From contig OZ231126.1 in assembly GCA_965153355.1 (NCBI GenBank), forward strand, positions 1,984,001 through 2,048,000: DNA of 64,000 nt, in the 5' to 3' direction. Positions 1 to 64,000 of the stretch are shown here, piece after piece. The stretch comes from Flaccisagitta enflata (taxonomy: Eukaryota). The translations under genes and the position numbers were made by a program. The notes under the pieces were generated by a model that saw only the letters and a list, made by a program, of their open reading frames with translations, ran no database searches and was not told the DNA's origin. Within the stretch, counting starts at the first letter, position 1. Each line of letters opens with the position of its first letter.

Positions 1-38
<38 letters not shown>

Positions 39-293
39 CTGTTCTTTTTGTGTTCCATCCCAAGTGGGGTAATGGGTGGGTGGGTAGGTGAATTTGGGTG
101 AAAGTGTCCAAGATTTTTAGCTTCATTTTGCGCATAGAATCTTCTAGGCTGCTTAGTCTCTTGAGTCTTGTCTTGTAGTTGATTCTGATTTAATTTTCTT
201 TCATTAGATTGATTTTGAAAAAAATCAAATTTTCTAACATACTTTCAAGCAGAGGTCAATACAAATACTCACCAAACACACGCAATTATTGAC

Positions 294-451
294 TTTTTAG
301 TCGCGGACACGCGACTCTATAAGCCACTTTTCGGTCCGTCGGTCCGTCGGTCCGTCGGTCCGTCGGTCCGTCGGTAACAAAGTCACTTTTCAAGGTTTTC
401 CGCTCCTGCCCACCCGTCCGCGACTAATGCTGCCGTGTATACGGCCTTGTT
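294..451 (+). mobile_element. HINE/DINE-1-like non-autonomous Helentron element (type example)
   Basis: T-run, 5' subTIR tagtcgcggac inside a palindrome, (GTCC/GTCG)n microsatellite, 3' subTIR gtccgcgacta, stem-loop gccgtgtatacggc, end cttgtt. Confidence 0.8.
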
Positions 452-550
452 ATTCCTCTCTTTGTGCTGTCATTGGGAGCCCGAGTTCCATGAACTTACA
501 AACATTCGGTAAAATTGACAATCGTTTTAAATATATTCTTCTTCCTCTAG

Positions 551-728
551 GCTTTCATCCAGGCCTACACAATCAGTGATCCCACAAATATCAGGGACAT
601 CCTGATGGAATACAGGGTGAAGATTGGCGATAACTCGAATGATTACCAACTGGGAGTCTCTGTTAAAGATAAAGGGGGAACTAAATACCATGATCGTTTT
701 TCAGTCTTGGACGGCGTAAAATTTGATT
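551..728 (+). CDS. Internal exon of SRCR-domain gene (gene starts upstream of window); AFIQAYTISDPTNIRDILMEYRVKIGDNSNDYQLGVSVKDKGGTKYHDRFSVLDGVKFD
   Basis: Acceptor cttcctctag at 541-550, donor gtaagt at 729, open frame; ends in phase 1 and joins in frame to exon 2632. Confidence 0.65.
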
Positions 729-756
729 GTAAGTACTTCTTTCAAGAACTCCATTG

Positions 757-1220
757 AACAAGGCCGGATACACGGTTGCCCCAGTCGCGTGCGGGTGGGC
801 AGGGGCCATAATTGAGGTCACCAGATCATTTGGGCAGGAGCAGTAAGGCCAAAAACCGCAAAAAAAAAAAAACAAAAAAGTAAAGTGTGACGGACCGACG
901 GACGGACCGACGAACGGACAAACCGACGGACCGACGGACGGACCGACAAAGCGGGGTGTAGAGTCGCGTAGCCCGCGACTAAAAATTAGAATTCGAATTT
1001 CTCCAGTTTACTCATTTAAATTGGGTTTTTAGTCGCGTGTTACGCGACTCTACACCCCGCTTTGATGGTCCGTCTATCCAAAAATTGGTCCATCACACTT
1101 TACTTTTTGGGGTATTTGCGGCGGAGCTCCTCACTGCTCCTTCCCAACTGATCATGTGACCCAAAATATGACCCCTGCCCGCTCGCACGCGACTGGGGCA
1201 GCCGTGTATCCGGCCTTGTT
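757..1220. mobile_element. Two head-to-head HINE copies (757-985 minus; 1026-1220 plus)
   Basis: Same termini tagtcgcg...gcgactctac and gccgtgtatccggccttgtt. Confidence 0.75.
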
Positions 1221-1274
1221 CATTTAAGTCTTGGTCTTGAAGCAAATTTCACAGTTACACAATGATTATTTTCG

Positions 1275-1853
1275 TTTTTGGGTAGTGGCCCCAAAGAACA
1301 GCGGGAATCTGTCTGCCTGTCCGTCTGTCTGTCTTTCCGTCCCCCCCTGCCCCATCATCAGGGCTTTGTCTCCTTTGGGGCCTATTCTGACCCAAATTCT
1401 ACCAAATAGCCCAAATCCAAGCATCTGGCCCAAATCCAGGCAAAATGGCCCAAATTCAATCATAATGGCCCAAGTCCAAGCAAAATGGCCCAAATCTGGC
1501 CAGAAAGCCCCAATTCTGGCCCGAGGTTCATCATTTTGGCCACTTAGACCTGTATTGTGGCCTCTGATACCTAGATTCTGAATAGATTTAAACGATTTTG
1601 CTTGGATTTTGGCCATATTACTTAGATTTGGGCTAAATGGCAGAATTTGGGTCAGAATAGGCCCCAACAGAGACAAAGCCCTGAGGATGGACAAACAAAT
1701 GAACGGATGGACAGACTGACAGACAGATTCCCCCTGTGTTCTACAAGACTTCGTCCACTTCAGGGCCGCTGCCCTGCTCCCCCTTAACTTAAAAACACAC
1801 ACTACTCAAGCAGGGCACGGGTACCGCTGACCACTTGCTGGCTTTTGGCTGTT
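1275..1853 (+). mobile_element. HINE-like element of the gggcagcggcccc family with central ~21-bp tandem repeats (relatives at 18880-19500, 44925-45410, 51700-52090, 56941)
   Basis: Shared ends (ccccctgtgttctacaRgacttcg...gggccgctgccc; ggtaccgctgacca) and degenerate 21-bp repeats. Confidence 0.6.
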
Positions 1854-2040
1854 CTTTTGTGGTAATGAGAGCGTGCATATGAATTGGAATATGTCCCAGA
1901 ACTCAATAATTCACAAGACCAGTTTTGCTTTGTGGGTCTGTCTGTCCGTCCGACTGTCCGTTCATTGCTCCGGCAATCAGTCTATCAAACTGTACTTTTC
2001 ACTGCGTTTTCCAGTCAATTTTGCATTAAAAAGTGTTAAT

Positions 2041-2542
2041 ACAAGGCCAGCACGTATAACTGATATAAGCTATAAGTGGCCTGCGAGAAATACATAATCA
2101 CTGAACAGAATCTAATTGACTTTAGATGACTTAAAACTACCTAAAATGAACTAAAATGAGTTAAAATGACCTAAATTGACTGAAATTGACCTAAGATGAC
2201 TCCAGAATGACTTGGACTAACTTTGATTGACTCAGGGTGACTTGAAATGACTTGAATTGACTCAAAATGACTTAAAATGACTTTAATTGACTTTAAATGA
2301 CATAAATTGACTTTAATTGACCTAAACTGACCAAAGTTACTAGCGCAAAAAAAAAAATGACTCAAATGACGTAAAATGACTTGAAATGATAGAATTTGAC
2401 TTAAAATGATGTTATTGACTTAAATTGGTATGAATATAACAAAAAAAAGTAAAATGTGACCAACCAACCAAGCGACAAACCAACCAAAAGACGGACGGTC
2501 AGAAGGACAAAGCAGGGTGTAGAGTCGCGCAGCACGCGACAA
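2041..2542 (-). mobile_element. HINE with central ~10-bp AAATGACTT tandem repeats (relative at 51021-51580)
   Basis: acaaggcc end, gtagagtcgcgcagcacgcgac end, internal 10-bp repeats. Confidence 0.65.
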
Positions 2543-2631
2543 GTCACTGGCTCCATTTCTTCTATGGTTTTTGTCTATTGAAAGTTGGAACAATAATGAT
2601 TGTTTCGTTATAATTCTTGCACATTCTTTAG

Positions 2632-2853
2632 ATACTAAACACTGGTGGACCGATGGCACTATTGAAGACAAGTACCTTGAAGACATTAATTACAACGAAA
2701 TGCCATTTGCTTGGACACAGTATTATCCGAGTATGGCTAAAGTTGGAGTTGCTGCTGGAGCTCGGCAGGAGTATTGCAGTTTAGGTTACAAAAGTCTCGT
2801 CCATACAGAAATCAGGATATTCAAAGATGGCGCAGCTATTGATTCTTCCACAG
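2632..2853 (+). CDS. Internal exon of SRCR-domain gene; (Y)TKHWWTDGTIEDKYLEDINYNEMPFAWTQYYPSMAKVGVAAGARQEYCSLGYKSLVHTEIRIFKDGAAIDSST
   Basis: Acceptor ttctttag, donor cag/gtaaaa, 222 nt symmetric phase 1, complex protein-like sequence inside ORF 2571..2903. Confidence 0.75.
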
Positions 2854-3105
2854 GTAAAAGGAATTGTAATAGCAAGGCCATAAGGCAAAAGCAGTTAAGC
2901 TAAGTTTTTGCAGAAGAACGGAATGTCCGCTGGAACAATGTTTGCTGTCATTGGATCAAAAGTATTGTATTTTTTTTAATTTGATAAGGTTAAAATGGTG
3001 ATAATAAAAAATAAAAAACATATCTAGAATTGTAAGACGCTAGCCTTTAATATGACTATAGACTTGACATAATGTTTGTATTAAACAAAAATTGTTTATT
3101 CTAAA

Positions 3106-3678
3106 TAACCATAAGTGCAATAAAAATGGCCGATTTTTCAACAGCTTTGTGCACAGGTTTTGGTCAAAAGATTCTTGGGACCATCCTAAAATTCATGCAT
3201 TGTAGAAACATATCAAAATTATCTTTCATTTGAGTCCATGCAGCAAATTTTTTCTCAATTCTTTTAGAAAATATGACAGATTAAGGGCTAACAACTAAAT
3301 TGCCACCTCATGAAAAAAGGGCCAAATTTGTCACTCGGATTTTCTGAAATACTTTAGATGAGTAAAAATGATAGAAGATCTTTATCGATTTCGATGAAAT
3401 TTTAGGTGCTAGTTGACCTGTATTTGCCCCAATATCAATTCAATTTTTATCAATATCGGGCAACGTCTTCTGTGATTTTTTATGGAACTTTGTAAAGATA
3501 CCATGGGCAGCTTCAAAATTAAGTGGTTTTGCTAATCTTACTCTCATTTGCATATTCATTGAGTTAGTGGTCCCACAAAAGTTTCAAATGAAAGATCTTT
3601 TGAAGGGCTTTCAAGGTGTCATGAATTTTGCTATGTTCGGACCTTTCAAATCGGCCATTTTTATTGCACTTATGGTTA
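3106..3678. mobile_element. MITE with ~31-bp terminal inverted repeats
   Basis: taaccataagtgcaataaaaatggccgattt and its reverse complement at 3648-3678. Confidence 0.55.
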
Positions 3679-4073
3679 TAATAACAAAAAAGTGAGAAAA
3701 AGCAAAAAATATCCTTGAAGAGAGTCTCGTTTAGCCTAACCATACGCAATTAATGATTTGAAATATTGACTTGTTTCTCTGGAATCTCGTACAGCATGCT
3801 GTGACAATGATTCAAGCAAAATTTGAGAAATTCATCCTATTTTCTTAATAATTTTTTAAGCGCATGAAATATTAAAACCTTGCTTTGGCCAACTTCCTGT
3901 GCTTGCATCAAGCTGCACACTGAGATTCAACTACCCCTGATATCTATCTATGTGTGTGCAAAAGCTCAATACGATCTGTAGAGTCAGCTAGAGTCAGCTC
4001 GCGTTCAAAGATATTCCTCAAATATGCAAATTAAGTAAATGCAAAACGAAATTTATTTGGTAATGATCAGAGA

Positions 4074-4133
<60 letters not shown>

Positions 4134-4359
4134 CACACAGATAAAAATGCAGGAAAAGATTGGTATGAATAAATTCCTTACTTCAGATTGTGAATTTATT
4201 TAACACAATAATTTTCCAGATTCCGCAGAATTAAATAATTTTCTCTGTTTTTACAATTCTAAGATTTAATCATGTTTTATGATTTTTTTGTTTTGAGCAA
4301 TTTAAATAAAAAACAAGAAAACAGATAGCTCAGCAATATCTACAAAAATTGACAAGCAT

Positions 4360-5240
<881 letters not shown>

Positions 5241-5392
5241 AGAACCTGAAGATGTGACGGAAAAGGAATGAATCAAGCAAACAAACAAACAACAAGAAAG
5301 AAGATGAATTTTCAAGTATTGTTCTTAAAGCAAGCTTCCCTCCGGAGACAACATTTGTGTTTCAAAGAAGGCCAAAATAGAAAAAATGTATA

Positions 5393-6700
5393 CAGTGCGA
5401 TGCATAAAAAAAGATACAAATTTTCTATTAAAAAATTCTATGCTCAAAAATTGCTTAAAAAACTTTTTTCCATGAGGAATCAAAAGAGTTGGAAGAAATG
5501 AAGTGATTAGCACCAATCTCAGACATTTTGGTCAATTTGACTAAATTTTATCATAAATTGAAAAATTACGTGTTACCAATTGATGCAAGATCTCCAAATA
5601 ACTCTTAATTTTGTCTTCAATTGTATCTGGATTCTTTGAATTGACATTGAACTAATGAAAATCCATGACATTTGGAGAGCCCTACAAAATAGCTTCCATT
5701 TGAGTCGTATCTGGCATCTTTAGCTCAATTCGTTTAAGAGTTATGTTAGTTTAAGTAAAACATTACTTTTTTGGTAGCAGCAAAAAAAAGGTCATAATTT
5801 ACGTAGATGTTTTTGATACCTTATCTTTGTTTTATCATAGAATTCAAACAAATTGATCAAACTCTTTGGACTTAGTGGCAATGTTTCCGTTTTTTGAAGC
5901 TCTTTCAAATGCTCACAAGAAAACCAAAAAAAAAAAAAAAATTATTTTAAGTCCCTTAAGGAGAAGGTATGGTATACAAATAGGCATATTAGATGACTCC
6001 TAAAGGCACCCCGAATCTTGCCATGGTCATGGGAGTCCCACCCCAATCTCCTACTTCAAGATAAATGTAAGAAGTCATACAAAGAGTGCGCCACCGTCTG
6101 ATTTGAATACATGAAAAGGAAGCCCTTTTCCATTGCTTTCTAACCATACATTCAAATGTCTCGGTGGCGCACCTTTAGTTGTACTTATTTCACCCAAAAA
6201 TTTTTTATGACATACTTTTGTTGTCTGACAATAGCTCTATCGAATCCTTGATCCACTCATTATGTAGGGCCAGTGTAACATTCCCATCAGTATATCGTAG
6301 TGTCTTGACTCTAATACGTCATCAATTTGTGTTTCTGAGTAAAAAATTAGACAAAAAATCTCTGCGAAGAATCATTTCCTTCTCTCAAAAGTCGTTCGTA
6401 CAAGACTGCAACCACATATTTTTCTTTCTCTCCAGTTTTTCTTTTTTTCTGCTTGCGTTTATTTCGAAGACTCGACCTCTTTTACTAAATAACTAATAAC
6501 TAAACTCCAAACAATGGCGATTACGATGATAACGGAGAAGTCGACGGTGCAGAGGAAGCTGACAATGCAACGACGATCGCGATGTTGCGGTGAGAACGAC
6601 GATGACGATGGCAATGACGGTGATGATGATGACGAAGACGACGACGAAAAGATAAAGACGAAGAAAACGGTGACGTTAATGACAACAATAACAACAACCC

Positions 6701-6743
<43 letters not shown>

Positions 6744-7227
6744 CAACAGCAACAACAACAGCAGCAACAGCGACAACAGCGATAGCGACAACAACAGCAA
6801 CAACAACAGCAACAACAGCGACAAGCGACAAGCAACAGCAGCGTCAGCAACAAGCGTCAGCGTCAGCAACAGCGTCAACAACCGTCAACAACAATGTCAA
6901 CAACAATGTCAACAACAATGTCAACAACAACGTCAGCAGCAATGTCAGCAACAGCGTCAACAGCAACGACTGACGGCGGCGACCGCGACGGCGGCGAAGC
7001 GACGACGCGGCGACAGCAGCGGCGACAACGGCGACCAGCGGCGGCGACAGCGGCGGCGGCGGCGAGCGGCAGCGGCGACGACGGCGACGCGGCGGCAACG
7101 GCGAGCAGCGGCAACGCGCACGCGAGCCGCGACAGCAGCGGCCGGCACAGCGACAACGAGCGACAGCAGCGACGACAGCGACAAGCAGCAGACAGCGACA
7201 AGCCGGCGACAACAGCGACAACGACAG

Positions 7228-7258
<31 letters not shown>

Positions 7259-7269
7259 AACAACGACGA

Positions 7270-7300
<31 letters not shown>

Positions 7301-7500
7301 AGACAACGACAACAGCAACAACAAACAACAAACAACAAACAACAGACATAAAAAAAACAAAGAAAAAACAACAAACACAACAAAAACAGACAACAACCAA
7401 AACAAACAAACACCAAACAACAACAGATAAAGACATCAACAACAACAAACAAATAACAGACAACAACAGATAAAGACATCAACAACAACAAACAAATAAC

Positions 7501-7587
<87 letters not shown>

Positions 7588-7867
7588 CGTCAACAACAAC
7601 AACATCAACAAACAAACAACAGACAACGACAACAACAGTAAAAAGAACAATAACAAAAGCGCCAACAGTATTTTACTGTTTTACAACTTTTGTTTCAGCG
7701 CAACCATGTTCTTCAACGCGTCTGAATATTCACACTTTTCTCTTCCAGGTAACATAATATCCGATTGGCGTCAACTGACTGCTGCATGGAGATGATTGCG
7801 GTTACCATCAAGTCTATCGTGGCCATGGTGGCGCTGAAACTCCAAATCTTCTTACAGAATACAACAA

Positions 7868-7951
<84 letters not shown>

Positions 7952-8788
7952 CGACAGCAACAACAATTAGATAGCCACTACTACATAGATGATTTGTTTC
8001 ACTTAGCACCCATCGCAATCTCTGTATCAAATATTGTTTGAGTTTGTATTTGTGTGGAGGGGGGTGAAGTGATCATACAATAATTTTCATTTCAAAAATA
8101 AACGTTTCAAGCTGATTTCATCTGGAATGTAAGACGGAACTGTTGACTTAGAGCAGTTGTTCAGTGCTGGTTTGATTTTCAAGAACGAATATGAGAAGCT
8201 ATGGAAATCTTGTTTTAGGTCGCGTGCTACACAACTACGTCAACCACCTGTTGGTCCCTCTATCCATCCGTCCATCTGTCCACCCATCATCCAGCAGTCT
8301 GTCCGTTTGCCACGTTTGTTGATTTTGGGTAACTTACAGGTCGCTGCCCCTGTCAAAAAACCTGATTGGCCTCCCATATTAACAACTTTGCATACCTGCA
8401 CGCAACTAAAGCTGTTCTATCTGTCGCTGTGTCCATCTGTTGATCAGTCTGTCCGATCAACTGCCAAAAATTTGCTTCTTAGGCATATTGCATCTCTGCC
8501 CCTGCCCATTGACAAAATAGCTTCTGCATTACTGCCAATGCCTACTCACACACATTTACAAGCGTTTATCAGATTTTTGACCAACTAGATATGAGGCTGT
8601 CACCCTCACAAGTCAGACATGACTTTTTTCAAACGGTTGGCAATGGTTGGCAAGGAAACGCCTATGATTTTTAGAATCAGCGTTGCAGGTTTACCCAAAC
8701 GTTATGTTTTCAGGCTTATCGAGGGTACTTCCATTCCTTCCTCTTAAACATGAACTTTGGCTTGTATCTTTTTTTATGCATCGCACTG
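5393..8788. mobile_element. Tc1/mariner-like non-autonomous element with nested repeats
   Basis: TIR cagtgcgatgcataaaaaaagatacaa at 5393 and its reverse complement ending 8788; TA on the left, TT on the right. Confidence 0.55.
6514..7970. repeat. Compound (AAC/GAC/AGC/GGC)n low-complexity tract
   Basis: Pure (AAC)n blocks grading into G-substituted triplets. Confidence 0.9.
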
Positions 8789-9340
8789 TTGATGATATAC
8801 AAAAATAAGTAATTAAAAGTGATTAAGATGCCTCAGACATGGTCTTTATAAGAAAAATTTGCATTTATTTAGCGAGGGGACCAAGTTTAGCCAATGTTAC
8901 CAAAAGAATTGTTTCAAAAATCTGTACTCAATTCATTTTTGGTCACTTTCAGGGGGCTGGTCGAAATTCTAAATTTGCATAGGAAATGAAAAAATGAAAA
9001 AACAATGGACATAGTTTTCTTCCCAAATCGATTACAGAGAGAACTATGTTTTTCAAAATGCAAAATTTCCCTGTGTTTGGCTTTCTTAGAATTTTGACCC
9101 CAGAAAATGAAGAAAAGTGTAAACAGAAATTCACTAAAAAAAATCATTTTCATGCTTGTTTTCTTGTGAATTGCATAGTTGAATTACATTTTAAGTCAGA
9201 TTATGACAAATATGTATGCATCAAGTGTCTTTAGAGACAATTTGTCCACTAAAAGCATCCAAGCTTCATTATCATCCTGATAATGATGTGAAAATTATGG
9301 TGAAACGCTTCTTTTTTCCTTCAAATATTTTCCGTCGTAA

Positions 9341-9425
<85 letters not shown>

Positions 9426-9522
9426 CGCGCGTGCGTGTGTGTGGACATTTGCGCTAGTTTGCGCAACATTAGTTTCATAGTTGTGTTCCTCAATCCTCAT
9501 GTGTGAAGCAATAACAATTCCC

Positions 9523-9997
9523 TATGAAAATTGGCAAATCTCAACTGAATCGGGGAAAAAAGTCGAATGCAGTTTTCGACTTTTTGACATATTCTATGAA
9601 AAGTTTGCGAATCTCAAGCAAATGGGACCAGCCTCAAACGAAATTGTCCAATTTTCAGCATGTATGCTCATATACATTTTTCTTGCATTCGCATGCTCAA
9701 GGATTTACCAATATACTAATCATCGATCCTACTTACGATTAAAAATAGTCCGAAAAAAAATTCAATCAGAATTTTTTATACAAAAAGATTGAGACAATCA
9801 TAACATGAGAAACATTTGTTGTAAAGCTTTGTGCTTGGCGCCAAATGAAAGTGAATTAACGTATTTACTTACCCTATCAATTTTGTTTGAGGCCCCATTT
9901 GCTTGAGATTCGCAAACTTTTCATGGAATATGTCGAAAAGTCGAAGACAGACTACGACTTTTTTCCCCGATTAAGTTGAGATTTGCCAACTTTCATA
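9523..9997. mobile_element. MITE with ~130-bp TIRs (related pieces at 21750-22560 and 49640-50450)
   Basis: tatgaaaattggcaaatctcaact... versus ...agttgagatttgccaactttcata. Confidence 0.7.
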
Positions 9998-10202
9998 ACC
10001 CTCTGAAAAGGTCCTGAGCACAGGTAAAGGAACTGTACAAACATATAGAGGCAAATTTTTTTGGAAAAAGTGACGATGCAATGGACCATTAGATGGCGGC
10101 TATGCGATGCTCAGTATTCAGTAAATGCGCCACAACAACCTTTTAGCTTGACTCTCACGCAAGTTTTTTCGCTATCTTTACTATTTTCTTTTGCAACATT
10201 AG

Positions 10203-10325
10203 CACATCCGAATACATACCAACCGTCACGTCAAAGGATCGGCGAAAAATGTCAATGGATAATATCAAGTGGTACAGCTGGAATAAAACGACTTCATAGA
10301 TGCCACTTTGGAGACACTAGGGGTG
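10203..10325 (+). CDS. Probable internal exon; (A)HPNTYQPSRQRIGEKCQWIISSGTAGIKRLHRCHFGDTRG (faintly resembles the start of a CUB domain)
   Basis: Pyrimidine tract + ag at 10201-10202, donor g/gtacgt at 10326, 123 nt symmetric phase 1, in frame with both neighbours. Confidence 0.55.
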
Positions 10326-10425
10326 GTACGTAAAGACTATCGGTTCATCGGTTCATCGATCTCTAGGTCCGTCGAACATGCTCACGCTTTTCTGCACTTT
10401 GCTCAATTATATTTACTTCTCCCTG

Positions 10426-10546
<121 letters not shown>

Positions 10547-10554
10547 TTCTGTAG

Positions 10555-11000
10555 GTATGGTTCGTATGGTGAATGGGAAGATAGTACTCAAGCCACCACC
10601 AAGTAGCTCGACCTCTTGTTTCAACGGACGTCTCGAAGCGCGCACACCAGTCAGCACTTATCCTAAAGGAACTATAATTATAACAAACAAATGGGGGCAA
10701 GTCTGTGACGATGGGTGGGATGGACAACATGCAAGGGAGTTTCGGGCGTCAGGAGTTGCTTGCCGTGATCTAGGTTTTACACAGCCGATTAATAAAGGAT
10801 CCTACTTTGTGGCCTCCAAAATCACCCCAAGCCCCGTTCGTGGGGACGAATGGGTTCTAGATGACCTAGTTTGCGATCTAGAATCGTATAAAAGCGTTTT
10901 TCAGTGCAAGTTTACTGGTTATGAAAATTGTGGTGATCATGAACAACTCGGGATTGATTGCTCACAAAATCGAAATCCTACTAGTGGGGTTCTTCTATGA
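10555..11000 (+). CDS. Terminal exon encoding a scavenger receptor cysteine-rich (SRCR) domain
   Basis: Motifs [47 protein letters not shown] match the SRCR consensus; acceptor ttttctgtag after a (CT)n tract; stop TGA at 10998-11000. Confidence 0.88.
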
Positions 11001-11167
11001 AAAATGTGCAGGGATACCTTCAGAAAATTAATGGAGAAACTTTCCTTACTGTTTCTGCCTAAGATAGCAATACTCTACAAAGTACAATGCCCAAAAAAGG
11101 TAAGCAGTGTAGCTGCCATCAAAATCTCACAAACCAATGGGACATTTTACCCAAATATGGTATTAGG

Positions 11168-11173
11168 AATAAA
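11168..11173 (+). promoter_or_regulatory. Candidate polyadenylation signal of the SRCR gene
   Basis: AATAAA about 170 nt after the stop codon. Confidence 0.35.
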
Positions 11174-11399
11174 TGCCAAATTTATGACCCTCCATCTTTT
11201 TAGTCGCGGACAAGCGACTCTATAAGAGGCTTTGTCCATCCGTTGGTTGGTTAGTTGGTCACGCTCGAGTTGAAAACGATCGCATAGTGTTAAAATGCGC
11301 ATTCTCGTCCCTGCCCACCCGTCCACGACTGGTTTTGGCCATGTATCCGGCCTTGTTTCTTTTATACAGTATGATTTTTTTCGAATGCAACATAAGAAA

Positions 11400-12975
11400 C
11401 CTATATATCTCCGCTCCTGAGCAATGTAGCAAGATGCGGATTGCACCATTGGAAAGAATACAAAAAACTATTTTTTCTATGTTTTTTTTCTGATATCATG
11501 ATGCAATATGAAGAATCTCTACCGCCAAGCCATGAAAAACATTGACATCTTTAACATCTCGAAATTGGCTGTCTGAATCCCCCTCTTAAAAAAGATGATG
11601 AAGATCAGTTGATCTAATAATCAGTGATCATGAGGCCAACGGAATCATGACGCAAATATTTTCTTGAGTCTGTCCAGAAAATCACACGGAAACCCCTTTG
11701 TTGCTAATCGGCCAGGAATCTCGATGGAGAAAATCTCAATTTTAAGGGTTATGAAAAAAAAAAATGGACCCATCCCAGATTTTTGCACAGGGGACCTAAA
11801 AAGGCTGTAGAACAAGATTCTGATGTTCATTTTGACCTAACTTGAGCCAAAAAAAAAGAAACGGGTTTTAGTGCAAAAAACAGCTATTTTTCTTTTAAAA
11901 ATGGCATTAAATGAAATATTTTGGCCCTTTTTTTTGCAGAAACATAAAGTACCAATAGTAATTGATATTTGAGTGAATGTAGAACAATTTTTAATGGGTC
12001 TATGAGGTTTGAAAATAGCATTAAAATGCTCAAAAATGAAGAAATGACCTAAGAATAAAAAAACTGATGATTTGGAACAGTTTCTTAGGGAAAAATATGC
12101 TGTCAGTATGAATTTCATCAATTTACTTAAAAAAACATGGCTGTGATAAGCGAAAAATGCAAAACCGCAATATGCAAATGAGATCAAAGTGCGATTTTTG
12201 CAAAAAATGGCAAAACATGTTTTTTCTTATTATTGAAGCTAAACACAATATAATATTGAGTACTTACCTTTCCAAAGCCATTTTTTGCAAAAACCGCACT
12301 TTGACCTCATTTGCATATTGCGGTTTTGCATTTTCGCTTATCACGGCTATGTTTTTTTAAGTAAATCGATGAAATTCATACTGTCAGCATATTTTACCCT
12401 AACTGTTCCAAAACATCAGTTTTGACAATTTTTTAATATTTAGGTCATTTCTTCATTTTTGAGCATTTTAATGCTATTTTTGAACCTCATAGACCAATTC
12501 AAAATTGTTCTAGAGTCACTCAAATATCAATTACCATTGGGAAAAAAGTCAAAAAAATTTCATTTAATACTATTTTTTAGGAAAAATAGTCGTTTTTTGC
12601 AATAAAAACCGTTTCTCTTTTTTTTTGGCTCAAGTCAGTACAAAATGAACATCAGAATCTTGTTCTACAGCCTTTTTAGGTCCCCTGTGCAAAAATCTGG
12701 GATGAGTCCATTTTTTTTTTTTTTAAAGAATTTAGCAAGTGAGACCTCTGGCCGTAATTATTTGACCAACTGAACCTCTTCATTCTTTTTGGAAGGAGAT
12801 TCAGAGAGCCAATTTCTTGGTGTTAGAGATGTCAATGTTTTTACTGGCATTGTGGTAGACATATGTCATTATGCATCATGATGTCACAAAAAACATAAAA
12901 AAAAAAGTTTTTCATGCTCTATCCAATGGTGCAATCCGCATCTTGCTACGATGCTCAGGGACATAGATATATAGG
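11400..12975. mobile_element. Fold-back element with a near-perfect inner palindrome at 11755-12725
   Basis: About 470-bp arms that are reverse complements around ~12240; outer arms also pair (gcaagatgcggattgcaccattgga). Confidence 0.75.
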
Positions 12976-14046
12976 TAGGCATCCAATATGGCGAGAATCC
13001 CAGGATTCAGGGCACCTCGGGGGGCCATATGCTGTCTTAACTTTCGGTTTAGATGCCTATTTCACATTGTTATATCGAAAATCATAAAGCGCCCATGCCT
13101 CTGTCATCATCTACATAGAAATCACTAACAAAAGTTGTTCTTCTGCCTTCCTCTTGCTCTCTGTTTTAGCGGCCCTCTAGGGGCACAAGGCAGAAAACGC
13201 AAAAAAACATATGAACAATGGCAGCGGCAGCGTCAGGAGCAGCGGCAGAGGATTTAAAACAAGCTGTGGTCTCTTGATCGTTGAGGAATTTATGATAATA
13301 GTACACATTTAAAACTCAAAAGCGCAGTATGTTTTACTTTGAACCAAGCATTGTCCACTTACACACAGCAAGTTAAGACAGCCCCTCATTCACTTATCCG
13401 AATCTTTCACTGGTGCTATGCGTTTTTAGCTTGAAATTTTATGCCTAATATAGGTTTCTTGTGTTGCATTCCAAAAAAATCATACTGTATTCTTTCAATG
13501 GAATGATATAAAACTTTTGGATCAGTCTTGTTTGAATGATATTTAGTAGTAGAATATGAAATTTTACAAAACTGATGATAGTTTCTCATAGGGGCCCATC
13601 CAGGGGTCCTCATGGGGACCTGAAATGGCCAAAAAATCTGAATGACCAAAATAATGAGTATTTGTTGTCATAACTCCAATAGAGTTATACTCTATTGGAG
13701 TTATGAATACTATTGGGGTTAAAAATACTATTGGAGTTATAAATACTATTGGAGTTATAAATACTCTATTGGAGTTATAAATTTTGTAATAATACTATCA
13801 TCTGATGGTAAAGATCTCACATCATACAGGTTAAGGGCTCTTTGGGGCTCACCCAGGAGCCCTAATAGATTCGAAATACTCTAAAATCACCACAATCTTG
13901 TCATTTTCTACTTTTTGGGCAGCAGCCTCAAAGTGGCTGATGACACACATGGAGAAATTTCTCCCATGAGACCCAAATTCCAGCCTCGAGGCTGATACCC
14001 ACTCTAGAGGCCCAAATCCCAGCTATGAGGACCATATCCCAGCCTA

Positions 14047-14458
14047 CTACGCGAATAAAAAAAAGCCGCACCCTTTTGTAGCTGACGCTGAGTAGAAGAG
14101 ACACAAAAAATTAATTTGAACTTTATCGTTTAACTGATTTTAAAGATTTTTGAATTTTCTTTCATTCTAGACCAACCCCAGGTCTGTATCTCAAACCGTT
14201 AAGGAGATAGAGCTTGCCAAAGTGAACCTCTCTTTAGCAAAAATGCTCATTTTTTATAGTATTGCAAAACTGAAAATAGCAATGTTTTTACTCTTTTTAA
14301 TGCCATTTCTAAACGAATAAAGCTAGAAATACCAGACTGAAACCCAATGAAAGATCTTTTTAAGATCTTCAAAATGGTCCAAGATTTTGTTTAATTATTT
14401 TGAAATTTAGTATGATAAATTGTCATTAAAAAGTTCGGCTTTTTTTTTATTTGGGTAG
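14047..14458. mobile_element. MITE with CTAC...GTAG termini, TA target duplication
   Basis: ctacgcgaataaaaaaaagccg / cggcttttttttatttgggtag; interrupts a HINE repeat unit cccagcctagagg. Confidence 0.6.
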
Positions 14459-14473
14459 TAGAGGCCAAAATTA

Positions 14474-15237
14474 CACCGTCTTTAAATCGAATTGATAAAT
14501 GTTAAACCTTTATAACTCCTAAACTACTAGGCAAAAAGTTGTCAAATTTTCAGAGATTGTTGGTAATATACTGCAGTTTTGTCAAGCAAAATTTCAATTT
14601 TTGGTCGTGAAAAGGTGAGGATTAATAAATCATTGAAAAAAGTGGATTTTTAGGGGCAAAATCACTTATTTCATAGGTTTTTTGAATGAATTTGTTTTTA
14701 TATGCTAACCATTTCAAAATATGTTGAGCTGGAACCCTTAGGCTGGTCAAAAACGAAAAAAAAAAATAATCATGTTTTTTAGTTTTGGCAAATTTTTTGA
14801 CCATTTTTTACATTTATGAAGATTTTGATCAATTTTCCAGAATTTGAAGTCTGCAAAACAGCAAAATTTTTTCTCAGATCAATCGTAACCTCTTGAAATA
14901 TCCAAATTTTCTCAATTTCTTTGACAGAACTGAAATTGTTGACATATTTTCGGCCATTTGAGACCTTCCCCAGGGCTATAGCTTTTTTTCATTAGAAATG
15001 GCATGCAAATAAAGAAAGCTTTGTCGTGGAAGAAAATATGGAAGAATTGATGCAGCTTCGAAAGTGAATTTTATTTGATGTTTTGCCAATCCTCAACTAT
15101 TTAATACTCCAATTTGAGGTTTTGTATAACAAAACCGCAGTGTATTACCAACATTCTCTGAAAATTTGAAGACTTTTTGCCTTGTAGTTAAGGAGTTATA
15201 AAGGTTTAACATTTATCAATTCGATTTAAAGACGGTG
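14474..15237. mobile_element. Tc1/mariner-type MITE
   Basis: Long TIR caccgtctttaaatcgaattgataaatgttaaacctttataactcct at both ends, TA on both sides. Confidence 0.85.
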
Positions 15238-16033
15238 TACATCCTCTCCAGACCCTTACATGAGTAAGAAATCGTTTCACTGCAAGAGCTTATAAATGGG
15301 GTGTTACCCTGCACTTTCACAAATGTTTAGGTCAAGCGTTTATTTTTTTTTCAAACAGAAGAAAGATTCAAAAATAATTTTTTAAGGTTCTTTCTGTTAT
15401 TTTTTTTTTTTTTTGGCGTTCTTTTTCTTTCTTTATTTTGAAAGACTTTTATATTTTTAGTATCTTTGCATAAAATTTACAACTTCAACACCCTTAAAGG
15501 TAAAATCACCTGTTAGAGCCTTTTGGGGCCTCTTGATAAGCACTCTCAGGGGCCCTTACCACTCATTTGTGTACCCCAGCACCAGATGATAGTATCGTTA
15601 CCTAAAATTAATATCTTTTATAGCTTTAGAACAGAAACCATAACAATAAACTCAAATTTTTAACATTTTTAACTATTTTGGCTATTTAGGGGTCCCATGA
15701 GGTTCCCATAAGGGGCTCTTTGGGGCTACTTTGCTAAAAAAAATTTTATTCAATAGGAGCACCATTTAGGAGTACAAAACCGTTGAGAAACCTTCTCCGT
15801 TAATTTCTTGACCCTAATTTTGGATTGACCCCCCTACTATTGTACCTGAAGAATTCGGAATCGATTCCTCATATTTCAATTGTCTTGTCTTTTTAAATTT
15901 CCAACTTGTTGAATAAAAAGTCTAATCGTAACTTTTCTTTGTTTGAATGTAGTAAATGAAAGAATGATTCTTGAGTAAATGTATACAGCGCCAGGAATCC
16001 TTAGAGTAGGGAAGGGAGAGAACCAATTTCTTT

Positions 16034-19000
16034 CCCAGTAGGCGACCAAACTCTGGTGGAGTAACATCCTGAACGATCTGCATCATTTCCAGAGCCCAAA
16101 GTTGCTGAAAAAATCGCCCTCACCCACTATGTTTGTCATCTATACAGGACCTAAGAATTTTTGGCTAAAACTCAAGTTTGTCATGTCTCTTAGATCCTCT
16201 GAGTCTCATGTTACACGATAAATGCTTTGGTTGTAACAATAAATGATAGTTGGTAATGCTGTTTGGTGTAGCTGTGTGCAGAAGACAGTGAAACATGCAA
16301 GAATACAGCGGTTGCTGCAAATTGCTGCACTTTGGGTGATTAATTACAGCAAGTTCCCGTCATTTGAGAATTTGATGAAAAATGCAATGCAGAACTTGAT
16401 TTAAAGGTAATGATTTCAGTGATTGCAGCTTTTACTTTGTGAATTGATACTTGCTCAGGAAATTTTACCTTTGTCAAAGCCCTTACTGGAGCAATAAGCT
16501 GCAGAAGCTTCTCTGGTTTACAGCAATGTCCTAATTGTCCTAAAGATTTTGAAAATTTGATCAAAAAGAGGATCGAGACCACAATATAGTGGACTTGATG
16601 TACTGAATGATCTCAGTTAGAGCTTTGTAACATTTTTCTACTGGGTATATTTTACCTTTGTAACAAGCTGCAGCAAGCTGCAGTAAGTGTGCAGAAAGCC
16701 GCAGTAAGTTGCAGCAAGCAAGCAAGATCCTTGTGATATTTTACCATTCCAGCTCTCATTGCTTTTGAAAATTTGGTCAAAAATCTTATTAAAGTCAGTT
16801 TTAACCTGTTGATTGTCTGCTGGAAAACATTTTCTTTTGCTGCAAGCTACAGCAAGTTAGCTGCATTGGATATTTTTCCCTTGCTACAGATTGACGCAAG
16901 GAAGCATAAGGCAAGCTCTTTGAGACATTTTATTTTATAACCTGTGCAGCAAACATACATTAGTACAGGGGCATATACTTCCCCCCCTCCCCAGACACTC
17001 ACACATTCCTGGGCAATCATAATGGACTGGCAGGCAATTGACGGACCGACAAACAGATAGAAAATGCCTTCAACTGAAATTGTAATCAATGTAACAAGAA
17101 CGCTTCGCCATTAACGTGTGGGTGGGCAGGGGCAACATTTGAGGTCAGTCAAAACCGACTAACTGACTGACCAACTGACTGACCAACCGACAGACTAACA
17201 AAGTGGGGTGTAGAGTCGCGTAGTACAGCCGGAGACCCTAGAAACGCTGATTTTTCAGCTTTTGCTTTTTTTTTCAATTTTTCCTTAATTTCTCTTGGCT
17301 AAATGTGCTCATTGAGTGGGTTAATTTTTTTCTTGTTATGGATCCATGGTCTGTAGCTACATTGTGTGAAAAAATTGCGGTTAATAACTCAATTTTAGCA
17401 TTTTTTCTCAAATCATGAAAAATATTCAGTTCAGATGGCAACTTTCAATTTTTTTTCGTTTTTGGCTTACAGATAGATTTTGAGACAAGGAATTCATCTA
17501 GAATGTCAAATCCTTTAGCACTCATCAATAATTAGGTCAAAACGCGCTTTTAAATATCTAAAAGCCCAAAAGCTTAACACCCAAGTTGTTAGAGCTCAAA
17601 AAGCTCAATTCTGAGCTTTTCAAAAGCTCAGAGTTGAGCTCTTTGAGACTTACCTCCTCCTATACGCAAGTCTCAAAAAGCTCAACTCTGAGCAGCTCAG
17701 GATTGAGCTTTTGAGCTCTAACAACGAGACTAAACTTTAGAGCTCAAAAAGCTGATTTCTGAGCTTTTAAATATTTAAAAGCGTTTTGACCTATTTATTG
17801 ATGAGTGCTAAAGGATGTGACATTCTAGATGAATTCCTTGTCTCAAAATCTATCTGTAAGCCAAAGATTAGAAAAATTGAAAGGTGCCATCTGAACCCAA
17901 TTTTTTTCATGATTTCAGAAAAAATGCTAAAATTGAGTTAACAACCACAATTTTTTTTACACAATGTAGCAACAGACCATAGGTCCACGACAAAAAAGAA
18001 GTTAGCCCACTCAATGAGCTCATTTAGCCAAGAGAAGTTAAGGAAAAATTGAAAAAAATGCAAAAGCTGAAAAATCAGCTTTTTTAGGGTCTCCGGCTGT
18101 AGTACGCGACTAAAAATAGATTTGAATAACTTTGTAAGTTGCTACAATCAGGATTATATCTTTTTAGATGCGTTCTTCAGGAATGCATCTCAATAGGAGA
18201 TCCGTTTTGTCGGTGCCTTCCATCTGTCCGTTTCACCTGTGTAAAAACTACTTCTTGGCTTTCTTTAGCCACAGTGAGATCCTACACTAGATAAAAGGAT
18301 CAACAAACATGGTTTGAGAGCCTCATTTCTACTCTGTCATTTGATATGTCTGTTTGTCATGTGTCTCTTGATATAAGTCATAAGTGTTTAGCGCCCAATT
18401 GGGCTTGTTCTTGAGTAGGAACATCCGACCTAAAAATTTAAGTCGGTGCCATTTTTAGATGCAGGCTATGCAACTCTTTCATCAGTTAAGTGAGTCTGTC
18501 ATTGGTTCCATCTGTAGATAAAAAGGTGCAGAGGGATGAATACCAGGGGATTTGACAAAAAAACATAATAAGATGAGAGGCTTGTTCTCAGTATGATGGG
18601 TTTTAGTCATGTGCTACGCAACGGTATACACCACTGTCTGTCCATTCATTGGTCGGTTTGCAGGGGCTCCAAAGGCGTTGATATCCTATGCTTCCACACA
18701 TATGGGGAATTTTTTACTTATTCTTCTCCTCCGCACCCCCCCTCCCCCAAGTCTCCAGGCCCATATCTCAGCCTCGAGGAGTGGTACGTCTGGTACAATG
18801 ATGAACAGGTCGCCCAAGGGCAATATGTGGTCAGTGATACCCATTGCCCTCCTTTGAGTGATTGTGAATTGGAGTGAGGGGGAGCAGGGCAGCGGTCCCG
18901 AAGGGGACAAAGTCCTGTAGAACACAGGGGGACTTTCGTTAGTCCTGCCTGAAGAAGTGAATGAGATGCTCTAGAGGGCTGACTGAAGGCCTTCAAGAGC

Positions 19001-20513
19001 CTAAACTGAGGTCTAAGAGGGCTGATGTAAGGCCTTATAATGCCAATTGGAAGCTTGAGAGGGCTTACTTGAAGTTTAATAGAGCTGGATGAAGGCTCGA
19101 AAGGTCAGAGGACTAAAATGAAGCCTGAGAGAAATAAATTGAGGCTCAGATAGCTGACTTGAGGCCTGAGGCCACGTTTGAGGCCAGGTTTGAGGCTTGA
19201 GAATTTAAATTTGAAGCCAGAAAAGCCTAATTTGAAACCTGAGAGGCCAGGTTTGAGGCCTGAGAAGTTGGATTTGAGGTCTGAGAGGCCAAATCTGAGG
19301 TCTCAGAGGCCAGATTTGAGGCCTGAGGGGCCTGATGGGGGGGAGGAACAAACGAACAAATGAACAAACAAACAAACAGAAGAACAAAAGTCCCCCTGTG
19401 TTCTACAGGACTTCGACCCCTTCGGGGCCGCTGCCCAAAAAGGAAAAAATTCCCCATATGTGTGAAAGCTTTGGTCATCAACCCCTTCGGGGCTGCTGCT
19501 CAAGAGGGGACCAACTGACAAACCAACCAACAGACCGCCAAAAGAGAATGAAAGAAAATTTTGGGAAATTTTGGTGGTAACGAGTCAAAAAACCTGATTA
19601 GTAAAGCACAATTTAACACTATTTAAATTTTAAACATAGTTTTATTGCTTTATCATAGAAAGTCAGAGATTTGATGATGCAACAGGATGAGTCTCAGGGA
19701 AGAAAATCAAAGGTGGGGGGGGAATAAATCAAAGGTCATGGAACTATATTCACCACTGAATGAACATGATAGAAAACGGTGATGTATATTTTTGAACATA
19801 CGCAATTTGTAGTCGCATGCTACACCACAACTCAATAACCCGCTATGTTGGTTGGTTGGTCTGCTGGCTGGTCTGATACCATTAGCTTTTTCAGCGTTGT
19901 TGGGCAAAGCTCCTGATAGAGTTGCTAGTTTAAAACTAAAGACTCAATTGCCTATCAATGTGTTCTCAGATTTGCAACATTTTTTGTCACATGCTACGCG
20001 ACTACACCCCGCTTTGTTGGTCTGTAGGTCCGTTTGTTGGTCCACTTGTTGGTCTGTCACCCTTTACTTTTTTTGTATTTTGCGGTCTCTGGCCTCACTG
20101 CTCCTGCCCAAATGATCAAGTGACTTCAATTACGGCCCCTACCCTCCCGCACATGACTTGGGTGGCCGTGTATCCACTCTTGTTTGGTTTAAATTACCAT
20201 GTTGCCTGCAGCAACATGCTGTAACTTGCAGCAACTTGCAGCAATTTTGAGTTTTGTTTTATTAATCAATCACCTGTTACATTCCATATCAGCAATCACA
20301 TAAAAAACACTTGGTATTGTTGAAAGTGATCAGGAATTAAAACTTTTTGTGGCGAAAAGCCGTAAAAATGCAGCAATTTTAATGGGAATTTCGATAATTC
20401 ACATAGATGAGAAAGATGCTGGATGAGGGCGATTTTTTTCAACATTTTTAAGTCCATCTGACGTTTCAGATTGTTGAGAGGGATGTTCCACCAGACATTG
20501 GTCGCCTACTGGG
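16034..20513. mobile_element. CMC/EnSpm-like non-autonomous element packed with nested insertions
   Basis: TIR cccagtaggcgaccaa...ttggtcgcctactggg, ~100 bp of degenerate terminal pairing, many TTGCTGCA/TGCAGCAA subterminal repeats. Confidence 0.6.
17226..18099. mobile_element. 874-bp palindromic MITE inserted into a HINE (17093-18116)
   Basis: Arms cagccggagacccta... / ...tagggtctccggctg; TAGTA duplicated at 17221-17225 and 18100-18104. Confidence 0.85.
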
Positions 20514-20927
20514 TGGTGTATCTCTCTTATTTACCCCTTTGGTGCTCCGCAGTCCCCCTGCTACTTAGAGGTTAAAGACTTTTTTACTTTCTCGTTTTCA
20601 GTCACTTTGGAAGATCGGTAACGCAGATTTTTTGATAACGCGACATCAGGCAAAAATCGCGATTTTTGAGCGTTACCGTCTCTCCTCGCCCTCATTACTG
20701 CCCTTGACCTTTCGTATTATTGTTCATGCCATCTTGTATTACTTATCTTTTGCCTGATGTTTGTCCTCAATGCACTTTACCAGTTTATCATGCTTTATGT
20801 AGTCGCGGACTCCAATGAAAATAAGTTTTTACTTTTTTGGGCCATCCGCAGATTCGGCTATTTTGTACTTGGTGATTGATAATCTTGTACGGTCTAATCT
20901 AAATACATTACATAACATTACACATTA

Positions 20928-21511
20928 CTATCTAGGCGGAAAAAATCTTTCGTCTTGTAACAAAAACATATTTATCGGCGTAAAAATGATTACAAATCAA
21001 TTACAAATCCATCAATAATTAGTGTGAGATCCCTTTGACTGAATCAGAGCAGCCATTTAATTTGGAAGCGATTTGTAGAACTGTTCGAGATACTGAAGGC
21101 TTTCAAGATCTTTCTCGTGAGTCTTTTTGTCTATTCTTTTACTACATTTGGACTCACAGCATTCAAAAGAATCATCAAATCATAGAAAAATCGGTGACTT
21201 AAATGAAGCCATTCAAATTTTCAAGCAGGTGACGCAAATCGCATCTATCTAGCTCAAGGCGTTTAGAAGTTTAAAAAAAAAGAGCGAAATGATATCATCA
21301 GAAGATTGTGTAGAAATGGCAAGAGTGAAACTGAAGTATTTCAATCAAAGTTAAATAGCTTTTGAATGCATAGAGCTAGAGGGATGCGGTTTGCGTCAAT
21401 CTCTTGCAAATTCGAAGGGCTTTATTTTTCTCACCAATTTTTTGAAAATTAGTTGATTCTAACCAGAGATATGCATGTAAACGTACCGAAAGATTTTTTC
21501 CGCCTAGATAG
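20928..21511. mobile_element. MITE with TA TSD (related copy 55060-55654)
   Basis: Perfect TIR ctatctaggcggaaaaaatctttcg. Confidence 0.8.
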
Positions 21512-22786
21512 TACTTTCCATGATATGCGGGCTCTTGGAGTTTAAAGCGGGCACCCTCTTCTTTTGAGCATTCTACCCCTGGATCCTGACGATGGTATCC
21601 TCTCACCTACCCCGGCACACTGTCATAAGCGAACGCAATGGCTTTGCCACCGGCAATTCGCTTCGCGAAGTGCAAACATTCTGAAAGCTGAATTAATAAG
21701 GAGGCAGAGATTTAGCGATGGAAGGTTCATTCGAGGGTAATTTAATCGGGAAAAAGTCAAAGTCAGTCTTTGATTTTTTGACATAATCGAGAGAAACAGG
21801 GTTTTCATTTTCTTATGAAAAAATTGTGAATCTCATCCAGCTGATTGCACTCACGGACAAAATGGATAGGGAAAGTAAATTTGATAATTCTCTCTCATTT
21901 GGCGCCAAGCAGAATGCTGTTCAACAAATATTTTTTGCGCTATGATTTTTTAAAGATTTATTTATGAAAAATTTGAATGGAATTTTTTTGATTTTTTTTC
22001 ATTTTGTGTAGGATCAATAAGGGAGTGTATTTATGTTTACTTGAGCATGCAAATATAAAAAAAATGTTTATGGGCACAGCTGCTCATCTGTGAGGGCGTT
22101 TTTAAGCATTTTAGCTCATTTAGCTCACTTAGCTCAGTCTGTTCTTTGTGATTTCTAATACGATAAATGAATAAATATTTTTATACTTGTTTAAGCAAGC
22201 AAATAAAAAAAACATATCAGTGAGCAGAGATGCTCATCTGTGAGAGTGTTTTAAAGTATTCTAGCTCATTTAGCTCATTTCGCATGCTTTTGTTCTCTGA
22301 TTTAAAATAGGACAGATAATTTAATGTTTTGATTTAATCATGCAAATACAAGAAAGCATGTTTGTGAGCAAAGCTGGTTGTCTAGTTAAATTATTTTGAA
22401 TATTTTAGCTCATCTAGCTCATTTGGCTCAGTTTTTTTTCTATCATTTTCAGTGCAATCAATACATAAAGTTGCTTTTAATTTGATCTAACAAGTAAAAA
22501 GATTTCCAACTGAAAACAAAAGCATAGTGAAAAGTGACCAGTGCTTACGACTTATTTCCTAACGGCGACAGCTGCCTTTACTGGTATCTTCATACAGAAA
22601 TAATCGATTCGTGGGAAATTTAGAGGGAGGAAAGGGGGGGGCAAAAATAAAGAGGTGAGGGGGGGGGGGGGGAAATAAAGAGGTGAGGGGGGGGGCAAAA
22701 ATAAAGAGGTGAGATCAAAAGGACTCACTTAGCGTCCCTGAGTTAATGTTAAGCGTGCGTGCGTTTCTGTCTGTCTGTCTGTTTAA

Positions 22787-22823
<37 letters not shown>

Positions 22824-22927
22824 GGGAAGCCCCTGTAAGCGAAAATTTTGCGCTGGCGTTGAAGCGGAAATCTATTTTGCGCAAAAAACATTTTCGAAAT
22901 GAGGAATATTTAGTACTGGATTCATCG

Positions 22928-23490
22928 CCAGTTCTTCACACCATCCGTTCAAACTACCGCTAGGTGGTTTTCAGTATTACTCTGGATTTTCCGCTTGTTT
23001 ACACTTAATATGGACCTTCTGAACAAGAATCCAGCCTCAAAAAAATCTGTCTTGTGGCGCCTTTTGAAAAAAATCCAAAATTGATTGTTTTTTCTCTTAT
23101 TTTGAAGTCAGAATTTTTTTGGCTTTTAGGAGATCTTTTTAGATAGCAAATCTGAATTCCTGGTGAAATTCCCTTTCATTTGATAGGTCACACTTATATA
23201 TTTTTAAAAAGAAACAAAATTTTCAATTTTCAAGCCACCGTTAAAAAAAGTAATGGTGGCTAAAAGATTGAAAATTTGGTCTCTTTTAAAAAACATATAG
23301 TGCGACCTTTCAAACAAAATAGGATAAAAAATTATCAATTTTGGATTTTTTCAAAAAGCGCCACAAGAAAGATTTTTTTGAAGCTGGATCCTAGTTCAGG
23401 AAGTCCATCCTGAGTAAAAACAAGCGAAAAATTCAGAGTAATACTAAAAACCACCTGGCGGTAGTTTGAACGGACGGTGTTCAGAACTGG
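22928..23490. mobile_element. Palindromic MITE
   Basis: ccagttct...ccgttcaaactaccgc / gcggtagtttgaacgg...agaactgg; arms pair over most of the length. Confidence 0.7.
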
Positions 23491-23574
23491 TTGGCGCCAG
23501 AAAGTGAAAAAGAATTAGCCCAATCTCGAAAAAGGGGAAGGGAGGAGGGAATGAAAGGAGGAATGGAGAAATGG

Positions 23575-23669
<95 letters not shown>

Positions 23670-24475
23670 TTGGATGTCTTCCTTTGCGTCCTACCCTGAG
23701 GAAACTACAGCCAAGTCCATTTCATAGGACTGTACCCCAATCATTTTAGGTCATTTGACATCATTTCAGGCCTGTTTGAGTCATATCAAGTCATCTTGAG
23801 TCATTCAAATTCAATTTAAGTCATCCTTAGTTATATATGTCCCGCATGCGACTTTTAGGTGTTGACCTTGTTTACTTCACTGAAGCAAAGTTGTCCACAA
23901 CAGAATGAGCCTAGATACCGATCTACTAATTTCACTTTATAGGATGAAAAGTGAAACGCGTTCTAAAAAAACTTGCCCCCCTGAACTGAACGCGATTCTT
24001 ACAGGCGCAAATAACCACCAATCATGTCGTCCTTGGTCTTGAATCTAAGCCATTCTAAGTCATTTTAAGTCAATCTGTAGGTCTCGCACGCGAAGTATAG
24101 GTGTTGGCCTTGTTTAGTTATGTGGTTTTGTGATCAAGTAATTTGGTAAGTCTCGCACGCGACTTACAGGTGTTGGCCTTGTTTTACCTATTTTGAAGAT
24201 TACTCAAAAAGTGCTCGGGGAATGATTTTATTTTTGCTAGTTATGTGTCATTGCACTCCAGTACTACACAAAGCTCCGGAAAACCTCTCGGTCATAGGAC
24301 TTTTCACCCAGAATCTTTTTAAAAGAAGAGTAGCGAACAAGTGGCACTTCATGATAAGTGCTGCACAAGTGCTACACATGTGCAGTACGTCGGTGAGAGG
24401 CCCTGGAATTGCCGTTTTTATCCAATATGGGCGTTGCATATTGTGAGGTAACCCAAAATAAGCCAAATAAGCCCA

Positions 24476-26241
24476 TGAGCGAGTTTAAATTCAATCGGAA
24501 ACCATCTTCAGGGTGCGTATCAAGGGTAAAAATGAGCTTTTTAGTTTTTTTTTATATTTCTCACTCAAAAATCGCGGCAATGACTTGAAATTTGGCAAGG
24601 ACATGCCCCAAGTCAGCATCTAAAAGCAAATAAAGCAAAAAAAAAGATTTTTCACCGATTTTAGTATGGGTTCACATACACCATGCATCCTGACGACCGC
24701 CAGGACGATTTTTGGATTACTGTAGGTTTCTTTTTAGTTTGGTACAGTCCACATATGCAGGAATCCACATCCAACCATAAAAAAAATTTCATCTGGCACT
24801 TTTGAAAAAAAATCACATTTTGTAAAAATGTGTTGCATATGCAATGCACATGTTGCATATGCGACATGTGTTGCATATGCAACGTATGTTGCATATGCGA
24901 AGTACAGGTGTTGCATATGCGACATATGTTGCATAGGTGAATTACCTTAGAGCTAAGTGGTCGAGCTTTGTGATGGTGGGATGGTAGGCAAGGGCTGTGT
25001 ATGGGAGCGGCGGGGTATAGTGGAGTAAGAATATGAATAAGTATTTTACAGGTTTTCTTCTTGGAATTCCCACTATCGACCCACCAGACCATCCCCCATT
25101 TTTTTGTTCCCTGAATTTGAATTCCTGTAGGTGGAGTACAATTGTAATGACTCTTTTAAGATAGAAATGTCTTTTATTTTTCTCCTAAGATGTCCATAAT
25201 GAGGATTCAGACTTTTTCCCCTCTTGATTTTTTTGAAGCATTGGGCAAAATCGTTTCTGTTTTGGGGTGGGCTGGGAAGATAGGAGAGTACTGAGTAGTT
25301 TATGATCTTCTTTCAAATTCAGTGTTCGAATAAACCCTACCACTCCACCCCACTGTTCCGCCCAAGCGGTGACCTTGCATCACTTGTTTATTGTTTAATG
25401 TTTATTCTATTGTCTTTCTGTCTGTCTGTCTCTGTGTGTCTCTCTCTTCTCTCTCTCTCTCTGTCTCTCTCTCTCTCTTTTGTATCACATAGCAACACAA
25501 CTACACAAGTATGTTGCATATGCAGCATATTTCGCATATGCAGCACATGCATTTTGCATAAGCAACATATGTCGCATATGCAACATATGTACTTCGCATA
25601 TGCAACATATGTTGCATATGCAACATATTTTCTTAATAGAAGATCTTTTTTCAAAAAGTGCCTGATGAAATATTTTTTAATGGTTGGGTCTTGATTCCTG
25701 CGTGTGAGGACTATACCAAACTTAAGAGAAACTTACAGTAATCCAAAAATCGACCTGGCGGTTCCCAGGATTCATGGTGCATAGTGAAATACTGTAAAAA
25801 TGAGGCTTTTTAGCCTTTTTTTCTTATTTCTCGCTCAAAAATGGAAAAAACGGCAAAAAAGGTCATTTTTAGTGTTTTACTACATGAATTCAAACTTAGC
25901 AACGTAAAAAATCTTTTTTTGATTGTTATTCATATAGACATTCATTAGAGGCAATTCCACACAATTTTTGACGACTGTATCCAGTTTTGTGGTAGCATCA
26001 TTCGAAAAAGGGCAAAAGGCTATTTTCACAGTATTTTACTGTATAAACCCATCCTAAAATTGGTGACAAATCTTTATTTGCTTTGTTTGCTTATAGATGC
26101 TCACTTAGGGCTTATCCTTGCCAAGTTTCAAGTCATTGTCACAATTTTTGAGCAAGAAATAAAAAAAAAGGTAAAAAAAGCTTATTTTTACCCTAGATAC
26201 ACACCCTGAAGATGGTTACCAATTGAATTCAAACTCGCTCA
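24476..26241. mobile_element. Fold-back element with internal GTTGCATATGC repeats on both arms
   Basis: tgagcgagtttaaattcaat...cttcagggtg versus caccctgaag...attgaattcaaactcgctca. Confidence 0.7.
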
Positions 26242-26814
26242 TGAGTTATCACCGCAAATATCGACCCGGATCGGACAGACTGACCGAGACTCTTTCCTAT
26301 ATCGTTGCTCGATATCCAGTGTGCTACACCGAGACAGACCGCCGAGACAGACAGACAGACATACAGACAGACAGACCCTCAAGCCCGACCCTGTTTTTTT
26401 TTCCTTTCATTTTATTTCTGAAAACATTCATGACTGATTTCTTTTGATCCTTTGAAGAATTAATTGTTTTTGTTATGTATTGTACTTTATAATTTTTATT
26501 ATTTCTTTCATAATTTTTTTTTTAGATTTACATTTTGTTTTTTATTTTTCATTTATCATATTTCTCTCTTTTTTTTTTTCATTTTCACTTTTTTTTTTTC
26601 AGTTTTCAGCTTTGAGTTTTCAGTTTTCAGTTTTCAGTTTTTATTCATCATTTTTTATTTTTCAATTAGGCTTTGTTTATACATTTCATTTTTTTTCTTT
26701 TAACTTTCCACTTTTATTTTGTTATCTCTATTCAAAAATTTTTTTTATAAAAGATGTAATTGAAATATTTGTTTTAATCTATAATAAAAGATTTGGCAAG
26801 GATCGTTGAATCTT

Positions 26815-27487
26815 GCAGAAGAAGAAATGGGATTTATTGGAAGGACCAAAAGGACGATCTGGATGGGGTCACCATCCCTACACCCTACTTACAGCAATTT
26901 TCACGATTTGAGACAAATAGACATAGTGCAGTTTGATCAGTTTTAAAAAGATCTATGTATTTACATTTTTTTCCGTTTGTTTGGTGATCATTCAAAAAAA
27001 AAAATGATAGAAAGAAGATATCAGCGAGTTTTAAAAGGATATATGTATGTGCATATTTTTCTTTCCTTTTTTTTTTGTTTGTTTGGTAATCATAGAAAAA
27101 GAGATTATAGAAAGAGCTTAGTAGTCAGCTTTTCCCAAAGAGTCAGTCCTTTCAGGATCAGAAGCAAAATCGAATGAATCACTTTTTTTTCCATGATTTG
27201 GCTTTTTGGTGCATACACAATTTGAGAGCAGATCTACATAGTGATTACGTACAAAGAGTAGAAAATTGAAAAAACTCCAAGGAATACTTAAGAGAGTTAA
27301 CTTAAGAAAAGGTGAGTAAATAAATACAACAAATCTACGTATTGATACGTACAAAGAATGGAAAGGTGATAATTATGCTAGAGATACTGATAGAACGTTA
27401 AACATAGGGAAAGGTGAATAGATAGGTAAAGTAGCCACCCCCCCCCCCTTTGAAGGACCGACTCTTTGGGGTTGACTTTGGCCGTAG

Positions 27488-27546
<59 letters not shown>

Positions 27547-28531
27547 AAACAAACCGACAGACAATGTTGTTTCGTTGTTGGCAGTTGGTATGCAGTAGTA
27601 TGGGTTGTTTTTTGTCTGATTCCTCCCCCGCAGATCCTTACCCAATATAGTCTATATAAATAGTACTGAGATTGGGGGGATCTGGCTAAGAATGGAATTA
27701 GCAAGGAGAGTAGGCAGTTGTCATTGTGAGGTAGTGTTAGGGAGAGAGGCAGACAGACAGAAAAAAATTGTTACGTTGTTAACAGTTGGTATGCAGTAGT
27801 AGGAGCTGTTTTTCGTCTGACTCATCCCCAACAGATCCTTACCCAGCGTAGTCTATGTAAATAGTACTGTAGCTGGGGGGATCTGGCTAAGAATGTAACT
27901 AGCAAGGAGATAAGGCAGTTGTCATTGTGCCTAGGCGTCGATTTTTAAATAGGATGAGTCACAGTTGATTTTGAGTAGGAGATGGAGGAAGATTTGGTGG
28001 GCGCTGTGCAGGCAGGATGACATCTAGAGGGCTGCGGTGGGACCGATAGATGACTTTTTGATCCTTTGATGTACTTGCGCGAACTAGCTGGATCACTTCT
28101 GCCTCTCTTTCACTGATCAATTTGCCCAAAATCGGGTTCCCAACTTTCATCTTGGTCACCATTTTTGAGCTCAGCTGCAGCAGACGGACCTTAATCATGG
28201 GCAGACAGGCGCTTTCATGCAATATCTTCAGGCTGACATATCTGGGCAGACGGAGGCAGGTACGGATGGCCCGATTTTGAATTTTCTGCATTATGTCAAG
28301 TGTACTATCTGGGGAGTGGATAAAACAGACAGACCCATATTCAAAGATTGACCTGATATACACTTTGTAAAGTCGGATGAGGATCTTTGGATCGGTCCCA
28401 CCCCATGCTAGTATTCTAAGGATATTCAGTCTTTTTTCTGCTCTTTGAGATAAAGCTTGAATATGATCCATGAAATTGAGTGATGAATTAATCTCAACAC
28501 CAAGAAATTTTGCAGATGTATGACTCTCCCG
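26815..28531 (-). mobile_element. 5'-truncated non-LTR retrotransposon (I/jockey-like), RT C-terminal part at 28520-27959 plus 3' UTR
   Basis: SAKFLGVEINSSLNF...LNILRILAWGG...LYKVYIRSIFEYGS motifs; AATAAA and short (TTC)n tail near 26820-26840; candidate 7-bp TSD gaatctt at 26808-26814 and 28532-28538. Confidence 0.8.
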
Positions 28532-28577
28532 GAATCTTAATGGATGATTGAATGAATAGACCCACCAACATGTGCCC

Positions 28578-29992
28578 TTGACGGTATGTTTTCCCCCTCA
28601 TGTGCTCAAAACCCATGTACCCGATCGTTTTAGATTATCTTTATAATATTACTACCTAGAACTAAAGAGATTTGGGATTTTTGATCCATTTTAGGGACCG
28701 CGAGTTCCATTTATTTATCACCACTCCAAGGTGGTTGTGGTGAAAGTGTTGAAATTTGGTCACTTTGGGCTAAAAATCGGGCCACTTTGGTTTGGAAATT
28801 TGACCCAAAATCTTTGAGATTATGAAACTAGAGCTCAAGAGCTAACCAGTGGTGCAATCCGCATGTTGCTATCATTTTTTGTTAAGATTTAAGAGCTTTT
28901 CAAAGATGGAAGGGTATGAGGGTTATTTTACCAATTGAATTTGGTGGTCAATTTTGACATTTTTTACAATTTTTGATATATTTCCGCTTTGGATGGACAA
29001 ATCTGGATGAAATTGGTGACCAAATTGAAGAATTTTTGATGCTCTAACTGAATCTGGTAAAATTTTGGATCGATATGACCCTCAAAATTTTTGGGAGACT
29101 CTACAAGCAGGTGCTAAAAAGTGATTTTTTTCGCCATTTTGGCTACTTTGGTCAAAAAATTTGGGCACTTCTGAGATAGAAAATGACAAAAAATCAGTGG
29201 GTAAATAAAACTACTGTTCAAGATCTAACCAATGGTGCAATCGGCATGTCAATAGGTTAAAACATATAGATTTGGCAAAGCTTCAAAGATCAGTGGGTAT
29301 GATGAAATGACATTTTTTGGTCATTATGAGCCTAAAAGCTCTGCCAAATCTATATGCTTCAACATATCGACATGCCGATTGCACCATTTGTTAGATCTTG
29401 AACAGTAGTTTAATTTGCCCACTGATTTTTTGTCATTTTCTATCTTGGAAGTGCCCAAATTCTTTGACCAAAGTAGCCAAAATGGTGAAAAAAATCACTT
29501 TTTAGCACCTGCTTCTAGAGTCTCCCAAAAATTTTGAGGGTCATATTGATCAAAAATTTTACCAGATTCAGTTAGAGCATCAAAAACTCTTCAATTTGGT
29601 CACCAATTTCATCCAGATTATCTATCCAAAGTGAGATATAACAAAAAATGAAAATGTCAAAATTGACCAAACCTGGTAAAATACCTCATCTCCATCTTTG
29701 AAAGCTCTCAAATCTTAATAAAACATGGCACATGTGATTGCACCACTGGTTAACTCTTGAGCTCTAGTTTCATAATCTCAAAGATTTGGGTCAAATACCA
29801 ACTAAAATGGTAATTTTGAGCCCAGTGACCAATTTCAGTTTTCACAACCACCTGAGTATGATAAATGAAGGACTATATCCCAAAATGGATCAAACCAAAT
29901 CTCTTTAGTTCTAGGTAGTAATATTATAAAAGTAATAAAAAACGATCAGGTACAGGGGTTTTGAGCACATGAGGGGGAAAACATACTGTCAA
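28578..29992. mobile_element. 1.4-kb fold-back palindrome
   Basis: ttgacggtatgttttccccctcatgtgctcaaaacc / ggttttgagcacatgagggggaaaacatactgtcaa; ~50-nt loop near 29310. Confidence 0.8.
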
Positions 29993-30032
<40 letters not shown>

Positions 30033-30098
30033 CGTCAGTATACCATATTCTCCCAATTCTGGATTACCTTCGATCGTGATTCCACTTGTTCTGTTTAA

Positions 30099-30784
30099 AA
30101 ACAAAGCCAAGTTATGGCCAATAAGTGCGCCTCGCTTGATTAAGAATTTGTGAATTAACGTTTTGAATGCATGAATGAATGAATGAATGAATGAAAGAAT
30201 GAATGAATGAATGAATAAATGAATGAATGAATGAATGAATGAATGAATGAAAAACTGAATGAAAATGAGTGTGGTAAGTAGGGATGTGGAAGCGATTGAC
30301 CGCTTCCATTTTGGAGGATGGGATAGCTACTAGTATTTGAACTGCAAAATGGAAGCGGAAGCGCAAGCGCAAGCGGTGGAAGCGGCACTAAAATCCACCG
30401 TTTCCACATCCCTAGTGGTAAGGCATGAGAGGTGATAGGAATGAAGAATAACGACAGAATTGACCGTTTTGAGCGTTTTGAACGTTTGCGTTACCGACCG
30501 ACAGCCAGACAGACCAACCGACAGAGTGAGACGGACATGACCTCTTATAGAAATGCGAGGACGCACTTAACAAGTACCCCGGGGGTACAACGATGCGTCC
30601 ACATGCTGCTTAGCTTGTTAAGAATGATGCAATATTGCATCAATTATGTAGAATGATGCAATGACCTATCTTTTTGTGTGATTTCCTTGTGTTTTTATCA
30701 TTCTCAACTCAATCACCACGGACCGACGGACGGACCGACGGACGGACAAAGCCTCTTATAGAGATGCGTGGACGCATCTAAAAA
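30099..30784 (-). mobile_element. Two adjacent HINEs (taagtgcg and tagatgcg subTIR families); relatives at 49177-49638 and 59963-60179
   Basis: aacaaagccaag...gcgaggacgcacttaa and aacaagtacccc...gatgcgtggacgcatctaaaaa. Confidence 0.7.
30279..30414. mobile_element. 136-bp hAT MITE
   Basis: TIR tagggatgtggaa/ttccacatcccta, 8-bp TSD gtggtaag. Confidence 0.85.
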
Positions 30785-30898
30785 TGAGCGTTTTCTTTAG
30801 CACAAAAACTCGCGCTCTTGACATACTTTTTTCAAAATAGATTTCTCCAAATCGATAATAGATACAAGGAAAGCAACTCTACTGCAAGTTCAATTTGG

Positions 30899-31167
<269 letters not shown>

Positions 31168-32017
31168 AAAGAAATGGTCAATCATTTAGTAACCATGGCA
31201 AAAAAAAAAAAGAGTCAAATTATTTAGCTTATTTCTGCTGAACTGAAAATATAAAATATAAAAAATTCATGACCGTTTCAAAGGCGACGTTGCTGGTAGT
31301 TCAAGCTTAATTCATTAAGAAATGGCACAAGAATGAATGAAAACATTGCCATATTCAATTTTGCAATTCAACTGTTTTCAAAAGGTTTTGAAAAGAAGTA
31401 GTTCACTTTGACAAGCTCTAACTTTTTAACGGTTTGAGTTACAGATCTGGGATTGGTGCTGAATGAAAGAAACTTTAAAAATCTTTGAAAATACCCTGAA
31501 AAAAAAGTTCATAGATATTTTTTTTCTCTGTTTTTTTATGATCTAACGAAAAGGTACAGCTTGTTTAACGTGGCTTTTACAGTCTTGACCATCTGCCTTT
31601 TATCTTTATGTCATTTCTAAGCGAATAAAGGCTTTAAAGCTACAACAACCAGCATGGTCTCATTTTGAAGCTCTTTTGAAGAGCTTTAAAACGGTCATGG
31701 ATTTTGCTATGTTTTTCTCATTGGATGAATGTGAAACATTGAAAAACATTTTGTCTCTTTTTTTTCTTTCTTTTTTTTTTTGCTATAGTTTATAATAAGA
31801 TAACTATGAAAAAAATAGTGAATCGTATCGGAAATCGATATCTAGCTATATCTAATAATCGATATATAGCTATCTCTTCTTGTATCTATTGGACACGAGA
31901 ACTACCTAGATCGTGTAGTAGATCGTATCTAGTTTGTACGACCTATATCAGTGATTACTCATGAGCTAATTTGGCTTATTTTGGGTTACCTCAAAATATG
32001 CAATGCCCATATTGGGT

Positions 32018-33097
32018 AACAAGGCCGGATACACGGGCCAAGACGGTGCGCCGGGCGTTATTTATTCTTAGACCTATCCCTAGCTCTATCAGCCCTATCC
32101 CTAGCTCTATCAGACCTAACCCGAGCTATATCAGGTCATCCTATCATATTTCTGAATCATTTCCAGTGATTTTGCTTCTTTTCGAGATTTTCAACTCGAG
32201 CGTGACCGACCAACCGACTGACCAACCGACCGACCGACCGACAGACAGCTAGTTATAGAGGTGCTATGGCGCACCTAAAAACGGCAATTCCAGGGTCTGT
32301 CACCGACGTAATGTGCAGGTAGTATTTTTGTCTTATTTTTAGTCGCGGACACGCAACACTATAATTCACTTTTCCGTTCGTCGGTCCGTCGGTCCCTCCG
32401 TCGGTCCCTCTGTTACAAAGTTACTTTTTGAGATTTTCCGCTCCTGCCCACCCGTCCGCGACTAATGCTGCCGTGTAAACGGCCTTGTTTCCCAAAGCTT
32501 TTTTTTCATCGTCGGTATAGCCAACCCACTCTGAACAGCGGAGACCCTCTCATAGTAAAGGTAAGCAAAGTGCGAAACATGTTGTTGTAAGCCAAACAAA
32601 GCTGACTGCGATTGTCACGATTTGAGACACTTTCCGACCAACTAACTAAAAAGTGGTTTACAGAGACTCGTATCCGGTGGCTATAATCTGACTAAATTCG
32701 GTGATCAGAACAGAAGGAATTCTGGCAGGAGAGATCCTTATTGAACTGCAATTGACAATTCAGCGCTGCTCCGCCTGTCTGGCTTGCAAACAAGAAGAAA
32801 AAATATGCAATTTATTCCAAAATTCTCTTTTTAATAGAAAATAAGAAATCAAGGCTTGCAACATGTTCACTCATAAATCTCAATAATAGAAATCAATGCT
32901 TGCCACAAGTTCACTCATAAATCTCTTTAGTTGCGGACACGCAACTCTATAAGAGCCTTTGTCCGTCCGTCGGTCCGCCGGTCTGTCAGTCTGTCGGTCC
33001 GTCGGTCCGTGAGCACGAGTCAAAAAGTGTGAAAACACGCATTTCCGCCCCTGCCCACCCGTCCCAAACTGTTATTGGCCGTGTATCTGGCCTTGTT
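32018..33097. mobile_element. Three HINE copies (32018-32281 minus, 32335-32490 plus, 32926-33097 plus)
   Basis: subTIR/palindrome, GTCG microsatellite and ggccttgtt ends. Confidence 0.7.
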
Positions 33098-33745
33098 AAG
33101 AATGTTACTCCTTAGAGAAAAAAAATTGCTATAGCTGACAATGATAAGCGGTCAAAATTTTGGGATTCATGAGATTATAAAAATAATTACTGATTTTATA
33201 CTTTGTATTGCATCAAGGGATTTTCTAAGCATTTTAAGATATTTTTTGTAATAATATATGATCAGTTTCCTTGAAAAAGATTTGACAAGAAATCTTCAAT
33301 TTACCTGAAAAAAAAAAAACATTGTTACTCAAAGATGAAACTTACAAGGAACTAGATGCAAGTTTCTGTTTTTGTTTTGTTTTTTTCAAGGGTGTATAAA
33401 ACTAAGTCGCTTTCGACCCCCCCCCCCTGCCTTTGATTTTTGTCCCTGCAACACATTATGCTATGTTTTAGAATCTTTAATTTTTTTTTTTTACAAAACG
33501 AGGTTTAAAAAATGTTTTTATCATTTGGTACTGCCAAAAGTTTTATTTTCCTCAAATTTTCATCTTTTCTCTTTTTTCCCGAAAAAAGTGGCTTAAAAAG
33601 TCACGTAGCACGCGACTAAGATTCTTCTACGAAAAGTAGTCACTGGTCAGTATGATATGTTTATCTAGGAATTTCATCAGAATTGTGAATCTGTAAGTCT
33701 TATTCTATTTCATAAAGTTGGATTTTAACCGATTATGTAGCCTTA

Positions 33746-33839
33746 CTGGAGGATGTTCACGATCATTGCTTAAGCATTGCTTAGCAAGTCTTGAGCATTG
33801 CTAAGCAATGCTTAAGTAATGATCGTGAACATCCTTCAG
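33746..33839. repeat. 94-bp near-perfect hairpin (mini-MITE?) downstream of lectin gene 1
   Basis: ctggaggatgttcacgatcattgcttaagcattgcttagca / tgctaagcaatgcttaagtaatgatcgtgaacatccttcag; absent from the paralog near 55040. Confidence 0.75.
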
Positions 33840-34144
33840 CTGTCTGTAATTCTAACAACATTTTGTTCATCATTTGAGGGTTGTCACAGTCAACAGAGTG
33901 AGTTATCAACCTAGTGTTTTTTCAACTGACAAGGGGCTGGGCGAAACCCTTGCAGTTTTTGGTCAAAAATTTGAAATCGATTCACAATCTCACTAATTTT
34001 CATTTAGATTTTTCATTCTTTTATGAGTTTTTTCTTGTCGATATATTCTTGAGCAAGATGGTATGTTGTTGCTTGTCGATATACCTATGGATATAAGCTA
34101 GATAGTATGTGTGACGCTTTCACAGTTCTGAATAGTTGCTATAA

Positions 34145-34449
34145 TCATTTACATGCTATCCAGTTAATTCCTATTTCATGCGGTACATTGTCGCGGCTCC
34201 ACACCTTAACGTAAACAATTCCATGGGTTGTATTCTGTGCGTCGGCACCGATAAACCAGCTCCAGCTTGGTTTTGAAGAATCATTGGTTGTGTCATAAAA
34301 GGAGAGAGAACCGAGGGCGGCACTGACGGTGGGTCTGCGTGGGAAAGTTATTCCAAAGGGAAATACTTCCTCGATAGAGTCCGTCGTGTTTAAGGCAGGA
34401 TTTTCGGCGACGTCGAATCTTATAAAACTTGACACACATGTTTTTCCAG
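34145..34449 (-). CDS. Terminal exon, probable H-type lectin domain (lectin gene copy 1)
   Basis: Acceptor ttttttgtttcag, phase 1; FGITFPRRPTVSAAL...D...AQNTT...VKVWS...INWIACK* fits the H_lectin pattern (F..PP.V..L..D...A..T...V.W...WIA); paralog at 58628. Confidence 0.75.
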
Positions 34450-34770
34450 CTGAAACAAAAAAGAAAACACATCAAATGTGACGGGAGTGTTCACGATCAT
34501 ATATTGCTATCATATGATACAGGAACAAGGTCAACAAACCTTAGTCGCGTGGTAATTAGGGTTACCAAGGTAATAAGGTTTACTAAAGTAATTAAGGTAT
34601 AGTTTTCATATAATTCACAATCTTAACAAAATAAGTCACATATTTACATTATAGCATAATAACATAATACACTGTGTATCCTGCGAACTACCAGGACGTT
34701 TTTCACATTACTCTGGGTTTTTCTTTTGTTCGATATAGACCACACGTGCGGTCAGGGGTCTTTTTCTCAC

Positions 34771-34836
34771 CATAATTGTTTGGGTGATTCCCTCCATTTC
34801 CACCGCCACCACCATCGATCAAACGCTGAGTGCGAT
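34771..34836 (-). CDS. Exon of lectin gene 1, Gly-rich linker (D)RTQRLIDGGGGGNGGNHPNNY
   Basis: Acceptor tttgcctctag, donor g/gtgag, 66 nt symmetric phase 1. Confidence 0.7.
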
Positions 34837-34948
34837 CTAGAGGCAAATCAATCAAAACCATCTTCTACTAGTTTCGCACACGATGATATATCCAGACATC
34901 TTCATTTAAAAGCAAAATAACGGTTTGACACACATTCAAGCACTGACG

Positions 34949-35124
<176 letters not shown>

Positions 35125-35171
35125 CTTTCTAGTTCCTGCTCAAAAAGAGGTTATTTTACTAATTTAGTTAC

Positions 35172-35288
35172 CATCAAGAACTTTCAAATGATTTTCTATC
35201 TTTTGAAACCGTTTCCCAACTTCCGTAAGGTCGACTTGAACTGGGTAGATGTCCTTCTTGGATGGGTTTGGCTTTGGGTGTGCAGTAT
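35172..35288 (-). CDS. Exon of lectin gene 1, (D)TAHPKPNPSKKDIYPVQVDLTEVGKRFQKIENHLKVLD; heptad/coiled-coil neck
   Basis: Acceptor tttgtacag, donor g/gtaact, 117 nt symmetric phase 1, open frame. Confidence 0.72.
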
Positions 35289-35864
35289 CTGTACAAACGT
35301 AATGTGGCTAAACTAAAGGCGCGTTTCCACTGACATCAACTGTCACAAATGTAACAAATGTAGCTAGCGACCGAGTGACCTTTTTGAAACACGATTTTCC
35401 GTAAGTAGAAACTGGCCCTGTGTATGACTGTAGTGATCAGGTGTGTCAAATACGGGCGATGACTGAGTTTGAGACCATAACGCTGACGCAAGATGGGGCT
35501 GTTGATTTTAAAACAATCACCATTTTTCTTTTTCTAAAATTCAATCGGCAACCCTTTTTATTTCGCGATCGAGATCTAATGCAATGTCTGCAATCTCGTT
35601 CACCAAGAAACAAATTTATGAACCATTTTACTATTTCATTGAATTTGATATAATTTACCAAAATACTTTTCTGTGAAGCTTTAACGAGGATAGCAACATT
35701 ATGATACCAATAATGGCGACTCTCGCCGACTGGAAAAAAGTCGTAAATGGGAGTTTTTTTTTCTGTGCATGTTCTTCTGTGTGTGCATCTTATATCTGGT
35801 TGACTGATTGTCTGTTTTTTTATTCAATCTCTGTCTCTCTCTGTCTTTTTTTCTTCTTGGCCTT

Positions 35865-35944
<80 letters not shown>

Positions 35945-35946
35945 TC

Positions 35947-35993
<47 letters not shown>

Positions 35994-36392
35994 CAAAAAT
36001 GCAAAAAACAATTCAAAAATTCATAACGCCAAAATTAACAATTGTAGAGACTTCTGGTTGGCGCTATTTGAAAGAGAAAAATCAACTTTTTCTTAGCTGT
36101 GAATATAAAAAAATGTATACCCCCAGCCCCAAAACCGCTCAACTTTCAAAATTTGTCAAAAGCCGAAAAAAAAAACTTTAATTCTCCTCTACGTTTCAAA
36201 AAGTCGAATTACGTAATTCGACTTTTTTCCAATAATTGGAATTCCCCACTTCTCAAGGCAAAGGATGAAAAGTTGAAAACGTGATTATAACGTTATGCAA
36301 TTAGGGGCAAAACAGGGCTTTTAGAAACGGAAGATGACAGAAATTTGTAAAAGGAAAAATGGTGGAGGCATTTAAATGAGTAACCCCATGAT

Positions 36393-36699
36393 TAGGGTGG
36401 TCCCGAATTGGGTCAAATTTCATGTACTGATATACTTGAGCCCTTTGCACAAATGTCCAATAAAAGAAGGATTTCTCACAAGCTGGGGTGTGAAATCAAA
36501 CAAGAAACCTTGTCGGCAAAACTATAGGGTTGCTATGGAGATTTTTCTATTGCCATAGAAAGCCTATAGTTTTGCCGCCATGGTTTAATCTTCAAATTCA
36601 GACCTCTACTTGTGGGAAAACCTTCTTTTTTGGTACATTTATGCAAAAAACTAGAGTATATCATTTTTTGAAATTTGGCCCCATTTCGTGACCACCCTA
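36393..36699. mobile_element. hAT MITE (other copies 48102-49011 and 54194-54588)
   Basis: TAGGG...CCCTA termini; 8-bp TSDs cccatgat, cctctcat and gtgtatat respectively. Confidence 0.85.
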
Positions 36700-37097
36700 C
36701 CCATGATGCCCTAGCGTTATACTCTCAGGGATTAATGTTTTGCATATTGACACACCCGACTGTAGTGAGTGTTTTAGGTAATAAAGATAAAGATAAAATC
36801 ATCAGTGGTAAACGTGAAAGGACGTTCATCACAATGTTCCGTCTTTCAGACACTTCTGCGCTGCTTTTCTGTCACAAATTTCATGAACAAAAAATAGTGA
36901 CAGAAAAAAAATCTACAAAAAGCAAAAGAAAACATACATCCAGTTCATTTTACTTCAAAGAATTTCACTTTCCATGTTTCATGTCTACATTAAAAAATTT
37001 ATGGGAAATCTGTGTCTCTTTTATGCCTACAGAGTACAAAAATAAATCTGGCATGAAGTCACCTCCAATTTTCCTGCCCTGCGTCATCGAAATTCAC

Positions 37098-37211
37098 CTT
37101 GTATCGTTTTCGTGATTGTTTCCAATTTCGATTCCATAGATGTCTCCAGACGTTTGAGATGCTCGCTGATGCGATCGAGAATATTTCCTTCGGCGGCGCG
37201 CAGAGCTGCTT
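37098..37211 (-). CDS. Exon of lectin gene 1, (E)AALRAAEGNILDRISEHLKRLETSMESKLETITKTIQ; coiled coil
   Basis: Acceptor atttcag, donor ag/gtgaat, 114 nt symmetric phase 1, heptad-spaced hydrophobic residues. Confidence 0.72.
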
Positions 37212-37732
37212 CTGAAATTCAGATAGATCATCTTTTACTATCTCTACCTGTCAAAGCTATCAAATTTGTCTCGATTGTCAACTATTGCGTGATGAGACTT
37301 TTCCAGAATTTTGAATCATCTACCAGTTTGTTAGTAAAATGAAAATGTGTTGTAGAAATATTACCTCCGGAACAAACGCAACAGACTAGCTGATTACTAA
37401 CAAGCTTAGTCTCCTAGGTTCTCCAAGGTTAGGCCTAATTAGGATGACCCGTTGGATGGTCAATGACACTTTTCGGCAATCATCAGGAAACTTTTTCGTC
37501 CATGTCAGTGACGTGTTATCTATGTCGTTTGATATCTGGTCAATTCTAAATCTGAAAAAAATTGCACTGTTTTTTTTCTTCGGATGTGCCCTATCCCGAA
37601 TTCTTCGTTAGCCTTTTTTCACTGCCCCTGTATAAATTATATTCTCACGCGACTTGGGCATCCGGCCTGTTTCAACTCAAAATCAACACAAAGTTTCTTC
37701 TTTTACCATTTCTATGCAAAACAATGTCAGAA

Positions 37733-38023
37733 AAAAAATAAGCTCAAATTTGGCTTATCGGTCCCCACAGAACCACCGCCCACTGTCTTGAGACCGCAAG
37801 ATCCCACAGAGACAGGCAGATGCCAGAAATGCTGCTTAAGGAGGAAGCGTGGCTAACCAAACCGCTACTCCGCTCCGCCATCTGGGACGCAGCACTTTCC
37901 ACATTGGGCACGGAGCGGTGCCTTGGATCCCAGGCCGGGAAAGCTCATGCCTATTTGCAGGATCGAACCCGCATCCTTCTTAAGGGAGAGCCAGCGCGCT
38001 ACCGCTGAGCCACCACGCGCCCC
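37733..38023 (-). mobile_element. tRNA-derived SINE in an intron of lectin gene 1
   Basis: Head GGGGCGCGTGGTGGCTCAGCGGTAGCGCG (A box) and GGTTCGATCC (B box), T-rich end, about 12-bp TSD aaacaatgtYaga on both sides. Confidence 0.8.
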
Positions 38024-38055
38024 TAAACAATGTTAGAATGGACAATTTTTATCAC

Positions 38056-38139
38056 CTTCATCGTTGAAGAATTCGTTGTTCATTCGTCCATCTGAGGAAA
38101 CGTCTTTGAGATCATTTGTAATGATGCGGTTCCACTGGG
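38056..38139 (-). CDS. Exon of lectin gene 1, (x)QWNRIITNDLKDVSSDGRMNNEFFNDE; start/signal-peptide exon not located
   Basis: Acceptor tatttctag, donor ag/gtgata, 84 nt symmetric phase 1. Confidence 0.62.
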
Positions 38140-38563
38140 CTAGAAATAGCACCAAAAAGATAATTCTTGACAACATTTTTGTTCAGATGAGAAAAAAAAT
38201 TGACCACGAAGGTTGTACGGTTATAGGGTCGAATAACAGTACTGACCAAATCTAAGCTCTTGTTTTTGTTATTGCTTTCATTTTCAAATTAATCCCCGCC
38301 TTTGTTAAGGCTGGTAAGAACGCTGGTAAGAAGATTTTAACTGGACATGGTTACAAGCTGCATGTCAAACAAACGATACATCTATTACATATATATCTAT
38401 ATATTTATCTATATATATCTATATTATTCCTATATATACTTGTTTTTGTATTATATAATTTGTATTGCTTTAATGCATTTTATTTCTTTTTTCGTTGCTT
38501 CAGACATCTCTTGATTCGCTTCATTGCGAAACATGTCAGATTAATGACATTTTCTTTTCTATA

Positions 38564-38646
<83 letters not shown>

Positions 38647-41600
38647 GATTTATTATTATCTATTATATACTCTTTTTCTCTATTCCGTATTTCCTGATTA
38701 TTGCAAGTTTGGATATCTTTTACAGCGTTAGTGGATTCTTCTAGTGACGACAACAAACCGCGATCGTTCCCGTAACGCAAGACACGTTTTCAATGTGAAC
38801 ATGGATGGATACCGGTGTACACTTACCCCGGTTCCATCCATCCATATAATGGATGGATTACGGTAAATTTTCGTGCCATTTCCCTTTTGTAGTAAAAATG
38901 AAAGTATCTATCACACCCATCAAAATGGAGCGGTCAATCGCTTCCACATTCCAAGAATATATACTCGAGAATATCATCAGTTTCATGAGGGAGTGAGCGA
39001 AGTGTGTGAGCGAGCTCGTGAACAGAGTAAACAAGCGGAGAAAGTGAATCTCAGCTGTGCGCGGGGGGAACAAGTGCGCAGAGTGAGCGGTATGAGCAAA
39101 CATAGCGAGTGACAATGTTAAACTTAAAGCGCGAACCTCTGTAGTAGAAAGAGGCCCAAAGGATGGTTGCATGGGTCATAGAAGGGGGAAGCGAGAGCCC
39201 AATGTGCTTCTAAAACAAGGCCGGATACGCGGCTACCCATGTCGCGTGCGGATGGGCAGGGGCAGTGATGAAATTGACCAACCATGCAGTTGGGCAGGTG
39301 CAGTAACCTCAAAGCCGCCCACAAACGCTAAAAAAAGCTTTGCGTGATGGACTGACCTACCAACCGACAGACAGAGCGGGTTGTAGAGTCGCGTGCACGC
39401 GACTAAAAATTTTTAGTGAAAAGTAGTAAGTTTTTTTTCTGTATTTAAGTGTAGCGTTGGGGTGTCATAACATGAAACTAGTAAAAATAAAATCCCCGCG
39501 CGCTTTTTAAGTAATTTTTCAATGTTCGACCTACTTTCAATGCAGATTCTACTGAGTTGTTTTAATTTCATTTTTTTTAATTTCATATTGTTATCCCTTG
39601 CAAAGTTCCCTTTCACTACGCCCTGTATGGTTTAATTGCTTGCTTCGCATTGCAAAAAATTTGATTTTCTTCTCGATCCGCTAACCCAATATGGAGTGAA
39701 AAAAATCATGAAGATGACCGTTTTCTTTTTCTCAAAATTCCTTCATCTTCCGTTTTTGTTTTGGCCTTAAAGTTTACTCAGATTTCCCAGAATTCAGCAA
39801 AATCCTGTGTAGTCTTGTTACAAAAGTAACAATTGTTAGTTTTAGAAAACTATGATTTTTGTAAAAATAAATTAAAATATCAGAGCATAAGTTACGTAAG
39901 AGCTTGTGAAAAAGCAGGTTAACAATTCTCTAAATAGCTGAAGTTTATAAAAGCTAATTCAGGTAGATCAACACACTTTTTTATCCCACTGCAATATACA
40001 AATTAGGCTCTCAAAAACAATTTTCTAAAAAACGGAAGATGGACAATTTTTGATAAAAGAAAAATGGTAAGGGTCCTAAAACTGCCCACTCCACATTAGG
40101 TAAAGAGGATGAAAAGAAATAAGCAACTTTTGCTATGTGAAGCACCCAAATGGTTTAATACCGAAGTAAAGTTTTCATTTTTTGAGCCATTGCTACTTTT
40201 TTGTACTGTAACAGAATGAAAATTTAAATTCTTTACAATCATTTAGAGTGCGACCTATCAAATGAAAGGAAATTTTGCATAGATTAACAAAATGGAAACA
40301 AACGAGGCTGGATAAGCGGCAGGACAGTCGCGGACGGTTGGGCAGGGGCGGTAATGCAAAAACCACTCGCAATCTAATAACGCTACAGGACGGACGGACG
40401 GACGGACGGACAGACACGGCAAGGTGTAGAGTCTCCTGTCCGCGACATAAAAATGGGTTAACTTGCCTTAGAAGTGTAAGGCGCCGGAAATGGACTGTGT
40501 GGAGGCGCCTCATGGAAATTGTCACAAAGCGTTAAAAGACTTTGGAGATGTGACAATCGCCTTTGATTAACATACGCTAAATATTTAGTGCACACGATCA
40601 TTCTATACTCATTGCATGTGTAGTTCATTACTGTCGCTTCGTTTCATTTGATTTCATTATCATTTAATCACGCTGCAAGTTGCTTATACACATATGGATT
40701 TCCTTTGTTTCCCATCCTATCTAGATTGTCTAGTTGGACCGCTGCACTAAGGGCCACGGATTGCGCTAGAGGGCTCCTTGGGTATTTGGGTGAAAATTTT
40801 CATCTCTGCTATATGGCTCAAACTAAGTAGAATGGTCATGGTAGTATTTGAACATACATTACCGGTCCATATGACAGGTTTTACGGCAATTTAGAGTGAA
40901 AAAAGGCGACCTAAATGAACATTCCTACGAAAAATGCTAAATTTCAAGAAAAATCAATGAATTTTTTGGATTATCAGTTAAGATTAGAAAAAGCTCATGA
41001 TATCTTCAACATTAGATTGGATTCCTTCATTAATGTATAAATGTCTAGAAAAATTTAAAAAATCATTATTTTTTACATTTTTAGCACTATTAGATTAGTC
41101 TACTATTAGTACATATTTGACCTAATTTGCATGCTTTTATTACCCTATAAATATAAAAAATCGCACAAGGACGCACAATGAGCCACCTATGCCAAAACGT
41201 AGTTCAAGGGGTCCTGAATCCAGAATGCTATGGCTCAAGGGGGCCTTCGACGTCCAAATTGCGATTTTCTTGGTCTAAAATGGACAAGTAATAAAGTGGA
41301 TAAAAGTAAAAATCTATATTTGATTGGAAGAAAAATGAGCAAAATGAGCTAAATGAGCAAAAAAATGATTTTTTTTGAGCACCTTATAAAGGAATCTTAT
41401 TGATCAAAGACAAAAATTCAATTGATTTGGTCAAAACATTAGACAATTTAGATACTAAATTAAAGAGAGTTTAGCAGTATTTTTCACTTTATTTTCTCAA
41501 ATTTCTCTTCTTTTGTACTCTAAGCTCATAAAGCTCTTTATCCAATAGAAATGAGTCAATATTGGATATAAATAGTTTCATAACATTTGAAAATATGCAG

Positions 41601-42097
41601 AAAAATGTTTTCACTCTGTATATTTCATAAGGAACAATATAATGGAAAAGATGTAATGTTAATCCCCAATGAGCCACCTAGCGCACCATGCAGCCCACAG
41701 TGCGCTGGGTCCTTAGAAGGAGCATTATTAACAATCACTCTAATTACTAAAGCCGTTGTTAACAAACATTATCTATCGCACGTGCTAATCATTAGTGGAC
41801 ATTGTGGGTTGGGCTGTCCCAATCTACCAGCAGCATTCTCCATCTTCGCTTGCTTATTTGTTGTTGCTTTCTGTCCTCTGTGTAGGTGTGCACGCATATC
41901 ATCATTGTCACGCTTTGCATGGAAACACTAATCATACCTAATACTAATTAACGTTCACTAAGTCTTAACAACCGATGTGCAATACTCTAGGAGCGGCATT
42001 CGATCGTCCACACACAATCTATCGATCGGCAGGCTTCTTGAAGTGAGAGGTTACACCATTCCACCTCTTACAGAAGAATCTGTATTGAAGATGGGTC

Positions 42098-43425
42098 TTT
42101 TTAGTCGCGTGCACGCGACTCTACAACCCACTCTGTCCGTCTGTCGGACCGTCTGTCACGCTCAGCTTGTGTTAGCTTTTTTCGTTGTTTTACATTATTT
42201 TAAGTCATTATAAGTTATTTTGAGACAAATTACATTTCTTTTACAGTCTTTTGGTCTTTCAGACTTTTAGTCTTTTAGTCTTTTAGTCTTTTGGTCTTAT
42301 GGTCGTAACAACCGCACGCGACTGTAAGGTGTTGGCCTTGTTTTTATATTTTGAAGATTACTCAAAAGCGCTCGGGGAATGATTTTATTTTTGCTAGTTA
42401 CAGGGTGTTTAATCTCAAAGTGGAAAAAGTAAAAAGCTTACATTTTTAAACGCACGAAGTCAGGGACTTTGAACCATTTTTAGTCGCGTGCACGCAACTC
42501 TACAACCTGCTCTGTCCATCGGTCCATCGGTCCATCCGTTTGTCCATCACGCTTAGTTTTTTCTTTGTCGTTTTACGTAATTCTAAGTCATTTAAGTCGT
42601 TTTAAGTTATTTAAAGTCATTTTAGTCAATTTACATCTAGACTTTTAATCTTTTGGTCTTTTAGTCTTATGGTCTGAACAACCGCACGCGATTGTAAGGT
42701 GTTGGCCTTGTTCTCTTGTAGTTTTGTATTGGACGTTTTTTGTGTACAAATTTCGTTAGTCTAGCTTAACAACATCAATTTGAAGTAAGACAAGTATCTA
42801 CAGTTGAAACTCAATAACTTATTTTTAGATGCGTCCGTCAGGAACGCATCTCTATAAGAGGGTCTGTCTGTCCATTGGTCCGTCCGTTGGTCCGTCCGTC
42901 CGTCCGTCCGTATGTCTGTTACGCAAGTGCAAAAACCGCGTTTCTCAGCTGTTCTTGGCCACGGTGAGATCCTACACGGAAACAAATGATCAACCAATCA
43001 ACATGTTCGCCTATCTGTCTATCCAAATATGTCACATGATCAATACACGCAGAGACACAGCCTGGACGCATCGTTGCCCGGTCGGGCTTGTTCTATCAAC
43101 AATGTTTTAAAATATCCTGCCTTTAGTTCTCAAAAGTCTTGATGCGGTGCCAGATTGGTGTCAGATGCAAACATTTTCAAATTCTGTTTTATTTGAGACT
43201 AATCTGGCATTTGTAGCCCAAACCGTTTGGGAATTATAGCATTTTCAAGAACAAGGCCGGATACACGGCCACCAGTTGCGGACTGGTGGGCAGGGGCGGA
43301 AATACGCGTTTTCCCACTTTTCAACTCGAGCGTGACGGACCAACCGACCAACCGACCAACCAACCGACCAACCGACCAACCGACGGACAAAGCCTCTTAT
43401 AGAGTTGCGTGTCCGCAACTAAAAA
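42098..43425. mobile_element. Cluster of HINE copies (42098-42342, 42477-42712, 42821-43092 plus; 43249-43425 minus); further copies at 11196-11357, 19980-20184, 39213-39409, 40299-40454, 45626-45745, 45875-46027, 49237-49449, 53531-53787
   Basis: Same HINE architecture in every copy. Confidence 0.7.
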
Positions 43426-46400
43426 CTATATGAAAATTTTTTAAGCCCAAACTTTACCTACTTATTTTATTTAAAATTGACGTTGTGGACAAACTATTAA
43501 GGCTAGACGAATGAAATTTTCATACAAACAAGGCCAAGTAGGCCAATAGGTGCGACCTGTGGATTGTCGAACGAATGCGATACGACAGCAAGCAAGCTTG
43601 TAAAACGCTTGCCATTCATTGGGGGTCAAAATTCAACTTCTTTTTGACCAAGATCTGGCTTTTTCTAGTTGTTATATATGTTATTACAAGTAATACAGCG
43701 AAAAATTTGATACGAATTTGTACCTCAAACAAAAGTTATTGACGTTTTTTGAAAAAAAAAATGAAAAAAAATCTCGCTTCCTTCCATTCTTTTGACATCG
43801 ACAACACAAGGAGTTTTGTCTGTCCGTTCATCCATTTGCCCGTCTGTCTACACTCTTTTTTTTTTATAAGAACCTAGTTTATAAGAACGTCAAGGCTTCG
43901 AAAGGCCCCAAAATTATGAACATCTTAAGAACATACGAAGGCTTCAAATCTTTAGAAAAAAAGTTTGCCCGTAATGATATTTAAAGAATACTAAAAAAAA
44001 CACTTGAATTTTAGTATAATTAAGATGATATTTTATAATTTCTAAATAGATATCATGAAAGTATCCATTGACTTTAATGATTTACATTTGTTTTAACAGT
44101 ATTTGATCGAAATATATCTAGCATAATTGAGTAATAGTATATTGTAAGGTTTCCTATAGTTTATATAGTATAGTTTATATAGTATAGTTTATATCGTAAT
44201 TAAGAACGCTCTAAGAATGTTGAAGGCTTTATATGGCCTTGAAAATAAGAACATGAAGCCTTCGAAAAAAAAAGACGTTCTTATAAAAAAAAGAGTGTAT
44301 GCGTCCGTCAATGGGTCCGTCCATGTGTCCGTCCATACGTCCTTCCCTCAGTCCATTCATCTGTTTGAATTTTCAGAACCCACGAGTCCAAAAGTGCGAA
44401 AAGACGTGTGTGTGTGTGTGTGTGTGTGTGTTCGTGTGTGTGTGTGTGTGTGTGAACCGTACGTGGATAACTTGTTAGTTCTAGCTCTGCGTAAATTTAT
44501 CTTGTTTCATTTATACTTCTTTATTTCTTTTTCTCTGCCGCTATCCTGCTTCCTCACTCCAATTCCCAATCAAGCAAAGCAGGGCAAAGGGTAGCTCAAT
44601 CATGAGAACTAAGCCCCAGTCTCAAGGACCAAATCCCAGTCTTGAATGTAAATCCAAGCTTTAATGCCCAATTCATGGCAAAATTGCGGCTCAAATCACA
44701 GCCTTGAGGTTCAAATTCCAGCCATAGAACTCACCCCAGCCTCAAATCCCAGTATTTTCGCTTGAATCCTAGCCTCAAGGCTCAATTCTAAGCCTGGAGG
44801 CTAAAGTCTTAGCATTGGGACTGAAATCCAAGCCTAGAGCCTCCCAACTTACCAAGCATAGGTGATCCGGCTCTTCGGGACCGCTGCCCCTCTCACAGTC
44901 ACACATCCACAGAGTTATATATTCTTTTTGGGCAGCGGCCCCGGAGGGGCCGATGACCTATGATTCCACATAGGGCAATTTTCTCCGTTTTCCGTTTTCC
45001 GTACGTACACCCCCCCCTCCCCCAAGCCTCAAATAAAGCCTTTCAGACCCTAAATCAGGCCCCCCCAGACTCCAGATCAGGCTTTTCAGACCCCAATTTT
45101 GGCCTCTCAGACACAAATCAGGCCTCAGACCCCAAATCAGGCTTCTCAGACCCCAAATTAGACCCCTCAGACCCAAATCAGGCCTGTCAGACCCCAAACC
45201 ACGCCTCTCAGACCCAAAATCAGACCTTTCAGACCCAAGATCAGGCCTCTCAGCCCTTTAAACCAGCTTCTCAAACCGGAGAAAATTGTCCTACGTGGAA
45301 TCATAGGTCATCGGCTCCTCCGGGGCCGCTGCCCCTCTCATAATATAAATCCCACACACACTAACTTAGGGGCATCAGGTACCGCTGACCATGTAACGCT
45401 TTTGCGACTATTCTTCTATAAGGGCATCAGGTACCGCTGACCATCGAACGCTTTTGCGACTTTTTCCTTTGCCTAGATGCTTTTAAATTGATCGAGAACC
45501 ATAGTTAGGGTGACTATGAAGTTTCTGTATAAATGTATGGCAGAGACAAAATTTACGAAATAGAGATATTGGTTCCAATACAAATTAAATACAAATTAAA
45601 TACTCGCCCAGACGATGGCTCCCAAAAACAAGGCCAAGAAGGCCAATAGGTGCGACGGTGTGGATCATCGAACGAATGTGTTACCGACCAACCGACCAAC
45701 CAACGGACACAGCCAGTTATAGAGGTGCTTTGTCGCACCTAAAAATGAAGGTTGCGCCATGGCTCGGGGCATGGTAACGCCAAACTTCACGATTTAGCGA
45801 CATTTTTCTTTCTTTTTGTTTCTTTTCCGCTTTTCCACTCTTTGAACCTGTTTTTACTCGCCATTGTGTCTGTGTTTTTAATCGCGGACACGCGACTCTA
45901 CACCTTGCCGTGTCGGTAGGTTGGTCGCGCGGTCGGTCGTTTGGTCAGTCAGTCGGTCGGTCAGTTTTTGCATTTCTGCTCCTGCCCAACCGTCCGGGAC
46001 CACATTACCATGTATCGGGCCTTGTTTTTTTTCGCTTCTTGTTTCCTCCTTTCTTTCCTATCTTTCTTTTAAACATCACTACCCGTTTCTTGATCATTTT
46101 TCTCGTGAAGAATTGACGAAATTTACTGCCTATCTTTCCTCCTTCTGGGTAGCGACTCCGAAAGGTCTGATGCTTTCTTATAGAGTTGTACCCCGCTCTA
46201 ACGGACCCGCTTTTAAGGGAATTCCGCCTTAAACTGATATCAATTCTTGTCCTCTCAACCAGTTTTCTTTTTATTCTTATACTGGCTACAACAGAATTTT
46301 GCCTATAATCAATAAAATTTGTTAGTCTCTTGAAATCTGTTAGAGCGGGATTCCACTTTATAGGGAAATATGTCCTCCTCCCTCTTGATTCCCCTCAGAC

Positions 46401-46435
46401 TCAAATCCTAGCCTTTTTTCCGTCCATTTTTCCAT

Positions 46436-46515
<80 letters not shown>

Positions 46516-46613
46516 GCTTGAACAGAGGAATCAGAAACCCCGTCATACTGAGTAACGCATTTTGATTGAAAGGTGCTCACAACGGTAAGAAGTTTAAAAC
46601 ATGCAATGAAACC

Positions 46614-46710
<97 letters not shown>

Positions 46711-47878
46711 AAACTCGGGCTTCAAGTTTTATTTACATCTTTTTTTTTCTTAGGAAACCCTAATTTGTATACTAATGTTAGTCAAAATCTGTGGAGCAGT
46801 ATCTAGATTTTCAACTGAGAAGTAAAATCCATCATTTTGGGCTTCAACTTGGAGTAATAACTAAGTATCTGAAGGTTCTATAACCGTAGGCATCAGTTGT
46901 TTGCTGTAAATGAATTCTTGAGCAAAAAAATTGGCACTACTAGTGTTACCGTAAATTCTAAATTCGTATAGAAAATGAAAAAATGAAAAAATGAAGAACA
47001 TCCGACTCGAGCAAAATACCATATCAAGGATCGGATGTTCTTGGAAATACGAATTTCTTTTACGTAAAACCGTAATAAAATTTACGCCGGAGAAAATGTT
47101 TTTTTCAAAAGTTGTATTTTTCTCGTTTTTGAATGAACAAATTGGTAAAAACCCCACTTTTAATGAATCGATTTGGATAAAATTTGACATGCACACTGTT
47201 GGGTGAGTCCCCCAACTACAGTAAAAATTTCACGGAGCTGCGTCAAAAGGAAGATCGATTTTTAGGGTACCAAAGTATACTACTCACATTATTTAGTTAT
47301 TGATTATCAACTGACAGTGGACAAGAATTTTTTTGATAGGGGCATAAGATATCAATATGAAAGCTTGCAAAAATTATTTTTTTGTAATTAAGAAGTATAT
47401 GAACGGATATTTTCTGTGGAATTGATATGAATAATAACACTTTGGCGGTAGTATTCAATCAATGAAGATGTGTGAAATTTCTCAGCTGAATTTTGATGTT
47501 TACTCGAATTTCCTCTCTCTTTTAGTATTTCACCGTGGTTAAAACGCTGCCAAGTGGCTGTTTTTCTGACAATGACTGATGTGGGGGTAGTGTAGGAGCC
47601 GATGGATTTGTTACTGGGTCAAAAATGTCAATTTCGAAGCGCCATTAGGGTGTCAAGGAGCTTGAATAAAATGCGGTATATTTGGGTTCTTCATGTCATA
47701 CAGACCAACCAACCAACCGACAGACCAACCGACGGACACAGCCAGTTATAGAGGTGCTTTGTCGCACCTAAAAATGTCAAACATGATACTACAAGAGAAC
47801 AATGATTTGAATTTACTGACTGGTTGCGTTTAGGAAAATAAGCTTTTTACTTTTCCCACTTTGAGATTGAACACGGGG
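42401..47878. mobile_element. Tc1/mariner-like element swollen by nested insertions
   Basis: TIR cagggtgtttaatctcaaagtggaaaaagtaaaa / ttttacttttcccactttgagattgaacacgggg, TA TSD, empty site in the paralog near 24242. Confidence 0.75.
43851..44297. mobile_element. Tc1/mariner-type MITE
   Basis: cactcttttttttttataagaac / gttcttataaaaaaaagagtg, TA flanks. Confidence 0.75.
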
Positions 47879-50800
47879 TATATGTCATTGCACTCCAGTA
47901 TTACACAAAACTCCGGAAAACCTCACTGTTATATGACTTTTCATTCGGAATAGTTTTAAAAGCAGAGTAGCGAACCAGTGGCATTCTATAACAAGTGCCA
48001 CACAAGTGCTACGCTTGTGAAGGAATTGGGTCTTATTTTTTCCCAAAGCTCCTCAAACGTCGGTCTACCCAACGCACTCTGAACAGCGGAGACCCTCTCA
48101 TTAGGGCGGTTGGGAATTTGGTCAAATTTTATATATTGAAATACCCAAGCCCTTTCCACTAAATATCTATAAAAAGAAGGATTTCTCACAATCTGGAGTG
48201 TGATATCTTGTCGACAACACCATAGGCTTACTTTGGGGATTATTTCATTGCCATAGGAAACCTGTAGTGTTGCCGACAAGGTTTAATCTTTAAATCCAGA
48301 CCTAAGCTTGTGAGAAAACTTTTAATATGGTATGACAGCGTGCCCACGAAGCCAACATTTAGGGTATCAAAATGAGTCAAAATAGAAGACATACATGGAT
48401 GAAAATAGAAAAACAAGTAAATAAAAGTGATTTAGATAAGACATGCATGGTATCTGAAAGCAAAATTTGCATCCCTTTAGCAAGGGACTCAGATTTAGCT
48501 TATAAAACTGAAGAAGATTTACTGAAAATTTCTACAAATTTCTTTTTTGTCACTGACAAGGGGTTGGTCGAAATTATAAGTTTGCATAGAAAATGAAAAA
48601 ATGAAAAATCAAAGAACATAGTTCTCTTCCCAAATCGTTTTTAGAGAGAACTATGTTTTTGAAAATGCAAAATTCTTCTGGGTGTGGCTTGCTTATAATT
48701 TCGACCTCAGAAAAAAGAAAAAAATGTCAACAAGATTTCATAAAAAATCTTCATTTTCTTGCCATTTTCCATAAGAATTGCTCATCAAAAGGCAACTTAA
48801 AGCGTAGAATATGAAACAGTCATATATATCAGGTTTATCCAGTGACAACTTGAGCAATGAATACATTTGTGGAAGGATAATCAGTGTATTATTGATGCAA
48901 AAGTGGGGTGAAGCACTTCATTTTTCCCTGGCAGATTTGACGTCGTATATTGAAGCAATAAACTAGAGTATATCATTTTTTGAAATTAGACCCCCAACCC
49001 CGACCACCCTACCTCTCATGGAGTAAGTAGCCAATGTTCAAAACGTGCTGTTGTAAGCCACACAAAGCTGACAGCAATTGTCACAATTTGAGACACGTTC
49101 CGACCGACTAACTAAAATGTGGTTTATCAAGACGCGTATCCCGTGACTAAAATCTGACTAAATTCGGTTATCGGGAAACAAGGCCAAGTGAAGGCCAATA
49201 AGTGCGCCTCGCTTGATTAAGTATTTGTGAATGAACGTTTTTAGTCGCGTGCTACGCGACTCTACACCCCGCTTTGTCGGTCCGTCCGTCGGTCCGTCCG
49301 TCCGTCGGTCCGTCGGTCCGTCCGTCACACTTTACTTTTTCGGTGTTAATGGGGGTTTTGTCCTTATTGCTCCTGCCCAAATGTTCCACTGGCCTCAATT
49401 ATGGCCCCTGCCCACCCGCGACTGGGGTAGCCGTGTATCCGGCCTTGTTGATGAATGAATGAATGAATGAACGAAGGAATGAATGAAAATGAATGTGATG
49501 AGGCATGAAAAGTGATAGGAATGAAGAAACTTGTCAGAATCAGCCGTTTTGCGCGTTTCAAACGTTTGCGTGACCGACCAACCGACCAACTGACCAACGG
49601 ACATGACCTCTTATAGAAGTACGAGGACGCACTTAAAAAGTCGAAGTCAGTCTTCAACTTTTTGACATATTGGAGAGAAACATGTTTTCATTTTCTTATG
49701 AGGAAGTTTCAGAACTAAATCAACCGATAGATAAAAGCCCTCTGATGAAATTGATAGGGTAAGTAAATTCTATAATTTTCTTTCATTTGGCCCTATGCAG
49801 AATGCTCTATGACAAATATTGTTCGCTTTATTATTTTTTAAAGATTTATTTACGCAATACTTAAATAAAATTTTTTCAATTTACTTTGATTTTTAGTAGT
49901 ATCAATAAAAGAGTGTATTTATATTTGTTTGAGGATACAAATACAAGAAAACATATTTTTGAGCATAGCTGCTCATCTGTGAGGGTTTTTTAGAGCATTT
50001 TAGCTCATTTAGCTCATTTAGCTCAGTCTTTATCTTAAATGCAATTAATGAATAAATATTTTGATATATGTTTAGGCAAGAAGATACAATAAAGCATATC
50101 AGTGAGCAGAGGTACAAGTCTGTGAGGGTGTTTTTAAATTTTCTAGCTTATCTAGCTCATTTAGTTCAGTTTTTTTTCTTCTGATTTTCAAAAGGATGAA
50201 TAAAAAGATATTTTAAGCATGCAAATACAAGAAAGTTTATCAGTGACTATAGCTTGTTGTCTGCTTGAGTGATTTTGAGTATTTTAGCTCAATTAGCTCA
50301 TTTGGCTCAGTCTTTTTTTTTCTGATTTTCAGTGCAATCAATACATACAATTGCTCTTGATTTGTTCTGACAAGTAAAATAATTTGCAGTTATTGAAAAG
50401 AAAAGCCTGATGAAAAATTCTGAAGACTTTTCTCCCCACGGCGACAGCCGCTATTACTGGTAGTAACAGAAGGAAATCTGGCAGGAAAGATCGTTATTGA
50501 ACTGTAATTGACAATTCATCGCTGCTCTGGCTTGCAAACAAGAAGAAAAGATATGCATCATGTTTCATAAATCTCTTTAATAGAAATCAATGTTTGCAAC
50601 ATGTTCACTCATGAAATCAAATCACTCATAAATCTTTTTGATGACAATTACTCCTTAGAGAAATGAAATTACTTGCTATAATGGCCGATTATGATAAGCG
50701 GTCAAAATTTTGGGATTCACCAGATTATCAAAATAATTACCGAAATACTGCATGGAATTCAATCCTGATAGAAATCAATAACAAGTCTTGGAAAATCTTT

Positions 50801-52095
50801 GTAGCCAGATGCACGACAGTTGGACAACATCACCACTCATCTCCTTTGGATCCACAAAAACTATCCCGTTCAATTAAAAAACAAAACTTTCACCTCTCTG
50901 ACAGTGTTTTAAAGAAAGCTTATAAAAAAGTATCAATATTTTAGTATATCAGTAAGTGAAAAAGCCCAAAAGTTGTTGCTGTTATCAAATTATGCCACAA
51001 ACCACTTTAAACCCAGATCCTTTTAGTTGCGTGCTACACGACTCTACACCCCCTTTGTCTGTCCATCGGTTGGTCGGTTGGTGTCATTTTACTTTTTTTA
51101 TTTGTTTTATTCCTACTAACTCATTTTAAGTCAATTTGGTCATTTAAAGTCAAATGATATCATTTTAGGTCATTTGAGTAAATTAAATCATTTTACTTAC
51201 TTTCGTCATTTTATAGAATTTGGGTCAATCTAAGTCACTTTAGGTCAGTTGAATTCAATTTAAGTCATTCTAGGTCAATTTAAGTCAGTTTAAGTCATTT
51301 TAACTCATTTTATTCACTTAAGTCATTTTAGCATTTAAGGTCAATATAAGTCAGTTTAGGTCATTTCAAGTCAGTTTAGGTTATTTTAAGTCAGTTTAGG
51401 TCATTTCAAGTCAGTTCAGGTCATTTTAAGTCAGTTTAGGTCATTTTAAGTCATTCTAGGTCATTTCAAATCATATTTAGTCATATTATGTCAATTAGAT
51501 TCAATGAAAGTCTTTTAGTTATGTGGTTATGTAATTAATTATGTAAGTCTTGCACGCGACCTATAGGTGTTGGCTTTGTTCAAGATGATCAATGCCGGAT
51601 ACACGGCTACCCCAGTCGCGTGCGGGTAGGCAGGGGCCATATTTGAGGTCAGCCGAGCAATTGGGCAGGAGCAGTAAGGCCAAACTAGTCATCCAAGGAT
51701 CGCACATGGTCAGCAGTACCCGATGCCATGCTGGGGGTGATTCAGTGAAGTAGTGGAGTCAGACCGGGGCAGCGGCTCCAAAGGGCCGATGTCCTGTAGA
51801 ACACAGGGGAGAATTTCCAGACGTCCTGAGGGGGGTTTATTTCAGGCCTTAGATGACTGATTCAGGCCACTGAAGGCATATTTGAAGGCTGGAGGGCAGA
51901 ATTAAGGATTAGAGAGTAGATTTGAGTTTTGGAGGGCTAATTTGATGCTTGGAGGGGTAATTTGATGCTTGGAGGGCTAATTGAAGGTCTGGAGGGTATA
52001 TCTGAGGTCTTGAGGTCAAGTTTGAGGCGGGGGGGGGGCTTGTTTGAAGCCTGGAAGGCTGATTTGAGGCCTCAAAGGCTAAATTGAGGGCTGAG

Positions 52096-52654
52096 CAGGC
52101 CTGGGCTATATGGCATTTTTGTTAACTATACAAAACCAATACAATACTTTTAAGTATTGTGACAATTCAATACAATACAATACAATATCCATTAAAATTT
52201 TATATAATACATTACCATAGCCTACAATACAATAGAAAATCTATATAATTATATATAGTTGAAATAAGTATTAAGTAGTAATATGTATTGGAAATAATTT
52301 TAGTTAGATAATGTACTAATATCTTGAAGAAAAAAACATGATATTTTTGATTATCCTAAATTTATTTTGTTAGACAAGAAAATCTGAAACACTTTCTTAT
52401 TTTGTTTTTATTCTTTGTTATTCTCTCTTTACCCTTTGTGTTTTCTTTTTCTTTTTTCTTTTTTTTTTTTTTTTTTTTTGCTACATTTATTTCTGTGATC
52501 TGATTCTTTGCTACAATCATCTATTTCATCTGTTTTTTTTTTCTTTATTTTCTTTTGTTAGTTTGTTTGTTGGTGTTTTTGTTCATTATCCTTTACTCTC
52601 TCCATATCTATTTTTTTTTCTCTCTCTCTTTCCTTCTTTCTTTCTTTCTTTCTT

Positions 52655-52709
<55 letters not shown>

Positions 52710-53145
52710 TTCTCTTTTTCCTGTAGATTTTTGTTCTTCTTCCTCTTCTTACTCTTTATCCTCCCAGCTTCTAGCCACTGATTGTCACTTTCATATATTA
52801 TTATTTTTCTTCTTCCTCTTTGTCTATATTCCCAACTTACTTAATCTCTGATAAGTTTTTCTTTCTCTTCCTCTTCATCCCTCGCCAACTTTTTTTTTCA
52901 GCAAATCTCCCTCTTCTTCTTTTATCTCTCACTTTCTCCACTTCTTTTGTTCTCCCTCAAACCTGTAAATGTTTTTCCTCTTCATCTCATTCAGTCTTTC
53001 TCTTTCATATTTCACTCTCCTAAGATCAGATTTTTGCCATATCGTATTGTATTATTTTTTTTGGAAAAATTTAAAAAAAAACTGCATGTATTGGGAAAAC
53101 CCAATACACAAGAATATTGTAAACCCAATACCAATACCCAGGCCT
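52096..53145. mobile_element. hAT-like element with CAATAC subterminal repeats
   Basis: caggcctggg / cccaggcct termini, repeated caatac. Confidence 0.45.
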
Positions 53146-55942
53146 CGGACCCCAAATTAATCCTTTCAGACCCCAATTCAGGCCTCTAAGACTCCAAATC
53201 AGGCCTTTCAAACCCCAAATCAGGCCAGTCAGACCCTAATTCAGGCCTCTAAGATCCCAAATCAGGCCTTTTAGACCCAAAATTAAACCTTTCAGACCAA
53301 AATCAGGCCATTCGTGAACAGAAAATGGTGACCTAAGGGCCTTCAGATGGAGGAATTTCATTCATGAATAATGCATTATGTATCAAAATTGCATTTTTAA
53401 AAAAATTTTCACTTTTTACAAGTACTGTACTGTACTCGGTCTTAAAGTACTAAGTAGATGTGGCAAATTTTGGAGCTCCCCTATAGGGCATCGGGTACCA
53501 CTGACCATATAACGCTTTCGCGACTATTTCTTTTTTAGCTGCGTCCTCGCATCTCTATATTAGGCTGTGTCCGTTGGTAGGTCGGTTGGTAGGTTTGTTG
53601 GTTGGTGAATTATTCATTAAAGACATCAAAATCGAGCATTTTTTCAACAGAAAAATGGTTCTACCCCAGTAAAAGAAGCATACATCAAGTAATTCATTCA
53701 TTCAATCATTCATTCATTCACAAATGACATTCATTCATAAGAAAACTTTCATTAATAAAAAAACGTTCATTCAAAGAGGATGCATCGTTGGCCTACTTGG
53801 CCTTGTTTTTATTCAATATGCAATCACCAAAAACATGTTGTCCAACTTTATGTGATTAGAACTATTCAAAAATGAAAAACAGATATTGTACTTTATTTTT
53901 GATGAATCCCGAATTTTGGCTTTTCTTGCTGTGACAACCATACCGACCACTCTCTAGCTCATGAAGATATCGACAAAAGGGAGATTGGTAGATTTAACAA
54001 CATAGAATTGATAACAAATTTTTGGAATATATCAAATACTTTGTATTGCATCAAGGAATTCTCCAGGCATTTTAACTTATTCTTTAGTAAGAATGTATGA
54101 TCACTCCCTCCTTGAAAAAAATTTGACAAGAAATCTTCAATTTACCTGAAAAAAAAAACATTGTTACTCATACCATTTTTCAGGGGTGTATATTAGGGTG
54201 GTCATGAAATAGGGTCAAATTTCAAAAAAAGATATACTCTAGTTTTTTGCAACATTGTTAATCATACCATTTTTCAGGGGTGTATATTAGGGTGGTCATG
54301 AAATAGGGTCAAATTTCAAAAAAAGATATACTCTAGTTTTTTGCATAAATGTACCAAAAAAGAAGGTTTTCCCACAAGCAGAGGTCTGAGTTTGAAGATT
54401 AAACCATGTCGGCAAAACAATGGGCTTCCTATGGCAAAAAAAAAAGTCCCCACAGTAAGCCTATGGTTTTGCCGACAAGGTTTTTTGTTTGATTACACAC
54501 CCCAACTTGTGAGAAATCCCTCTTTTATTGGATATTTGTGCCTAAGTATATCAATATATGAAATTTGACCAATTTCCCGACCACCCTAGTGTATATAACT
54601 AAGTCGCTTTTGATTCCCTTTTGATTGGGCCCCCCCCCCCCCCCGCCTTTGATTTTCGTCTTTCCGACACATCGCGTTATGTTTTAGAATCTTTAATTTT
54701 TCTCTCTTTAAAACAATAAAACAGAGCAAAAAAGGTTTAAACAATGTTTTTATCATTTGGTACTGCCATAAGTTTGATTTTCCCCAAATTTTCTTTTTTT
54801 CTCTTTTTTCTTCCTCATCTCAACTCAATAACATACGGGCCTGCCATTTTTCAATCAGGGCATCATTCTAATTTTGCTTGTCCAAAAAAAGTGGCTTAAA
54901 AAGTCATGTAGCACGCGACTAAGATTTTTCTATGAAAAGTAGTCACTAGTCAGTGTGACATGTTAAACTGGGAAAAAATTGTGAATCTGTAAGTCATAAT
55001 CTATTTCATATAGTTGGATTTTAACCGATTATGTAGCTTTACAGCTGGCTGTAATTCAACTATCTTGGAAATAGAAATCCTTACTTGTGGAGGATGAGTT
55101 CATTTATTGACATAAATATGAATGCATATCAATTGAAAATCCATTAACAATTAGGGTGAGCCCCTTTTGATTGAACCACAGCCGTTATTTATCGGGGAAG
55201 CATTTTGTAGAGCGTCTTGAGGAACTCTGGAGTGATGGCGCTCCAGACCATTCTTGCCATTTTCTTGATTCATTTGTTTTGCTACGTTTGACTTAAAGCT
55301 CCAAATAGACTCCACAAATCATAAAAAAATAGGTGACATAAATGAAACCCTTTGAATTTGCAAGCAGTCTACGCAAACCGCATCTGTCTAGCTCAACTCA
55401 TCCAGAAGGTATCTAAAAAAGAGCGAAGTGAAATTGTTTTAAGATTATGTAGAAATGGCGATAGCTAAATCGAAAGATTTCATTCAAAGTTGAAAAACTT
55501 TTGAAGGCATCGCGTCGAGTTAGAAAGATGCAGTTTGCGTAGATCGCTTGCTAATTTGAAGGGCTTTGATTCTGTACCGATTTTTTAAAGATCGGGCGCA
55601 TTTATTCAGCGATATTTGTTAAAACGGGAGTAGAGATTTCTTTTTCCAAGATAGTAACAACCAGTTGTTGTACTCAACATTTTGATTATCACATGTTGGT
55701 TGGATCAAAGTCAACGGAGTGAGTTATCAACCTAGTGTTTTCTTAACTGACAAGGAGGATGCTATTTACAGCTGGGCGGAACCCTTGAAGCTAATGGTCT
55801 AAAATTTGAAATAGATTCAGAATCTCACTAATTTTCATTAAGAGTTCTCATTCTTTTATGAGTTTTTTCTTGTCGATATATTCTTGAGAAAGATGGTGTG
55901 TTTTTGCTTGTCGATATACCTATGGCTATTAGCTAGATAGTA

Positions 55943-58588
55943 CAGTAGATGTCGTCTAGACTTGGAAGTACGGGGGATTTCATTAAGAGAAGACAAATAA
56001 ACTTAATAGACCAATATTTGGGATATAAACTAATAAAAGGATGCTCTATTGTTTATGAGTGTTGGTTGCCATGGAAACACATTTCCATGTATACACGCTA
56101 AAGCATCAATATTTTGAGAAATTTTTTGAGAAAACAATGTTTAATATAGAATTTGCTAAAACTTTCCCACAAAATGTTCTGTCAGAGTGTTGCTCATTTG
56201 GCGGTTGCACAATGGTTGAATTGAAATCAGCGATTTTGGAGCAAAAAATGCAAGGATTCTCATGAAGTTTTCTCTTTCATATCTCTTACAATGAGGAGGG
56301 GAGAACAAAAATGGAGTTAAATTCCGTTAGAGGGAGTTAAAATAAGGGGGTAGGGAAAAAAAAGTAAAAAAAGATTTATTTTCCCCTTGTTATTGCAAGA
56401 AAAAGTGACAATGCCCCCATCATTCCTCATCAAAAAAGAATTTACACCATTGCGTAGAGGAGAAACAGACTATTCTAAATATATAAGCATATGTGCATAA
56501 ACTTGCCGGTTTGGGATTAAAAGCAGATGAAAAATCATTCTGGCAGCCATCACCTTCATCGACAATGTCCAGTTGAATCCCGATCTAGTCATCAACAGAA
56601 ATGGAAAAATGAGGAAGAGGAAGAGGATCAACAATTGGCAAGCTGAGGATGATGAAAAAAGGAAATCTTTAGATATAAAGCAGAGCACCCTGAATATTTA
56701 GAGGAGAGTCAGTGGCGTTATGCCATGATGCTCTCTTTTTATTAAGAAGTCTGGGGTTCAAGCCTCACAAAGAAGCTTTTTTTTGAAAGTGAATCAGGGT
56801 TTAAATGTAAGATAACTGTTATGCTTAACTCATTTAACCCATGGTTAGCCTGATAGGTTTATCTCAGATACCACAATTTAACAAAATAGAAAAGAATTCT
56901 CACAAGCTCATGAAAAAATAAAACTCAATGGTTTGCCTTCTTTGGGCAGCGGCCCCAAAGGGGCCGATGTCCTATGCTTTCACATATGGAGACATTTTTC
57001 TTTCTCCTTCTCCTCCTGCTTCTCTTATGTCTCCCCCTATCAAGACCCAAATTTCAGCATGGAGGCTTATACAGGGTGTACCAACTCAGTTGTAACATAA
57101 AGAATCGATGTATCTCTGCTTCTAAAAAAGGTATAATGATTCTGAAAAAAGTTCTAAAGAGCTTTTGAAAACCGATTTTTGCTTGATAGGAGAAAAATAA
57201 TGGGAAGGTATAAACAGCAGAGGAAAAAAGGCTTGGAAGTATATGCATTTTTGCTATAATTTTGCTATTTTCTATTGATTTCCAATATCAATTTCTCTTT
57301 GTTGGACTTTTATTTCTAAAATTTTTGACAAACATGTCAAGTTTGACTTTAAAAAAAACATATTTTATGTAATTAAAGAGAGTTCACAGAAAAACTCAGA
57401 TTTTTTTAAGTAGAATACTGTGATTTTTGCCAAAATCATGCTTATGAAAATCGAGGTTTTTTTAAAAACATGGTTTTGAAGGAAAGAAATGCAAAAACTT
57501 CACTATTTTGAAGATGTTTGTTATTGGGGCCAAAAACTAAAGCTAAAATCTTTGATTTAAGACCAATCTGAGGTCTGTAGCTCAATTTGTTTAGAAATGA
57601 GAGCCTTTTAAAGAAACAGTATCCATGGGCAACGACGGCCAAATTTGTATTATGAGAAATAGCTGCTTCACTTTAGGTTGTGAATGTGTAAGTTTTTTTA
57701 CAGGATTGATCTATTTCCTTTGCATGAGTAAAAATCGTTTTTTAAGAGCTTTTTGGAACTTTTTTCAGAATAAGATTATCTTCTCTAGAAGCTGAGATAC
57801 ATCGATTCTTTATGTTACAACTGAGTTGGTACACCCTGTATCCCAGCCTTGAGGCCCAAATCCCAGCCCCAAAGCTCAATTCCCAGGCTTGAGGCCCAAG
57901 ACCTAGCTTCAAGGCTCAAGGTTAAAGACTCAAATCAAAACCTTGAATTTAAATCCCAGCCAAGAAGTCCAAGAAGTCCTGATGAAATGCTAGATAGAGA
58001 AAAAAAATCTTTGAGGGGTTTGAACCCCTACCTCTGAATAAAGCCCAACAGTCGTACCACTGAACCAAATCACAATCTTTCATTCCAGTAATTTTTTTTC
58101 ATCATGCTCTTAAGTATTAGCAGAAGCCTTTCCTAAGTTGTTCTCATGTTTTTCATTACAACCTCTTGCAATCATTGCAATCTGATTAGAGTGCCCTCCT
58201 CTGCCATATACATGCATAACAGAAATTCAGAAGGTATATTCTCAACAGGGACTCCAATCAACCACTGTGGGTTGTTAGGGAGCATCACATGTCTATCACA
58301 CATAGTTAGGCTCCCTAGCAACAGCAAATCGAGAAATATTCTTACAGAACATACTGTGGGAAAGTTGTAGCAAATTTTATCGCAAACAATGTTCCCTCAA
58401 AAAATCTTCTCAAAATATTGATACTTTAGCCTGAATACATAGAAATATGTTTCCATGGGAACCAACACCCATGGGCAATAAAGCATCGTTTTAATAATCT
58501 ATATTCCAAATATCAGTCCCTTAATTAAATATATTTGTTTTCCTGTAATGAATTCCCCTGTATTTCCAAGTCTACACGACAACTACTG
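55943..58588. mobile_element. pogo/Tc1-like element inserted ~40 nt downstream of the lectin 2 stop codon
   Basis: TIR cagtagatgtcgtctagacttggaa / ttccaagtctacacgacaactactg; empty site gatagtatgtgtgacgc in copy 1 at ~34101. Confidence 0.8.
57072..57838. mobile_element. Tc1/mariner MITE nested in a HINE nested in the 55943 element
   Basis: Perfect TIR cagggtgtaccaactcagttgtaacataaagaatcgatgtatctc, TA TSD. Confidence 0.85.
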
Positions 58589-58627
58589 TTTGTCTGACGC
58601 TTTCATAGTTCTGAAATGTGGCTATAT

Positions 58628-58947
58628 TCATTTACATGCTATCCATGTAATCCACATGTAATCCGGTACATTGTCGCGGGACCAAACCTTAACGCCAATT
58701 TCTCCATGGGTTGTATTGAACGCACCAGTTCCAATTAACCAGCTCCAGCTTGGTTTTGAAGAATCAGATTTTGTATCAAGAAAGTCGAAAGCTTTGAGAG
58801 CGGCAATAATGGAAGGTCTGTGTGGGAAAGTAATTCCAAAGGAAATATCTATCCGGAAATAGTCAATCGGGGGCATTGTACTGGAGTCTTTAAGTTTTGC
58901 TGCAATTTCGAGTTGTTCATCACCCGTCACACATGATGTTTTTCCGG
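58628..58947 (-). CDS. Terminal exon, probable H-type lectin domain (lectin gene copy 2)
   Basis: Acceptor ttgctttcag at the same position and phase as copy 1; 47/70 aa identical to copy 1 from FGITF to WIACK*. Confidence 0.75.
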
Positions 58948-59662
58948 CTGAAAGCAATGAAGAGAACATACATGTTTATTTGTTAAATTTTGAATTTGTA
59001 AATATGATCAAAGTTTGCACGATCACAATGGCCAACATGAGATCTGAGTGAAAGTTCGATTAGCAAACTCGTATAGTGTTACTGCCAGCCAGCCAACCGT
59101 CTTGGATCAAGAAATAGTTAGTGAATCGAAGGAGAAGATTCCTTTGCGAAGGATGAAATGCTGTTCCCAGCGAAGAGTTAGGAGTGATGGACTCACATAC
59201 ATTCATGACTACCAGTAGGTGGCCGGCCAGGGTAAAAATGACCTATAGGTCAATGACGTATGAAAAATGACGGTTTGTTGTAGTAATCAGGTAACCAGGT
59301 AACCAGGAATTTTTAATCAGGTAGAATCATCTCCAATCAGTCCCATGTATATTGTTACCATCGGTAAGAGTATCACTGTCACAGTAACACTTAATTAAAC
59401 CACGAAAAGCATTTTCCTTGTTGGTCCAGTAAGATGAAATTTTACTGAAGTGTCTAGATACCTTTGGACTATCATAATCAAAATTTCATACTGCTATACT
59501 TGGTTGACTATCAGTCTTGAGGTACTTTTTTAAAAGTATAAATCTAACTGTTGCTGATGTAGCCCGATCCATAGCCCAAAGTACAACAGAACAACAAACT
59601 GTGACGTCAAGAGTTAGCGCTGGCTAATAGAAAATCATCAAAAATTCTTTTCTTCTACCCAC

Positions 59663-59788
59663 CTGCCACGTAGCAGTATCCCTGACCATAAGCCGGTACA
59701 ATACAACACGCTTCATCTCCAAAGCAGTCGGCATCCGTTTCACACGAATTACTGTCTCGGATTTGTTTACGCGGGGACGAACAAACTC
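59663..59788 (-). CDS. WAP/four-disulfide-core-like exon with 6 Cys: (G)VCSSPRKQIRDSNSCETDADCFGDEACCIVPAYGQGYCYVA
   Basis: Acceptor ttttcttgcttttaag, donor cag/gtgggt, 126 nt symmetric phase 1; C..D.DC.G...CC core is characteristic of WAP domains. Confidence 0.68.
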
Positions 59789-61677
59789 CTTAAAAGCAAG
59801 AAAAGTTTTCTTAGAGACGTATGAATTGAGTTGGGGGGGGGGGGGGAATGTCTTAAATGCTTTGTAAAAGGGGGGGGGGATTTGGTAGTGGCAAAAAGAG
59901 AAATAAGTAAATTAGATTTGATCCTTAGAACCTTTGATAACTACCAGGGCACTGTGCTTTTAAAACAAGTACCCCGGGGGTACAACGATGCGTCCACATG
60001 CGGCTTAGCTTGTTAAGAATGATGCAATATTGCATCAACCTTGTAGAATGATGCAATAATCTGAGATATTTCCAAGATTCTATGCATTTTCATCATTCTC
60101 AACTCGATCACCACGGACCAACCAACCAACTGACGGACGGACAAAGCCTCTTATAGAGATGCGTGGACGCATCTAAAAATTCTTAGTGGAAAGTCTTATT
60201 GGGAAAAAAATCGAAAAACGTTTTTCGATTTTTTGAGTTTCGCTTAGGAATTAATTTTTTCCATTTTCGCTTGAGATGTTTTGAGGAAGTTGGGTCACGA
60301 CTAGGCTCGCCCGAGGCTGGGGTTGAAATTGGTACAGGGTGAAAGAGGGCACTTTTTTACACCAGTCGTGGCATGGGGGATAGTCTGGGATAGACCGCCA
60401 GACAGAGGAAGTCTAGGCGACGATATATCGCTGAATTAGTCTGGAAATGAAACTTTCTTTATATTTCCACGAATTCAAAGGTCTCATTTGGCCAAAACAA
60501 ACGATCCCTTTTTGCTTCCGGCTCTGAAGCCTTCGCGATCAATGAATTCTGAATTAAATTCATTCTCTTTGAACTAAAAACCTCGTCCTGACGTCCGCTC
60601 CTGACCGGCTTTTTAGCTAGAAATCAGAGATTTCATACATATCCTACTAGCTAGAAATTAGCTCCGGATAGGATTTATTATGACTTGGTGACCCGCGGTG
60701 GTAAAACCTACCTACGTACTGACCACCTACCTAGACTCAGTCTGTACATACATACATACATACAGACAAGAGAGGGGGAGACAGACCCCCTCTCGAAAAC
60801 CCTAGCCCATTTATCTTGTCACGTAAAACGTTCCTTCGCCTCGAAAACAGAAAGCCTCAAGTTCATAAATTCAAGTTCGGCGTTCGCTCAAGAAAAAAAA
60901 ACACAAATCAGAACGAAAACTGATGAAAGACAAATGTTCGAACGATGATGACTAACGAAATGAACGTACGTACGTACAATTACACAGACATGAGTACTCA
61001 CTAAGACTTTATGTCCGTTCGACGGTCAGGGTGTCACTGTAAAGTGGAAAAATGAGCGAGCATGATAAACAAACGATGCATATTAGAATAAGCTGTCCGT
61101 ATGATAGAGGAGAGACGGACAGACACTTAGCCGAAAGTGACGGACGGACCGAACATCGGTCCTACGCACGCACCGTTGACCATTTAAGCCTTCTAAGAAA
61201 TTCGGAAGGAAAGGCCCGGGCGCAAAAACGTACTTCGAACCCTAAAACATTCGAATTCGAGACAAAGAAATGAAGAGGAAGGGAGAAAATAGGAGGAGGG
61301 GGGAGGCTGAGTGCGCTTTTCCCGGGTCCCGGGCATTGAAATCGGCGCATTCACTCTCTCTCTCAGCCTCAGACGACGATCTCTTCCTCAAGATAAAACT
61401 TTGTCCGTCTTGTGCGTATTACGATGATTAAAATCACAAAAAAAAACTATGACGCTTTTATAGATTATATTTCATAGTCAATCATCGTGATACGCAAAAA
61501 TAAGTTATGATCATGTTAGCTAAACTATTACATTATAAGAACGCTTATACACACATTTTATATGATATAAAAATTCTAAGAGAAAGTTTTCTTGACATAA
61601 AATGACGTTCTTATAAGGTAAAGTGCGGCCATATGAAGTGCTCAAGTAAATGCACACGCGAAAAGAAAATGCAGAAA

Positions 61678-63976
61678 CCCGCGAAGCGGAGAATTGAATG
61701 TCATTTGACATTTCTTAAACCTTTTTTTCTCTTTCTTTCAACCCGCTAAGCGGAGTATTCGGTTTTCCCGGAGGGGAAATAATTATTTTGTGTCGGTTTC
61801 CATGAAGGAAATAATTAGCATTTTCCACAAAAACAATAAGCATGCACACGCAATTACACAGAGCACTACTAGAAATAAGCCCGCTCAGCGGAGACACATA
61901 TTCACACAAACACGCACAAAAGCAAACTTTGTCGCACTCAATAAATGGAAATACTTTTCTGTTACCCGCGATGCGGAGGTCAACTATTACAAACAATGCA
62001 CTCAATTCCACTTTTGCTTTTCTCGCTTATTTAACCTTGATTCCCGCGAAGCGGAGAAAAACATACGATGTGATTCTGATTTCCGAATGATGCTAGATTT
62101 TTTTTCCTTTCACTCATTGCCTATTTAATTACTATTATTGAATGATACCCGATCCCGCGCAGCGGAGAAAATTGGCATATGGCAAAAAATGATAATAGTG
62201 ATGAATGAAATAGCCATGAATTAAAACCCGCACAGCGGAGAAAAATTGAAAAATAATCAGAATTTTAATTTTTATTCTTTTTTTTGTTTCTCGAATAAAA
62301 ATAAGATAGATTCATTCAATCTAACCAGTGATGTGACTCAAATATTCATTAAAATCAAACAAATGAAATAGCCTAACAAAATGAATTATGCATATCATAA
62401 ATGCCAAATCCATAATTTTAGAATATTTTATTTTAATAACATTATTCAAGCTAAAATAAGACAAGATTTTGTATATCAAAAATCCTGCAAAATACTGCAT
62501 ATTTAGCTGATGCCTACCCTTGTTTAAATGTCTAGACGGATGCCTAATTATTATTTCTGTTTTCATACCCGCTCGGCGGAGGTAGAATTATTGATTCTGT
62601 TTTCATACCCGCTCGGCGGAGGTAGAATTATTGATTCTGTTTTCATACCCGCTCGGCGGAGGAAAATGCATTTTTGATTCTGTTTTCATACCCGCCCAGC
62701 GGAGAAAAATGCATATTGTTTACTTCGGAAAATGTCGGATTAAGTTAGATATAACCTTTCCCACAAAGTGGAGGCATTAATAGGCACCTTACCCACAAGG
62801 TGGAGGCATTAATAGGTACCCTTCCCACAAGGTGGAGAACTTAATAGTAACTATTCCCACAAGGTGGAGACATTAATATTTATTTAGCAACTGCCCATTA
62901 TTGTACCCGCTATAGCGGAGGATTAAAACCATTAAAGCATGGGCGGATGCCCTAAACATTGCCCGCTAAGCGGAGGAAATTAGCTACTGGTAGCTTCGGC
63001 AGTATGCGCAAAAATTCCCCTAAGAAAGGGAGAGGTTCAATACCTTATGTTGACTAGGCTGAGGCCTAAGAATAGCCCGCTAGGCGGAGATAAAATACAT
63101 ATCCTTAGCTTCGGCAGAATGCGCAAATTTTTTGCTATGCTATAAAAAAAAAAAAAAAAAAAAAACTTTGCAACAATGTTAGGATCAATTAAAAATAATA
63201 GCGCATTATTAAAAATGATATGCATAATTCATCTTACCATAAACAGTATCATAAATTCTGAATAATATTACATAAACCCGTTGAACGGAGAAAACATAAT
63301 TGTGAGATTCAATTTCCTTTCTTAAGCCAAGAGCACCCAAGCTCACTCATGATTGAAGTTTTTTATTTTTAAAGAAAATCCTTAGTCATCAGAAGATACA
63401 GAAATGAAATCATAGAATAGCTACCAGCAAAATATCATTAAATTGTAATCAATACTAAAATCCCCGTAACGGATAAATGATTAATTATGAAAAATATTCA
63501 ATACTGGGCTAACTAATGGTTATTCAGTATGAATTGACTAAATCCCGCGAAGCGGAGAGTAAATGTTATGCCCATTACTATCTTTGACAGTATAGGAAAT
63601 TATTTTAATAACTCAAAATAACCATTAGTTGGCAGCTAGTAGAAAATTTTTTAAATGCTCAAACCCCAACAGGGAAGATATTGATACCCGCTAAGCGGAG
63701 GTAAAATCCATGATACACGTAGCATAAATTTAATATCAACACCCGCAAAGCGGAGAAATAATTTATGAGCATGAATCATGATTTTGATACTAATACCCGC
63801 GAAGCGGAGAAATATTCATGATGCATGAAACATGATACTTAATATTGATACCCGCGAAGCGGAGAGAAGATCATGATGCACGTAGCATAATACTTGATAC
63901 TGAAACCCGCAGAGCGGAGAGAAAAGAAATTAGTAATGCATAAAATGATACTTAATGCTAATACCCGCAAGCGGAG
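61678..63976 (+). repeat. Array of ~27 co-oriented CCCGC-N3-GCGGAG mini-palindromes, runs off the window end
   Basis: Copies at 61678, 61742, 61880, 61965, 62043, 62154, 62227, 62568, 62608, 62648, 62691, 62760, 62792, 62824, 62856, 62906, 62962, 63076, 63277, 63463, 63544, 63687, 63742, 63796, 63851, 63906, 63964. Confidence 0.9.
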
Positions 63977-64000
63977 ATAAATTCATGATACTTAATACTG

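Follow-up and report, generated by a model that had tools for sequence, protein, structure and literature searches.

Here, we describe a candidate chimeric gene (gene B), the last two coding exons of which may lie at 58628-59788 on the minus strand of the window (the whole 64,000-nucleotide stretch of DNA that was analysed). Gene B would couple a WAP-like module to an H-lectin domain in a secreted protein, a reading that we rate as plausible but just short of probable, its splicing, secretion, 5' end and function being what we infer. The first of the two exons would encode a reduced, three-disulfide WAP-derived module without cysteines 2 and 7, and the second a divergent H-type-lectin domain with a predicted trimeric assembly. 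The lectin exon, together with its 3' flank, appears to be an old local copy of a terminal exon, namely that of a neighbouring gene (gene A), a putative secreted coiled-coil H-lectin gene.

The window is eukaryotic, AT-rich (GC 0.32-0.46), and dense in microsatellites and interspersed repeats. A Pfam scan of its 243 non-low-complexity open reading frames (ORFs) of at least 55 aa returned a single ordinary domain, which belongs to an SRCR exon (10287-10997, plus strand; E = 6.7e-9), hence the window is gene-poor. The other Pfam rows among the window ORFs were either low-complexity or stray matches below threshold (PT repeat in five ORFs, DUF3915 in one, and S_locus_glycop together with Chlam_OMP in one), and an Rfam search of the window returned zero families. 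The credible minus-strand coding features of the window are the two lectin-type genes, A and B.

The first exon of the pair is a Cys-rich, symmetrical phase-1 exon of 126 nt that encodes a six-Cys WAP-like module (59788..59663, minus strand), and was delineated from the sequence, its splice sites, and a Pfam match to WAP. It follows an acceptor AG at 59790-59789 and ends at a CAG/GTGGGT donor, the GT of which is at 59662-59661. A TAA just 5' of the acceptor and a TAG three codons past the donor leave an open frame of 44 codons from stop to stop, and therefore set tight limits on the exon. Forty-one whole codons are encoded in phase 1, with six cysteines at residues 2, 14, 20, 27, 28, and 38. 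A putative phase-1 intron of 715 nt (59662..58948, minus strand; GT at 59662-59661 and AG at 58949-58948, as read from the sequence) separates this exon from the terminal, divergent H-type-lectin-like exon (58947..58628, minus strand). The latter starts in phase 1 at 58947, directly after ttcattgctttcag and behind a strong acceptor, and comprises 105 codons plus a split Ala codon, with its TGA at 58630-58628. Joining the two exons restores the split codon as G/CC (Ala) and keeps the frame. On re-reading the sequence, the exon coordinates, phase-1 symmetry, six cysteines, 715-nt gap, and in-frame ...GYCYVA-AGKTSCV... junction given in a preliminary description of this locus were all correct. 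The joined frame is open to the TGA, and zero further phase-1/phase-1 exon candidates inside the 715-nt intron passed the splice filters.

The choice of the upstream exon was not arbitrary within the region searched. On the minus strand of 58948-64000, 143 open AG..GT segments of 45-400 nt have phase 1 at both ends; six of them pass the splice filters, four of these six are variants of the Cys-rich exon, and the top score belongs to 59788..59663 (13/14 pyrimidines, donor 6/7). An in-frame ATG is also present at 58969, within the polypyrimidine tract upstream of the lectin exon.

The Cys-rich module keeps the core of a WAP domain, C-x2-D-x2-C-x5-CC. Its C-x5-C-x5-CC spacing corresponds to WAP cysteines 3, 4, and 5/6; its first Cys fits WAP Cys1, its last Cys fits Cys8, and the absent pair fits Cys2 and Cys7, which are disulfide partners in WAP domains. 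The WAP pairing minus the C2-C7 bond is 1-5, 2-4, and 3-6 in the numbering of this exon. Across all six reading frames of the window, a pattern for the WAP core (the PROSITE signature C-x-{C}-[DN]-x2-C-x5-C-C) matches once, at 59703-59744 on the minus strand, and it matches in none of 200 local shuffles. WAP (PF00095) is the top Pfam match of the exon, with scores that straddle the gathering cut-off of 20.8 bits: the exon-only peptide is below it at 19.3 bits (E = 0.0014, residues 2-28 aligned to positions 5-30 of the 41-position profile), and the stop-to-stop ORF is above it at 21.0 bits (E = 0.0004), where the extra first Gly is intron-derived and would be Gly or Arg once spliced. Eighty-three ORFs of the window are Cys-rich, with at least four Cys within a 41-residue span, and a match to a Cys-rich Pfam family (E ≤ 0.05) was obtained for the ORF of this exon alone; three further Cys-rich ORFs matched unrelated or low-complexity families. 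WAP domains have eight Cys in four disulfides, and the exon has six Cys; we therefore label the module WAP-like, or WAP-derived, rather than a full WAP member. The WAP assignment made in the preliminary description is thus retained in part: the core spacing, the fit of the loss to C2/C7, and the Pfam scores at threshold speak for it, the count of six cysteines speaks against it, and a fold search that ties WAP with knottins (see below) favors neither.

Sequence searches with the Cys-rich exon were otherwise negative. A PDB sequence search returned merely a Notch EGF module (E = 0.7), and no relative was found in a protein search for longer proteins that contain the exon sequence. A degenerate DNA pattern built on nine residues of the exon had a single hit, out of frame in a bacterial contig of high GC, which was dismissed as a chance match.

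The terminal exon is a divergent H-type lectin exon, or H-lectin-like. We compared three members of its family, namely the gene B exon, the gene A exon, and P0003 (a protein of 93 aa, 1168-bp contig). Pfam H_lectin (PF09458) was the sole match for all three, from profile position 2 or 4 to position 66 of 67, at 12.7, 17.3, and 11.7 bits, all under the gathering cut-off of 24 bits. The E-values were 0.14 for gene B (positions 2-66 of 67), 0.0053 for the paralogue in the window, and 0.3 for P0003. An AF2 model of the lectin domain built from three sequences had a pLDDT of 53. In a Foldseek search with this model, coral SLL-2 ranked first among 350,542 chains (E = 0.12, prob 0.82, TM 0.46/0.50), and HPA-type entries ranked 10, 25, and 46 (HPA TM 0.51/0.53). 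For the same pLDDT-53 model, VIA, which is independent of Foldseek, placed discoidin I (H-lectin domain) first and HPA second among 48,161 chains, both at a low Z of 4.6 (rmsd 3.9 and 3.6, with 91 and 86 aligned positions, respectively), with SLL-2 at rank 12. Identity to solved H-lectin structures is 14-19%. Hence the sole, full-length Pfam match and the top fold matches favor the H-type lectin proposed in the preliminary description, and the Pfam scores, 11.7 to 17.3 bits vs. 24 bits, stay under the cut-off.

Several further features of the lectin domain bear on its state and assembly. The 105-codon frame of the gene B exon is intact, and the blocks common to the three family members are invariant. 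Two cysteines of the domain itself (residues 5 and 104) flank it as a pair, and an N-T-T sequon at residues 77-79 is invariant in all three members, which would fit a secreted glycoprotein. When three copies of the domain were predicted together, the score was 0.71 vs. 0.00 for the best control, and passed a mark that 21 of 30 solved homomers reach but none of 23 single chains does, the calibration being on two copies rather than three. At least 73% of the contacts were common to the runs, and the partner pLDDT was at least 66. The predicted trimer interface consists of residues 2-9, 44-53, 68-74, 82-84, and 100-105, both cysteines included. This pass may, however, reflect the model's memory of solved H-lectin trimers.

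The lectin family is very small. P0003, which is 63% identical to the gene B lectin, was the sole true relative among 1.84 billion representatives in a profile search; two repetitive bacterial proteins from the same search were taken as spurious. The lectin exon had no match among longer proteins and P0003 alone among proteins of near length, a PDB search with the lectin profile returned nothing, and no related loci were found with this profile in metagenome, genome, or viral contigs. Sequence searches with either exon did not find a protein of WAP-like plus H-lectin architecture.

Gene A provides a comparison within the window. Its lectin terminal exon (34449..34145, minus strand; tblastn E = 9.6e-29, 54% protein identity to the gene B exon) is the single paralogue of the gene B lectin exon in the window, 24 kb distant. 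Modelled on sequence alone, gene A has five exons on the minus strand, 240 codons, and introns that are all in phase 1: a signal-peptide exon (38176-38056, also from a signal-peptide scan), two coiled-coil-like, heptad-rich exons (37211-37098 and 35288-35172), a Gly-rich exon (34836-34771), and the lectin exon, i.e. a good signal peptide, a coiled coil, a Gly linker, and a lectin. The frame of the gene A lectin exon has zero in-frame ATG and stands behind four phase-1 exons, therefore the lectin exons of this family are best understood as spliced terminal exons. The mature gene A model has exactly two Cys, both within the lectin exon, and the six Cys in gene B's WAP-like exon would therefore have only each other as partners.

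Alignment of the two loci by blastn gave five colinear blocks of 78-88% identity, in which 33198-34365 corresponds to 54036-55942 plus 58588-58847. The 3' flank of gene B (54036..55942, minus strand) is colinear with that of gene A (33198-34107), and a 2.6-kb insertion (55943-58587), ~40 nt past the gene B stop, splits the lectin exon from this flank. No DNA similarity between the two loci was detected by blastn upstream of the lectin exon, and the N-terminal exons of gene A have no relatives near gene B. In the simplest history, a terminal exon and its flank would have been duplicated and now stand behind a WAP-type phase-1 exon. Since all gene A introns are in phase 1 in our model, this arrangement likely originated in exon shuffling that followed a local duplication. 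Comparing the two lectin exons, we obtained a dN/dS of 0.86 for the whole, 0.63 for the core, and ~1.5 for the 30 N-terminal codons, a segment of uncertain alignment; the overall value indicates weak constraint, and one copy could be decaying. The lectin exons are also less alike in DNA (78%) than the 3' flanks (84-88%), which would fit either diversifying selection on the recognition domain or one decaying copy.

Four sequencing runs (X6, X1, X4, and X5) were analyzed on 57000-62500. Depth was 0 on both exons, and the 59663/58947 joint was in none of the four; the reads fall on repeats (57736-57919, 58288-58655, and 59944-60311), and these results are evidence neither for nor against expression or splicing. 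The sole depth in the exon-intron span came from X5 (2.53, intron bin 59392-59575). The run search had returned only small shares (0.06), and the part of the poly-A run X6 that was covered is about 6%, with reads mostly 90-95% alike. As for the 5' end, the 4.2 kb at 59789-64000 was scanned twice for the combination of ATG, hydrophobic core, and phase-1 donor, and neither scan yielded a convincing start or signal-peptide exon. This segment contains a repeat common to 30569-30785 and a dense hairpin-motif array; the best 5'-exon candidate upstream of gene B falls inside the hairpin-motif repeats and was rejected.

We considered three other explanations of the locus. The lectin exon of gene B might be an incomplete duplicate with no splice to the WAP-like exon at all, being instead a silent relic, or spliced past the Cys-rich exon to exons beyond the window, or translated alone from the ATG at 58969, in which case the WAP-like exon would be an orphan or belong to another gene. 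We regard this as doubtful, though it carries real weight. That the DNA similarity to gene A is restricted to the lectin exon with its 3' flank, that no 5' exon was located in 59789-64000, and that a 2.6-kb insertion sits right behind the stop codon all speak for it, and a dN/dS of 0.86 and the lack of RNA on the exons in the four runs, repeat-bound as the reads are, point the same way. Against it, the 105-codon frame is intact, and the family blocks are invariant in all three members. Independent translation is suggested by the in-frame ATG inside the polypyrimidine tract, but the peptide that begins there lacks a real hydrophobic core, and the gene A lectin exon is untranslatable alone. Moreover, the WAP-like exon is the sole good phase-compatible exon nearby, which favors the joined gene.

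The remaining two explanations concern the Cys-rich exon. It might be spliced to the lectin exon but have a knottin-like or Dickkopf/colipase-like fold that mimics the WAP spacing, which we think is fairly unlikely. A single-sequence AF2 model of the module (pLDDT 74) has a hairpin at 25-30/35-40. Foldseek found nothing significant for this model, and omwaprin (rank 33) and SLPI (rank 47) came behind Dkk4, follistatin, and knottins/spider toxins. With VIA-align, 6 of 48,161 chains had Z ≥ 2, namely EETI-II (2.7), Magi4 (2.5), omwaprin (2.2), Hc3a (2.1), and two more, so the top structural matches are knottins, all within one Z of omwaprin. The omwaprin alignment (3ngg_B; Z = 2.2, rmsd 2.7, 33 aligned positions over residues 2-41) hence ties with those of the knottins (Z 2.5-2.7), and the count of merely six Cys and an exon-only Pfam WAP score under the cut-off are likewise compatible with another fold. 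However, the knottin alignments omit residues 1-8 or 1-10, and hence the first Cys, and the order of cysteines in the module (C..C..C..CC..C) is unlike that of knottins (C..C..CC..C..C), which argues against a knottin; the best Pfam match of the module is WAP, and its match to the WAP signature is exact. A knottin in which the lectin exon would supply the sixth Cys (with its first one) was rejected, because the paralogue without a Cys exon retains that Cys and the C-terminal Cys. Lastly, the Cys-rich frame might be a chance ORF in repeat-rich intergenic DNA rather than an exon. Its 44 codons from stop to stop are short, it had zero homologues in any search and no RNA in the four repeat-bound runs, and further ORFs of this microsatellite-rich window reach at least six Cys. 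Against this, it is the only one of the 83 Cys-rich ORFs to match a Cys-rich family, the WAP signature did not arise in any of the 200 shuffles, its splice context is the top one among the 143 candidates and in the right phase, and its single-sequence model folds at pLDDT 74 with a hairpin. We therefore consider a chance ORF very unlikely.

Returning to the joined gene, all introns of both genes are in phase 1, and a duplicated lectin exon could therefore splice in frame behind a WAP exon; such in-frame splicing would in turn make gene B an exon-shuffled chimera. Its product would be a secreted oligomeric lectin, the trimer of which might hold three WAP-like heads on glycan-bearing surfaces, with a possible role in defence or protease control. 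The usual specificity of H-type lectins is for Gal/GalNAc. The loop with which canonical WAP inhibitors bind proteases is braced by the Cys2-Cys7 bond. Since this bond is absent from the module, and basic residues (R, K, R) occupy the corresponding, putative inhibitory-loop region, the gene B product seems somewhat more likely to act without inhibition, as a membrane-active or binding protein, than as a classic serine-protease inhibitor. A bolder proposal is that gene B is an expressed exon-shuffled chimera, and that its trimeric H-lectin with three reduced WAP modules represents a new class of glycan-targeted innate effectors; we offer this as speculation that is possible but unlikely in full.

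Gene B plausibly combines two known modules in a new way. Provided that the splice is real, it would join a WAP-like module to an H-type lectin in a domain combination that was not found in protein searches or in the literature, would clearly exemplify the assembly of an immune-type effector from two known modules by phase-1 exon shuffling, and would add a second, independent six-cysteine WAP variant. No long-standing question is opened by it, because both modules and the shuffling mechanism are familiar. In the accessible portions of the literature searched, a WAP-like plus H-type lectin combination was not found, and the publications that mention H-type lectin alongside WAP have, in those portions, the two domains in separate proteins. 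Within these limits, the architecture is, as first suggested, one not recognized as described.

Among known systems, the gene B module is closest to WAP domains (PF00095; SLPI, elafin, waprins such as omwaprin, and crustins), with which it shares the core C-x2-D-x2-C-x5-CC and a Pfam score at threshold, and possibly a Gly-x-Cys-type start. WAP genes usually encode the module in one symmetrical phase-1 exon, and the whole gene B module likewise lies within one such exon. The alignment to omwaprin spans the whole module. Unlike WAP domains, the gene B module has six Cys and a longer loop past the CC. The crustin layout (a signal peptide, a Gly/Cys-rich region, and a C-terminal, eight-Cys WAP) differs from that of gene B, for which no signal-peptide exon was found in 59789-64000 and in which the WAP-like module is N-terminal to the lectin, whereas the crustin WAP is C-terminal. 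Six-Cys WAP domains have been described in secreted proteins of the trichocephalid nematodes Trichuris and Trichinella, where their functional consequence is given as unknown in the available part of the report (PMC5012510). The gene B module is similarly reduced to exactly six Cys, a likeness by Cys count alone, and unlike gene B, the nematode proteins have no lectin domain reported in that part of the source (PMC5012510).

The lectin domain of gene B resembles H-type lectins (Helix pomatia agglutinin, SLL-2, and discoidin I's C-terminal domain) in its size, its sole Pfam match, and its predicted homotrimer, and differs from them in its sub-cut-off score, its 14-19% identity, and its very narrow family. 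Known H-lectin architectures, as far as the accessible portion of the source covers them, include a discoidin domain with H-lectin, Ig with H-lectin (gastropod HREPs), and a signal peptide with a single CRD (PMC8878817). Unlike in these architectures, the partner of the lectin here would be a WAP-like module in gene B and a coiled coil in gene A.

Upon comparison of the two paralogous minus-strand lectin genes of the window, gene A (lectin exon 34449..34145) and gene B (putative; terminal lectin-like exon 58947..58628), we noted that the duplicated lectin exon is only 78% identical at the DNA level (dS about 0.41), whereas the duplicated 3' flank is 84-88% identical and hence more alike than the exon itself. 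For this comparison, positions 58588-58847 were set against 54036-55942 in gene B, and the gene A counterpart, 34105-34365, against 33198-34107. A lectin exon less alike than its 3' flank is an unusual pattern. This contrast could reflect diversifying selection on the lectin exon, or gene conversion of the flank.

The comparison with gene A also showed that the gene B 3' flank is interrupted by an insertion of 2.6 kb (55943-58587), which starts about 40 nt downstream of the gene B stop codon. The insertion holds further repeats at 57736-57919 and 58288-58655, both with coverage in marine metatranscriptomes. A tRNA-like stretch was seen within it, by eye only, near 58010-58090.

Another repeat is interspersed, with two copies (59964-60180 and 30569-30785, 88% identical to each other; also 60128-60311), and is adjoined by a (GGAC)n-like tract. 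Each of the four RNA runs contained it in great abundance, with a depth in the thousands, and the reads carried many variant letters and loose ends. Therefore, this repeat is a multi-copy transcribed element that does not belong to the gene.

Elsewhere in the window, a plus-strand open frame at 10287-10997 matched the scavenger receptor cysteine-rich (SRCR) domain above the Pfam cut-off (E = 6.7e-9, 36.4 bits), and is probably one exon from a different gene of secreted or immune type. On visual inspection, a 212-codon open frame on the minus strand (27962-28597) resembles the C-terminal portion of a reverse transcriptase from a non-LTR retrotransposon; a Pfam scan of this frame returned no match at E <= 0.001. 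Gene A introns contain long (TG)n and (CA)n/(GA)n microsatellites (34930-35130 and 35870-36000), and many others occur throughout the window, among them a coding-like poly-Q/poly-N tract (6459-7795).

Directly upstream of the WAP-like exon (59788..59663) lies an array of the hairpin motif CTCCGC-N3-4-GCGGG. Twenty exact copies, all on the minus strand, were counted at 61678-63919 against 0.01 expected, a number attained in none of 100 shuffles. The copies are irregularly spaced, part of them in tandem arrays with periods of 40, 32, and 55. By eye, variant hairpins carry two-sided changes that preserve pairing, for example CTCCAC..GTGGG around 62770-62870. One guess is a rolling-circle transposon whose hairpin-bearing satellite forms the array.

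What the first reader, a model, noticed from the sequence alone, without database searches (positions are those of the whole stretch)
61678..63976. Unexplained array of ~27 co-oriented triloop mini-hairpins (CCCGC-NNN-GCGGAG) in divergent AT-rich spacers
Seen: a 14-bp GC/CpG-rich motif recurs about 27 times on one strand over 2.3 kb. The 4-bp stem and trailing AG stay fixed, the 3-nt loop varies freely (GAA, TAA, TCA, GAT, GCA, ACA, TCG, AAG...), and many spacers are unrelated. Known: the commonest form contains GCGAAGC, a known exceptionally stable DNA mini-hairpin. Inference: the motif is maintained while its surroundings turn over, as expected for an iterated protein-binding or ssDNA/RNA-structure platform (transposase subterminal sites, a viral hr-like origin, or a structured lncRNA). 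No element named elsewhere in this window explains it.
Basis: partly seen in the sequence, partly recalled or inferred. Interest (0 to 1): 0.78.

Follow-up and report, generated by a model that had tools for sequence, protein, structure and literature searches.

The report
Conserved mini-hairpin box in repeat array
A 14-letter GC-rich hairpin-forming word is repeated 27 times on one strand of an AT-rich, non-coding, multi-copy repeat of a marine eukaryote, and is kept intact while the DNA between the copies has drifted apart, so it is probably a docking site used by the repeat or by chromatin rather than a gene.

Summary
C-CCGC-N3-GCGG-AG occurs 19 times exactly and 27 times with variants, all on the + strand at 61678-63976 and nowhere else in 64 kb; shuffles give 0. 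The array reaches the window end.

The box is constrained. In the array, 21 copies are perfect and none has one or three mismatches. All five two-mismatch copies are compensatory stem changes. Pairing is 92 of 92 cells. In the 55-bp sub-family, 11 of 11 box columns are invariant against 9 of 49 others (p = 5e-7). Most spacers are unrelated.

New here: the region appears repeated about 10-30 times in the genome, and the 32-bp sub-array far more. It has no coding capacity and no poly(A) RNA. A foldback-type element with internally repetitive arms lies in the same window.

Best reading: the internal minisatellite complex of a dispersed, probably transposon-derived repeat, with the box as an iterated, structure-specific protein docking site. 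A centromere or heterochromatin box is the main rival. The lncRNA and viral-hr readings have no support. The extra-stable GCGAAGC form is not the conserved feature (6 of 27).

Interest is moderate: a new variant of a known kind.

The parts
61678..63976 (+). Array of 27 co-oriented boxes C-CCGC-N(2-5)-GCGG-AG. Start-to-start spacing is 32-410 bp. The spacers are 28% GC.
   Evidence: No copy lies on the - strand or elsewhere in the window. 54 of the array's 78 CpGs lie in the boxes.
62546..62704 (+). 40-bp tandem sub-array, 3.9 copies, each unit carrying one box (loops TCG x3, CCA).
   Evidence: TRF, 91% matches; self-blastn.
62753..62878 (+). 32-bp tandem sub-array, 3.9 copies, carrying the compensated box CCCAC-AAR-GTGGAG. 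This unit appears to be amplified elsewhere as a high-copy satellite.
   Evidence: TRF. The summed contig word depth of DNA run X1 is 46,379 in bin 62676-62942, against 704-2,134 in the other array bins and 66-76 for single-copy contigs.
62951..63127 (+). Two related units (62951-63012 and 63065-63127, 78% identical), each with a box, flanking the divergent box CCCCT-AAGAA-AGGGAG at 63017-63032.
   Evidence: downstream flanks, z = 13.6.
63684..64000 (+). 55-bp tandem sub-array, at least 5.5 copies, cut by the window end. Units are about 75% alike and the box is invariant.
   Evidence: TRF, alignment A1, Fisher test.
60540..61677 (.). Non-array left flank that seems co-amplified with the array. 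It may be the outer part of the same repeat unit.
   Evidence: X1 summed word depth is 1,480-3,573 in bins 60540-61607, against 73-92 in the two lowest of the four bins at 58671-59738. No ORF in it has a Pfam hit.
61410..61621 (.). Two short inverted repeats just upstream of the first box: 61410-61429 with 61480-61499 (20 nt, 90%), and 61528-61543 with 61606-61621 (16 nt, 94%).
   Evidence: the repeat finder. Their role is unknown.

Best explanation
The region is an old, strand-polarised minisatellite complex. It forms the internal, non-coding part of a repeat that appears to be present in roughly 10-30 copies in this marine eukaryote's genome. The repeat is most likely transposon-derived, of the kind whose arms or centre are internally repetitive (Foldback, Galileo or Tetris type, or Helitron-borne arrays).

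Its units have diverged beyond recognition or been re-amplified locally as 32-, 40- and 55-bp sub-arrays. One 14-nt word is held constant throughout: a 4-bp stem (CCGC/GCGG), a 3-nt loop ending in a purine, and three unpaired flanking bases (5' C, 3' AG).

Shown here: the array is real and non-random; it lies on one strand only; the box is conserved far above the spacers; the stem changes only by compensation; the region appears multi-copy; it has no coding capacity and no poly(A) RNA signal.

Inferred: the box is an iterated docking site read as a small hairpin with asymmetric flanks, when the DNA is single-stranded or unwound during replication or transposition. Sub-arrays of box-bearing units can then escape and expand into satellite DNA, as the 32-bp unit seems to have done.
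For: Non-randomness and polarity: 19 exact and 27 total copies, all on the + strand; 0 in shuffles.

Constraint: a fuzzy scan that did not require complementarity found, inside the array, 21 perfect copies, 0 with one mismatch and 0 with three (the rest of the window has 47 with three, 0.76 per kb). The five genuine two-mismatch copies are all compensatory: G-C to A-T in four copies of one block, and C-G to T-A once.

Pairing: on the 24 triloop copies (23 distinct rows), 92 of 92 cells pair, 2 of 4 pairs have double-sided changes and none is one-sided. For per cent paired and for the covariation score, 0 of 500 shuffles reach the observed value. Slid controls pair 25-58%.

Box against spacer: in the 55-bp family, 11 of 11 box columns are invariant against 9 of 49 others, p = 4.9e-7. 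Spacers are mostly unrelated. Spacers are CpG-depleted (observed/expected 0.64), yet the boxes hold 54 of the array's 78 CpGs.

Asymmetric invariant flanks: C and AG in 27 of 27, a purine after the box in 26 of 27.

Multi-copy: X1 contigs over 63457-64000 have word depth 955 and 1,115 and differ from the window by 4 and 8 letters. Three exact single-copy contigs at 58552-59846 have depth 66-76. The bins from 60540 to 64000 read 704-3,573, and the bin with the 32-bp block reads 46,379.

No genes: 144 ORFs scanned against Pfam gave no transposase, Rep or viral domain, and there is no Rfam family.

Precedent in the same window: a foldback-type element at about 24517-26200 has long inverted arms that hold 18-20-bp palindrome-core tandem repeats.

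Literature precedent: tandem repeats in transposon arms as secondary transposase-binding sites (Galileo, PMC3573991, passages); internal repeats of a foldback element seeding satellite DNA (Tetris, PMC4079207, abstract).
Against: No transposase, terminal inverted repeat, target-site duplication or mirror array was found. There is no - strand copy of the box in the 61.6 kb upstream, and the sequence beyond 64000 cannot be read.

An array of at least 2.3 kb with 27 sites is much longer than the usual subterminal binding-site regions.

The copy number rests on summed contig word depths, which the tool itself warns are not copy numbers and may include other organisms. Tandem, segmental and dispersed amplification cannot be told apart.

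Only two, arguably three, independent compensatory events exist, since four of the five cells come from one tandem block.

The hairpin is weak by nearest-neighbour energies (-3.5 kcal/mol as DNA; 3 to 37 of 200 shuffles fold as well for the canonical forms). It could not extrude from relaxed duplex DNA.

The complete absence of singly mutated boxes among 27 redundant sites is hard to explain by purifying selection on each site alone.
Confidence: 0.4

Rival explanations
1. Host chromatin box. The array belongs to a library of short satellites (32-, 40- and 55-bp units) that share a GC-rich dyad box. A centromere or heterochromatin component recognises the box, or the box favours non-B DNA, as proposed for CenH3-associated repeats in Meloidogyne and for CENP-B-box satellites.
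For: A GC-rich dyad box is conserved among otherwise very divergent short monomers, in mosaic arrays, in an AT-rich setting. This is the same anatomy as the 19-bp, about 80% GC, dyad-forming box in 45-84-bp monomers of Meloidogyne (PMC8097292, passages). One box-bearing unit appears to be highly amplified. No poly(A) transcription was seen.
Against: The singleton units with unrelated spacers appear to be copied together as one unit of more than 3 kb, along with 1.1 kb of non-array flank. That looks more like a dispersed element than a satellite domain. No long homogeneous array lies in the window. There are no chromatin data.
Confidence: 0.2
2. No function. The box is a mutational by-product. 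A small GC-rich quasi-palindrome stalls replication, seeds slippage duplications, and is kept symmetric by hairpin-templated correction or GC-biased conversion. The apparent conservation would then be homogenisation, not selection.
For: Ongoing local tandem duplication in three sub-arrays. Faint residual similarity among some spacers suggests one ancestral unit. Boxes are either perfect or compensated, with none singly mutated, which fits a correcting mechanism. The window is full of other minisatellites.
Against: Templated correction explains the symmetric stem but not the invariant asymmetric flanks (C and AG in 27 of 27), nor the purine bias at loop position 3 and after the box. Conversion tracts are not expected to stop at the edges of a 14-nt word while the adjoining spacers stay about 75% alike. 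The boxes hold 54 of the array's 78 CpGs although window CpG is depleted (observed/expected 0.74, array spacers 0.64).
Confidence: 0.15
3. RNA-level element. Either the array is a structured non-coding RNA with iterated protein-binding hairpins, or it is a cluster of tiny independent small-RNA units, each headed by the box as promoter or processing signal, analogous to motif-dependent piRNA clusters of nematodes (that analogy is recalled, not checked here).
For: Strand polarity and compensatory pairing fit a single-stranded reading. The motif is followed by an A/G-rich tract. Two contigs of a marine metatranscriptome run overlap the region at 61469-61755 and 63748-63877.
Against: Poly(A) RNA run X13 gives depth 0 in 8 of the 9 array bins and 0.07 in one. 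This is a weak negative: only about 6% of the run was read, and no expressed single-copy control lay in the stretch. The metatranscriptome contigs also cover other silent repeats, and the tool warns that DNA may be present. No Rfam family was found. No conserved position occurs at a fixed distance downstream of the box.
Confidence: 0.08
4. Viral hr-like origin or enhancer of an integrated large DNA virus, or an array of Helitron 3' terminator hairpins.
For: Only general likeness: iterated palindromes, and hairpins as recognition sites of HUH enzymes (PMC10288648, passages; PMC8268682, passages).
Against: No viral, Rep or helicase domain in the 144 ORFs scanned. No conserved CTRR-like word, or any conserved base, at +2 to +15 after the box. 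The sequences upstream of the boxes are unrelated, unlike repeated 3' ends of one element.
Confidence: 0.03

Closest known systems
Internally repetitive arms of Foldback-type DNA transposons (Drosophila Foldback, Galileo, Tetris)
   Same: Non-coding, multi-copy DNA with co-oriented short tandem repeats within one arm. The repeats are proposed as secondary transposase-binding sites (PMC3573991). Internal repeats escape to form satellite arrays (PMC4079207, abstract). A foldback-type element lies in this same window.
   Different: No mirror arm, termini or transposase were seen. The repeat units here are mostly unrelated apart from a 14-nt box, whereas Tetris and Galileo repeats are whole units of about 210-220 bp. 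The array is longer (at least 2.3 kb, 27 sites).
CenH3-associated tandem repeats sharing a 19-bp box in Meloidogyne (PMC8097292)
   Same: A GC-rich, dyad-forming box is conserved among extremely divergent short monomers. The arrays are mosaic and short and sit in an AT-rich genome. The predicted hairpin is only a few kcal/mol (compared).
   Different: The box here is 14 nt and its loop is variable. The compensatory stem changes seen here were not in the passages I read. No chromatin data exist for this organism. I did not see the 19-bp sequence, so the two boxes were not compared.
Helitron/Helentron non-autonomous elements carrying central satellite arrays (oysters, PMC8268682)
   Same: Dispersed non-coding elements with a microsatellite and a short internal tandem array. 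A hairpin acts as the recognition signal of a rolling-circle enzyme.
   Different: The box is not followed by a conserved terminal word. There are 27 boxes rather than one terminal hairpin. No Rep/helicase was found.
Extraordinarily stable DNA mini-hairpin d(GCGNAGC) (PMC13037366)
   Same: 6 of 27 boxes contain GC-GNA-GC (5 GAA, 1 GCA). Such hairpins occur at single-strand replication and transcription start sites of phages.
   Different: The stability depends on a sheared G-A pair in the loop. 21 of 27 boxes lack it, so this is not the conserved property.
CRISPR arrays whose repeat contains the same 14-mer
   Same: The pattern scan for two boxes 26-56 nt apart retrieved arrays with CCCGC-N3-GCGGAG in every repeat (L001, L013, L121).
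   Different: Those arrays have 28-37-nt fully conserved repeats, regular spacing of 69-75 nt (one gap of 145), an identical loop in every copy and GC of 0.50-0.55. Here the spacing is 32-410 nt, the loop varies and only 14 nt are shared. The overlap is chance.

Membership tests
Extra-stable DNA mini-hairpin GCGNAGC | Loop of type G-N-A between G-C pairs (sheared G-A pair) | tested here: not met
   6 of 27 boxes have a GNA loop. The requirement is taken from PMC13037366 (passages).
Foldback / Galileo / Tetris-type transposon arm | Second arm in inverted orientation (mirror array) | tested here: inconclusive
   No - strand box anywhere in bases 1-64000. The array is cut at 64000, so a downstream mirror cannot be seen.
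Foldback / Galileo / Tetris-type transposon arm | Internal short tandem repeats, co-oriented within an arm | tested here: met
   Sub-arrays of 40, 32 and 55 bp, with all 27 boxes on the + strand.
Foldback / Galileo / Tetris-type transposon arm | Dispersed multi-copy element with defined termini and target-site duplication | tested here: inconclusive
   Word depth is about 10-30 times the single-copy level over 60540-64000. Dispersal, termini and duplications cannot be read without the genome.
Helitron / Helentron | Hairpin a fixed short distance before a conserved 3' terminal word (recalled: CTRR) | tested here: not met
   No conserved base at +2 to +15 after the box in 20 instances.
Helitron / Helentron | Rep/helicase gene in autonomous copies | tested here: not met
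   No such Pfam domain in 144 of the 195 ORFs of 70 aa or more in the window. An autonomous copy could lie elsewhere in the genome.
Centromeric box-bearing satellites (Meloidogyne 19-bp box, CENP-B box) | Box conserved among divergent monomers | tested here: met
   11 of 11 box columns invariant against 9 of 49 others in the 55-bp family. The box is shared by the 32-, 40- and 55-bp units and by the singletons.
Centromeric box-bearing satellites (Meloidogyne 19-bp box, CENP-B box) | Association with CenH3 or CENP-B, and centromeric location | not testable with these tools
   No chromatin or cytological data are available.
Baculovirus-type hr | Lies in a viral genome among viral genes | tested here: not met
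   No viral domain in the ORFs scanned. The only domain hit above its Pfam cutoff outside a simple repeat is an SRCR exon at 10287-10997.
CRISPR array | Regular repeat-spacer period with a fully conserved repeat of 28 nt or more | tested here: not met
   Spacing is 32-410 nt and only 14 nt are shared. The host is a eukaryote, since a poly(A) RNA library exists for the organism.
Known RNA families (Rfam 15) | Match at the gathering score | tested here: not met
   0 matches in the whole window.

The most novel reading that the evidence does not exclude
The box is the whole functional unit of an ultra-short, strand-specific element or 'writing' system. A single-strand DNA enzyme (HUH-type or similar) would recognise the 4-bp hairpin with its asymmetric flanks (5' C, 3' AG) on unwound DNA. 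It would then add or copy box-plus-spacer units one at a time. That would explain three things together: perfect boxes next to unrelated spacers, strict co-orientation, and the absence of singly mutated boxes. It would also seed new satellites such as the 32-bp unit. This would be a eukaryotic nuclear counterpart of mobile GC-rich hairpin elements, or of hairpin-guided bacterial systems (that comparison is recalled, not checked here).
Probability: 0.07. Interest if true: 0.85.

Novelty: new variant of a known kind. Interest (0 to 1): 0.42.

Why it matters
Short conserved boxes inside otherwise fast-evolving repeats are among the few handles on how repeats are recognised, whether by transposases, centromere proteins or replication enzymes. 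This array gives an unusually clean case. Perfect or compensated stems sit in 27 sites amid unrelated AT-rich spacers, which argues that the box is read as a structure and not only as a sequence. One box-bearing unit also seems to have expanded into a satellite. If the reader protein were found, it would link a defined DNA hairpin to repeat amplification in a marine animal-like genome. If the box instead marks centromeres, it would be a second case of the Meloidogyne-type arrangement. As it stands it is a well-supported cis-element of unknown partner in ordinary repetitive DNA.

Tried and rejected
(1) Own genome: none is held, so I could not do a genome-wide census, find copy boundaries or read the sequence beyond 64000.

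(2) Public collections. I looked at the 9 loci that were lowest in GC or richest in boxes. They are regular tandem or CRISPR-type arrays with GC of 0.40 or more, unrelated to this array. Two further viral scans gave 0 loci and 3 single chance hits.

(3) Earlier findings of this scan: nothing for this genome or for look-alike sequence. A word search returned one unrelated phage promoter-box finding, which I did not use.

(4) Literature string searches for a 12-letter core of the commonest box (GAA loop) and its reverse complement gave 1 and 2 papers. They are unrelated by title, and I saw only the listing. The exact word was therefore not found in print in that library in any relevant context.

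(5) Replitron paper passages: no matching terminal structure.

(6) The protein atlas search on the SRCR exon gave no usable hit.

(7) Telomere-type repeats: none of 8 tested motifs occurs in the window. This does not exclude a subtelomeric location.

(8) Second conserved word in the spacers: no 7-mer other than box parts and sub-array words is enriched, and no flank position is conserved except a purine at +1.

(9) Metatranscriptome run X9 and metagenome run X3 overlap parts of the array. They show neither transcription nor habitat with any confidence.

(10) Hairpin energy alone does not distinguish the boxes well from shuffles, so the case rests on covariation and not on stability.
Full report
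WHAT IS THERE

The pattern CCCGCNNNGCGGAG occurs 19 times. All copies are on the + strand between 61678 and 63919. There are none elsewhere in the 64-kb window and none in 100 dinucleotide-preserving shuffles.

A looser rule asked only for CCC, a 2-nt stem extension, a 2-5-nt loop, the complementary 2 nt and GGA[G/T]. It gave 27 copies at 61678-63976, one chance-like hit at 38916, and two - strand hits far from the array.

One search lists the 27 copies:
- 21 have arms CCCGC/GCGGAG.
- 4 have CCCAC/GTGGAG, all in one 32-bp tandem block.
- 1 has CCCGT/ACGGAG.
- 1 has CCCCT/AGGGAG, with a 5-nt loop.
- Loops are 3 nt in 24 copies and 2, 4 or 5 nt in one each.

The 5' C and the 3' AG are present in 27 of 27 copies. 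The base after the box is a purine in 26 of 27, and the base before it is A or T in 24 of 27. The third loop base is a purine in 23 of the 24 triloops (my count on the rows). No other flank position is conserved (20 instances), and no other 7-mer is enriched apart from words of the sub-arrays. The array reaches the end of the window.

IS THE BOX HELD CONSTANT?

Tandem Repeats Finder and self-blastn show three local sub-arrays: 40 bp x 3.9 at 62546-62704, 32 bp x 3.9 at 62753-62878, and 55 bp x 5.5 at 63684-63989. There is also one related pair, 62951-63012 with 63065-63127. Everything else is unalike.

I ran a Smith-Waterman test with shuffles on the 40-nt flanks of 18 representative copies (153 pairs on each side). 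The mean z was 0.23 upstream and 0.25 downstream, with four pairs on each side above z = 4. Some of these trace to the known blocks. A few are faint residual similarities that fit one ancestral unit.

Among the six 55-bp units, which are clearly homologous (mean column identity 75%), all 11 fixed box columns are invariant against 9 of the 49 other columns (Fisher p = 4.9e-7).

The spacers are 28% GC with CpG observed/expected of 0.64. The whole window has 0.74. The boxes hold 54 of the array's 78 CpGs.

IS IT A PAIRED STRUCTURE?

A mismatch-tolerant scan that did not ask for complementarity found the following in the array: 21 perfect copies, none with one mismatch, and seven hits with two. 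Two of the seven are shifted readings of perfect copies. The other five are all compensated double changes.

There are no three-mismatch copies in the array, against 47 (0.76 per kb) in the rest of the + strand.

I then counted pairs on the 24 triloop copies. I left out the three copies with 2-, 4- and 5-nt loops, and the 24 rows collapse to 23 distinct rows.
- 92 of 92 cells pair.
- Two of the four pairs show changes on both sides (G-C to A-T in 4 cells, C-G to T-A in 1 cell).
- None shows a one-sided change.
- 0 of 500 shuffles reach the observed per cent paired or covariation score, and 15 of 500 reach the observed number of pairs with a double change.
- Partners slid by 1-3 columns pair only 25-58%.

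The caveats are plain. Four of the five compensated cells are one event, so there are two independent events, or three if the 5-nt-loop copy at 63017 is accepted. The hairpin is also weak by nearest-neighbour rules. Its energy is -3.5 kcal/mol as DNA for the canonical form, and 3 to 37 of 200 shuffles fold as well. It could matter only on single-stranded or unwound nucleic acid.

The 'exceptionally stable' GCGAAGC form needs a sheared G-A pair across the loop (PMC13037366, passages). Only 6 of 27 boxes have a G-N-A loop, so that property is not what is conserved.

CONTEXT

The window looks eukaryotic and gene-poor.
- Of the 195 stop-to-stop ORFs of 70 aa or more, I scanned 144 against Pfam (20, 124). 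I left out 51 that overlap others, mostly in simple repeats.
- The only informative hit is an SRCR exon at 10287-10997 (E = 6.7e-9). The other hits were low-complexity matches, and I saw no transposase, Rep, helicase, reverse transcriptase or viral domain.
- Rfam gives nothing at gathering scores.
- No genome is held for the window.

Run search found the stretch in two DNA runs of a coded 'organism A' (shares of words 0.55 and 0.49). Smaller shares occur in marine metagenomes.

I laid four runs on 56001-64000.
- Three contigs of DNA run X1 match 58552-59846 exactly, with word depth 66-76.
- X1 contigs over 63457-63697 and 63668-64000 have depth 955 and 1,115 and differ from the window by 4 and 8 letters.
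- The bins from 60540 to 64000 sum to 704-3,573.
- The bin holding the 32-bp CCCAC block sums to 46,379.

With the tool's warning that such depths are not copy numbers, this suggests three things. The array and at least 1.1 kb to its left are repeated some 10-30 times at about 97-98% identity. The window's copy is not the commonest variant. The 32-bp unit has been amplified much further elsewhere.

RNA evidence is thin.
- The poly(A) RNA run (12.2 million reads, about 6% of the run) gives depth 0 in 8 of the 9 array bins and 0.07 in one.
- This is a weak negative, because no expressed single-copy control lay in the stretch. Nearly all laid RNA reads were partial matches to a dispersed repeat at 60006-60272.
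- Two metatranscriptome contigs overlap the array, but that run also covers other silent repeats and may contain DNA.

The window holds many other minisatellites. At about 24517-26200 there is a foldback-type element whose long inverted arms contain 18-20-bp tandem repeats with a palindromic core.

INTERPRETATION

The safest statement is that this is an old minisatellite complex inside a multi-copy, non-coding repeat. A 14-nt box in it is kept as a small stem with asymmetric unpaired flanks, while the rest turns over.

I think the most likely mechanism (0.4) is that the repeat is transposon-derived and the box is an iterated docking site for the protein that moves or amplifies it, read when the DNA is unwound. 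The evidence behind this is:
- the region appears to be copied as a unit together with non-array flank;
- the window contains a foldback element with repetitive arms;
- tandem repeats in transposon arms are proposed secondary transposase-binding sites (Galileo, PMC3573991, passages);
- a foldback element's internal repeats are known to seed satellites (Tetris, PMC4079207, abstract), which parallels the amplified 32-bp unit.

Against this reading, no termini, mirror arm or transposase are in view, and 27 sites over 2.3 kb is unusually many.

The main rival (0.2) is a host chromatin box of the Meloidogyne kind. There, a GC-rich dyad-forming 19-bp box is shared by very divergent 45-84-bp CenH3-associated monomers in mosaic arrays within an AT-rich genome (PMC8097292, passages).

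A neutral, mutational origin (0.15) would explain symmetric stems and the lack of singly mutated boxes. It would not explain the invariant asymmetric flanks, or the sharp edge of conservation at the box.

RNA-level readings (0.08) and the viral-hr or Helitron-terminator readings (0.03) have little or no support. No base is conserved after the box, the upstream sequences are unrelated, and no viral or Rep genes were found.

STILL UNEXPLAINED

Among 27 seemingly redundant sites, not one carries a single uncompensated change. Either each site is individually under strong selection, or some process rewrites or corrects the box. That gap is what keeps the bolder reading alive, a strand-specific hairpin-guided copying or insertion system, at low probability.

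SEARCHES THAT LED NOWHERE

- Pattern scans of metagenome and viral collections returned only prokaryote-type regular arrays, including CRISPR-like ones that happen to contain the same 14-mer.
- String searches of the paper library for a 12-letter core of the commonest box and its reverse complement gave three unrelated papers, of which I saw only the listing.
- Earlier notes of this scan held nothing for this genome.
- No telomere-type repeat occurs in the window.

VERDICT

The array belongs to ordinary repetitive DNA but carries an unusually clean, structure-constrained cis-element whose partner is unknown. It is a new variant of a known kind, of moderate interest.

Noticed in passing
window 24517-26200: Foldback-type element with long inverted arms (for example 24676-24785 with 25673-25782, 85% complementary, and 24538-24643 with 26073-26178, 83%). 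The inner parts of the arms are 18-20-bp tandem repeats with a palindromic core. No ORF with a Pfam hit lies between the arms.
   Followed up: partly
window 59964-60180, with copies at 30569-30785 (88%) and shorter ones near 11200, 32950, 39400, 42850, 43400, 47700, 49600, 53550: Dispersed short repeat ending in a GACG/GACC-type microsatellite. It is the only part of 56001-64000 with heavy poly(A) RNA read pile-up (about 800 per strand class at 60006-60272), and nearly all of those reads are partial matches from other copies.
   Followed up: partly
window 1404-1513, 19180-19336, 45030-45253, 53148-53313, 57841-57919: Recurrent 20-21-bp minisatellites, several sharing AAATCAGGCC-like words, in both orientations. 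Bins 56802-57068 and 57603-57869 reach summed word depths near one million in DNA run X1, so a very abundant repeat family lies there.
   Followed up: no
window 2117-2332 and 51117-51496: Degenerate 10/20-bp arrays of TGACTTNAAA-type units, in opposite orientations at the two loci.
   Followed up: no
window 10287-10997 (+): Open frame with a scavenger receptor cysteine-rich (SRCR) domain (Pfam E = 6.7e-9). It is the only recognisable protein domain among the ORFs scanned, and it points to an animal-like host.
   Followed up: no
window 61410-61499 and 61528-61621: Two short inverted repeats (20 nt at 90% and 16 nt at 94%) immediately upstream of the first box. They may be a boundary feature of the array, or chance in AT-rich DNA.
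   Followed up: no
window 62241-62567: The longest box-free gap in the array (341 bp start to start) is very AT-rich and has the lowest word depth of the array bins (704 in 62142-62408). It may be a later insertion, or a stretch where boxes were lost.
   Followed up: no
L001, L121, L124, L013 (metagenome and viral contigs): CRISPR-like arrays whose repeat contains the same 14-mer with an identical loop in every copy and spacing of 69-75 nt, apart from one 145-nt gap in L013. This is a chance overlap with the box and unrelated to the window.
   Followed up: yes
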